Positions 1 to 64,000 of a stretch of 64,000 nucleotides of DNA are shown one piece after another. The notes under the pieces were generated by a model, which ran no database searches, was not told the DNA's origin, and saw only the letters and a list, made by a program, of their open reading frames with translations. A program made the position numbers and the translations under genes. This stretch comes from Stegostoma tigrinum (lineage: Eukaryota): the NCBI RefSeq assembly GCF_030684315.1, contig NC_081377.1:21080001-21144000 (forward strand). Reading direction: 5' to 3'. Position 1 is the first letter of the stretch, and each line of letters begins with the position of its first letter.

Positions 1-222
1 CAAGGGTGGCGCAGTGGTAGTATGGCGCACTGACCTCTACATCGCCGAGGCCAAACACCAACTCTCCGACACCACCTCCTACCGCCCCCTTGATCATGAC
101 CCCACCCCCGAGCACCAAACCATCATCTCCAACACCATTCATGACCTCATCACCTCAGGGGACCTCCCACCCACAGCCCCCAACCCCACACGGCCTGTTT
201 CTATCTCCTTCCCAAAATCCAC
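1..222 (+). mobile_element. Penelope-like element RT fragment (probably Neptune-type), cut by window edge
   Basis: Translation KGGAVVVWRTDLYIAEAKHQLSDTTSYRPLDHDPT resembles the (AD)KGGAVV N-terminal motif of PLE reverse transcriptases; followed by pLTR-type repeats. Confidence 0.75.
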
Positions 223-225
223 CAT

Positions 226-609
226 GGATGAACACAGCAGATCAGGCAGCAGAGATGCAGGAAGGCCGACATTTCAGGCCTAGACCTTTCATCTGAAATG
301 TGTTCATCAGGCTCCACACCTTGTTATCTTGGATTCTCCAGCATCTGCAGTTCCTATTATCTCTGAATCAATTTTAACCCCACTGCGAAGCCTCTTCCAA
401 GGATGCCTAACCTGATGAAGTTACCCTCCTCCCTCCAGACAAACCTCAGTGGATCTCTCTCCCACTGACTCATCTTCAATCTGCCTCCCCCTCTCCCTAT
501 TTATTTCAGAACCCTCTTCCCCTGCCCCATTTCTGATGAAGGGTCTTGGCCCGAAACGTCAGCTTTCCTGTTCAACCTGCTGTGTTCATCCAGCTCCACA
601 CCTTGTTAT
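226..609. mobile_element. Rearranged Penelope terminal-repeat (pLTR) fragments in both orientations
   Basis: Shares blocks (ggatgaacacagcag; ctgtgttcatccagctccacaccttgttat) with copies at 31.6, 46.0, 47.6, 58.0, 58.9 and 63.6 kb. Confidence 0.75.
533..560 (+). ncRNA. Minimal hammerhead ribozyme motif (family A)
   Basis: CTGATGA-A-GGGT/CTTG/GCCC-GAAA-CG-TC: intact core, stem II, palindromic CG stem III, GUC cleavage triplet. Confidence 0.65.
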
Positions 610-2558
610 TGAATATTTGTTAGACTTATTTTGGCGAGTACTACCATTCCAATGTTAAAAAATTTCCTTTTATGTACAGGAGTTAATGCACAAACTCAGT
701 AATTATTTACTCAAGATCCTTGAGTAACTCAACTTCATATTGAGTGAACTCAAGCAAGGTAATAACAATAAATCAAGACTCATTTCAAATCTGATTACAA
801 ATTAGATCAATATGATCCCAGGATTCTTACACTACAATTATACTGCTCTGAAGTTCAAGAAATAAATCTAGACCCATCTATTTGTACACCTGGATGTTAA
901 AGATCCAACAGGCACTGAGAGGTGGCTTTTTGATCTCAGGATCCAGGAAAACATTTCCAACTATTAGAAGTCAGATGACTGATCACTGATCTGTCATATG
1001 TAGGATCATGATGCAAAGGAAGCAGCTACATAGCTATTGTTACCTTTCTAGGTAGTTGATATGCTAATTGATTAAAATTTCCAAGCATACTTCCATATAT
1101 TTTCAAATCAGAATTACAACACAAAGGAGTGATTACACTGGGGAGTAGATTCAGATTTAGACTGCTATTTGTCAATGCAGACTCGACACGCTGAAGGACC
1201 TCTTCTGTCCCAAAGGCAGAACGAATATCCACGTCAAGTGTTTGCACCAAGAAAAGTTCAGAGCAAAGCTCCGTATATCTCAGTCCCCTTCCAAAGCAGC
1301 ATTTATTACACAATTACCACCTCACTCCCCCAGAAGATTTTAAAGTTGCCTGCTTGCTTTACACAGCAGGGGATTCTTACACAGGCATCAGAAGTGAATG
1401 ACCGATTTAATCTTCGCTAACCCAGAGAAAGGCCAAATGACAACTATTTCTTCCCTAATCAGCTGTTTAAAATCAAGGAGTCTAACTGAAATTTACTGGA
1501 CTCCTTGGTTCACCTAATCCCCAGCGAAACTTAGGCATTTATGCCAAGTAGACTTCCTCTAAAGAGTGACACTAATCATGGCAAAAGCACATGACGACTA
1601 TACTGGAGGAATTTATCACTCCCAACTCAAATCAAGAATGGTCAATTAAGATATGTTAGTCTGCAGTTAATATTATTTCAAGGAACAAATATAGTACATC
1701 TGCTTGCGATGACTGTAGAGCCAGAATTTTCAGAAATGCAACACATACCACCTTACGCATGTAAATATTTGGAACTCCTTTTGTCAAACAGCAACCGATG
1801 CCAGATCAATACTATTTTTGAAAAAAAAACAAACATTTTACAACTGAGTAACAAAGGCTCACAGGATTTAGGTTGCAGATCAGCCATGATCTCAGTGAAT
1901 TACAGAACAGTTTGTAAAGGGTCAAATGGACTACAGTACTTCCTGTTTCTATAATCTAGTTCGGGAACATGCATACCAAGACATGCTCATACAAGTTACA
2001 GAAATGTATTGCATTTGCTTCAGTTTAAACCCTGCACAAAATGCTATCAAATCATTACAATCAAATTAACTTTCATTTTGGTTTATATCTAAGTTTCTGA
2101 TTTGCTCAATTCAGGCTATCTTCAGCACAAATTATGGAAGAATACTAGCAACATGTTCATAGCCTAAGGAACTGAATTATTCCAACTGATTATGTATTCT
2201 ATTGCAATGTGCGATTTGGTAACAGTAAAATAAAGCAAACAGGCTGAAGTTTTGTTAAATTGTAGACTCAGTTACCCCTACAGTATGAAGTTCAGTATAA
2301 CTCACCAATTTTAACTCTGCTAACTGCCCTGTTTAAAGTATATTGGGGAGAGTGATATCCTGCAATCTCCCTTGTTGCAATCACAAAATGAAACAGACAA
2401 CTCAGATACAACATAATGTACTATAAAGAACAAAGTCAAATTCAGAGTTAAGGTAATAAATGTTGTCATTTGGTGATAACCTGAACACTGGTCTTGCCAA
2501 TGATGCCTGTACTTTTTAAAAAGAGACCAATTCTAGTTACTATTTTAAAGAAGAATTT

Positions 2559-2628
2559 TAAGTAGGTAGTATAGTGTATGGGAAATTATATGATAAGTAG
2601 GTAGTATAGTGTACGGGAAATTATATGA
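2559..2628. repeat. 35-bp tandem duplication (2 copies, 1 mismatch)
   Basis: taagtaggtagtatagtgtaYgggaaattatatga x2. Confidence 0.95.
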
Positions 2629-3272
2629 TCACATCACTGTCTCCAACATAATTAGATATGTGGTTCTCATCACAATCAAAGCCTATGTAACTGCATCATC
2701 CTTACCATCTGCTTAAAAGTATTTCCTTGAGAAAATAAAATACTCCCAAAAGCTTAACGTTTGTGGGTTACATGAACCAATTTCAGCAAAAACATTCATC
2801 TTAAAAAGCAGTGCTTGAATTGCCCTCAGTTTTTGTAACATGGCATTTTCTATTGACCACGTCAATAGCAAAAGTGACGACATATCTAATTGAAACCCGA
2901 CAGCTTCCGTTCACAAAGCTTCCTGGCTTCTCTGAAAAATTAAACTACCTACTCATTTGAAGAGTGAATCTGCCTTAAAGCTTGCTACAAATTATCTTGA
3001 AAGATAGGGTTTTATTTCTCTTCAATTTACACACCTCCCCCCCGCCTCCAAAATGGCATGTGTTTTCAACAAGTCAAGCACGAAAGTTACAATTGAGAGG
3101 TTCAAAGTAGCTCACCAACTGAACACAATCTATCCCAAGGCTAAGTGTACTGGAGTCTGCTTAAACAGTCAAACCAGCAGTGGTGTAAGGGCCACTAGAC
3201 AAGACATGCAAGAACACATTTGGATGAAATAATGTCTTTACCTTTTTGAAAGGCAAGTCAAATAATGTCCTT

Positions 3273-3585
3273 TAGATTAGATTAGATTCCCTGCAGTGTG
3301 GAAATAGGCCCTTCGGCCCAACAAGTCCACACCTCCCTTTTGGAGCATCCCACCCAGACCCATCTCCCTATAAACCCTCTTAATCTACACGCCCCTGAAC
3401 ACTACAGGAAATTTAGCATAGCCAATCCACCTGGCCTGCACATCTTTGATCTGTGGGAGGAAACCCATGCAGACACGGGGAGAACGTGCAAGCTCCGCAC
3501 AGACTGTTGCCAGAGGCTGGAATTGAACCCAGGTCCCTGGCGCTGTGAGGCTGCAGTGCTAACCACTGACCTACCATGCCACCCT
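3273..3585 (-). mobile_element. tRNA-derived SINE with CR1-type tail (HE1/V-SINE-like)
   Basis: Minus strand has A-box-like TGGTAGGTCAGTGG, B-box GGTTCAATTCC and an (AATCT)n tail; truncated second copy at ~37945-38215. Confidence 0.8.
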
Positions 3586-4789
3586 TAAAGGCAATTGCCC
3601 CAAAACAGCAAATTTTAAGGCTGAAAACAAGTATTGTTAAAACTTAATGAAGCCACAATACAAGATCTCTAATAGATGCAAGTTATTTAAAAGGCTAATA
3701 ACAACTTTCACTCAAGAAGCTTGCCTGAAGAAACATGCAACCCACATTTCATTTGATTCTACAAGCATCTCCTATATTTGCCATAAAAATATTCTTCCTA
3801 AACTCTAGCAAATTTCAGCTGCAGCAAGTTAGGACAAGCAAAGCATAACCAAATCTTTAAGGTTTGCTGCAGGTAAGGTTTACTTTGCAGCAGCCTAAGC
3901 ATTAACACTATTATGTACACTGCATTGTCTGTTCAGGTTTTACACAAAATTCTCTCTTCAGAGAGATTCAAAATTTGATTCACATTATTGAATCAAAATT
4001 AGTTCACAGGGAACATTTTATTCCAGTAAAAGTATGAAGTCTCCCCTCAAGATATAGTACATTCCTACTGAATGAAGCATACAGAAAAAGAAAACCTCAA
4101 TTGAAAAGTAACTGCAGGATCACACTAAATTCGTGTCTAAAAAAAGTTCCACATCAACTATCAAGTTTTCCAATACTTTAAGAGAATTTTGAGTTTTATT
4201 CATCTCATACGTTTTGCAAGGTTACCAAACAATTCGATCGATTCTCTCGTACAGAGTTAACACTCCTTTACACCATCACCAGCTGCATCTTAAAATGCAT
4301 TAGGAAGATCTACACAAAAAAAAGTCACTGTACAAACAGTTAAACGTCGTCTCAGTCTTCAACTTTCAAACATTATCAAACATCGTTAATTAGCAGAAGA
4401 CCATCATAATCCAAAAGAAAGGCTAGTACCAAAACAAAACCAACCGCTCCTTGTTCCTCACCCAGCCCACAACTCAGGAAGTCAGCAACAACTCCTTCAA
4501 GCGACAACTGAAATCCCGAGAGTATAAGTTATTTACATACCCCCACTTCACACGCACCTTCCTATCGTCATGGAAATCCGGGCCCTATCCCACAAACCCC
4601 TCCCTACTCCCTTACCTGAAAGCGTAAAAAAAATTTCAGAAACCGCAATATAAGCAGATAAAGCAGACAGAACCGAAAACAGCACGACTTGTGCACTACC
4701 ACTCGCGTTAAAGAAACTAAATCTTGAAACAAGAAATGCATCCGCACTAACAGTACCGTATCCTAGCACTCCCCACTCGAGCCACTCAC

Positions 4790-4870
4790 CTGAGATCGGA
4801 CCGCTCCCACTACTCCAAAACCGTCGCCGGAAATACCGCAGGCATCCCATAGCACCCCGCGCCACCCCGG
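4790..4870 (-). other. Probable first exon of an unidentified gene continuing past the left edge (5' end approximate)
   Basis: Strong donor CTCAG|GTGAGT at 4790/4789 inside a CpG-rich island (~4540-4980). Confidence 0.6.
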
Positions 4871-5000
4871 ACCCAATTTCCGCTATCGCCTAATAAGGAA
4901 AAAAAAAGGCCTTTCGGCCGGAGCGATCTGAAGACCGGAGCTGAGTTATCGGAAATGAGAGGAAAAGTCGTCTGAGGAGGGGCTGTATTTACTTCACACG
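4820..5000 (-). promoter_or_regulatory. CpG-rich promoter region
   Basis: Local CpG enrichment in a CpG-depleted background; ETS-like CCGGAAAT and TCGGAAAT motifs. Confidence 0.55.
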
Positions 5001-6379
5001 TACACACTATCCCTCATTCATTATAGAGGCCTTTTTGTTTCATTGAACCCAGTGTGGCAGTATTGAAAGTTGGCTGGTTCACAATGTTTATCTGCTTACA
5101 GAATCCTTCTAATCTCAACTCCCATCCTTTTCTATTTAAATATTTCCTGACAGACCAAAATATAACAGCAGATTGTTTTTAGGAATGGCCGCTATGTTTA
5201 CTCACAATTTATAATTACTGAACTGCAACAAGTATGGGTGAAATGTTTGTGACTATTACCTAATTAGTTTTTTTTAAGATAGAAAGAACTTACTAAAGTA
5301 TATCTTGGCTGACTAAAAGTTACAGCTTTCTGTGATGGCGGAGTAAATAACGCCTCATGCTATACCAATTGTTTATTAACCCTAACCCTGAAACGTGAAG
5401 GGAACAGCTATAAAGGGGAAAACGTATATAAAACAAAAAAAAAGTTTATCTGAATGATTCAGGTTGCATTTACGCATCAAATAACTGGTTTCACTGACTT
5501 GATTATGGCACAAAGTCGCTATGAAAGATTGAAAGCAAAGATCAAGGTAACAGTCTAAAGAAACCATGTATTTTTTTTAAAAGACAAGCATGCGTTATGT
5601 GCATCCGACAGGAAGTAATGTGAGGGATACTGCCAATTAATTGAGGAACTAACTTAGTAGAATACTAAATACGAAGAAAATTGCATAAAGTAAAAGATAA
5701 TTAGAAACACAAGGCATAAATGATCAGCACAACAAAGGAAAAATCAGATAATCAGACTCCCACTGTTGCCAAAACGCTGCTACTTATTTCCGAATGTGCA
5801 CAAAGTCCAATTCACCCACCATTCGAGGTACTGGATGATCCACATTGTTGCTGGATCAGGAGCCACTTTTATTTTAAAGTTCCACCTACAGCCTCCTCCC
5901 TTCCTATCCTGAGACTTCTGCACTCATCTGATCTGGGCTTTCTGCGTCTTTTCTTTGAACTGTTCCCCTTTGTTAACAATATGTGTAGTTACTGGACATA
6001 AAATTCTAGCATCTCCTTGTAAGCTTATCTATCCTCCATCATGGCAATCCTTAAAACCAAATTTTTCACTTGTCCTGATATCTTCTCTTGTCAATGCCAA
6101 GTTTTAGAACATTCCTAAAGGTGCTAGATAAATGCAAGCTGTCGATGGTGTTGCAATAATAACTATCTGCCAGACAAGATCCAATCAGCAGTTGATAAAA
6201 AAAACTATGAACTCAGAAATTACATAAATTATTTCATAATACTTTCTGACTGAAAAGGCAATTTTAGAAATACTTCAAAAGTAATATTACATTAATTTAT
6301 TGCCAAGAATAGTGGAAAGTTGGATGCCAGCCCCTGTTTTCCAGTCAGTGACATACTTAAAGCCCAGCTATGCATCAGA

Positions 6380-7400
6380 TCACAAGATTGTCTGACATAG
6401 CAGCAGAAGGCCATTCTTCCCATTAAGACAGCTGCACCATTCAATGAATTCATGGCTGATCTAATAATTCTTAACTCCACTTTCTACCTTTTTCCCATAA
6501 CCCTTGGTTACCTTTCTGATTTTAAAAATATGTAATTCCATCTTGAATATACTTAATGACCTGGCCCCAACAGCCCTGTGGTAAAGAATCTTATGGATTC
6601 AGTACCCTCTAAGAAAAGAAATACCTTTGGATCTCTATCCTAATTTGGCAACCCCTTAAATGAGATAACAAAGTGTGAAGCTGGATGAACACAGCAGGCC
6701 AAGCAGCATCTCAGGAGCACAAAAGCTTTCCCTTAAATGAGATTATGCCTTCTGTTCCTGGAGTCACATACAGTAAATGACTTCTCTGCATCTTGTCAAG
6801 CTCCCTAAGAATCTTTTATGTTATTAATCTTCTAAACTCCAATGAGTAAAGGCACAGCTTATGAAACTTACCTCATAAGAAAAATCCTTCATAACCAATA
6901 TCAACCAAGTGAACTTTTTTGGACTGTCTCCAGTGCCAATACGTATTTCTTCAGAGAAGGGGACCAGAACCGTTCACAGTATTCTAGGGCTGGTATAACT
7001 AATTCCTTGCACAGTTTTAGCAAAACTTCCTTGTTTTTTTTTCTCCATTCCTTTCAAACTAAAGGTCAACATTTCATTTGCCTCTCCATTACCAGCTGAA
7101 CTTGTAGCTTTTTGTGATTAAAGCATGGGGGACTCCTAAATCCTTGTGCTGTAGCTTGCTTCAAATCTTCTCTAATTTAACAACATTTAGCTCCTCTATT
7201 CTTCTTGCCAAAATATGTAATCTTAAATTTTCCCACATTATGATCAATCTGCTAAGTTTTTGTCCATTCATTTAACTTGTCTACATGCCCCAGCAGATTC
7301 AGTGTCATCTTTAACACTTGCCTTCTCACCTGTTTTTAATGCCATCTGCAAACTGGATGATAATTTCTCTTTCCTCATCCATGTGGTTAATAATACTGTA
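6380..7400 (-). mobile_element. Decayed CR1 LINE 3' portion
   Basis: Reverse complement resembles the CR1 RT C-terminus and 3' UTR seen in better-preserved copies (33628-34405, 52600-53840); boundaries approximate. Confidence 0.6.
6667..6729 (-). mobile_element. 63-nt Penelope pLTR micro-insertion with 14-bp target-site duplication
   Basis: Flanked by cccttaaatgagat at 6653-6666 and 6730-6743; insert matches the family A pLTR. Confidence 0.85.
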
Positions 7401-10135
7401 AATAATTACAGCCCTCATCACTGGGAAGCAAGGTGAGGCGGTGTGATCCAACACAAGCTGCATAGGTAACAAACTTGATATTTTTGTGGGTTGAGTTTGA
7501 GAGATCCCACACGAGTCTCCAGTGGATCAGAGGAGCTGCACAATATTTCACCCGTAACCATGACAGCCATTGGGTTAGGCTGGCCACTCACAGTTTGGAG
7601 TTGCAAGTCTCATTTCCAGCAGTTGGCATAGTTCTGTGACATTTTCCCAGGACTGCCTCAGTTTGCAATATCACTGTGCCTCACTCATTTGGACAAAAAG
7701 CATTGAGGACGATTGACTCTGGATCTCTTGTATACCCTCCTTTTGAAGGTGTCTTCTGCGGTGCCTTCTTCATGTGGAGGCTGTTCAGCAGCTGCACGTC
7801 ATTGGATTTTCTGGCCAATCGTTTCCTCCTCAACTTCCTTGTGCTTTCATTGGACTAAAGTGGCGATGGCTCCTGCTGTGCCTGAATCATTGGATGCACA
7901 GTTTCAATAAACCTGTGTCAGAAACAGTACAGATTCTTGGTAATATAAGCAATTAACATTCACATCACACACAAATGACCATTTGCCATAATCCTCCATA
8001 CAGTGGGACATGGAATGCTTTTACATGGACCTTTGACATACAGGACTTTATTCTGACATATGAAGTATAATCTATGTAGTGCAAATCCAGTAGGGATTTG
8101 TAGGTGCAGTAGGATTACTGAAACTTTGACCCTGTCCCACAACATCTAAGAAGGCAGAATTACATATGAAAGCATGTTGGCAAGTACTTACAGTTCAAGG
8201 TGAGAGGAAATCAACTCCATATAATGTGTAGCCTACAATATCTTGGATTGTCCTTATGAATTGTGTACCATTGGTTACAGTTTTAAGGTTGCCTGTGATT
8301 ACTTCTACTACACAGAGATGACTTAAGATCAGTTTGTAAGGACCAATGACATGATCAAGATTGCTCATGAATGTGATTTATATACCAAATAGTTGGACGT
8401 TGCAAGAGTTTCACATTTACGGTATACAATGATTACAGGAGTCTTAACCTGTACTGTGTAAGTGTCTGATTAATACAGTTGTCTCTCGAAGGGTCTCATG
8501 TTGGCCGCAAGTAGGGCCTGCATGCTCAAACAAGAAATAAACCCTTCCCCCATTCAGTTGGACCACAATCATTTTTGATTCCAACTGTGTATTTGTATTT
8601 CAGATGAGAACGAGTGCACCGGGCTTGTACTTGCTGGGGTTTGTTGTCCATTGAGCCTGGTGCACAAAAATCAGACTTGCTACTTGTTCATCTAAATACT
8701 TTGACAGCAGTGCTGTCACAACTGTTAGACCGTCTGCCAGTCAGCATGATGCCTCTAATTCCCACAACAGACTTTCTCAACTTCCCTTCCAAGTGATGGT
8801 CCCTGGTAAACACCTGACGTTTACTGAGCAGAGGCCCCAGATCTTATCCTGGCTCCTGACCAACTTTAAAGAACAGTTGCACTGATAAGTGAATGGATGC
8901 CTGATGGATGTCAGTGCAACTTCTGCATTGACCTCCTGCTAATTCCCCAGACAGCCCTATAGGACTGGCCATGGCCCATTCATCAGACTATAGTGATATG
9001 GAACCTCTTATCATGATTGCAAGAAGTGGACAACTAACTGCATTGAAGTCCTGGACTGAGATTGGATGCTGCCCTTGACTGGCTGTGGTGACACCTCCCA
9101 CGTGATGCCCTTGACTTCTCTGAGGGTGATCCCCATCAGACTTTGAAGTGTGGCTTTATGGCTAAAGCACATAGTATATTTGCTGCATTAACTGCTGGCA
9201 CATGGTATAGGTGTAACAGTGCCATAGCCTAGTGCTAAAAAGCAACATGTCCACCTCCTTCAATGCTCACTACTGACAACTATAACACGCTGCCTGGTGT
9301 TATGGCTGCACTAAATGGTAACACTAGTGAACCTTTAAATTCTGCACGAGGTGGCAAAGTGCCAACAGACAAGGCAGAGAAGCTGTGAGCAACTGAGTGG
9401 TGCAAAGTAAGCAAGCACTAGGAGACCAAGCTAAGAACCCTGAGATACATCACTTTCCCACAATTAGGTGAGTGCCTGATCCTGCCTGCAAAGTGGCCTA
9501 GCAGCAGCATAACAATGCAAGGTGCCATTGTGCTCTAAAATGCAATATCAAAGTGGCAAACAGCATTCTTTAAGTTAGTCCAAAATGCACCATGATGAGG
9601 AGGTAAGGCTGGTGAATGCCCAATGTCAACCTCTGTGAATGGCAGGTGCAGGCAGTTGCTGTCATGGTCTGTGCTTTAAGATGTTTTGGAATTTTTGGCC
9701 AATATAGAGGTACAGAGGAGTAAACAGTGAGCTGGAGCTGCAAGATACCTGCCCTTACCTTGATGACAGGAATTGTCACCATCTAGCTTCTCTCCTTCAC
9801 GTGAGAGAGTTGGAAATTGCTTACAAATGAGGTAAGATTGGAATAACAGTACAGAAAGGAACAGACCCTGCAGCTCACCAAGACCGATACCTTTCTAAAC
9901 TGAAAAGCTTATGCCTCTGTGGTCCATATTTGTCAATAAACCTCTTAAACGTTGCTGTTGTATCTGCCTTTACCAACTCCTCAGCAGCGCATTCCAGGCA
10001 TGGCTCTCAAATCACCTTTAAAATGCACCTTCTTTTACCTTGAACCTATGTTCCCTAGTAATTGAACTTTCTGCTCCACACCCACAACACCCCCCTCCCC
10101 CAATTACAGTTGTTCAAGAAAACAGCTCACCAACA

Positions 10136-10482
10136 AGGTAATGAGAGGCATGGATAGAGTCGATAGCCAGAGACTTTTCCCCAGGACAGGATTGACTGCC
10201 ATGAGGGGTCATAGTTTTAAGGTGTTAGGAGGAAGGTATAGAGGAGACATCAGAGGGAGATTCTTCACCCAGAGAGTTGTGAGCGCATGGAATGGTTTTC
10301 CAGTGGTAGTCGTGGAAGCGGCGTCATTAGTGGCATTTAAGCGACTGCTGGACATGCACATGGACAGCAGTGAATTGAGGGGAACGTAGGTTAGGTTATT
10401 TTATTTTTGGATTAGGATTATTCCACAGCACAACATTGTGGGCCAAAAGGCCTGAACTGTGCTGTACTTTTCTATGTTCTGT
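10136..10482 (+). mobile_element. CR1 LINE 3' end
   Basis: ORF MRGMDRVDSQRLFPR...TRGH-like...FFTQRVVSAWN; tail ttctatgttct. Confidence 0.85.
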
Positions 10483-11759
10483 TACCTTCTGGAGGACAAC
10501 TGAAGATGGGTAATAAATGCTAACCAGCTGGCAACATTCACATACAAGGGATTTGTAATCCTTTTCTTTTTCCTTTGTCAATGTTTGGTGTTAGCCTTTA
10601 ATTCTCTAGAGTAGACAGTTTGAATACCTCATTCAAGAGACTGTTACACATCCCAAAGGGCATTCTAGTACGTTACATTGTTGTGGTGTAGGTGACTGCT
10701 GACAGCTGACAAAACCCAAAGTCATCGGTAGATCGGTTGGTAGCATTCCCTGCCTGGGTAGTCAGAGCACCACACCCCACCACATATGATATGTTTAATT
10801 GAGGCACCATCTGCAAACTGAAGTCAACATAAAAGAGATCGTGCTCCCACAGCACTATTCTGAAGATTGGAGGAACTTATTCCTGTTGTCATGGCAATTT
10901 TTTCTTAATGCATTCACAGGATGAGGGCACTACTGGCTTTTGCAGCATTGATTATCCATCCCTAATTGCCCAGTGGACAGTTAAAAGTCAACCACATTGC
11001 TGTAGGTCTGCAGTCAGATGTAAGCCAGCCAAGGCAAGACCCAGAATATCTCCGGGTTTCTGGATGAACAGTCCAGTGATCATTATACTATACCATTGCA
11101 AAGTAACAAATGTTGTAGAAGTCACATAGTATTAGCAAGCAAATTATGAGGCCACCCCAGAGAATGGTGGTGGTGGTGTCTCTGGTAAAACCCAAACAGT
11201 AGTAAAAGCTTTTTAAAAACAGGGAGAATTGCACTCTTGTAATTTTGTAGCAATCTTATGGTACCATGCATGAGGCAAAAATGTGGCCAGAGGGCAGGTG
11301 ACAACTTGAGCCTATTCTTTGACCAGAGCTATTCAAACAAACAGGATGAAAAGTCAGCCTTTGTGTATTTAGTTAAGTATTTATATTAATATAAATATTA
11401 GATACTTGCTAATCTACAAATAATGACTTTGAAAGTTTTTTTTTCAACACCCAAGTTAGAGGAGAAAAAGCACAAATAAAAAAAGAGACACTTACTGAAA
11501 ACCAAAAAAACGATTGTCAAAGCTGTCTTCTGTCATGACTGTTTTTGTGCTGTGTAGCTGATGCATAATACGTAAACCATTGGGTATTCAGCAATCACCT
11601 AAACAAATGACTGAATACTCTGCTTTAAACATTACACATGAGCTTAACCTTTTGTGGGGTGGGGGATAGTAATTTGTGACCCCCACACTTAAATCATACC
11701 TTTGGATATTCTTGATGTGTGTTGCATTATCCCAATCACTTTCAATCCAGCCCAGACTG

Positions 11760-12238
11760 GCAAAAAGGCAACAAATGGCATGTTTATTAAGGGATTAGAA
11801 TGCAAGAATGAACATGTTTTGTTTGGATTAATTGCACATTGTTTCAGTGAGACCACATCTAGAATACTGTGCAGTTTTGGTCTCCATATTTCAAAGAGGG
11901 GTTATGGGTACCAGCAAAAAAGTTTACTGAACTGGTCTTTGGGATACAAAAATGATCAGAGGTATTGGTAGGGTGGACAGCCAGAGATTTTTTTTCTCTA
12001 GGGTGGAGATAGCTATTACAAAGCGTCATAGTTTTAAAGTGAGCGGAGGTAGATTCTTTACTCAGCGAGTGGTTAGGGGTGTGGAATTGGCCTCATTCAG
12101 GGCATTTAAGTGGCTATTAGGTAGACATATGGATGATAGTATAAAGTAGGGGTGGAGGTTAGATAGACCTTTGGTTTACAGTAAAAGTTCAGCACAACAT
12201 CATGAGCCAAAGGGCCTGCACTGTCCTATGTTCTATGA
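11760..12238 (+). mobile_element. CR1 LINE fragments (composite)
   Basis: RPHLEYC-like and GIGRVDSQRFF...FFTQRVV motifs; tail ctatgttctatg. Confidence 0.75.
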
Positions 12239-14594
12239 TAACAGGCTAAGTAAACAGAGCTATAATTTAGACCAGGAGGAGACACTGTTGTTGAAACATA
12301 CAAGGGACTTATGAAGAAAAGGACCTGATAGGGTAGACCAATTGACCAATAGAGACAAGGAAGCTAAAATGCAGGACAGTCTCAAGCTAAGGGCCTGATT
12401 ATTTAGGACAGAGGTGAGAACTATGTATTTTTAAAAAGTTACAAAAAAAAAAACAACTTTGGAATGCTCTAGTCTGGAGAGTTGTCAATGTTCTCTTGAA
12501 TATATTCAAAGGCTAGGAGAGGCAGTCTTCAATCAGGGAAATGGGGATTATGTGAGAGAAGTGCAGTTGAATCACATGATCAAATTGCATAGCAGAGTTG
12601 ACTCAAGTTGTATGATTTTGATGAAGTGGAGAAAACCATCCATATACAGAATAAATAAGGGATAATTGCATAATTAGGGGGACAGTTATGGAAAATAAAT
12701 GAAAACACGTTACAGGACTTTGGAAATTGGGTCTCAGGTACAAAGCCAGGTTAATGGAATGTGAAGGCGGTTCTATTGTGCATCTTACTTGTATATTCTG
12801 GAAGGGGTCAGTTGGCTGGACTGGTAGTTTGCAAAGCACAGTGAAGCTAAGTGTGGGTTCAATTTGCAAACTGGTGGGGGTTACCAAAGACCCAGCTTCT
12901 CAAACTCTGCCCTTGCCGGAGATATGGAGAGCCTCAGGTTAAGCCACCACCATACATCCCTCCAATCAGCGCACAGCCTTTCGTACATTGGGACAATGGC
13001 AACTTTACTGTTTACCTTTATAGGTTCTGGAATTTTGGGCACGAGATGTAATTGTCATACTTTGCAGATTTTCATATGTGGGGACCAAGAATCCCCTTGG
13101 CAGTGGGAATAATTAAAAAGCAGGCACACAGATCAAAATCAGAGAGAGGCAGCATGTGTTTACTATTTCCCAGGTATGGTCTCTCAACTCCATCCACTCC
13201 AGAATTCCACCTAAAAAGGCTGGAAATGTGTGAATCCTGGGGAAGGCATTTCATTGAGTGAGGATTAGCTAGGATCAGCTAATTCAGATTGAACTATCAG
13301 AAGAATGCACTTAAAACATACTTGCCAATGAGAGATACAAAAACTTTGTTTTACCTTTGGCATACATATTGCTTGATACAATTGTCAGAGACCTCATTGC
13401 AAAACAGCACAATGACACATAATACAAGGACAAATGTTTGTTTTTTTACCAACTGCCTGTAGGCATTGTTTTCTTGACCTCTTCCATGCAATTCGTTCAA
13501 AAACTGAAAACCAGCTCACTTTCAGATGCAAACAGAAAGCACTGATACAAGTGGTGTTTGCACCACAGCGAGTTCTAAATTTCCCTCATTAGGTGTAAAA
13601 CAAAATTTCTTAATTGTCATGCATTTAAATTAGTAACTAAAGTTCAAACAATAAAAGTATATACATTTTGCACATCCTTCACATCAAATATGAAAATGAC
13701 AATTATTGTTTATAAATAGTCATTTAATTTAATGTTTACAGAGAAAAGGAACACCAGCATTCAAATAGGTTAATTTCTACGATTCATAGTGTAAGTACTT
13801 GCAAGTATGAGTACTCACAATAAACGCTATGAACTGATTACACAATTTCATAAGTTACTTCAGCAGTGTTCCCCCCCGCCCCCACAAGGTACAGGTGGTC
13901 TGAATAGATGCATAGCTGATTCAAGCAAAAAGAATCCCCAAATGTATGACTCCTGTATAGAATCAAAAGTATAAAGTTACATTTATATTAAAAAAAAATC
14001 CTGAGCTGAGCATGGAATTGCAATGCAACAATTCCTTCTCGAAGTCCTGATCTTTATGTAAGCATTTAAGGTTTCCTCAAGTGTTCTAGATTATAGCTAG
14101 ATACAGTAGAAATTATATCTTCCCAGTTGTCAGCAACCAATTCAGTTGAGAGAAGTGTTGAGCTGGCTTTAGCTAACCCTAACCTTGTAGTGGCTGGTCA
14201 GCCTCAATCCATCCCCACTTTCACTCAAGAAATGGGCATCAGTTTAATAATAAATTCACATTTCAAAATACAAAATACTTGCATACTGATTTTCCCTTCA
14301 AGGTGGGAGGGAAAGTTAAAAATCAGAAATACTCAAGCATTAACACCTTCAGGAACCTTGAAAGGAGAAATGGGGAGCAGAAAAAAAATATAATTACTTA
14401 GGAGGTACAATGCCAGAATTTGCATTTTCCTCTATTTTGGTTCATATTTTACTGTAAAATTAAAAAAGGTATTCTTAGTATGAATACAATGGTAGTAGCT
14501 CCAAATGGTATAGTTGACAAACTCAGCGGTCTGAGAATTTCCTTCGAGTCAGCATTCAAGATCGCAGCCTTGTGCCTGCTTTTGTTAATATTGG

Positions 14595-14850
14595 CTATCG
14601 TCTCGGAAGTCCAGCTGTGTGTAATGTCGTTGGCTCATGCTGGCATTGGCTCAAGTTTGGAATTCCAGTCTGAAATGGAAGCTGCATTGTGTAGGCATAG
14701 CCAAGACTGGGGTACTGAGGGGAAGCTGGGTAGTAATGTTCATAGGTAGGATATTGTGTATACAATGCAACATTGGAATCCAGGTACGAGGTGGAGGGCA
14801 GGACCAGGCCAGGTTGAAGGATGGTCTGTGGGATCAGGTATGGTGCAACA
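14595..14850 (-). CDS. RBM24/RBM38-like protein, last coding exon (256 nt incl. TAG)
   Basis: Acceptor ctttttccag|; (G)VAPYLIPQTILQPGLVLPSTSYLDSNVALYTQYPTYEHYYPASPQYPSLGYAYTMQLPFQ...LPRR*, alignable to the P/Y/Q-rich RBM24/38 C-terminus; phase fits the previous exon. Confidence 0.85.
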
Positions 14851-15109
14851 CTGGAAAAAGGTCAGAAAAATTAAGGTTAATCTTTTAGTGCCGATCATCT
14901 TTTTTATGACTTTTGTAAAACACTGATGCTTTGTATTGCTTTACTAGATCCATTTAAGTATGTTGGATCCTTTAATGTTGTTGATGCATGTTAATTTAAA
15001 AAAGGGTTAACTTGTGCACAGCCTGTGGGGATAGTTTCTGGTTGCAGACTCAAAGAAACTACCGAAAACGCCTCTGCAGGACTGTGTATTCAATCTGTAC
15101 GTCCAGTCT

Positions 15110-15280
15110 TCAACAGTATGCTGCATTGTTAAGGGCACTGTCTTTCAAAAATCAGTGATTAAACTGGAGGATCCATATGCCTGAAGATGTGGGCACAAGA
15201 GATTCCATCACACTAATTTAAGAACAAAGGAGTTCTCCTGGAATCCTTGCCAATATTTATCCTTTAAACACCATCAAAAA
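15110..15280 (+). mobile_element. Old SINE fragment with Deu-domain-like sequence
   Basis: tgctgcattgtt...gtcttt...ttaaac...gagttctcc...gccaatatttatcc resembles the DeuSINE central domain (from memory). Confidence 0.45.
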
Positions 15281-17889
15281 AACAAACGTTAGCCAGCTAG
15301 TTTGTTTGAAGACAACTATCTCAAAGGCTCGGCGTGACAGCATTCAGTACTGTCTTGCTTTCAGGAAGTGGATTAAACACATTTGAATTTGCATACAAGG
15401 AACCCAAAGTCCATTTCAGACAGCCTCTGATTTTCTTTACTTCAAAATGCACAACATTCTCTCCAGTCTTCACTATATTGAATGCTACTGTACCCAGTCT
15501 TTGGCCTATAAAAGATGCACAGTGAAGAACAGACCCAAGTATCAGCAGGCAGTTAACATTATACACTAGCACAGTTCTTCCCAACATATTCCTCTGTTCA
15601 AACCAGCATTTGCAGTACAAGTCAAAAAGCAGTAGAAGCTAAGACTTTTTGTGTAGCAAATACCAACCTCAAGAATCAAAACTAGAAGCAAAATTAAGAT
15701 CATACCTCGTTTACCACAGATCAATTGACAAGAACATATAGAAATAAGAAAAGCCAGCTGGATCATCAAAACCATCATATTCTCTTGATAACTGAATGGC
15801 ACATGCCTCCTGTTCTTAAGTCTTAATTCTTCCTCTTTGGAGGACATTAGAATTTTTAAATTCTGATTCAACGTTTTCCTGAGATTCTCAGGAAGACTCC
15901 TGCTAATTCTGCACATTTTCTGCATTCATATAACCAGCTATTCCAGAAATCTAAAGTACATAATCCCAAATACTGCACTGCTTTCTTTGCAACACAAGAC
16001 TTCTGACAGGAAGTAAAAGAACAGTCAGCTAAACACACAAATACGCAAAACATTTGTATTTCTCCTTTTGCCAACACTACAAATGCAGGAAGGAGTAAGA
16101 TTCTTGAGCCAAGGTCAGTTACCAATTGGACTGGTGTCCAATTAATTTGTTTTATCAAATGGGATAATCTTGATTCTTGGGTGTATGTCAGTAGCAATCA
16201 ACTGAGGTCCTGAACTTGTAATCTTTACAATGAATGGCCCAGATTTAAAAGAACAAAATGTTTAGTGGAGAAGCAGCCATTTAGCACCGTACCTCAAAAT
16301 ATTTTGAATAGCCCTGTAAAGGTCTTAAATCAAAGTTGCCTCTACCACACTCAGTATCTTCCAGACTCTACCTAAACACCAAGTGAAAAGGTTTCTGGTC
16401 ATCTTGCATTTGCTTCTCTGAAAAACACTCAAGTGTGTACACTCAGGATTTTGGGAGGGAAAAAAACAATCAGATCTGTTCTCTCCATCAACAAAAAAAA
16501 ACAAACAAGAAACAGAGTCCCCTTCTTTAATTTATCCTCGCTGAAGTTTCCCATCCCTGTAAACCTCTTCTGCAATCTTTCCAATGTTTAGATCCTCTCT
16601 GTAGTATGGCATTTTACTCCAATTGAGAAGTCTTGTAAAAGGTTCAGTATCACCACCTTGCTCTTGTACTCTACGCTTCTACTAAATTAAGCCTAGAAAA
16701 CAGCATGGTTCAATTCTGTCCTAGTCCTGCCACCTTCAGTGACGTGTGCACATCTATGCTCAGGCTTCTGCTCCTCTAGAGACTTAAGAGTAGCACCCTT
16801 TAAAGTCTTTGTTCATTGTACCAAAATACACCAAATATATCTCTAAATTGGAACTTCATCTGCTATCCTTCTGGCCAATACACCAACTTGCAAATGTCTA
16901 GTCAGGAATGAGTACAGCTCCAACAGCACTGAAGATGCTTGACACCATGATAAAAAATGGTCTGCTTGATCAACATTACATCCGAAAAACATTCGTTCCC
17001 TTCTGCCAATGCTCAGTAGCAGTTTGTGCTATCTCCAGACTGCACTGCAGAAATTCACCAAGGCTCCTTAGACAAAATCTTCCAAATCCACACCAACTTC
17101 CATCTAGAATGGCAATTGCAGTAAATACATAGGATATTATCACCTATAAATTATCACCAGCTGAGGGGAATACAGAGTACAGATCAGACTCATCTCAAAA
17201 ATAAAAGCAAAGGGTAGGCAAAGTCCTTCTAAAATTCCTCAGTATCCTGGCAAGGATTTACAACTTGCATTACAGATAGGTGCAAAGCAGGTTAAATCCT
17301 CAAGGCTGAAGGGAGATCCGAGTAAAGAATAGATAAGGTAACAACACTGGCTCCAACCTAGAACATGAATTGATGTTCTGGATTAATTCAACTGTAATTG
17401 GTTCATTGGAAGGACCAAGTCTTACTACCAGCTAGAAGTTAATACCTGATGTTATAACCAAAAGGGTTGGAATGCAGCTAATGAATAATATCTGGCCAAA
17501 CCAGATTTCCTCAATAGACCAAAAGGAACATGCACAGATGACAAGGTCTTTGATTCAAGACAACTGCCCACTTCTGTCCCCTGGCAGTAGAGTTTTTTCA
17601 TTTGGCCTTACTACCTTGGACTTGGGTGTGATTTGCCTAGGTTGCACTCTCTCCTCCAGAATTGTCGTCAAGATGTTGCCCATGCTCGAGTGCAGACATA
17701 CACTTGAAGCATAGAACGCATAGGACTACACTCCATTTGGAGGCACACTTTGGGAGAGATGGGGCGGGGGGAAACAGAAGGACTCACCATCACCATCACA
17801 ATATGCAAGGTTAGACAGCAATTGTTCAAAGTATCACCATGCATGTACAGTTGTGATCTTGGAAAAGACCAAACTCTGAGTTTGATAAC

Positions 17890-18840
17890 TTGCTCGCCCA
17901 CCTGGCTTGTTTTTGTTCAGATGTTTCATCACGATGTTAGGTAACATCATCAGCAAGGCCTCTGATGAAGCAATGTTGTTTTACTCCACTGGGAATTTAT
18001 ACTCACCATCACGAACTGGACAGTAATGTCATTTCCAGTTTTGTTCTGTATATGGGGTCCAATTCTATTGGTTTGTTGATTGCATTATGGGTTGAGAACC
18101 ATGCCTCTAGGAATTCCTGTGCATGTCTACGTTTAGTTACGCTGTCCCAATTAAACTGATTGCCTTAATTTTCCAAGTGTACTAATATGAATGAAAGTTC
18201 ATAGTGTCATTTTGCTGCTAACAAGTGTTTGTGTATTCTGATGGCTATTTTCCTTCCAGTCTTCTACAAATATTACATCAGACAGCCGTTGCACGATATT
18301 TTGTAAACTACAAAAGCTTTGCAAGTTATGGGAACAGTGTCTTTGATCCTTGAGCGTAAGTCGTCGAGTGGCTGTGGACTTGTGTGCTACCGTGGTTCCT
18401 AGTGGTCTTAGGAGTCTTGTTGTCAGTTCTGATATGTTCTTGACGTACGGCAGTGTGGCCAGTGTCTTAGGGTGTACTGCATCCAGCTGTTGTCTGTTTA
18501 GCATGCACTTGTGGATGACTTTGTGGGAATATCCGCTCAGAGAAGATTTTGTACAGATGTTCTTCCTCTTTCGTGCATAGCTCTGGTGTGTTGCAGTGAG
18601 TATTGGCCAGCTTAAATAGTGTCCCAATACAGCTTTGTTTGTGGATGTTGGTGTGGTTGCTGTGGAAGTTGAAGATTTGGTCAGTGCAAGTTGCTTTCCT
18701 GTACACTGAGGTTTGGAACTCACCATTGGTCATATGTTCAATTATGGAGCACAGCACTACTTCATCGGAGGCCTCACTGATGATGTTACCTATAATGGTA
18801 ACGAAACCTCTGCACAAAAACAAGCCAGCTTGGCTAGCAA
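17890..18840 (-). mobile_element. Truncated Penelope (Poseidon-type) element with inverted terminal repeats
   Basis: Frameshifted ORF FQTSVYRKATCTDQIFNFHSNH...TLPYVKNISELTTRLLRPLG; inverted repeats at ~17890-17970 and ~18760-18840, each with a hammerhead motif. Confidence 0.85.
18777..18810 (+). ncRNA. Minimal hammerhead ribozyme motif (family B)
   Basis: CTGATGA-T-GTTACC/TATAAT/GGTAAC-GAAA-CC-TC: perfect 6-bp stem II; stem III CG mutated to CC. Confidence 0.55.
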
Positions 18841-19099
18841 GTCAACAACCACACCCGAGTGACAAACCTTTGCTAAATCTTGAATACCAAATTCTCCCAA
18901 TTTCCATTCAGTTCCCATAAAATGCATGTGTATAGTGTTACAAATGCCCTTTTCCAGTGGACACTAATGCTCAAATCTTTTCAAAATTATGCCAGAATTT
19001 TACAGCAACTAAAGAATCACTTCTCAGGTATCAAACACGGGACCATCAAGATCAAAACTTGAAATAACTCAAGCATACGAAAGGAAACATGCCACTTAC

Positions 19100-19151
19100 C
19101 CGTATGGTCTCTGCATTAGAGGTGAATGCACTTGCTGCAGGGCCAGACCTC
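19100..19151 (-). CDS. RBM24/RBM38-like protein, coding exon 3 (52 nt)
   Basis: atgctag|...|gtaagt; (G)GLALQQVHSPLMQRPY(G), compare RBM24 GFAFGVQQLHPALIQRPFG; phases 1 and 2 fit neighbours. Confidence 0.85.
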
Positions 19152-20853
19152 CTAGCATTTAAGGTGGTGGGGGGGAAAAACAAAAGACAGGGGAAAATCA
19201 GCATTAGAGTAGGTTTAGATTTAAGTAAAATGTAGTAATAAGAACATTTGCAAAATTTGGGCCTTCTTGGGCTGAACTCTCAAAAAGCACAAACTTAAAT
19301 ATCTCAGCTTGGCTTGCATGTCAAAGACTAGAATATAACAGTGCATGGAGATCCAGTCCCCCGATTTAGAAATTGGGAATAAAGTACTGATGCTTTCAGT
19401 GCCATGCTCAAATCATTTGTTAACACTACACTCATACACCCCAATAAAGTTACTTGGTTGAGGTACTGAATTGCTGTAATCACATGAGTAAGATTGATGT
19501 TGTCCCATAAAGATAATGGGGCACGTTTTGCAGAATTCAAGATAATTAAGTTAAACCCAGGTAGAATGCACAATATTACAAGTAGAGCTGGAAGGTCCAA
19601 AGAGGCACAGAACCTCGATTTAAAAGTTGCAAGACAAATGTTACATTAGTATATTTTGTTAGGAAAATTGATACAGCCTCCAGCAACATTCAGACCCCAG
19701 CAACTATCCATATTCTTAATACTCTTGTGCATTGGAGACTTGACCCCACCAGATGTTCCTTCCCATTAGATACTATTACGCAGCATAGTTTGTAAGAATT
19801 AAATGAAACGATTAGTGGATTTGGACAAATTGAAATGTAGATCAAAGCCGAGATTTGAGTGTGTCCTTCTGGCTTGAAATCCAATGCTTTAAATCACTCA
19901 TTTAGTGGTTTAAGAGGATAAATTATAATGAATTCACAGTCACTTTAGCTACTTACTACAGGCTCCTGCACATTGTGGAACAAACAGTAGCACGTGACTA
20001 CAGCATTTGAATGAGAATGGATGGATAATAAAATGTGACTTTGAAAACAAGATAAAATCATTTGGGTTAAATTGATCGCAGCTAGCAAAGATAGACAGAT
20101 ACTGGACATTTTAGAAATTAGTTGGGCAAGGACAAGTCTACAAGTTCTTCTGGAAATTGCTGCAAATTAAAATATCCAAATAGCATTGTTTTTTGCAGGG
20201 ATCTGTATCTATGTCTCCTTTAAGAAACACCACTTTTTGAAACTAAATACTAAAAAAAGTTGTAACAGGAGTATGTATTTCCAGTTTCTTCCAAGATCTT
20301 TTAAGTCTGCTGTCGTCCTCTATATACTCCAACTTTTCTGAACATTTACCTTTACAATAAGCCATCTTAGCAATTCATGATAAGGTGGCAACTGGAATTT
20401 GCTGCACCTCTTCACATCCATCTAGACTTAGTTTCAAGGGTTAGTGGTATGTTATGTATTCTATTTGTTGCACCCTAGTCAGTTTTTAAAACTCTCTGAA
20501 TCGGAGCTCATTCCCAATGGTAATTACTCAAATGGATGACATAGACTTGGACTAGTTACTTCCTTGTAGGATATGAAATCAGTGAGACATTAGGTTACAA
20601 ACGATAATATAACCATGCCAGAGACCAAAGAGAGCTTAATGGGGAATTGCAGCTTATATTTATTCCTCTATTGTAGGAAAAGGTGCTTCATCTAAGTTAT
20701 CGATTAGTTTTTGAAACTAGTAATCAAAATAGAATTTTTTTTTATTACCTCCAGTTTTAAAAAGTTGGCCTAACACAAAGCTGAGATTCAAAACCTAGAA
20801 CAAGTCAAATTCTACATTTTGTTCTTGGGGGAAGCAGGGGTATTGAAACATAC

Positions 20854-20977
20854 CTGAATGTACCATGCGGGGTTTGGCCCCAAGAAAGGCAAGGTTCACA
20901 TTAGTTTTTCTTCCATCAATGATAGGATTAGGATCTTTACATGCCCTATCTGCTGCAACCCAGTCTGCCATGGTGAC
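20854..20977 (-). CDS. RBM24/RBM38-like protein, coding exon 2 (124 nt, RRM C-half)
   Basis: ttacag|...|gtatgt; [41 protein letters not shown](G), close to RBM24/38. Confidence 0.95.
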
Positions 20978-23900
20978 CTGTAATTTAACCCATGCCAAAA
21001 GAAGTTTGTCAACAAAGAAATTCTAAACAGAAACAGGAGTTCACAATTCAGAGATTAACTTTGACAAGACAAAAAACCCAAACTTGCAGCCATTTCTGGT
21101 ACAGGTACTGTAGCCTCAATGCACGTATCTGAAGACTTTGACTTTTATTCACCCCCTCTTCTGGATGCCACACTATTTACCATAATATAATTTACTGTTT
21201 TTTTATATTCCTTGTCTGCTGAATGCAAACACACACTGCACTTTATGATCCAGTCCATTCATGACAGTAATGAATTGGACCTTCACTGAAAATTCTTAAG
21301 GGGCTGAAAGGTTATCAGAGTTAGGCAGGGATATGGGGTAACCAGATCAGTGGAGGAGTAGACCTGAAGACCAGGCAAATCACTTTTGTATATTTATTAA
21401 CGTGCAATTTAGACACAAAAGAATTAGCCCATGCTTGAACCTGAAAAAAGTTAACAGATAATCAAATTAAGGAAGTCCAAAGCCTGGCATGGCCTCATAA
21501 CAGTATGCTGGTCTTGGGACACCATATCCACAAGGATGGATAGAAAAGCAGTAGTATTCTTAAGTTTTGTTATTTGGCTTTTTGATGACCACTATTCATT
21601 GGAGGTATTTCAGGAATGTAATAAAAAGTAGGGATGCATTGCTGCAGTCATACATGGCCATAATCTGAAGTACTGTGTACTACTTCGGTTTGATTTAAGA
21701 ACATAAATGAATTATGAGTTCAGAGAAGGTACACTTGACTGATGCATAGGCTAGAGGAATGAACTTCAGTAAAATTGGTCCAACAGGACCAATATAGGAC
21801 CAGAAGAATATTAAGTGATACTATTTAAACAAAATCTTGAGAGGACTTAGGCAGGTGAATGCTGAGAGGATACTGCCCTCTATGGGAAAGGCTAGAACTA
21901 GCAGATATTTTAAAAATAAGGGGTTGAATAAACTGCAATCCTATTGAATGGCAGAGCATGCTAGATGGGCTGAAAGGGCTTGTTATTGGTTTGTAACTAA
22001 GAGTTCAAAAAGCAGCTGTCATCTAATGCTTCATACAGCGACTACTCACGAGCAAAGATATTTCAAACATACTGCATCCACTGCTGTTGCTGAAAGTATC
22101 AGTTGTTAGATTTTAAAATCTGAGTAGGTAAATTCTTATTTAGTATTAAAGGATAGAGGCCAAAAGCAGTTATATGGAGTTAGGCCACAGATCAGCCATG
22201 ATGCCATTTGAATGGCTTAAGGGCTGAATGGCCTACTTCTGTTTCTATCATCAAACCTGGAGTGTACAATGGGCGATACAAGCTGATGAAATAATTCGTA
22301 CAGTACTTTTAGCATAATAAAAAGTGAAGGTAATACAAAACAAGATGACTGAACCACATTTGAAAATAATAGGGAAGACCAAGGAAGGTTAAGTTCAAAG
22401 TGGTAAATTTCAAAGACTTCCTTAAAAAAAGGAGGAAAGCAAGAAAGGCAGAAAGGTGTAGGGGAAATTTCAGAGCTTAGGGCCTAGCTGACTGAAGGCA
22501 GAGTCACCAAATGGCACGATCTGATGTTCAAGGAGCCAAAATTAGAGGGCAGGTATCAAGAGTCATGGTGCAGGACGAGAGATCGGAGGTGAAAGTCCAT
22601 TGGTGAATTTGGAAATAAGCCCAATGCTTGATCAGAATCCTACACAAGTCAAATGAGTGTAAGTGTGGTAGAGGGAGCAGAACTCAAAGACAGGATACAA
22701 GCCACATAGCACTTGAATTACCTCTAGTTTATAGAAGACATTCAGGAGTGCATTGGAATAATTAAGACTAAAAGTAATAAGGTACAAGCAATGATTTCAG
22801 CAGATAGGCCAAGGCTTTAACCAAGAGGTTAGAGTTAAATTGTGAAAACAGACTGCCTTGGCAAAACTGCAAACATTTGGATGCAAGTTCACAGACTCTG
22901 AACCAGTCTGGGTTTAGTCCTAGACACCTGCCAGAAAAGGATGGTAGCAGTTTGGAATGGGAACTAAAAACAATGGTTTCAGTCCATGCACCATTTAATT
23001 TGAGAAAATTTCTGCCTGTCTATTAAGAAGTCAGATCAACAGTCTGATGATTTGTTGAATCGTAGAATTCAACACAAACACATGCAAGTTGCCCAGGAAT
23101 AAAAGAATGCCTTAATAACACCATAAGGGAGAGATTTGGGTTGATTTTCCCTTCACACAGAAGCACGTTTATGACTGGTTGTAAGCCTTGAGCATGTCTA
23201 ATAGCTCGGATCGAAGATTTTGAGCTCTGACAAACCTAGAAATTTATTAGTACAGAAGCAGGTTTTTAAGCCCATCATGACTATAGCTTTATGCTGATAT
23301 ACCCAGAACCCAAATCTACTCAGTGCTGTCCTGTAACTCTGCACCTCAGCACTTAAATGCTCGTTCAGTAGCACACAATTACATTAAAATCTTAACTGAA
23401 ACGTTGTAAACTCTAAGTTGTTTGAAGATTTTCACAATCCTAGCATGAGATTTTCACAGTGCATTTGTCCAAGAATGCCACATAACTAGCTGCCTGGACA
23501 ATTATCCTTTAAAATTTCAAAGCTCAAAATATGTTTGCTCCTTACTTCCTGTCACTTGATCTGCCCCACTTTTGCAGAAGTGAAGACATTTAAAAAAAGA
23601 GACTGAACCGGGTATCAATTCAAAATAATTTTCAATTCGCAATCCATGGAGCAAATCTGCAGTTGGCTTAAAAAACCCACCAAGGGAAAAGTATTAAAAT
23701 TAATTGATCACAATTTATGGCTGAGATTTGGACTGCAGGAGGAAATAAATGGGCTCAGAAAAATCAGCTGCACTCCAATTTGGATTCAATCTTTTGAAAA
23801 AGAAGAATGTTACCAACAGCATTTTATACTAATTGGAGTAACAGGACCTTGGCAGCAGGTTCATAAGCAATGGTGTATTTGCACTGTAACTCTTAATACC

Positions 23901-26900
23901 CTTGAAGACATGAGGCACAGAATACAAAGTAATAAGTCTGTTCCTCTGTCATTGGTGTATGGTACGAAGGTTTAGACAATGGACAGGCACACTGTATATA
24001 CATTATGGATCAGTGACTCCAGTTCTTAAATTAAAAACAGACTCAAGTAGAAACAACTTCCTTTACCAACCTCAAATAATTAGTATTCCTACTGTTTGAA
24101 AAGATGAAAGACCACCAATTTAAGATGAATGTAAGGAATTTAATGGAGAGATTAAAAAAAACTTATGCAACGTGTAGTTGAATTTTGTCATTCACAGTCA
24201 AACAGTTGTTGAAATAATCCAAAATTCCTTTTATAAACCCAAGGACAGTTAGAAGGTGAATATAAAGCAAAGAATTGCAGGTACTAGAGGTCTGAAACAA
24301 AAACAGAAAATTGGTGTTGAAACACAGAAAATCTGGCATCTGTGGGGAGAAAGAATTAACATGGAGTCCTGTGACTTGACAGTTCTGATGAAGAACCATT
24401 AACTCTTTTCTCCTCTTTGTTCCCCTCCCCCTGCCACACAAGCTAATAAGTATTATGGTAGAACTAAATTGCTCCAAGTCAGAGGTGTCCAGCACAGAAC
24501 CAACCACCAGGTTTTCTAAAAATATTGTCATAGTTACATAGACAAAAATCACTAGGACTCAAAATCACAGTACAGTAATTCTAGAGGATTGTGCAACAAC
24601 TAAGCTTTTGGATCTCTGACTAGCTGTTCTATTTATCTGTGAAGATTGGTCATGAAGTTAAATGACAGATCACCACCTGTGGCAAAACACTATGGTTGCC
24701 AATCAAATATTGCAATGCTGTCTTTCCATAAATAACAGCAATAAAGAGCCACACAATAGTTCAGTTAAAATTGAAGCCCATGGAATTAAAAGGGATCAGT
24801 AGCAATGTGAACGCAGAAATATTATTTCAAAATTTACAGATGGCATGAAACTCAAATGTGCTAGACAACAGAGGATGAACAAATCTCAGGAGGAATTTGG
24901 TGAAATGTGCAAAATACATCAGATGAGATTTGACAGAAGTGTGAAGTGATGCATTGTTAGCAAAAATGCCAAGAGGCACAAACTATCTTTTTAAAAAAAA
25001 ACGTTTATAGGAACAGAGAAACCTTGGAAATCTACATACAAGCTTTTCAACGGGTGGCAGGGCAGATGGAGAAAATGGTTAACAAAAACTACGTAAACCT
25101 TAACTTTTGTTAGTAGATGAGTACAGAGTTTAAAAAAAGTCAGTGAACCTTTATAAAACACTGACTAGCACCAACCTAAATTGTGATATTCAGTTTTAAG
25201 CACCACACTTTGAAATTGGTCATACAGGTAGGTTTAACTAGCAGGTTAAGAGTAAGGGAGGAAGCAATTCCAAAAAAAAACAAACTTACAACCTATGCAG
25301 ATGAAGACTCTACCACAAACAGGGAAAGGATGGGGAATAAAAATCATGGATAAAAAGTGGCAGAAATTTTGGTGGGTAGTTGCACTGGAAGAAATTACAT
25401 AGACAAGGATCGGTGAGGCCACAAAAAGTGATTTGGAAACAAGGATGAGATGAGATTTTAAAAAAAAAGACTAATAGTAGGTTCAGAACAAATGTAGAGG
25501 ACATGGCAGCAGGGTTTAGAATGAGGTCAAATTTACATAAGGTGCATAGTGGAGACCAGCTAAAAGAACATTCCAATAGTCAAATCTAGTTTTAACAGAG
25601 GCACAGGTGGGAAATGTAGTGGAGGTGAAATTTACTTTCTTTGGTTATGGAAAATGATCATGTTCTTTTCATCTTAATTCAGGATTGATTCAAATGCCAA
25701 GGTTGTAAATAGTTTGGCCCAAATTCAGTTGTCAGGTCGAGGGATGGACTAGATTGCTAGGGAACAGCTTTGGCAAAGACGAAAACAATGCTTTAGATCT
25801 TCCAGATATTTAATGGAATGAATTTTTTCCAAATCCAGTACTGAGGTGTGGTCACACATTTTGATAAAATCAGACTGGGGAGGGATTGGGCATTGTGGTG
25901 AATGGAAGACCAAAATGACTGTTAATTTGAAAGAAAGTTTAAATGATGTGGTGGCAGGGAAACACTTTCCAGAAATGAACACAGAAGGAAATGAAGTTTA
26001 GATGAGATGAACAGCAACTATACATCACCTGACATGATAGGTTGTGAATGTCTCAAAACAGGAACCTCTTTACAGGAATAGATCAGCGCTAGCCTGGAAA
26101 CTAAGCTTCTAAGGAGGTACAGTTGTGATATTTCTGTTTCCAGAGAAAAACAAAACCAGTTCCTTACTTGGAACACCCCATTAGTTATTCTGTAACTAAA
26201 TAGTTTAGAAATGGTCTGAATCTGGCCAGATTACTAAAAAAATTGAAGCATTAACATAAACAAATATTAAGAGTTAAAAAAAAATTAGCTCAAGCTTGCA
26301 CCAGACCAGTGGGAACCACTTACAGTTGGGACAAACTGAGCGCTTCCTGGTGATGTTTGTTTTCAAGTCAACTGGCTTTCAAAGCTCAAATTTATTTTCA
26401 TGTTACTAGAAGCATTCCACACAGCAGTGTACATAACACTTGAGCAGGGCTGTACTTGAAATATGTATGAATATGCAAGGTCAGCTTGATTCAAAGCCAA
26501 GACTTGATTTCCCCCCGACAGATGGATATTATAAAACTTCTGTTTCATACAGAAATAACCATTAGTTCAAATTAATGGACAATACTATAACTTAAAGGAT
26601 CAAATGTAGCAATAATAATGTCACAATATGGAAAGAGAAATATTTAAATAAGGGCCAGTAGCTGCACAAGGTGTGCTAGCTATCATATTAAGTAGGCAGG
26701 AACAAAAATCATACATTAAACTTGCCACAAAAGGAATGTCACCGATACATGGGACAATGTTGCACCATAAAATTTCAAGTTAAAGCCAGTAATATTTACA
26801 ATGGATTGTAAATAGTCTTATTCACTTGCATCTCATCCTTGTTTTCCGTTGAGTAATATGGTTGGATCTTCAGTGTTCAGCTGAACTAGCAAACACTAAA

Positions 26901-28270
26901 TATACTAATGAGCATAGCTTTTGAAATGGATATGAATTAGAAGCTTTGCTTCAGCCCTGCACTGCCATTCACGAAGTCTGTGGCAATTCTAGTTATTCTA
27001 CAATCTTGCCACTCCCAATGATCTTTCACCCTTTGCTAACAAGTATTACCTTTAAAAAGAATTCAAATATTCCACGACTTTTAAGAAGAGATTTGCAAAA
27101 ACACTTCACACTGAGGAAGTTTTTCCTTCATCTTTCTTAAATGGTCATTTTTTTTAAGAATTAGAGCAACCCACAGTTCTTTATATTCCCAAAAGAGGTA
27201 AGATCCTTTCTGTATCCTCCTTGTCAAGATCCCCAGGATCTTTTTGAAAAAACCTCTAACAGGTTTGGCAGTATTTTTGGAGAGAAAACAAAAGGGCAAT
27301 GTTTTGAGACTAGTGACTTTTACAGGGCCAGAACAACGACTGCTTTTTAGCCACAAATATTGCCAGACCTTCCAAGGTTCACCAGCAATTTTTGTTTCAT
27401 ATTTCCAGCATCTGCAGTTTTGTTCATTTTTCTCCTTAGGATCTTGTACATTTCAATTACATCATCTATTGCTCTAATTTGAAGCAGATAGAAGGCTACC
27501 CTTTTCACTCTTCCTTGAAAGGGCAGCCTATCCATTCTAGATTCCAGTGAAGTGGACCTTCTCTGAACAGCGTCCAATTTTAACATCCGTCCTTAAGTAA
27601 GGAGACTAAAACTGTGCACAAATTAGGAGCACGTCTAGAGTTGTCAAAACATCCTTCAACCCAAAAAAACTCATTCATGCCAATGTTTAGTAGCTAATCA
27701 AAGTTAACTTAATGGATTCGACAATTCATGATCAGCATTAAGAACTACACAAGGAATTTTCAGACCAAAAAATGTTTTCCAGTACGCTAAGTACACCCGT
27801 TTGCAAATGTAGATGGATTGTTACATCAGGGTTACTGGTTAAATCAGGGATATTGCCGTTATGATTATAGCAAGCCATATGTTATTTGATCTTGCTGCGC
27901 ATTGATTGGTAAAATGGCCAAGACCCACAGTGATGACGGTTACAAGTACTCTACTTCCTTGGTTACTTCATGATGGAGGTTGTTTATTTTATATCTATAC
28001 ATATGTAGGCAAGACTGAGAACATAAAAGCATTTCTAATAAGATTAGCGAATTTGGCCACTGTATCACCCTTGTCACACCTGTGGGTAGTCAGCAATTTC
28101 TTTTAGACAACCGTGGAGTCTGAAGGAGTTTTGACCCAATAACTTGATATTGGGGTTAACTTCGAGTTTAATGCCTCACCAAATAGTTCAACAATTTCTC
28201 TTCGACCCCAAAAACAACGAGAACGCTCCATTTGGTCCTGTTTGGTATGGTAGGTAAGTGAGATACTCAC

Positions 28271-28429
28271 AAAACCATAACCTCGAGATCGTCCGGTCAA
28301 CCTGTCCGTTATCACCGCCGCTTCTTCAATTTCTCCGAATCGCTGAAAATATCGTCTGAGTGATATTTCGTTGCTATGGTAAGGTAACCCACCCACGAAG
28401 AGCTTCCGAAATACTCTGTCCTTATTCAT
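28271..28429 (-). CDS. RBM24/RBM38-like protein, coding exon 1 (159 nt, RRM N-half)
   Basis: [53 protein letters not shown]|gtgagt; RNP2 LFVGGL; RNP1 RGYGF/V split by the family's phase-0 intron; acceptor ttgccag| 2 nt before ATG. Confidence 0.93.
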
Positions 28430-28622
28430 AGCTGGCAATGGCTTGGGGGGGGGGGGGGGGTGGTGTGGTGTGGCAACAAATACAGAAAACATACAATTCT
28501 TACAATAAGGCACTTAAAAAACGAGAAGGGTAGTGATCAGAATTTCGCAGTAACTAAACTCATTAATATCTTGATGAAAAGAATATGAAATAGACACACT
28601 TTGAGAACAAGTGGTTACTCAC

Positions 28623-28720
28623 TGGCCGCTACACGCGTATCTGCTGCGGAATTCACCTCTTTGTCTCACCGCGCACTCGTTGCCTCCGTTGCTTTTGTTT
28701 CTTTGTAATTCACGATGTAT
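28623..28720 (-). other. Probable non-coding first exon of the RBM24/38-like gene (5' end approximate)
   Basis: Donor GCCA|GTGAGT at 28623/28622; CpG-rich; no ATG. Confidence 0.65.
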
Positions 28721-28739
28721 CCTCACGGGACTCGAAGTT

Positions 28740-28835
28740 ACACCCCGCTCGACAACCCATTGGCTCATACGGCGTCTGGACCCGCCTTAGTGGCAGGGTT
28801 TATTTCTTCTTGGCTACTGAGCCGTCAATCACCTG
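28740..28835 (-). promoter_or_regulatory. Promoter of the RBM24/38-like gene
   Basis: CCAAT box (attgg ~28759-28763), GC box (cccgcc 28781-28786), CpG enrichment. Confidence 0.55.
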
Positions 28836-31602
28836 CACAGCCGTACTTACTCTAATAGCAATTAATTCATAACGGCCGAAGAACATTAAGGTTTCAACGC
28901 CTTGCAGCTCTCATACGCTAAACACATCATCAATCGGGCTCATATATCATATATTTGAAAGTCGTGGTACAAGATTTTATCACATCGTGAACATGTGGAC
29001 AGGGGGCAGGGCAACGGAAGATTGTTGACGCCGTCTGGTGGAAAGAGAACGAAAAGTAAAATAATTTAAAACCTGATCTTTTTATGTATGTTTTTGTCAG
29101 TTTTCTTCCCAGTTTCAAATTTCCTGCGTTTCATCAAAGATTGCGCTATTGGTTGTAGAGTGTAACATGATCTCCAACAAAAGGCACTACTACTACTCAA
29201 GTTAAGAAATTCAGCATGGGTTGGGGTGCAAAACTGAGCACTGCAGTTATTTAGTCATTATATTTTCTAAAAGATGTGTTAATTTACAGTATTTACCTGA
29301 AAACTAATTCCTGCTGCACTGAATCTGATATCCCCATGATCCCCACCATTGCCGGATGTGCCTCACCCTGGGGCAATCTCATCACCTCCCTGCTCATGCA
29401 TCACTGCTAATCAATGTTCCAACCACTTCCAGGATATATTAGCCCACGAGGTCTATTATGGTAGGGACTGCCAACATCAGATTTCTCATTTCCTACGTGG
29501 ACAAAATTCATGATTGCTCAAGTAGCGATGAAGACATTTCAATTGACAACCAATCTAATAAGCAGCATTGTACGATGCTGCTGTCCCAATGCCAGCAGCA
29601 CTAACTCCTTCCGAACTGCACAAACATTTAACCTTCTTTAACAACTAAGCTTCTCTCTCCCTTATTCAGCCACTAGCTTCACCCGATAAACCTCTGCAAA
29701 CAGACCAGCATGAGAGACCCCCTTCTCTGGTTCCCTCCTCAGGGGTGAAGGTGATGAACCCTCAGACAATATGCCATGAGGCCTTCGACTACATCCTCCA
29801 CCAATTTAGTGAACTTCATCACTGTGACTATTCTTTCTAGATCAGATTTGGGAGACAATCTGGAGAGCATATCACTGATACATCTCTGCAGTTAGTTGAG
29901 GGAAAAAATACCCTAGGTCTCTGACATTCAGAGGACTGCCAGAACCCAGTGATCAGTTCAGCCCAGGCAGATGAGTCCCTGGTCTCAGCCTTCAATAATT
30001 TTCAATACAGGTACAGGGACATCAGGCAGGTTTGTATTCCATAAGCTAAAATCGATAGATGGATGTATCCACCAACATTATCAGTAGTGTGTTGACTCTG
30101 CATGCTTGTGTCTGGCACTCCTTGGACAGGTTGTAGACTGCCATACAGACTCAGGTCCAGCACATTGTTAAATATCTGCAGAGATCTGCATGCTATTGCT
30201 CTACCCTAACTGCTCAGCATTGATGACAAGATGAGAGGGGGGGACAAGAAATTTTGACCAGACTCCAATAGTCCTTCTTCACAGGAAGGCAGAATGGTTC
30301 CAGAAGGCATGCACATGGAGGTGGAACAGCACACAGGAGTTACCCCACCCCCAAAGCTTCCTCTCAGGACACATCGCCCAGTCCCTCCACTACTTCCTGC
30401 CCATGCTGCTAAAGTCTGCAGAAGCGCAAGTTGAGAGGGTGACCCTGCATCTGCGCAGGGCAATCCCAGCATACCTTGGCTTGAAGGCACCCTGAGACAA
30501 CTGTCCTAGTCTTCCAAATGAACAAGGCTAACACCAGAGCAGGCTCCCTCCAACTCAGAATTCATTTAGACAAAGTGGGAATCAGAGAAGAAGAGAACAT
30601 GTTGAAGAAACAAGCAGTCTGGGTCACTCTTCATTGTAAATACCCTTTCATCTTTGTAAATAAATGTTTATGTGCACTGTTACAAAGTCAGCTGTAGTAT
30701 CATTTTCTGATTAAGTTATGAAAGTGAAAAATGTGTAGGCTATTCAGACAGCTCAAGGCTGAAATAAGTTATAATGGCTAAGCGTTGTTCATTCCCACAA
30801 GCAATTAACTCCTTGATGGCACGCAACATCAAACATCAGGATTCTTGAACTGTGATGTAGAGGTCTACAGCGAAGACATTGCATTTTAATGTGGGCAATA
30901 AAGGAGATAAAGGGAGTGTACCAGAGCCTGGCTTTCATGCGTCATTCCAAATTAACATCCACATTGTCAGTGAGAACACTGAATCAGTGATGAGTCCACA
31001 CATGTTTGCAGGGAAAGGTACATTTTATATCTCAGCTTTGTTATTCAAGGCTGGGAGATGTACAAAAATAGCTGTTCAATTATCACTCTATTTGTCATGC
31101 AGTGGTTAGTAGAGAAAAGCTCATAAAGTGCTGCAACCTTTAGAGCCAACTGAGAATGCTCAAGCACATAAGAGCATTTTCAGTCCAAGCACATTCTGAA
31201 ACATTGAAGGGTTACCAATGATGGAAGGCTTGAAACAAGTTTTCTCTCAACCTGCTAGTTATCAGGAGATGCCTTACTATACAACACTCTGATATGATAT
31301 CCTGACAGAAGTTTTAAGGACTGCCAAACCTTAATGCCAAATGATGTTAATGCACTGTCTCACTGATTGCTTTTCTCCAAATGGCCAGCAGAATATGTAA
31401 TGTGTAGATGCTTCACTATGGAATCAAGTAAGGATATCAAACATACAATCACATGGATAATGAGACATTTGATTCAGCAATGTCAAAGGTCAAAGGTAAA
31501 AGACTGCAAAAGTAGTAAGGTCCACATTTCTTTGCACTAAGCTTGCTATATCACCAACAGAATGTTAAACAAACAATGCCCAAACACAGCTGATTCATTC
31601 TG

Positions 31603-32030
31603 CAATAAGGTGTAGAGCTGGATGAACATAGCAGGCCAAACAGCATCAAAGGAGCAGGAAAGCTGACATTTTGGGTCTGGACCCTTCTTCAGAAGTGGGG
31701 GAGGGGAAGAGGATTCTGAAATAAATGGAGAGACGGGGAAGCAGATGGAAGATGAATAAAGGAGCAGATAGGTGGAGAAGAGACAGACAAGTCAAAGAGG
31801 CATGGATGGAGCCAGTAAAGGTGAGTGTAGGTGGGGATTTAGGGGTGGGGGTTGGTCAGTCAACGGAAGACAGGCAGGTCAAGGTGGTGGGGTTGAGGCT
31901 GGTAGGTGGGAGGTGGTAGTGAAGGTTAAGGTGGGAGGAGTGGATAGGTGGGAGAAAAGGATGGATAGGTTAGGAAGGTGGGGATGAGCTGGGCTGGTTT
32001 TGGGATGCAGTCAGGGGTCGGAGATTTTGC
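31603..32030 (-). mobile_element. Penelope pLTR (family A) with degenerate hammerhead at 31665-31692
   Basis: Matches 45950-46380 and 63584-63940; purine-rich on plus strand. Confidence 0.8.
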
Positions 32031-33344
32031 AGTACATGATGACCACGTCAAGCAATTGGCGAGCTGCAGCTACAGGGACAGAATTGGAAGTAGCATGTAA
32101 AAAGGCAATTTGGAGCTTTAATGAAATCCAAATACATTGAAATACAATAGTTGCCACTTTTTGGCAAGATTCTGAGGTCACCGTTTAAGGCTTGAGGGGA
32201 AAATAACTTCTCAAAATCAAGAATCATATTTTTCCATTCTTGCTGTGTCTTCCCACATTTCTTGGCATTATCATGCCACATCAGGGAGGGAAAAATTCTG
32301 CTCATGAAGTCTCAGATAAAGGGATGCTAATTTAAGACTGAGATGAGGAGGAATTTCTTCTGAGAGAGTTGTGAATCTTTGGAACTCCTTGCCACAGAGA
32401 GCTGTGAAGGTAGAATCCTTCTGTACATTTAAGTCTGAAATAGGCAAGATTATTGATGAGGAAGGAATCCAGGGTTATTGTGGAAAAGACAGTAAGCTGA
32501 AACTGGGTTATGTTGCCACCCATTTACAGCTTGAGAAATACAACAGTGGAAGAACAGAAAAAAACACAAAAATATCACATTTATAAAGAGTAGCACTGAT
32601 TCTGTTTTCTAAAGTTGTAACTGATTGTCATTAAAATAACATTTGAGATTACGACTCTAATAATACTCTAAAACTCTCCCAATAATTACAAAAAACAACA
32701 ATTTGATTGCAACAAACCTCGGATAGAAAATAATCAATACAACATAAAATCTTACGTGTGGAAAACCCACTACCAGAAAATGTTCTTTTTGATCTCTACG
32801 GTGTACATTCCTGCATGAAAAACAGCTTAAAGAAATATCATGACAAAAATCCTGATCTTTCTTTTTATAAAATGTGTTTTATTTCTCAAGGTTTCTCTTT
32901 TCCCTCAAGGTACATGTGTTTGCTGGGGTGCAATTCCATGAACGTGTGTAGCTATCCAGTACTATATCCAAATATCTAGTCTTCATATAGGATGCTAGAT
33001 ATTCCATATTGATAAGCTATTCAAACATGGAGAGATTGGCAGAGCAGCCAAACCAGATTTTATTGCTCATCCAATAATTTTCCATACATTGTCTGAGAAA
33101 GGAAGACTATCCAATTGCTATTAACTACCATCACCCTCCTCCTCACACCTCATTTCCATCAAGATCTGTAAAGTGCCATATTTATTAACCAAGCATTTTG
33201 GGCAATTCATGTGACTAGTCCTTAAAATGATTATTGGTTAAAAGGCAATTTTGTCAAAGATTTTCATTTTGCAAAAAATCAGAACAGTTCGCAAGAAGTA
33301 CCAAAGTAAAAGGAAAACATCATTTATACTGTATGATCATTGAC

Positions 33345-34737
33345 CAGAAATTCAACTGGACTCACTTTACAAATATAGTGGCTACAAGAGCAGGTCAGAG
33401 GCAAGGAATTCTTTTGTGAGTAACTCACTTCCTGACTTCCTAAAACTTATCCACAAGGTAAAAATCAGCAGACTGATAGAATACTCCCCACTTGCCTGGA
33501 TGGGTACAACTTCAACAACACTCAAGAAGCTTGATACCATCCAGGACAAAGCAACATGCTTGATTGGCACCACATTCACTTCCTCTACCATTGATGCTGA
33601 GTAGCAGTAGTGTGTATTATCTACAAGATGGAGTTTAGCCCCGAAAAGTGTGAGGTGATTAAAGCAGAATACATGGTTAATGGAAAGATTCTTGGCAGTG
33701 TGGAGGAGCAGAGGGATCTTGGGGTTCATGTTCACAGTTCCGTGAGAGCTGCCACCTGGGTAGATAGCGTTGTTAAGAAGGCGTTTGGTGTGTTAGCTTT
33801 CATTCATAGAGAGATTGAATTCAAGAGCCATGAAGTTATGCTCCAGCTATACAAAAGCCTGGTTCGGCCACATCTGAAGTATTGTGTCCAGTTCTGGTCA
33901 CCTCATTACAGGAAAGATGTGGAAGCGTTAGAAAAGGTGCAGAGGAGATTTACCAGGATGTTGCCTGGAATGGAGGGAAGGCCTTATGAAGAAAGGTTAA
34001 GAGAGCTAGGGCTTTTCTCTTTAGAATGATGAGGGATGAGAGGTGACTTGATAGAGGTGTACAAAATGATCAGAGGTATAGATAGAGTAGACAGACAGAG
34101 ACTTTTTCCTAGGGTGGATGTAGCTTTTACGAGGAGACATAGTTTTGAAGTGAAAGGAGGTAGATATTGGGGAGACATCAGAGATAGGTTCTTTACTCAG
34201 AGAGTGGTCAGGGTGTGGAATGCATTGCCGGAGAGGTAGTGGAGTTGGCCTCATTAGGGGCATTTAAGCGACTATTAGATAAAAATATGGATGATAGTAT
34301 AAGGTAGTGGTGGAGGTTAGATAGATCTTAGATTTAGGGTAAAAGTTCAGCATGACATCGTGGGCCAAAGGGTCTATACAATGCTGTACTGTTCTATGTT
34401 CTATGCAGTGCAGAAATTCAAAGATCCTGAGACAGCACCTTCCAAACCAATGACCATTTCCATCCAGAAGGATAAGGGCAGCAGACGTATGGGAATACTA
34501 CCATCTACAAATTTCCTTCCAAACCACTCACCATCCTGACTTGGAAATATATGGCCGTTTCTTTAATGTCGTTGGGTCAAAATCCTGGCATTCCCTCCCA
34601 AGGGCATTATGGGTCTACTTACAGCACATTGATTGAAGTGGTTCAAGAAGGCAGCTCCTTCTCAAGGGCAGCTAGAGATGGGCAATAAACCGTGGCCAGC
34701 CAGCAATGTCCATGGGATACAAGTGAGTAAAAAAAAT
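33345..34737 (+). mobile_element. Non-LTR retrotransposon 3' portion interrupted by a CR1 insertion
   Basis: IEYSPLAWMGTTSTTLKKLDTIQDKATCLIG RT C-terminus; resumes at 34406; tail gatgggcaataaa...aaaaaaa; related copies at ~16900-17150 (+) and 57055-58690 (-). Confidence 0.7.
33628..34405 (+). mobile_element. Relatively young 5'-truncated CR1 LINE
   Basis: MEFSPEKCEVI...EQRDLGVHVH...LYKSLVRPHLKYCVQFWSPHYRKDVEALEKVQRRFTRM...; tail gttctatgttctatg. Confidence 0.92.
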
Positions 34738-35049
34738 GTGAGGATATGAGAGAAGTGATGATTGGTTGGCAAGTAGACTCTGACTGGTAAACATGTTGGC
34801 ATGGAAAATGCACAAGTTAATGATGACAGACAGTTAACTGCCAAGCTTTGTTTAAATTTTAAACCTGGCAGGTTGATCAAGACATGCCCTAAGAAATGAA
34901 CCAAAGAATGCTGTATCCTGTTTTCATTCTTAATTCCAATAGTTCTTTTAAATTCAGAAACGACTGCTGTAATAGGGTATTCTTATGTACAGATTGAATT
35001 AGTGCACTTATTTAAAATCACATCTTAACATTGTTCTAAAATCCGTGAG

Positions 35050-35500
35050 TAGTACAGCATGGAAACAGACACTTTGGTCCATCTTGTCCATGCCGACTAG
35101 ACATCCCAATCTGACCATATCCCTCTTAAACTCTTCCTATTCATATACCAATCCAGATGCCTTTAAATGCTGAAACTGTACCTGGCTCCATGACCTCCTT
35201 TAGCAGCTTGTTCCGTACATTCACTCCCCCCACCGCCTTTTGTAATGAATAAGTTACCTTCATGTCCTTTTTAAATCTTTCCCTTCATATCTTAAACCTA
35301 TGCCCTCTAGTTTTGGACTCCCACACCCAAGGAAAAAGATCCTGCGATTCACCCTATCCATGTTCCTCAACCCCTCAGGTTCTAATGCTCCGGCGAAAAT
35401 AGCCTCAGCCTAGTCAGCCTCTCCCTACAGCTCAAACCCTCCAGTCCCTGCAACATCCTCGTACATCTTTTCAGCACCCTCCCAAATTTAACAATATCTT
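35050..35500 (-). mobile_element. CR1 LINE 3' fragment
   Basis: Reverse complement similar to 48130-48615. Confidence 0.7.
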
Positions 35501-35553
35501 ACTTTCTATTCAGTTGTCAACACCATGTACTCTGCTACCAGGCATGTTGTATA

Positions 35554-35563
35554 TTTATTTATT
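35554..35563 (-). terminator. TEKT2: Probable TEKT2 polyadenylation signal (overlapping AATAAA x2)
   Basis: tttatttatt about 105 nt downstream of the TAA stop. Confidence 0.6.
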
Positions 35564-35667
35564 TACTTGCTTTGTGACACAGCACATTTCACTACAGATT
35601 CATGATAACAGCAGATGCCGCATTAGGTTACCAAGTGTATCTTTCCTTTTTGTACGTGATCCCATAT

Positions 35668-35881
35668 TTATAATAATTCTAGTTGACGACATTTGATTTC
35701 TGATAGCTGTCGGTTGGGTGTGCGGGGGAAGCTATCTGTCTTTGATACATATTTCTCAGGTGGAGTAGTCAGCTTTGCTCTAACATCCATGCTATGTTTA
35801 TCAAGGCAGAGCGAATGAGTCTTGAAGCCAATATCTTCTTGTATTCGTGCAAGTTGTTTTTGCAGAGAAGTCAAAGCATCC
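35668..35881 (-). CDS. TEKT2: Tektin-2 last coding exon (214 nt incl. TAA)
   Basis: atttcag|; (Q)DALTSLQKQLARIQEDIGFKTHSLCLDKHSMDVRAKLTTPPEKYV...QLELL*. Confidence 0.93.
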
Positions 35882-38565
35882 CTGAAATACAGGAATCAGA
35901 ATTAAAGCAGCTATAACTCATTCTCACCATTCAAAGACTGTTTTTGTTCTACCTTCAGCAACTTCCGACATTTATCTCAGATAGCTCAGTAATTCTACAC
36001 TTCACTATCGGCTACAATATAACCTCACAATTTTAAGCTTGAAAATATAATTCCTATCTTAGTGGTCACAATGATGAGGCCGTTAGAGTAGGACAATGCA
36101 AAGTGCTGCAGCTATTTGTTTGTTACTACAGTTATGCAACTGTGGGGAGGCACCAAATGAAACCAGGTGCTTCCTCACTAGGAAATAACTGTAACCCAGT
36201 CTGTGCTCTAGCAGCCATTGGTAAAGCAACTGTATAATATTTAAAAAAAAATAGATTAAATCTTTTCTTACTGAGATGGCTCATGTGCTTTTGCGGAAAG
36301 ACCTATATCTTGATAGTCCCTTTACAGAGAAACCAATTTCACTGGAAGAGGAGCCCTTGTAAAAGTAGCTTGTCTCCAGCAAGAGACCATGTAACCAAGC
36401 AGTTAGGCTATGGATAGTAGTAGATGTACACAGGAGTGGTTAAATTCCTATGTGCGCAGTTCCGATTTTCAAACAATTTAATTCTGAACAGGTTGGTTGC
36501 AGCAAACACTTCCTTCAAGCCAAAACGGTTGAAACTATTTGTGCTGACTAACAGGGTTTTAAACTCTAGACAACTGTCTCAAAGAGTGAGTTGGACTTCA
36601 GTGACGATCAGTGAAGACATAGTGAATTACTAGAGGTCAGACTCCAGTGATTAAAAAAAACAATACAGCTAGGAGAATTTGGACCCAAAGTGGTTACATT
36701 TGAGATATTTGCAACACGTGTATTAAAGTGGGAGTCGAGGAGAAAAATTGAAGGGGTGATCTTATGAGAATTCAGCAAAAGCCCAAGAAATGTCAACCTT
36801 ATATGAATCCTGAAACAATGTTCAGATCAACTGGATAATCTTCTGATAGGTATCTGACTTGAGGTTTTTGGGGCGATGAAAAGAATCTGAATTATCTAGT
36901 TCGGTTCAGCATATTAGTAACTGTGTTTATTGTACTTTTAACATCTTTGATGTAGCTGACTATTTAAGATTGTGTTGCTATTAGCATCCATATTCTTAGC
37001 TGTATTGTGCATTAATTTTTTTGTTATTATAAACAGTGGACTGTACAATTTCATTCTTTCAGTAAATATCTGTATCTTTGGATAGAAACCAAACATGGAG
37101 CTAAAACCATAATATCTGGTCATATTTGTAAAATCCGATATAACATTGCAATTAGGTGAATGTCGACCTAAATGACCTACTGCAATAATTAAATGTTCTA
37201 CCTTCAATTGTGTCACTTTAATTTAACAAAAGTAAAAAATTTAGTTTTAATATAAAATAAAATTCATTGCAACAAGTATATGAATTAGGTGCAGGCCACT
37301 TGACCGCTCAAGCCTGCTCCATCATTCAGTAAGATTGCGGTTGGTCTGATTATTCCATACGCCTCCTGCCTAATCATGAGAATGTATCATCCTATCCACT
37401 CCTGCCTTAAAAAGATTCAATGTGCTGAAAATGATGTGTGGACTGGGAGCAAGAAAGGGAACAGTTTGCTTATGTCAAAGCAAGGAATAAGTTCGTTAAA
37501 AAAAAATGACAGCAACCTGCAATACGCCCCAGTAGAAACATACCCCGCAGCAATAAAGCAAGCAGATAGGCTAAACAAGCTCACACAGGACTTCTGACCC
37601 TTCCTGGGAAGAGGTCTTCCCCTGGGAGCTGCTGAACGATTTGATCGGCTGGCAGCTCCAACAGCCCCAAAGTTGTGTACTGAGGGCTACTAGGACTGCA
37701 GACTGGACCACTTAAGAAACCCCTTTGATCTTGGATACAGGGAGTTCTGGGGGCTTTGAGGTGAGGGTTGGGGGCTAGGTTAAAAAGAATATGATGTGAA
37801 GGGGATTGTGCTAACTTCTCGGGGGATGCCACCAGTATCAAAGGGATAGATGTTGCCACCTTCCATTCCACCATTTTAAGAACTTTCAAAAGAAATTGTG
37901 AATTTCACTCCCACCTGACTGCCCGTGCCAACTGTATTATCTTAGAATAATAGAATCACTAGAGTTTGGAGTGTGAACAGCATCCCAGCCAGACCCATCC
38001 CCCTACCCTATCCCCACAACCCGCATTCCCACGGCAAATCCATCTAGCCTGCACATCCCTGGATATTATGGGCTGTTCAGCATTGCCAGTCCACCTAACC
38101 TGCACATCTTTGGACTGTGGGAGGAAAGTGGAGCACTTGGAGAAAAACATGTGTAGACACGGGAGAATGCGCAGACTCCACATAGTCGGTCATCCAAGTT
38201 TGGAATCGAACCCAAACAGGAAAAGTAATGCTGGAATCAATTAAGACAGAGATAGATAGGTTCTTGATTAGTAAGGGGATCAAAGGTTCCAGGGAGAAGG
38301 CAGGGGAATGGGGTTGAGAAACATATTAGCCATTATCCAAAGGTGGAGCAGTTTTGTTGGGCTGAATGGCCTAATTCTGCTCATATATTTTATGATCTTA
38401 TGGTCAATTGTCCTTTTAAGTCATCAACGAGGATATAATATAATTTGACAACCAATAAACTGGTAAGTTTACCATACTAGTATTGGAAAAATGCCATAGA
38501 TATCTGAAACTTGACATCTTTGCCACGTTGACCCTAAAACTAATGGTACTACTGAAGTTGTTTTT

Positions 38566-38671
38566 CAGTTTTTCCGCCATCTTCGCCTCCATGCCTACTT
38601 CTTCAACCGGGAACCTAACCCTCCTTCCACTGACCCCTTCACCCGCTTCCAAAACAAGTCCTCCTCCTGGA
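38566..38671 (+). mobile_element. Penelope ORF N-terminal fragment
   Basis: QFFRHLRLHAYFFNREPNPPSTDPFTRFQNKSSSW resembles the FxRxLRL..FF motif upstream of PLE RT. Confidence 0.6.
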
Positions 38672-38843
38672 TTATCTCTGGTACTACTGAATATTTCCTT
38701 TTTAAGTAAAATTACATGAACCCGACCAATTCCTTTTTGGCATCAGCCTAGTCTTGATTTACCATTAAATAGTACATTGATTTGCATGTAGAAATCAAAT
38801 ATTTGGCATGTAGCAAGTTAATCTGTGAGAAGACAAAACATAC

Positions 38844-38923
38844 TGAGATTGGGCAAGTTTCTGTTTGAGTGCATCGATGGTGCCCTCCAGCTGATGAACC
38901 TCATCCACCAGTCCGTACTGTGC
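38844..38923 (-). CDS. TEKT2: Tektin-2 coding exon 8 (80 nt)
   Basis: ccttcag|...|gtatgt; AQYGLVDEVHQLEGTIDALKQKLAQS(Q). Confidence 0.93.
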
Positions 38924-39239
38924 CTGAAGGGGAGAAATAATTTGTTTCTTAAACGTTGGATGTTATGATAAAGTTATCAATTCACATATCTTTTCATTAA
39001 AATAGCTGTCTCTCAATTCTTCTTACCCATTTCTACCTTGTTTTCATCCCCTGCTTGTTACCAGATTCTGCAGCATATAAAATACCTACACTTATATGCA
39101 ACATAATACAAATAAATAAATATATCAAATATCACAATGGCTAAGTATTGTACTAAAAAATTGTGCAACTGTATTTATATGTAAATTCACACTATTTCCA
39201 TTTAGAACAAAATACATAAATTTATGTTATCTCAAGGAG

Positions 39240-39980
39240 TCAAAACACCAAAGAAAGATTGTGACTTTTCAGTTGTTAGAGACTTGGTCAGACCCCATCT
39301 GGAGAAGTGTGTTCACTTTTGTGCACCAACTACCAAGAAAGATCCACTGGCCTTATTTAGGGAAACAGGGCAGATTCAGCAGAATCGCACTGGCACACAA
39401 AGGGTTAAATTATGAGGTCAGGTTAAAAAATGTTGGCTTTTGCTGTCTGGATTGTTGAAGACTTATGAATTTTTGAATTTGGAGAGGGGGGTGACTAAGT
39501 TTGCAGTTGATGTAGTCTGAGCGAACTTCAATAAACTTTTGACAAGGTGTTGCACGGCAAACTGGTTAAAAAACTAAGAACCCAGAAGATTCAAGGCAAT
39601 TTGGTAAATTAGGTCCAAAATTGGTTTAGTGGCAGGTAGCAGACGGTGACGGTTGATGGGTGTTTCTGCGATTGGACATATGTGTCCAGAGGCATACCAC
39701 TGCATTTGGTGCTAGATCCTTTGCTGTTCGTTATGTATATTAAAGCTCTACACAAGAATGTAGACCATGATCAGAAAGTTCACAGATGACATGAAAATTG
39801 ATGGTGTGGTAAACAGTGAGGAGGAAGACTTAGACTACAGGATCATATAGACAGGTTGGTCAAATGGGCTGAACAGTGGAAAATGGAATTTAATCCTGAA
39901 AAGTGTGAGGTGATGAATTTTGGGATGACTAGTAAGACAAGGGAGCACTCAGTAAAACCCTAAGAAGCAGAGGGACCTCA
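39240..39980 (+). mobile_element. Decayed CR1 LINE RT fragments
   Basis: LVRPHLEKCVHF, KTFDKVLHGKLVKK, FTDDMKI and WAEQWKMEFNPEKCEVM-like motifs. Confidence 0.75.
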
Positions 39981-40777
39981 TCACTTTACATGACATCCTT
40001 GTTAAACACCATGTGGGGAAATATTTGGGGACCATACGATTTGGTTTTACTTTGGTGCCTCCATAATCAAGACAGTCTGCTGAGACATATAAATACGTAA
40101 AGAAAAGGAATTGTGGGCACTGTTGAAACCACAGTTTAATGTATTTAGGAAAGGGGAAAACTGGTATTGAAAAATCAAAATCAACAAGACTGAGGACTGC
40201 AAGGAGTAAATTTTTTCTACAAAACTAACCATTTAGCACTTGGCCAAGCCTTTTGAAAAGAGTGCGGTGTGTAGATATACCAGGAAATGGGATGAGAACT
40301 CTCAATCTCCAGAAGGTAACTCAATTATTTCCACATTTTTCTCCCATTGCATTCAATGAAAGCATTAAGATTGTCCAGATGCAGTAAAATGTTCCCCATC
40401 ATTATTCGAACAGGATGCTCAAGATAGAATACCTCAATAACCTTTAAAGTTTTTGAGAAGATTTGTAGCTTGGGTTGTGAATGAGGTTATAGATTTGCTT
40501 GCCGAGCCAGTGTGTTTGATTGCAGACATTTCATCATCCTGCTTGGTAACATTGCCAGTGAGCCTCCAGTGAAGCGTTGGTGTTCTGATGCCTTGTTTCG
40601 CTGGGATGGGTGACATCACTTCCATTTCTGTTTTTCAGTTGTTTGTACATCAGGCCAATGTAATGTTTCTCACAGTCCTTGTCTGAACAGGAGCACTTAT
40701 ACAGTGTTTTTAAAAGGAATGGATACCGCCCATAGGTGCTAGCGAGTTTTGAGAAGATTTGTAGCTCAGGTTGAGGT

Positions 40778-41069
40778 TCTGGATGTGAGTTTGCTCGCTG
40801 AGCTGGAAGGTTAGTTTTCAGACGTTTCGTCACCATTCTAGGTAACATCATCAGTGAGCCTCCGACGAAGCGCTGGTGTTATGTCCCGCTTTCTATTTAT
40901 CTGATTAGGTTTCCTTGACATCACCAACCCAAGGAAACCTAACCAGATAAATAGAAAGCCGGACATAACACCAGCGCTTCGTCGGAGGCTCACTGATGAT
41001 GTTACCTAGAATGGTGACAAAACGTCTGAAAACTAACCTTCCAGCTCAGCGAGCAAACTCACATCCAGA
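40778..41069. repeat. 292-bp palindrome (140-bp arms, 12-nt spacer, about 3 mismatches) made of a younger Penelope pLTR
   Basis: 40778-40917 is the reverse complement of 40930-41069. Confidence 0.92.
40821..40854 (-). ncRNA. Minimal hammerhead ribozyme motif (family B), intact
   Basis: tca-CTGATGA-T-GTTACC/TAGAAT/GGTGAC-GAAA-CG-TC-tga: 3-bp stem I, 6-bp stem II, full core. Confidence 0.7.
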
Positions 41070-41846
41070 GGAATGGATATCCAAAAAGCATAATTCGCCA
41101 TTATCTCCACCACAGAACACAAGATGACAAGACATGGCCAGGCACACTAGTCACCCTACCGTACATCAGAGACATATCAGAGATGACCACAGGACTATTC
41201 AGATCCCTAGGTATCAGGGTAGCCCACAAACCAACATCCGCCCTGCGACAGCTACTGGTGAACATAAAGGATCCCATACCCACAACCAATAAAACTAACG
41301 TGACCGAAAAAATACCACACAAGGACTGAGAGGAACATTACATTGGCAAAACTGGAAGATAACTGACAGTAAGGGGACATGTACACCAACTAGCCACCAA
41401 GAGACAAGACCAATTCTCACTGGTCACAATACACATGGACAAAGAATGACACAAATTCAACTGGGATAACATATCCATAACAGCACAAGCCAAGCAGAGA
41501 CATGCCAGGGAATTCCTGGAGCCATGGCATTCCAACTGGAACCCTATCATCGTACACATTGAAATGGACCTGATATACAAACCACTGAAAATCGGAACCA
41601 GAAATGATGCCAACCACCCCAGCAAAATAAGGCATATAAATAACAAGTAGGACAGAACACCAACACTTCACTGGAGGTGCACCGATGATGTTACCTAGCA
41701 GGATGACAAAATGTCTGCAATCAAACACACTGGCTCAGCACACAAATCTGGAGCCGCATTAATCTCTTAAATCTTTGCAATCTGTAAATTCTTATTAAGC
41801 TAGATGAGCTGGAATACTAAGTAACATAATAAGCCTTTATTCTTAC

Positions 41847-41990
41847 TTCATCTCTGGTGAGATCAACATTAGGTCTGTAGGTACGAGTTTCAAGTCTCGT
41901 GTGAGCCACCTTTAAAGGAGCAGCCTTTGCTCGAAGATCTGCTTCAAGACGTCGAATATCTTCATCAAGATCTGTGATGTCCTCCAAGAT
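41847..41990 (-). CDS. TEKT2: Tektin-2 coding exon 7 (144 nt)
   Basis: tcttag|...|gtaaga; ILEDITDLDEDIRRLEADLRAKAAPLKVAHTRLETRTYRPNVDLTRDE, includes the tektin signature (RPNVELCRD-like). Confidence 0.95.
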
Positions 41991-42871
41991 CTAAGAGACA
42001 ACAAAGATAATGTTACTGATAATGTTATTAAATTTAAAGTGCTTGAGTTCACAGAATCAAACTTTGAATCTGGCACTTCACAGATCATAAGCATATTTTT
42101 CCCTACATTGAAGAGCCAAGTTAAAAAGTCATATCCTTCATGTACTTCAATGCCAAGTATTGAGACAAGGTACAACTATACCAAAGATTCTCGAGGATCA
42201 CAACAAATTGGATAATTATTTCCTAAGTTCCATATTTAATGCAGGAGTCTGGACACCAGAAGTTGCTGTCTGGTGTTCTCACAAACGACAGTGAGTACTG
42301 ATAGTCTTAACCATTTACTCAGACTGCAAAATTCAATCCGATGTGATCAGTTTTGATTTCAACAGGGCAGACGGGGAAGAGAGAAATTTTGGATAACTAT
42401 TTTACAAAGAAATACAAAACAGTCTGAGGAAAAGCAAGGAATCTGAACACAGCAGCTTGCTCTGGTTAAACTGCTGGCATCGGTGTTGGTGTTGGTATGA
42501 TGGATTAAATAGTTTCAATCTCTGCTGCAAAAGTTATGATTTCACAAGAACTACAACACAACAGACGTTACACTGATTACATCACATTACATTTCCACTT
42601 TGCCTAAAGCTCAAAGTGCCAATCTTTGGGTTGTGTCCCGTATTCAACCAAGCAAGAATTCCTTTTGCTAATTTTTCTAATCAGCAACAAGAGGCTCAGC
42701 ATTGGTACAGGTTTCTGAACACAGCACTGTTACAGATCAATAAAATTATCTTTGATCACATAAGCATCAGTTTGTTATAAAATGCATTTTAATGAGTTAT
42801 ACTTGTTTTAAAATAGTCAAAATGCAAATAAGTATGGAAAACATGCATCTAAACGGAATGAGTTCCATTAC

Positions 42872-42979
42872 ATTTTTCTCCTGCCATTTCAATTCATTAA
42901 GCGCCTGTTCAAATTCATGGATTCTTTTCCTGAAGGCAAAATCAGTGGCAACGCGTTGTGCCTCTATTTCATTATCAGT
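42872..42979 (-). CDS. TEKT2: Tektin-2 coding exon 6 (108 nt)
   Basis: ttgcag|...|gtaatg; TDNEIEAQRVATDFAFRKRIHEFEQALNELKWQEKN. Confidence 0.95.
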
Positions 42980-45949
42980 CTGCAATGACAAAAGTAAGGT
43001 GACAATTTATAGGTAGCAATTTCAAAAGTTGTTTAACATCTACTAATTGTTTTCTCTTTCTGAAAGATCACCCTGACATTTACAATTCACCATTTGTCCT
43101 GCTTGGCAAATGTGTCACTCTCCTTGAAAAGACTGACCTACCCCCGCTGTGATGGAGTGTATTCTCACAATGGCATGACTAAGTTTGGTAACTAAGTGAA
43201 GGTTCATGGATATGCATCCACTTCTTATCACTTCATCACACAGCAAATTACCACATCAGTTCTCTGTATTAGCATGGGCCTTGTGGGATTTTTGTATTTT
43301 GTCAGAAATCAGCAAGACTAGACTAAAAATATTTTTTCTTCACTTTCTTCCTCCCTGTTCCTTTGTCCAGCACCAAGGTGTCTCTGCAACTTTCTCCAAA
43401 TGCTTGTGTGTTGAGTCAACAGCAGCTGAGTGTGGAAGAAATGCCTTAATCAATTCAATGATAAAACTTCCCTCTTTGAAAAAGCTCAGTTTGACACAAT
43501 GCCAGCTATGCAGCATAACTGGTCCTCAAGCTGGGGTTTATTCTGTCTGAGAATACAAGCTTTCAGATGGGGTAAAATGAAGACCTTAACAAAAATATTA
43601 TAAATATTTTAATAAAAAATTTTATTATCTTGGATTCTCCAGCATCTGCAGTTCCCATTATCACCTTAATAAAAATAGATTTGTTTACACAATGAATTAT
43701 CGTCACCATAGATAAGGAGTTCAATGGATTGGAATTGTGAACTGTACCCCACTCTGGATTTACATTTGTCTGTATGTTATTGTCCCCACCTGAAACCCAA
43801 ACACTGCAATATCTAATAGTGTGGGGTGTAGATTCAGTTGAGTAGGGGCTTTCACTGATTAGCTGTAAAGGGCACGAGCCCAGGATTTTTACTCATTCTT
43901 AGCTCAGGATCACTGGGGTCCATAAAAGTGCCTTCACTGCTATCATTGCTGAGATCAACACAGGCATGGGTGTAGCCTTGAGACACTTAACATCCTGTTA
44001 CCTCTGTCTCAAAGTAGACCAGGATTTACTGATCATCATTACATTCTATGGTTATCTCGTCCAGTGAACATAGTCTTCTTCACCTCCCCCTTTTCCCATA
44101 AAGATACAACCGTGCATTGTGGAATTTTTAATTTATGTTAACATTAATTTGAGGTTCTACTGACAATAAACGCTGAGTACATCAGAACTATTTTCAATGC
44201 TTCATTTTGGGGACTGTATTACCACAGGTATGCTATTCAGTTAGTTGTCTTTGACAATAGTAGGAACATTTTAAGCAAAACAAACAGAAGTTACTGGAGA
44301 AGCTCAGCAGATCTGGTAGCATCTGTGAAATAAAAATCAGAGTTAATGATTCGGGTCTGGTGACTCTTCCTCCGAACACTTTAAGCAAACTCTGGATTCA
44401 AGCCACATAAATGGGAAAAATCTGGGTCAAAGTAGTAGATTTTAAGGAGTGCTTTAATGGACTAAGACAGACATAACGATAAAGAGGTTTAGGAAGGGAA
44501 TTCCAAAGCTTAGGATCATGCTGCTGAATAAGTGATGGATCAATTAAAATCAGGGATATTCAGTAGGCTACAAGTGGACTATTGTAGGACTGGAGGAAAT
44601 AACAGTGATAATAAGTGAGGCCTTGGACTCATTTGAAAACTATTATGAGAGTTTTAAAATCGAGGAGTTGCTTAAGCACGACTAACGTAAGTCAGTAAGC
44701 AGAGTGGTTACAGACCAGTCCCTTGGGTACTTGGTGTGACTTAGCATATGGATTGCAGACTTACGCCTCTCGAGAACAGAACCTGGCAGACTGCCTAGGG
44801 ACGCATGGGATAGTCAAGTACAGAGGGGGATAAAGACATGGGCAGGTGATTCAGCAATAGGTAAGTTGAGATAGGAGTGGTATTTGGAACATAAAATGTT
44901 ACAAAAGTGGAAATAGGCATTCTTAACAACGTCCAGTAGTGTGGCCAGAAGTTCATCTTAGGTTCAAAATAGCATCATATTTGTGAAAAGACTTTTTCAA
45001 GCTTGCACAGTTACCAGAGAAAGGGAAGGAATGAGTGGCTACAGAACTTAGCGGAAGAAAATTTGCTCATCCAAAACTAGATGGCATCCGACAATTTAGA
45101 AATAGTGGACGGGATAAGAGAGACCATCATTTGGTAGTGATGAATGTCTTCAATGTACATGTGTAAACTTAAGCTATGTTTTCAGCAGAGCAATAATTTC
45201 AAATTATAGTGTTCCTTAGAAAGGCAACATCTCAAAAATTACATTGAAGCAAAGGGGGGAAAATCAGTGATTTGATGATGAGGTGAAGCACAAAGATTTT
45301 AAGGAAATTGTGCTAATCAAAAGGGAAATGATGAGCTCGAGACATTTTGTTTGGGGTAAGATCAAGGTTAGATTTGAACAAGCACACAATGAACTGTTAG
45401 GGTACAGCCAGTTATTGGCACCAGAAAAGTGAGGCCGCAATAATGAATCTTTTCTGCAGAAGAGGAATCCAGAAAGTCTGCTATGCTGTCCATGAGGAAT
45501 TTAAATTCTTCCCTCTGATCACACAATACTATAATCAACACCACAACCACTCTCTCCAATCCAGTTGAGACAGGTTGGAGACGAATCGTGGGAACAGTAA
45601 CATCTCAAAATGCCTGTATACTAAATAACTTCCCCTTTGATGCAAGGATTAATTCACAGTGACTATTTTATCTCCTAAATTTAGAACACTGTTTCCATTT
45701 CCTTCTTTGGCATTCTGTTATTTACATTAACAGCATTTAGCAAAGAAAATGATGGACAGGTCTGCACTGAGTGGATAAATACGGTAATTATGTCACAGTA
45801 AGTGTGAAATATCTGATTCTTGCATAATCTTTATTTAGAAGATGGGATTGTCACTTTCCTGGTCACTACATGTCACATTTGTATTGTTAAAACATTTGGA
45901 TCTTAAGTTGGGGACTCAAAACATCCTGGAAAAGCAGCCTTAATACCAA

Positions 45950-46945
45950 GATGACAAGGTGTAGAGCTGGATGAACACAGCAGGCCAAGCAGCATCAAAG
46001 GAGCACAAAAACTGACATTTCGGGCCTAAACCCTTCATCAGAAAAGGGTGGGGTGGGGGGGGAGGGTTGTGAAATAAACAGGGAGAAAGGCAGAGGCAGA
46101 TCGAAGATGGATAGAGAAGATAGGTGGAGAGGAGATGGACAAATTAAAAAGAGGCGGAGATGGAGCCAGTAAAGGTGAGTGTAGGTGGGGAGGTAGGGAG
46201 GGGATAGGTCAGTCTGGGGAGGACAGACAGGTCAAGGGGGCGGGATGAGGTTAGTAGGTAGGAAATGGGGGTGCAGCTTGAGGTGGGGGGAGGGGACAGG
46301 TGAGAGGAAGAACAGGTTAGGGAGGCGGGGACGAGTTGGACTGGTTTTGGGATGCAGTACGGTGAGGGGAGACTTTGAAGCTTGTGAAATTCACATTGAT
46401 ACCATTGGGCGCAGGGTTCCCATGCAAAATAAGAGTTGCTGTTCCTGCAACCTTCGGGTGGCATTGTTGTGGCACTGCAGGAGGCCCAGGATGGACATGT
46501 CGTCTAAAGAATGGGAGGGGGAGTTGAAATAATTCGCGACTGGGAGGTGCAGCTGTTTATTGCAAACCGAGCATAGGTGTTCTGCAAAGCGGTCCCCAAA
46601 CCTCTGCTTGGTTTTCCCAATGTAGAGGAGGCCACAACCGGTACAGCAGATGCAGTATACCACATTAGCAGATGTGCATGTGAACATCTGCTTGATATGG
46701 AAAGTATTCTTGGGGTCTGGGATAGGGGTGGGGGAGGAGGTATGGGGGCAGGTGTAGCACTTCCTGTGGTTGCAGAGGAAAGTGCCGTGTGTGATGGGGT
46801 TGGAGGGGCATGTGTGGACTAGATAAGGGAGTCACGGAGAGAGTGGTCCCTTCAGAAAGTGGGGACGGAAATATGTCTTTGGTGGTGTGGTCGGATTGTA
46901 GACGGCGGAAGTGTTGGAGCATGTTGCGTTGGATCCGGAGATTGA
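45950..46945 (-). mobile_element. Penelope-like element 3' part (Neptune-type): Cys-rich linker, GIY-YIG endonuclease, pLTR
   Basis: TFLCNHRKCYTCP then FTCTSANVVYCICCTGCGLLYIGKTKQRFGDRFAEHL; pLTR with hammerhead core at 46014-46041. Confidence 0.9.
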
Positions 46946-47086
46946 TGGCCCTAATACCTCATTTGTTTTACACCAGTTAAAATAGTGGGGAGCATGCATC
47001 ACAGACAGACATTCAAGGCATTCATTTCTACTTTTGTCATATCAAGTTTGAAAAACTGAAGGTATGAGACGTTTATTAAAACTTAC

Positions 47087-47201
47087 AGTTTTAATAGTGG
47101 CTGAAATTGCTTCACGGAGATTGGTTGAAGCTTTCATTTCTGCCTCTGCACGATCCTTGTTGTACCGACTGAACATATCCCATTGCTGTTTCGTGGTGGA
47201 T
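47087..47201 (-). CDS. TEKT2: Tektin-2 coding exon 5 (115 nt)
   Basis: gtgtag|...|gtaagt; (G)STTKQQWDMFSRYNKDRAEAEMKASTNLREAISATIKT. Confidence 0.95.
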
Positions 47202-47536
47202 CTACACGTTACAGGGAAAGAACAAAAAAATTTATCGATCATCTGTTCCTTCTCACATATTTATTTTTTTAAAAAAAACAGATCACATGAAACTTCTCTC
47301 TCAGGAGTGCCCGCGATAAGTCAGTGGACACATACATTGGTGCTCACAGTTTTACAGTCACAATGACAAGAACACCAAGATCAGAGACAGGTCCATGCTG
47401 AGTCAGTTATTCAACCGACAGAAGTTGAACTGCTACAATTGGGCCAGAATCAGGGTTCTCACATCTGAGTATTTGGTAACCCTGTCGGGAAAATACAGTC
47501 GTGAAATATTGAGTAAGAACAATATCAGATTGGTGG

Positions 47537-47724
47537 TAATAAGGTGTGGAGCTGGAGGAATACAGCAGTCCAGGCAGCATGAGAGGAGACGGCAAGCTGA
47601 CGTTTCGGGTCTGGACCCTTCTTCAGAAAATCTTCTGAAGAAGGGTCCAGACCCGAAGTATCAGCTTTCCTGCTCTTCTGATGCTGCCTGGCCTGCTGTA
47701 TTCCTCCAGCTCCACACCTTGTTA
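47537..47724. repeat. About 190-bp imperfect palindrome of two tail-to-tail family A pLTR fragments
   Basis: ...gacccttcttcagaa|aatc|ttctgaagaagggtc...; arms about 92 bp. Confidence 0.88.
47599..47626 (-). ncRNA. Minimal hammerhead ribozyme motif (family A), intact
   Basis: CTGAAGA-A-GGGT/CCAG/ACCC-GAAA-CG-TC. Confidence 0.65.
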
Positions 47725-47977
47725 TCTCAGACTCCAGGTTCAGTAGTTCCTACTATCTCTTGATCATTGGTGGTGATGTTCACAGAGAAATTACCTATTG
47801 ACCCATCACTGCATTTCGGCTGACAAACATGAAAATGCACACATGCAAAACATAACAAAGGATTTCCATTGCTCATTAAACTTTCCATATCACTCAAGCA
47901 GAGAGGGGACAAAACGTGGAGAAAATTTGATTAATCACTGAGTTGCAAAGGAACAGTTTTATGAAAACATTTCCTTT

Positions 47978-48615
47978 AGGGTGGTTAAGAAGGTGTTTCG
48001 CATGCTAGCCTTTATTGCTCAGTCCTTTGACTATAGGAGTTGGGACATCATGTTGGGGTTGTACAAGATGTTAGTGAGGCCTCTTTTGGAGTACTGTATT
48101 CAATCCTGGTTGCACTGTTATAGGATGAATATTATTAAGCTGGAGAGGATTCAGAAAAGATTTACCAGGATATTGCTGGGGATGGAGGGTTTAAGTTATA
48201 AGGAGAGGTTGGATAGGCTGGGACGTTTTCCACTGGCGTGCAGGAGATTGAAGGGTAACATTATAGAGGTTTATAAAATCATGAGGGTATAGAAAAGGTG
48301 AATGGCAGGTGTATTTTCCCTATGATGGGAGATTTCAAGATTGGGGGCATATTTTTAAGGTGAGAGGAGAAAGATTTAAAACATACAAGGGACAACTTTT
48401 TTTTAAACACAGAGAAGGTATGTGCGTGGAAAGAACTGCTAGAAGTAATGGTGGATGTGGGTTTGGTTATAAGATTCAAAATGCATTTGGGTAAGCACAT
48501 GAATAAGAAATGTTTAGAGGGATATGGACCAGGTGGAACTAGTTTAGTTTGGGATTATGGTTGGCAGGGACTAGTCGGACCAGAGGGTCTGTTTCTGTGC
48601 TGTATAACTTTATGA
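47978..48615 (+). mobile_element. CR1 LINE 3' portion
   Basis: LYKMLVRPLLEYCIQSW...LERIQKRFTRIL...LSYKERLDRLG. Confidence 0.9.
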
Positions 48616-48945
48616 GAGTAAGAAAGCAAGAACAAACATAAACCCAATGATTATATACATAAATCTTCAGTGGGTCAGTGGTTTGGTCAAGCAAATTCAG
48701 ATCTAGTACTGTCGTCCCAACTTCAATATCCCAGATAATACTGACTGAGGTGATTTCAACTCAGCAACACCTGTTCATAGAAAAGAGAAGCCACTTGGGT
48801 TTCTTGGCCAATGGCACCTATGGAACAGTATTCCAACATGAGTCAGCACTTTGGTCAAAAGAGTAGAGAGTGTAGAACTGAGTTTAAGCCATACAGAGTG
48901 CAAAGTTGAAAATGATCAGAGTTAAAATGTAAAAGTATTTCTTAC

Positions 48946-49089
48946 CCTGGAGGGATGCGTAATGGGTTTGGTTTGAACGAGATGTTTGGGGAATTATTGT
49001 TGAGTGACAAGGCAACTTCGTCAATTTTCAATGCTTCCTTTTTATTGCTGATATCAAAGACCAATTGCTGACGAGCTTCCATTAACAAA
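48946..49089 (-). CDS. TEKT2: Tektin-2 coding exon 4 (144 nt)
   Basis: tctttgaag|...|gtaaga; (C)LLMEARQQLVFDISNKKEALKIDEVALSLNNNSPNISFKPNPLRIPP(G). Confidence 0.93.
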
Positions 49090-49500
49090 CTTCAAAGAAA
49101 CAACAGTACATACTTCAAACAAGTTTTACATTGCACATTGTATAGCTTCCATCTGAGCAATCTGCTGTCAAAACACTTCATATTGTAAAGTAGAACATGT
49201 GGTGGATCTCAAGGTACTACATCATGGTTTGCAATACCCTCTAACTACACCATGTCAATCCTTCGTGTGCATGACTGTATGACTAACACCATTAGAAACA
49301 AAATGATTCAAAAAAACTTTAGATAATGCAACAATAAGTATAATATCTGACCAGAGGTTTAAATCCAGTAATGATAGGTGCAAGGATAGAGAAATCTAGC
49401 ATTGCAATATAGCAAGTTAAGAACAAAAAACAGAAATTGCTGGAGAAACTCAGCAAATCTGGCAGTATCTGTGGGGAGAAAGCAGAGTTAAAGTTTTAAT

Positions 49501-49831
49501 TTGGATTATCACTGGACTGTTAATCCAGAGACCCAAGTAATGTTCTCAGGACCTGGGTTCAAATCCCATAGCAGATGGAGAAATTTGAATTCAATAAAAA
49601 TCTGGAATTAAGAGTCTAATGACGAATCTACTGTTCATTGCCAGAAAAACCCATCTGGTTCACGAATTTTTTTTAGGGAAGGAAGCTGTCATCCTTACCT
49701 GATCTGGCCTACGTGTGACTCCAGACCCTCAGCCATTTGGTTGACTCTTAATTGCCCCCTGGGCAATTAGAGATGGGCAATAAATGCTGCCTGGCCACTG
49801 GCACCCTCATTCCGTGAATGAATAAAAAAAA
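49501..49831 (+). mobile_element. tRNA-derived SINE sharing its 3' tail with the LINE at 33345-34737
   Basis: B-box GGTTCAAATCC; tail gatgggcaataaatgctg...gaatgaataaaaaaaa; minus-strand copies at ~52001-52336, ~58690-59005, ~10910-11100. Confidence 0.75.
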
Positions 49832-51586
49832 ATTCAGATAATCTTCCGTCCTGACCTATTATCAATAATCCCCTTGTCTACCTACCACTTTCATTGCGCT
49901 CTCTCTCTCTCTCTTTGTGCTACGTCTCCCCCTGACTGGTCACCTCTCCCCCTACCCCCAACCTCACCTTCACCATAAATACCATTCTTTCCTTGCTGCT
50001 ATCAGTTCTGACAAAGAGTCACTGGACTCGAAACAGTAACTCTGCTTTCTCCCCACAAATGTTGCCAGACCTGGTGAGTTTTGCTAGCTATTTTCTGTTG
50101 TTGTTGAAGATCTCCAACGTCCACAGTTCTTTGTTTTATTGTAGCAAGTTCAATGTTGGGCTTTGACTGACAGATTCAGTTACTCATCACTGGGAATTGC
50201 CCAGACCACAAATGGTACTCTATCTTTTGATTAAGGAAGACTGGGAGCACCAGTGCAAGAGGTACACCAGTTTTTAAACCAAATGCTTACATTGAATAAT
50301 TTGAAAGCAAAACACTGCAGATGTTGGAAACCTGAAATCTGAACAAAGAAAACAACTAAAAGACTCAGTAGGTCAGGTAGCATTTGTGCAGAGAAACAGA
50401 GTTAACGTTTCAGGTCAATGACATTTCAGAGCTGTTGGGTCAAACGATCATCAGGTCCACCAGTTGAAGGTGAAAAATCATAGAGGTGAGACAGCAGTTC
50501 AAAACAGTCAAATGGAATGAAATGTTTTAGGTGTGTGTTTATGTATGTAAGGCAGGATGTGTACATCTTATCTGGGTCAATTTAATAAACTCATGTACAC
50601 TGCACTGGAGACAACACAAGATAATGGACTTCAATTAAAAGGAAAGTTCCAGGGAGTAGGACCCAGGCAGCTGAATGCTTCATTACCAATGATGGAATAC
50701 AGGGAGAAAAGATATTAGGGCATCTTTTACAATGAATTATATCCTCATCTCTGGCAAAACACTACCATATATTGTTTGGTCAGTTCATGGATTTGATTCT
50801 CTTAGGAATGGATATGAAAAATATTTATGTAATGTTTTTAATCTAGTAAAATTTTCACGCTGAGAGAGATACGAACAGACAGCAAACATTCACAAAGAAA
50901 TTAAGGGTAGTGGCTAAACACCAGTTCAAAAGTTAGGCTTTAAAGGATGCTTTTGTAGTCGAGTATGAAGACAGACAGGTTTTGGAAGAGAGTTGCATGA
51001 TGTAAGATCCAGAAAGTTAATTCCTTGGTCACTGATATTGGAATAAATGTAAGGAGATGGAAAAGAAGTCAAAGTTATAAAGACACATGCTGATACTTTG
51101 GGATGGATGGATTGCAGCAGCTGGGTGAAGTTACAGAGATTATCCCAATATTTCAACTCAATTAGTTGAAGTGGGAGAATCAATTGTATTTGGTGAGAAC
51201 AGAGATGATAGTTCATTGAAACTGAGAACGGGCAAGATGTGGGTGGCAGAATTTTGGGAAAGTTGAAATTCACACACAGAAAAGTGAACAAGGTTACAGA
51301 AGAATATGGGCCTAGATGGGTAACATTTGTATAAGCCAAGATACAAAATCTAGCTACTTCTGCAAGAGAGTAGACGGGCAAGTTTAAAAAAAGGGGAAAG
51401 CAAAATTAAATCTAAGAGGAACTGGCTAGGAACAGGCGTTCTGCATGAAAATGGTATACAACATTTCTTTAGGCAGTTGATTTGAATAATTTATTATGAT
51501 ACTGACAGTGTTGGTATAAATAAGAGAAGACAGGTCACTAATAATCCAAAATACTTGGGAAATAGTGCACAAACAGCTGCACGTAC

Positions 51587-51792
51587 CAAAGTTGTTCAAA
51601 GGCCTCAGTGATTTTCTGCTGAAGCGCCTTCTTTGAGCCTTCGATCACCTCGGCCTCCTTAAGAAGCTGTTCATGCACTTGGTCCGTCACAAGATCAATG
51701 TCCTGCCGACCTTCCCGTAAAGTCAGATTTTCAATGACAACATCCAGATTTAGATTCTTGGCTTCTAAAGCACGTTCTGCTTCCTCCTTACT
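51587..51792 (-). CDS. TEKT2: Tektin-2 coding exon 3 (206 nt)
   Basis: ttttcaag|...|gtacgt; SKEEAERALEAKNLNLDVVIENLTLREGRQDIDLVTDQVHEQLLKEAEVIEGSKKALQQKITEAFEQL(C). Confidence 0.95.
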
Positions 51793-52599
51793 CTTGAAAA
51801 GATTAGACCAAGCAGGAATCAGTATGTTGTCCTAAACCTGTTCAGTTGTGCATTAAGTACATTCATCCATCTACAGTAAATTTTGATGCAGCAACTGTTG
51901 TGAGAAACTGCCCTTCACAGAGCACAAAGTACAGGTGGACAGTTGGTAAAGTGACTTCAACATATGCAATGGCAGAGGATTCGTCCTCTTTACTCATTCA
52001 CAGGATTGTGGACTTTGCTGGCTTAGCAATTTATTGCCCATAATTAATCCCCGAGAGAGTAGTTAAGAGTCAATCACATTCACATGTGAAATCATATGTA
52101 GGCCAAAACAGGTAAGGAAAACAGTTTCTTTGCATAAAGATGATTTCTGAACTAAATTGGCTTTTCCAACAATTGACAATGGTTTCATGGTCATCACTGG
52201 ATTCTTACCTCCAGATGTGTTATTGATTTCAAATTCCACCAGATACCACGGTGGGATTAGACCCTAGGTCCACAGAACATTACCCAGTTCTCTGGATTAA
52301 TAGCCCAGCTAAAATACCACTTGGCCATCGCCTGCCTCAGCCACCTATATGGTTAAAATGGGACATCAGAGAGTGGGTATAGGAAACAAATTTATAATTA
52401 TAAATATGTAGTGTAATCATGTTGCAAGAATCAGAAATAATCAATGTGTTTAAATTTACCCATAGAACCAATGTATTCCAGAACCAGACAGACCAGGAAA
52501 GTCTCAGATTCAACATAAGGTCTTTGTTCAACCAGTCAATCTCAGCTGATGCTGCAGTGAGCACTGTACTTCATTTGGAAAACAGTGTGACAGGATCGG

Positions 52600-53840
52600 A
52601 TAAAGCCAGCATGGATTTGTGAAAGGAAAATCATACGTGACAAGTCTCCTGATAATAGCTAGTAGAGTTGATAAGGGGGAGCAAGTGGAAGTGGTTTACT
52701 TGACTTTCAGAAGGCTTTTGATAAGGTCCCACATAACAGATTAACACATAAGATTAAAGCGTGTGGGATTGGCAGTGACATGGATTGAGAACTGATTGGA
52801 AGAGAGGAACAAAGAGTAGAAATAAATGTAATTTTCTGACTGGCAGTCAATGACAAGTGGTGAACCATAAAGATCAGTGCTTGGTGCCAGCTCTTCATAA
52901 TATACTTCATTTAGATGAGTGCTTGGTGCCAGCTATTCATAATATACTTCATTAAGTGCAATATCTCCAGATTTGCAAACAACACAATGCTGTGTGGGAG
53001 GATAAATGCAAGGAGGGTGCACAGATGTTACAGTGTGATTTGGACAAGTTGGATGAGTGAGCAAATGCATGACAGGTGAAATGTCATGTGGATAAATATG
53101 TAGTTATCCACTTTGGTAGCAAAAACAAGAAGGTATATATTATCCGAATGGTGACAAATTGGGAAAGGGGGAGGTACAACAAGACCTGGGTGTTCTTGTA
53201 TATAAGTCACTGAAAGTAAGCATGCAAGTGCAGCAGGTAGTAAAGAAGGCAAAAAATATATTGGGCTTCATGGCAAGAGGATTCAAGATTAGGAGCAGGG
53301 ATGACTTTCTGCAATTATACAAGCCTGATGATACCACACCTGAAGTATGCAGTTTTGGTCTCCTTATCTGAGGAATGATGGAGGCGCGGCAACAAAAGTT
53401 TACCAGATTGTTCTTGGGATGGCAGGGCTGACGGAGAGACAGGATAGGTTAGTGCTATATTCAGTGGAGTTTAGAAGATTAGGAGGGGGATATCATAGAA
53501 ACCATTTATAACTGGAACAGACAGGGTAAATGTCAGAAAGATGATTTCAATGATCTGGAAGTCCAAAACAAGGGGGTCACAGTTTAAGGATATGGGGTAG
53601 GCCAAGTAAGACAGAGATGAGGAGAAACTTCTTCACTCAGAAAGTGGTAAGCCCTTAGAATTCTTTTCCAAAACATTGCATGTTTTCAAAAAGGAGTTAG
53701 ACATAGTTCTTAAAGCCAGAGATCAAAGGATATTGGGAGAAAGTAGGAACAGAATACTTGTTTGGACAACAAATCGTGATCATATTGAATAGTGGAACAG
53801 GCTTGAAAGGCCAAATAGCCTATTCTTACTCCCATTTTCT
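52600..53840 (+). mobile_element. Decayed CR1 LINE (RT to 3' UTR), with internal 36-bp duplication at 52876-52953
   Basis: QHGFVKGKS, DFQKAFDKVPHNRL, QQDLGVLVYKSLKVSMQVQQVVKKA motifs. Confidence 0.88.
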
Positions 53841-54661
53841 GTTTTCACAACTGATTTCTTCATGATACACCAAAAAGGGGGATAGAGAATAGTGTCTTGA
53901 TATTAACAGAATTGGGAAGGATATGGAGGAGTCCAGGAATGTGTGAAGGAGGCCAGAAGCAAGGAACATGGAAGCCATGTTCAACTAAAGGCAGTGTTTC
54001 ACGTAGAAACAATTGTGTGACTTCTGCATGTAGATTGAGTTGCTGACTGGCAAGTGAGCATGTAAATTTAGTTACTGTCAAGACTTTTGGGAATGGTCCT
54101 CAATCATCAGTAGCTGGAGGTGAAGGAGAGACAGCTTCTTTTTCCAGTGATCAACCAAGGCAAGCACATACTGGAAAATTCCCAAAGTTCACAGGGATGG
54201 CAGGACTGTGGTGGCCCAAAGACTCCTCGCTAGACAATAGGGTGTTGAAATTAAGGCTTGGGATTTCCCATTCTATTCAGGCAGACTGAAGATCAAATTT
54301 GCGATTTTTGCAGTTGATAGGGTGTACAATGCAGTGCACTACCTACTGTGGTATCAGGAGGGTGAACATATACATTTCTATTATAAAAATTTAATTATAA
54401 AAGCTTTTTGGCTGCACTATCAAGATATTTGAAGTATTTTAAGATTTTCTATTTGTGCTTTTTATGCATTTCCATACTCTCTCACTTCTCAATGTTCAAA
54501 TTCTGCTGCTAGAAGCTCTCAAATATTGAAATTTTAACTTGAGCTCTGACTCTCGACAGCACAGTACATAGAACACATTGCTTTGCAATTACCATATTGT
54601 CCAGAAGTGAAGAACTGATACCATTTACAACGTAAGAGTGAAACTTTAAGTGTGAACTTAC

Positions 54662-54787
54662 TTTGGTTAAAGCATCAATCTCAACGTTAATGTCACAAAG
54701 AGTGTTCTCTAGAACATCTTTCCAGCGCTCCACTTCATCCATACGTTCAGCGAGTCTGGTGCTGTTATCTTCTTGATCCCATTTAGT
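54662..54787 (-). CDS. TEKT2: Tektin-2 coding exon 2 (126 nt)
   Basis: gtcacag|...|gtaagt; TKWDQEDNSTRLAERMDEVERWKDVLENTLCDINVEIDALTK. Confidence 0.95.
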
Positions 54788-56101
54788 CTGTGACAAAGAC
54801 TGAATGATCACTGCTCTTTTTGTTTAGTGCCGAAGTCTGAGTTTAGTCAAGACTTGGCAAAGTTATATAATTTCTTATTTATTCATTAAACCTTTAGAGC
54901 CAGCAAAGAACCTGGGCACTTCGTTTAGCGTTAATACAACAAAGGGAAGTAGAAACATGTATGACAGGGGAGCAAGGAAATGTCCGTAGAAACAGTACAA
55001 CATATTTGAATTGGTTTGAAGTTTACACTTATTCAACAGGTGGGCAGAGAGGAAAAAAATACACCTTTTAAAAAGTCTCCAGCAATGAGTAAAATCTGGA
55101 GAATGAAAATTAACATCCACAAGTGAAATGTCAATGTCAAAAAGCTTATTCAATAACTATCACACAACTATTGCAACCTTACACCATTCCATATGTTTCT
55201 CTTAATGAGATGCCTGTGTTACAAAGCTTCCAGATGAGCAAAGCAATCTGGAGTACAATGTTCACCTTTCTGACTTTAACTGCGCATGTACAGATGCTGA
55301 AAGTTACTTTCTAGTTTACTCCTTAAAGACTGGGAGTATTGATAGCCTCACACATTCTTGCACAGAATTCAGGGTATTATCTTCCTGGTGTTCAAACCTC
55401 CTGTGCCTTACATTTATTTAAAATTTGTTTTCAAAAAAGTTGTGTCATCCTCAAAATACCACATCACATAGGAACATAAAAATACAAGAAATAGGAGCAG
55501 GAATAGGCTACTCATCTCTTCCAGCCTCCCTTGCCATTCTATAAGATCACGGCTACTTTGTCCTCGGCTTCAATACCACTTTTGTGCCAGTTCCTCACAG
55601 CCCTCCTCGATATTTCAAAAATCTGTCCACCTCCTCTGTGAATACTTTCAGTGACCTAGCCCTCACAGGTCTCTGGGGTAGAGAATTCCAGAGATTCACT
55701 ACCCTCAGAAAAGAAATTACTTTGCATCTCAGTATCCTTTAATTCTGTAACCTTGTTCTCTCGTTCACTACTCCCCAGTGAGTGGAAACATCTCTAACAT
55801 ATCAAGCCCCCTCTAAAACATGTATGTTTCAAAAACATCACCTTTTATTTTTTCTAAGTCTAACACATATAGGCCTACCCTGATCAGCCATTCTTGATAG
55901 TCAAGAATTTCTGAAATTCATCTCAGAAATCAGCCAAGTGCATCTCTCTTGGGATTATTCAGTCTGTGCTTTTTTAAATTACAAATTAGACTGCCTCAAA
56001 TTTAGTTCCAATGAGCCACCCACAATCCATCAAAAATAAAAAATAATATTATAAATTTATTATCTACTAACAGTATGTTCAAATCTGGTTTTGATTCCTA
56101 C

Positions 56102-56257
56102 CTGGTTGTTGGTTTCATTCCGTAGAGCCCGACCTTCCTGGCGGATCTGATGGGACATATAACGCTGTCGTTCTGAATTGGTTGCGATCTGGTTATTGTT
56201 GGAGAACCAGTCTGGAACAGAATATCTCTGAGCTGCCTTTAAACTCAGAGTTGCCAT
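56102..56257 (-). CDS. TEKT2: Tektin-2 coding exon 1 (156 nt CDS; exon starts 56276)
   Basis: MATLSLKAAQRYSVPDWFSNNNQIATNSERQRYMSHQIRQEGRALRNETNNQ|gtagga, compare human MATLSVKPSRRFQLPDW...HQIRQEARVLRNETNNQ; strong Kozak AAAATGG; nine exons sum to 1293 nt (430 aa). Confidence 0.96.
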
Positions 56258-56629
56258 TTTGCCACTGTGATATCAACTGAAAAAGAACTTCAGAATTATT
56301 GAAAGGTTGACTAAGACTAAGCGCTTCTTTCTTATTGACTGTAGCTTTTTTTTTGAGCGAGTGCAAGTCATGTTGAGTTTAGCAAATTAAAACTTGCCAT
56401 AAAACTTGGCGAGTTTTCTTGCTGTGTCATACCAAATTTGCCACTATCATTGCGGATATTGACACAATGGGAAGTATAATATCTCATCTCTATTCCAACT
56501 TTCCATGTGCTGTTCCCAGCATCCGCCATAAGACCAAGGACTCTTGCAGCCATGTCATCTTTAAGAGCCTACAGTGCACCTTGAGAAGTGCTGACATCTG
56601 CCCTGCTCGTGACTGGTGACTGGGCAGAG

Positions 56630-56870
56630 ATGACTAACAAGGACAAGTTGGCATTGAAGTTCTACAACTGGGACCCAGAGATCCCAGTTGATGGGCTGGT
56701 GCACAGGACGTCCATCTTCCTGGAGAAAGGATGGAAAAAGCAGGCCATGTCAGACAACGTCTGTCTGGTCAGAGATTGGCACCCAGAACACTGCCCTGTC
56801 CAGGGTTTGGTGGACTGGTCAGCAGCGCTGGAAAAAGGTCAATGACCTTCTCTGTGCCACCAGAAACAGT
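56630..56870 (+). pseudogene. Frameshifted Myb/SANT-like domain remnant, probably from a PIF/Harbinger transposon
   Basis: KLALKFYNWDPEIPVDGLVHR.../...WSEIGTQNTALSRVWWTGQQRWKKVNDLL resembles the F...E...L / W..I......RT..QCRKK.NDL pattern. Confidence 0.5.
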
Positions 56871-57054
56871 GCCGTACTCTACTCTCTGTTACCTCACACA
56901 CACGCTATCTCTGTTGCTGCACTCACCTCTCACCAAGGCCTCTGCTCTGACACACCCTCTACTACATGTAACCCCTTCCTTCATTCACGCCCCAATCTTC
57001 CTGCATCACTAAACCTGCATCCACTCAGCACTGTCTCCTCATTCAGGATAACTT

Positions 57055-58690
57055 TTATTGCCCATCCCTAGTTACCCTTAAGAAGATGGTAGTGAGCTGC
57101 TTTCTTGAACTGCTGCAATTCATATTTTGTAGGTAGACGCACAATCTCTTAGGGATGGAGTTCCACGATTTTGATGCAGCGACAGTGAAGGAACAGTGAT
57201 ATATTTCTAAGCCATGATGGTAAGTGCCTTGGAGGAGTGGTCTTGCTGTCAAGGACTGTCACTCTCACCTCACCTCTGGAATTCAGCTCTTTTGTCCATA
57301 TCTGAACCAAGGCTGTAATGAGGTCAGGAGCTGAGTGGCCCTAGTGGAACCCAAACTAGACATCACTGAGGTTATTGCTGAGCAGGTGCTGCTTGACAGT
57401 GCTGTTGATGACACCTTCTATCACTTTACTGATGAATGAGAGTAGACTGATGGGACAGTAATTGGCCAGTTGGGATTTGCCCTGCTTTCAGGGTATAGGA
57501 TATACTTGGGGAATTTTCCACATTGCTGATAGATGCCAGCGTTGTAACCATACTGGGAAAGCTTGGTTAGGGAAGCAGCAAGTTCTGGTGTATGTCTTCA
57601 GTACATTGCCAGAATATTGTCAGGGCCCACAGCCTTTCAGTATCTAGTGCCCCAAACTGTTTCTTGATATCACATGGAGTGAATTGAATTGGCTGAAGAC
57701 TGGTGTTTCTAACACTGGGGATCTCAGGAGGAGGCCGAGATAAATCATTCACACAGCACTTCTGGCTGAAGATTGCTGTGAATGCTTCAGCCTTATCTTT
57801 GCACTGATGTGCTGGGCTCTTCCATCAACGAGGATAGGGGTATTTGTGGAGTTACTCCTCCAGTGAGGTGTCTAACTGTCCACCACCATTCATGACCGGT
57901 TGTGGCAGGACTGCAGAACCTGGATTTGATCTGTTCATTCTGGGATTGCTCAGCTTCGTCTATCACTTGTTGCTTATGCTGTTCGGCACACAAGTAATCC
58001 TGGAGGAACACAGCGGATCAGGCAGCATCAGAGGAACAGGAAAGTCAATGTTTTGGGTCGGGACCCTTCATCAGAACTGGCAAGGGTGAAGGGAACTGGG
58101 AAATAGATAGAGAGGAAGGATGGTGATAAATGGATGCAGGTGGGGATTGGTCAGTGGGGTGGGTGGGGCAGATAGGTGGGGAGGAAGATGAACAGGGTGC
58201 GTCAGGTCAAGGTGGCAGGAGGGAGGAGGAGTGGGGCTGGGTGAGGGGAGATAGAACATTATCACGGTGGATGCAAGCAGTCGGTAGCAGGGATTTGTCA
58301 GTGGGGCTGTGTCAGTAATGATAATCAGATGCTGATAACCTGATGCCACGAGATCTGGAGTCAATGTTGAGATGTCCCAGGGCAACTCTCTTTTGGCCAT
58401 ATACCATCGCACTGCCACATCTGCTGGGTCTGACCTGCACTGTGACAGGACATATCCAAGGATGGTGACACTGTCTGTAATGTAGGATTCTGTGAGTATG
58501 ACTATGCTTGATTAGTCTGTGAGACAACTCTCCTGATTACGGTACCAGCCCTCAGATATTAGTAGAGGACTTTGCAGGGTCGTCGGGGCTGTTATTGCCA
58601 TTGTCACTTCTGGTACCTAGATCAATGCCAGGTGGTCTGTCCAGTTTCATTTCTTTGTTGTGACTATGTAGCGATTGATGCAACTGAGTG
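57055..58690 (-). mobile_element. Decayed non-LTR retrotransposon with a nested Penelope pLTR (~58000-58313)
   Basis: Tail tttattgcccatccc (reverse complement of the shared tail); RT-like segments such as IQFTPCDIKKQFGALDT. Confidence 0.7.
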
Positions 58691-58830
58691 GCTGAGGGAA
58701 TGCCAGTTTTCTTCCCTGAAGGGCATCAGTGAACCAAATGGGGATTTCTGACATTTGACAATGGTTTCATGGTCAATTCCAGTTTTTTGCATATGTGATG
58801 TGGCGGGATTGGAACCCAAGTCCTCTGAAC

Positions 58831-58939
58831 TTTCTGTTCTGAAATTTCTGAAGAAGGGTCTAGGCCTGAAAAGTCAGCATTCCTGCTCCTCTGATGATGC
58901 TTGGCCTGCTATGTTCATCCAGCTCTACACCTTGTTATC
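58831..58939 (+). mobile_element. Family A pLTR fragment with hammerhead-like motif (58848-58875) inserted into a SINE
   Basis: CTGAAGAAGGGTCTAGGCCTGAAAAGTC...; flanked by ctgaac repeats. Confidence 0.7.
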
Positions 58940-59014
58940 CCCTGAACATTAGCTAAGTTTCTAGATTAATAGTCTAGCAATAGTGCCATTAGACCACTGC
59001 CGCCTCCTCAAGGA

Positions 59015-60180
59015 CGGAAGAGGTCCTTTGGCCCATCCAGTCTGTGCAGACCAGTCTGACTAATCCCAGTTTCCAGCACATCCCATAGCCACGAACATTA
59101 TGACATTCAAACACAAACATTTTAAAGATTGTAAGGTTTCCAGCCCTTTTCAGCAGTTCCTACCAGATTCTCCAGCAATCCTCTGCTGAAACATTTTCCT
59201 CAAATCCTTTTCAAACTTCCAACCCTGCATCTTAAAATTACGTCCCTTGTGATTGATCCTTCAACAAAGAGGAACTGCTCCTATCCTATCCACCCTGTCC
59301 ACGCCCCTCAATCTTACAGACCTCTTTTCAGGTCCCACCTCAGTCTTCTCTGCTCTAAAGAAAACAGCCGAAGTCTTTCCAGCCTCTTGACATAGCTAAA
59401 CTGCTCCAGCTTGGGCAGTATCTTGGCAAATCTCCTCTAGTACAATCACATCCTTCCTAAGTGTGGTAACCCAGAACTGTATAGAGTACTCCAGATGTAG
59501 CCTAACCAAAGTTCTGCATAACTCCAAGATAACCTCCCTGCTCTTATAATCTGTGCCACGTTCAATAAAGACAATTGTCACTATGACTTCTTAACTTACC
59601 TATTAACCTGTTCTGCCACATTCAGGGATCTGTGGACGAGTGCCCTGATCTCGTTGTACCTGAGCTTCCTAGTGTTTTGCCATTCATTGCGTACTCTCTT
59701 GTCTTGTTACTTCTTCCAAAGTGCATCGGCTCACATACTTACCAGGATTAAATTCCATCTGCCACTGATCTCACCAACCTGTTTATATCTTCCTATAGCC
59801 TGAGACTTTCTTTGGCAATTATACACATCATGAACAATAAGGGACCCAGCATTGATCCCTGTGGTATGCCAATAGACACCAGCCTCCAGTCACACAAACA
59901 GCCCATCTTGCTGAGTTACCCTCGGTCCCGTGTGGTTTTATTTAATTCTCCCACATCAGGTCTTGACATAGGCTTTGCAGAAATTCATATGAACTGACAT
60001 CAACTGTATTGCCTTCATCTAATGCCAGATTACCTCCTCAAAAATTTCCAATAAATTTGCTCGGCATAATCTCCCTCTGACAAAACCATGTTGACTATCC
60101 CTGATCAAATCTTACCTCACATCAGTGAAGATTAATTCTCTCCTTCAGCATTTTTTTTTCCAACAGTTTCCATCCCAATA
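59015..60180 (-). mobile_element. Decayed CR1 LINE
   Basis: KSREVILELCRTLVRLHLEYSIQFW; GIPQGSMLGPLLF-like motif. Confidence 0.85.
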
Positions 60181-62067
60181 TGAGAACGTGACTCCAGACT
60201 CACTTCAATATACTGATTCTTCAATGGCCTCTGAAATGCTCATTTGATGGGCAATTAGGGATGGACAGTAGAATACTGGCCTCGCCAGAGACATTCATAA
60301 AGTAATAGAAACAAATTCATTCTTTTGAACTCTAGAGATGACAGACCCAATTTACTCAAACTCTCATCAGAGGACAACCCAGGAACTAATCTACTGAAAA
60401 TCTTCACTGTTCTGCTTCAACAAAAAATGTATATTTCTTAAACATGGAAACAAAGTTTTGCACAATACTCGGTGTGGTCTCACCAAAACCCTGTATGTTT
60501 AGGAATGGGTAGGCCATTCAGACCATCAGGCCTGCTCGACTACTAAGTGAGTGATTGTCCAAGATGCTTCTTAGGAGAATTATGAAGTAAATTTTGCCAC
60601 AAAACCATATAAGGTAGTATTAGATCAGATGACCAAAACCTTTATCAAAAATGTGAATTTTAAGGAGTATCTAAATGGAGAAAATGAGTTGGAGGGAAGC
60701 AAGTTAGGGACAGAATTCCAGAACTTGATGCACAGTTAGGAATGGTGCAGCAACTAAAATCTGGAAAGCACAAGAGGCCAGGATTACATTAGCACAGATA
60801 CCTTTGAGAGTTGTAGAGCTGAAGGAGATTACAAGATGTTGCTTGACCAGGAGCCATTCTAAGTCCGTGAATACAGAGTTAACAGGTCTGAGTAAGTTAA
60901 GACATGGGCACAGTTTTGGATGACATCAAGCGTACAAATAGTAGAATCTGGTTTGCCAACCAAGAATGTATTGGAATCATTAAGTCTACAGATATTTAAG
61001 GCATAAATGAGGAAATCATCTGTAGATTATGAAACTCGGGAATGTTACAGAGGTGGAAATAGATGCTTTTAGTGATTGCATAAATAGGAGGCTGGAAGCT
61101 TGTCTCAGGATCAACTTGTCCATACTCCTTTTGCAATCTCTTTGTGCCCTCCTGATTTGTATTCTTGTCAAGCTTTGTATCACCATCAAATTGGGGACAT
61201 CACACTTGCTATTTTCTCTAAGATATTAATATAGACTGCAAAAAGTCAAAGCAACCAGAACATATCTTTGTGGCACTTCACTAGTTTCGGCCTGCCAACT
61301 TGATATTGTCTTGTTTATCTCTACTGTTTAATTTCCATGCATTAACCAGCTCTTCATCCATGCCAGCATATTATCCACAACTCCAGAAGCCCTTATCTTG
61401 AATGTAACTTTTATGGATGCCTTTCTGAAATTCACTAAGTTACATCTACTGCATTGTCTTTACTTACTAGTTACATCCACAAAGCCTTAATAAATTTCTT
61501 GAGCACAATGCCACTTTTGTAAAGCCATACTGACTTTGTCTGGTCATACTATGATTTTGAAATGCCACAGCACACAAGGCAACAGTCCAAATAATTTAAA
61601 CTTGGGTTAGAATAGATTGATGCTTGATGATAGCTGTGAACAGGATCGGCTGTGTGAAACTCACTAGTTTGGGCCTGACCTGGTTTCCATTCAGTATATT
61701 TCCAAACTAACTTTCTAGCACTAAATCCTAAAAAAAACAATGAAGGCCAGGAAGCCTGTTGGTTTTCCAATAGGAGTGGCTGCTATTGCATTGCCGTCTG
61801 GGGTGGGATCAGCTCATGCATGCCAATCGAGAGGCTTTTTGCTTTTTTCTCGATTGCAGCAGAATCTATGAGAATTTGTGTCTTGCTGTTTTAAAATATG
61901 AACATTTCCCAAAGTTTTACCATTATATTTTACTACACTAGTTGAAGGCGGCAATAGTATCACGTGAAGACTCGACTGCATGAAACGAGAATAAACGTTT
62001 CCACTACTTCAAATGCACACCAACAAAATGCACCATTTGGGTCGGGATTTGTGAGCCAGGCACTTAC

Positions 62068-62165
62068 CCACAACTGATGGGGTTTTTCTTCGACTTCTTC
62101 AGGGGAGTCTGGATCATGGGCTCGAGGCGCTGCCGAGCGTTCCACACGCTATCGCTAACACTATC
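62068..62165 (-). other. TEKT2: Probable 5' UTR first exon of TEKT2 (5' end approximate)
   Basis: Donor TGG|GTAAGT at 62068/62067 in a CpG-rich patch; nearest promoter-like region upstream of the exon with acceptor at 56276. Confidence 0.7.
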
Positions 62166-62168
62166 ACC

Positions 62169-62270
62169 GTTGCTCGGAAACCGGACCCTTCGCACCAATC
62201 AGAAAAAAACTGAACTTGAACAAACACAACCATGGCAACTGGAAGTGCTACAACCAGGCGGCGCCATTCA
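62169..62270 (-). promoter_or_regulatory. TEKT2: TEKT2 promoter: two RFX X-box-like motifs, CCAAT box, ETS-like site
   Basis: GTTGCTCGGAAAC 62169-62181; CCAATCAG 62195-62202; CAACCATGGCAAC 62227-62239; GGAAGT 62241-62246. Confidence 0.7.
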
Positions 62271-63583
62271 GAAATGCCCTGCATCAATAATTGACTGTTT
62301 TTGTTAAAATTGTATTGAAGAGAGAAGGTAGTCTTGGGGGAAAAAAATCAGTCAAGATCCCCTGAGTAAGACCATTCCCCCGCCCTTTGTTTCAGTCTTG
62401 ATTGACTTTGAACCCACAACGTTAAAAACGATTGAAACGTACTATGAAAAATAGAAACTGCTGGAAAAGCTCAGTAGTTCTGGCAGCATTTGTGGAGAGA
62501 AATCATACATACTGATTCGGGTAGAGTGAATCTTCCTCAGGGTCTCTCAAGCTCTCAGACTTTGCTTCTCGGTGCTTGGCGGTAGTTTCTCCCCACCAAA
62601 GCAAACAGCAAAAGGTGATGGAACTTAGATATTAGCATCGCCTACACCTCCGAGCCAGTTTTACAAAACGCAGTCGTTACCAAAAGTCATATTTCCACCT
62701 GAATGGCCTCATTCTTTACTGTATCATGCCACGATTCAGGAGTGCCTTCACCTTTCAGTTGTACAATTAAGTTAAGGCGGCTTTTCCTTGTCTGTAGTTT
62801 GGTTATCTGCCAGGTGGATCATTGGTGCTTTGGATTCAGCTTTCTCCTCTGCAAGCAACAGCTAGCTGTTCAGAGGTGTGGAAGTGTGCTACAGATCACT
62901 TTATTTCCATCCCATGCGTGATCAGGAATTACTTCCACACTTAGCACCTGCCATTGGCATGTGTTGGAAGGATTTGCCAACTTATTTATCTGCATTATGG
63001 CAGATGACAATAAAGAATTGGTACCTCAACAAAAATAGAAAGAAGATTTTATGTCAGCGATAAAGCATTGAAATGTGCCATTAAGCTCAACTAGTATACT
63101 CTAGTGTTTATGCTCCATTCAAGCCTTCTATCTGACTATTTCGTATGTAACCATCTGTTCCATTCTCCCTCAAATACTGGTTTATTTCCTTCTTAAATGC
63201 ATCATCCACTTTCATATTCTAATGACTCTGGGTAAAGATTTTCTCTGAATTCCTTACTGAGTTTCTTGGTGATCATCTCATATTGATGATCTCAGCTATG
63301 CCCCCCTCAAAACAGGAAACATTCTCTGTATATCCACTGTACCAGAACATTTTGTGATTGTAAAGACCTCAATGAGATCATCCCTCTGCTTCAGCAGGAG
63401 ACCCATCCTGTCAATCCTTTTCTGATATGAAAACTCATGCATTTTAATATAATCCTAATATTTTTCTGCTCCTCCCCAGTGCTTCAACATTCTTTCTACA
63501 CGGTGATTGTAACTCTATGTAGTACTTTAAAAGTGATAATAAGCAAATTTCAAGACAAGTTTTGCGCAACATATCAACTCTTC

Positions 63584-64000
63584 AGAGATAATGGGAACTG
63601 CAGATGCTGGAGAATCCAAGGGCCTAGACCCTTCATCAGAGAGGCAGATGGGGTGAGGGTTCTGGAATAAATGGGGAGGGGGGAGGCGGACCAAAGATGG
63701 AGAGAAAAGAAGATAGGTGGAGAGGAGAGTATAGGTGGGGAGGTAGGGAGGGGATAGGTCAGTCCAGGGAAGACGGACAGGTCAAGGAGGTGGGATGAGA
63801 TAGGAAATGGAGGTGCGGCTTGGGGTGGGAGGAAGGGATGGGTGAGAGGAAGAACAGGTTAGGGAGGCAGAGACAGACTGGGCTGGTTTTGGGATGCAGT
63901 GGGGGGAGGGGATGAGCTGGGCTGGTTGTGTGATGCAGTGGGGGCCAGCTATGCCTGCCTCTTTGTAGGTTACGTGGAACAGTCCCTCTTCCGCACCTAC
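63584..64000. mobile_element. 5'-truncated Penelope element: inverted pLTR (minus) joined to RT fragment (plus, from ~63943)
   Basis: SYACLFVGYVEQSLFRTY follows PLE RT motif B'; an inverted upstream pLTR is typical PLE architecture. Confidence 0.85.

Follow-up and report, generated by a model that had tools for sequence, protein, structure and literature searches.

Does the vertebrate RBM24/RBM38 family have a third member and, if so, where did it come from? The question is raised by a gene lying beside TEKT2 in the window, i.e., the whole 64,000-nt stretch of Stegostoma tigrinum DNA analysed here (contig NC_081377.1, positions 21,080,001 to 21,144,000; C28 below). RBM24 and RBM38 govern RNA processing in muscle, heart, sensory organs, and red cells as well as p53 translation, and reviews, in their accessible parts, treat them as a pair. 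A preliminary description of the sequence had proposed a retained, faster-evolving third paralog that mammals have lost. Our reading, to which we give a probability of about 0.85, is that the gene is an intact ohnologue, apparently lost in bony vertebrates, whose product is predicted to regulate GU-rich RNA through a single RRM, its partner contacts having changed.

The gene is on the minus strand; its four coding exons (159, 124, 52, and 256 nt) total 591 nt, or 196 amino acids plus a stop codon, and GT donors and AG acceptors are present at all coding-exon boundaries. The in-phase exons, canonical splice sites, and 196-residue RRM product described earlier are real, and the product matches an existing RefSeq model (P0129) at 196/196 residues. 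The six peptide motifs then quoted all map to the same strand (28417, 28375, 28327, 28303, 20965, and 20911). Intron phases are 0/1/2, the same as in RBM38 and RBM24 of this genome (coding exons of 168/124/55/292 and 168/124/55/340 nt, respectively), which upholds the claimed RBM24/38 exon layout. The features, in window coordinates, are:

4501..5000, minus strand: CpG island and inferred promoter of CAP1, whose first coding exon is 4.3 kb left of the window (C28:21075662)
13722..14594, minus strand: 3' UTR of ~870 nt; contigs end at 13735 and 13722 and do not fix its true end
14595..14850, minus strand: coding exon 4, 256 nt to the TAG; Pro/Tyr/Gln-rich tail, predicted to be disordered
19100..19151, minus strand: coding exon 3, 52 nt (55 nt in RBM24 and RBM38)
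20854..20977, minus strand: coding exon 2, 124 nt; helix 2, strand 4, and the RRM C-terminal extension
28271..28441, minus strand: coding exon 1, with the ATG at 28429 and 159 coding nt (28429-28271); RNP2, helix 1, strand 2, and most of RNP1
28623..28709, minus strand: non-coding first exon (5' UTR), start approximate; GT-AG joint 28441/28623 in two of four runs
35668..56257, minus strand: TEKT2, upstream neighbour; first and last coding exons, internal exons partly mapped

ATTAAA signals occur in the 3' UTR at 14248, 13733, and 13728.

The three coding joints were found in contigs of all four sequencing runs examined (three studies), and the 181-nt 5' UTR intron (28442-28622) was spliced out in two of them, the short side of that joint being 86 letters in one run and 60 in the other. 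None of the runs is recorded as RNA or names a tissue, and their contig depths cannot rank expression; they are read as spliced RNA because joints that lack the intron and have GT-AG ends are expected of spliced RNA. Spliced transcripts, whose absence would have told against the original proposal, thus exist. When exon 1 was compared with related species, two of the four runs used yielded nothing, and all three differences listed were synonymous. Orthologues 80-100% identical to the shark protein were found in 20 chondrichthyan species (sharks, rays, and a chimaera), catshark XP_038656233.1 and skate LE28106 being examples; in the RRM, 85 of 90 residues are shared with Callorhinchus. The long branch of the gene and its degenerate C-terminal motifs might suggest a decaying relic or a pseudogene under relaxed selection, but that idea is effectively refuted by the open frame, the identity maintained from chimaera to sharks, splicing in every run, and the synonymous character of the exon-1 differences. 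A third RBM24/RBM38-family gene is intact and spliced in cartilaginous fishes.

Exactly three loci in this genome match exon 2 of the third gene, and a search with exon 1 agrees. Canonical RBM38 lies on C23, 156 kb from SPO11, and canonical RBM24 lies on C2, where CAP2 follows it on the same strand with a first exon at C2:33949221. Both expected sites are thus occupied by separate canonical genes, and the gene in the window is at neither; it is, as had been proposed, a third paralog, distinct from RBM24 and RBM38, and neither of the outcomes named beforehand as telling against that proposal was seen. It immediately precedes the one remaining CAP gene of the genome, again on the same strand, an arrangement that mirrors RBM24-CAP2. 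This C28 CAP gene is closer to mammalian CAP1 in all three exon pairs (80.1 vs. 73.8, 54.8 vs. 33.1, and 57.7 vs. 46.1 bits). The recurrence of an RBM-then-CAP tandem on C2 and on C28, which we regard as the strongest evidence available, is absent from the preliminary description.

The wider neighbourhood also has its counterparts. Within 0.65 Mb on C28 are three AGO genes, a TFAP2, and a BMP5-8-type gene; on C23, a TFAP2 and a BMP lie 0.46 Mb and 1.3 Mb from RBM38. Paralogues of CAP, TFAP2, BMP, and RPEL (PHACTR-type) genes tie C28 to C2/C5, C23, and C4, supporting the paralogous segment suspected earlier, although the RPEL search of the genome gave no C23 match among the matches listed. Note that the TFAP2 and BMP genes that we take to be A and 6 sit on C5 and not on the C2 of RBM24. 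In the TFAP2 quartet, C28 pairs with C4 and C23 with C5 (7:2:0 over 241 columns; support 89/84 for C4+C28); the BMP quartet is a tie (2:2:0 over 85 columns). The first exon of TEKT2 matches Tektin-2 chains (E 1e-14), so its identification as a neighbour was correct, and the synteny comparison then suggested gives the same gene order in skate: Leri_26C carries Ppt1, Cap1, 'Rbm38-2', Ago3, and Ago1 (supplement, PMC10115646). The skate chromosome table assigns LER21 to 1-beta and LER26, possibly, to 2-beta (PMC10115646).

Protein trees (LG+G4, 24 and 34 rows, with no cyclostome sequences and the base left open) place all third-gene sequences in a 100% clade on a long stem, inside the vertebrate clade with support of 95/95 to 99. 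One candidate cyclostome member, P0239 (labelled Lampetra), was dropped, as it nests in teleost RBM38. The best tree unites RBM24 and RBM38 against the third clade with support of only 23/9, and AU tests rejected none of five alternative placements (p 0.12-0.46). The tree recommended at the outset therefore establishes the clade, but leaves its placement with RBM24 or RBM38 undecided, and the ohnologue claim rests on synteny.

Alternatively, RBM24 or RBM38 might have been duplicated within chondrichthyans alone, the copy being relocated introns and all and then diverging fast. This would fit a third type that, among the matches listed, is seen in cartilaginous fishes only, and a nested position with the chondrichthyan sequences of RBM24 (p 0.20) or RBM38 (p 0.22) is not rejected. 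The AU test has little power here, however, because an absurd placement is likewise unrejected (p 0.12), and a moved copy would have had to settle immediately before the one remaining CAP gene and repeat the RBM24-CAP2 orientation, by our estimate a chance of about one in tens of thousands of gene slots. Joint copying of an RBM24-CAP2 segment is unlikely because the neighbour resembles CAP1 in every exon pair. We consider such a duplicate very improbable; the third gene is, with considerable confidence, an ohnologue of the vertebrate genome duplications, and the other 1R branch is its probable source. In this history, the duplications would have doubled an ancestral pair of RBM and CAP genes, the '1' branch giving rise to RBM24 (with CAP2) and RBM38, and the '2' branch to the third gene (with CAP1) on a beta segment, with no fourth copy apparently surviving here. 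The third gene would then have changed quickly before being held again by the time of the chimaera/elasmobranch split. The description "faster-evolving" is accurate for that burst on the stem branch but not for living elasmobranchs, among which the gene changes at about the rate of RBM38 (identity of 84-96%, vs. 95-100% for RBM24).

No third-type protein from a bony vertebrate was found in protein collections among the best 120-150 matches listed; N-terminally extended database isoforms were left out because the extensions differ between species. The loss thus seems wider than in mammals: the original wording holds, in that no mammalian protein of this type was seen in these collections, but was too narrow. 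Gar, bowfin, bichir, and lungfish each show RBM24 and RBM38 with no third type among the matches listed, and all nine extra '-like' or divergent sequences tested fall inside RBM24 or RBM38. The ohnologue could still survive in some bony vertebrates (gar, bichir, sturgeon, coelacanth, or lungfish), looking canonical or being unannotated: the search covered annotated proteins only, the 50% library conceals relatives within one cluster, and, if the burst followed the bony/cartilaginous split, a bony orthologue would be without the diagnostic residues. Scleropages P0085 has 3/18 diagnostic residues but is placed among teleost RBM24. Given these placements, we think survival rather unlikely, and absence from all bony vertebrates is, on the protein record, probable.

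The third protein carries PF00076 in precomputed annotation, and its best solved-structure matches are RBM38 (E 5e-44) and SUP-12 (2e-39), the next family being at 3e-28; a protein atlas matched only generic RBM38/RRM clusters. The RRM model has a pLDDT >90 over most of the domain (an AlphaFold model from a shallow alignment, pLDDT 44, was set aside). Eighteen RRM positions differ from both RBM24 and RBM38, and these residues separate the 406 family RRM rows cleanly, 24 having 15-18 of the 18 and 382 having four or fewer. Seven near-invariant positions are replaced (T5R, T8R, T19S, D21E, V38A, K47R, and A78T), six of them in 10/10 distinct orthologous RRMs and T19S in 9/10; the canonical residue is retained at each of these sites by no fewer than 166 of the 170 other distinct RRMs of the family. 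The earlier claim that paralog-shared positions had changed is right, with two small corrections: in DWVAADRA only W59 is peculiar, V60 also occurring in this genome's RBM38, and F84 in RKTNVNLAF is Y in 7/10 distinct orthologous RRMs. RNP2, RNP1, and the family strand-4/C-terminal extension are intact, and F11, Y17, R49, Y51, F53, R76, K77, N79, N81, A83, G86, and K88 are unchanged in 10/10 distinct orthologous RRMs.

The eIF4E-binding octamer of RBM24 and RBM38 (both prolines, Tyr3, and Ser6; PMC9095979) lacks Pro2 at the aligned position in 9/9 orthologues, and its Ser-Pro is present in 5/5 sharks but missing in 3/3 batoids and the chimaera, the low-complexity alignment being approximate. 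The C terminus is of the TAG-L/F-Q/P-RR type, vs. P/T-D-R-M/L/I-Q in RBM24 and RBM38.

Judged by its residues, the protein likely regulates GU-rich RNA, with partners that have changed. Single-stranded GU-rich RNA of introns or 3' UTRs is quite probably still a ligand of the RRM beta-sheet, whose affinity or specificity would be tuned by its more basic rim and by one smaller residue in strand 2 (V38A). The low-complexity tail would recruit splicing or stability factors, probably without an eIF4E/GSK3 switch, the eIF4E part of which seems, on a modest balance, lost or weakened. True neofunctionalisation, with a new RNA motif or competition at RBM24/RBM38 sites without their effector contacts, would accord with the seven replacements, an RRM pI of ~10 vs. 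9.2, and the replaced terminal D/E-R-M/L-Q motif. We find it possible but doubtful, as 17 of 18 presumed RNA-facing or known-contact positions are unchanged and the gene moves with its paralogues in skate fin. Tentative, and slightly less probable still, is the fullest version: a gene of the other 1R branch, lost in all bony vertebrates, with its RRM rewired in a short burst at sites otherwise invariant and its eIF4E switch lost, that acts on RNA targets of its own or works against RBM24/RBM38 in a cartilaginous-fish tissue programme. If true, it would provide a natural variant for reading RRM specificity.

We found no paper on a third RBM24/38 paralogue, in literature coverage lying mostly outside subscription journals; the catshark atlas main text has no rbm24/rbm38, and neither 12 of 24 whale-shark supplements nor the readable hagfish supplements gave a match. 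A third vertebrate member changes the history of the family, makes the RBM-CAP gene pair likely older than the vertebrate duplications, and corrects misleading database names, which vary among sharks between RBM38-like and RBM24-like. Its RRM offers a stable natural variant of sites that hardly differ between nematodes and mammals, so residue-to-specificity questions become testable. The surprise is of course limited, because ohnologues kept only by cartilaginous fishes are already known as a class. Nineteen such cases lost in bony fishes have been described, wnt6b and cspg5 being named among those retained; the accessible text on them does not name the RBM24/38 family (PMC10115646). Like them, the third gene combines differential retention, an inferred beta segment, and a faster early rate, and nanos1A/1B is a comparable retention case (PMC5932020).

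Among its relatives, the third gene resembles RBM38 (RNPC1, Seb4R) of the same genome in its single N-terminal RRM (70/89 identical), four coding exons of the same phases, Pro/Tyr/Gln-rich tail, and similar elasmobranch rate; the two lie on different chromosomes and are 57% identical overall (38% in the tail), and where RBM38 has the octamer YPYAASPA (PMC9095979), this shark's third protein aligns with HYYPASPQ. RBM24 (Seb4) shares 68/89 RRM residues and the exon plan, and likewise immediately precedes a CAP gene of the same orientation, but its neighbour is CAP2 rather than CAP1, overall identity is 55%, its poly-Ala tracts have no counterpart in the third gene, and it is far more conserved among elasmobranchs. 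C. elegans SUP-12, for which, as for RBM38, GU-rich RNA binding is reported in the accessible part of PMC3820963, is the top fold match (E ~2e-39 by sequence), the best hits with the RRM model being SUP-12 and RBM38 nucleic-acid complexes; SUP-12 and the other single invertebrate members have the canonical residues at the diagnostic sites changed in the third gene.

The RBM24/RBM38-family gene on the minus strand of the window, referred to here as the third gene, is real and spliced. Its four coding exons, taken from splice sites and translation, are separated by GT-AG introns and encode 196 amino acids:

28429-28271, minus strand, coding exon 1
20977-20854, minus strand, coding exon 2
19151-19100, minus strand, coding exon 3
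14850-14595, minus strand, coding exon 4

All six peptide motifs quoted in the preliminary description are present on this strand, and the intact spliced gene described there is borne out: all 196 residues are the same as those of RefSeq model P0129 (database name 'RNA-binding protein 38-like [Stegostoma tigrinum]'), and the three coding joints occur in contigs of each of four public runs (three studies; run kind not on record or guessed to be RNA). Contigs of two of the four runs also show a 181-nt intron in the 5' UTR, and the 3' end lies near 13720-13735 in contigs of the public runs. An upstream frame (28429-28780, minus strand) starts near 28780, crosses the 5' exon and, once spliced, ends at a TGA that shares bases with the main start codon; its own ATG may lie in the transcript, and a whale-shark isoform model takes this frame in frame, as an N-terminal extension.

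Exon 2 gave exactly three matches in the S. tigrinum assembly: the window (chromosome C28), C23 at 59.46 Mb, and C2 at 34.09 Mb. Exon 1 matched the same three loci (E < 1e-17), the next matches being other RRM families at no more than 49%, and no fourth family copy was seen in the assembly with either exon. The separate canonical genes sought alongside the proposed third paralog are both present and intact, with the same intron phases as the third gene; the C23 gene (RefSeq model P0535) lies 156 kb from SPO11 and groups with RBM38 in the tree, and the C2 gene (P0523) groups with RBM24. The third gene is 57% identical to C23 RBM38 and 55% to C2 RBM24, which are 75% identical to each other. Two intronless two-RRM frames (325-331 aa) with identical scores, 29 kb apart at C15:35917665-35946708, are possibly tandem hnRNP-type retrocopies.

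In the tree, sequences of the third gene group together within the vertebrates as a separate clade (support 100%). Its placement relative to RBM24 and RBM38 is tentative: in the best tree it branches outside the RBM24+RBM38 pair (support 23/9), and AU tests rejected none of five alternative placements (p 0.12-0.46). The description of the gene as faster-evolving fits its stem, which measures 0.67-0.91 changes per site across trees and, in one tree, is about four to six times the RBM38 or RBM24 path to the chondrichthyan crown. It does not fit living elasmobranchs: between shark and skate the third gene is 88% identical, RBM38 83%, and RBM24 95%. All three exon-1 differences listed in related species are synonymous. 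The pattern, as read from these sequences, is a burst of change and then constraint again.

Synteny is the deciding evidence on the origin of the third gene. The assembly has two CAP genes. On C2, CAP2, with CpG islands at 33.990 and 33.999 Mb and its first coding exon at 33,949,221, comes after RBM24 on the same strand, possibly with intervening genes. On C28, about 9 kb past the third gene, come a CpG island (window 4501-5000) and a CAP gene, again on the same strand. Mammalian CAP1 is closer to the C28 CAP than to the C2 CAP in three of three exon pairs, a one-sided comparison using CAP1 references only. Upstream of the third gene lie TEKT2 and three AGO genes. A TFAP2 gene and a BMP5-8-type gene lie 0.62 and 0.39 Mb from the third gene, a TFAP2 and a BMP gene lie 0.46 and 1.3 Mb from RBM38 on C23, and RPEL genes occur at distances of 8.4 Mb on C2 and 6.9 Mb on C28. 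For these neighbors the TFAP2A/B/C/E, BMP5-8, and PHACTR naming, like the human map positions, is assumed. With TEKT2 upstream and CAP, TFAP2, BMP, and RPEL paralogs on C28, the neighbor and the paralogous segment named in the preliminary description both stand.

The same searches gave a further Piwi-domain match at C5:89.91 Mb, besides the three C28 AGO genes and one at C5:112.26 Mb; Piwi-domain exons doubled in opposite orientations with equal scores (C6:47185446-47244068); a single weak TF_AP-2 match (C10:57172138-57172440) outside five multi-exon TFAP2 loci; and two inverted TGF-beta family matches of equal score, 11 kb apart (C14:77219067-77231048), either a recent inverted duplication or an assembly artifact.

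Skate promoters listed in PMC10115646 place Ppt1-2, Cap1, 'Rbm38-2', Ago3, and Ago1 at 17.65, 17.71, 17.72, 17.87, and 17.95 Mb of Leri_26C, and 'Rbm38-1' on Leri_21C; we equate Rbm38-2 with the third gene by position rather than by sequence. Seven sites in the TFAP2 exons (241 columns) pair C5+C23 against C4+C28, the alternatives having two and none; BMP exons are tied at 2:2:0. In the skate chromosome table, LER21 (equivalent to chicken 20) is assigned to 1-beta and LER26 possibly to KJ 2-beta (PMC10115646). This table and the TFAP2 pairing make it probable that RBM24 and RBM38 are 2R sisters and that the third gene derives from the other 1R branch, following the duplication model of PMC7269912.

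Annotated orthologs occur in 20 chondrichthyan species, and their names vary between 'RBM38-like' and 'RBM24-like' from one species to another; full-length sequences are 80-100% identical, and the chimaera RRM matches at 85/90 residues. With a profile of 16 orthologs, six chondrichthyan clusters scored 286-440 bits and the rest at most 235 (best 120 of 1762), and a 1.84-billion library held one representative of this type. Among 406 family RRM rows (rows with < 45 aligned residues or < 62% identity left out), 24 carry 15-18 of the 18 residues at which the third gene differs from both RBM24 and RBM38, and all 24 are chondrichthyan; the other 382 carry at most four. Nine divergent or '-like' sequences checked for this type all fell in RBM24 or RBM38. 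The loss in mammals proposed earlier looks too narrow: no bony-vertebrate protein of this type was seen among annotated proteins, which suggests, within that scope, loss from bony vertebrates as a whole. Teleost RBM38/RBM24 duplicates (proteins P0268, P0295, and P0085; pipefish rbm38-like, arowana rbm24-like) lie on long branches, and P0085 converges on three of the diagnostic residues. Protein P0239 carries the label Lampetra planeri but falls among the teleost RBM38 sequences (99/97), and is probably a contaminant of that assembly.

From a deeper alignment the RRM is modeled with confidence (58 residues at pLDDT >=90) and the tail as disordered; the best fold matches are SUP-12 and RBM38 nucleic-acid complexes. 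Of 18 positions that we take, partly from RRM geometry, to be RNA-facing or SUP-12 contacts, 17 are unchanged, the exception being V38A in strand 2. Seven positions, each kept in no fewer than 166 of the 170 other distinct family RRMs, carry replacements that are nearly fixed in the third gene (T5R, T8R, T19S, D21E, V38A, K47R, and A78T). R59W and Q44L are fixed as well, as are two additional basic residues in helix 1, and the RRM pI goes from 9.2 to about 10.

In the skate pectoral fin data of PMC10115646, Rbm38-2 is expressed at a base mean of 654 and is stronger in the anterior part (log2 change of -2.2), as are Rbm24 (-6.6), Rbm38-1 (-1.9), and Myod1 (-8.3); Cap1 (+2.7) and Tekt2 (+1.7) go the opposite way. 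Because about half of the 6,900 listed genes have the anterior sign, this pattern shows independent regulation more than muscle specificity.

RBM38 and SUP-12 bind GU-rich RNA (PMC3820963), and RBM24 and RBM38 bind eIF4E via an octamer in which the serine is a site for GSK3 (PMC7463526) and both prolines are needed (PMC9095979). In contrast to both paralogs, the third gene lacks the first proline of the octamer and has its terminal motif replaced; the Ser-Pro is kept in sharks but absent in the batoids and chimaera aligned. From its residues, fold, motifs, and skate fin expression, the product would be expected to regulate splicing or stability of GU-rich RNA in differentiating tissue, with an RRM of tuned affinity and a tail without a reliable eIF4E switch.

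Models of the third gene are already in databases under misleading names, and we found no account of a third RBM24/RBM38 paralog in the literature. Ohnologs retained in chondrichthyans and lost in bony fish are a known class, with 19 cases given in PMC10115646 and a further paper on the class (PMC5932020).
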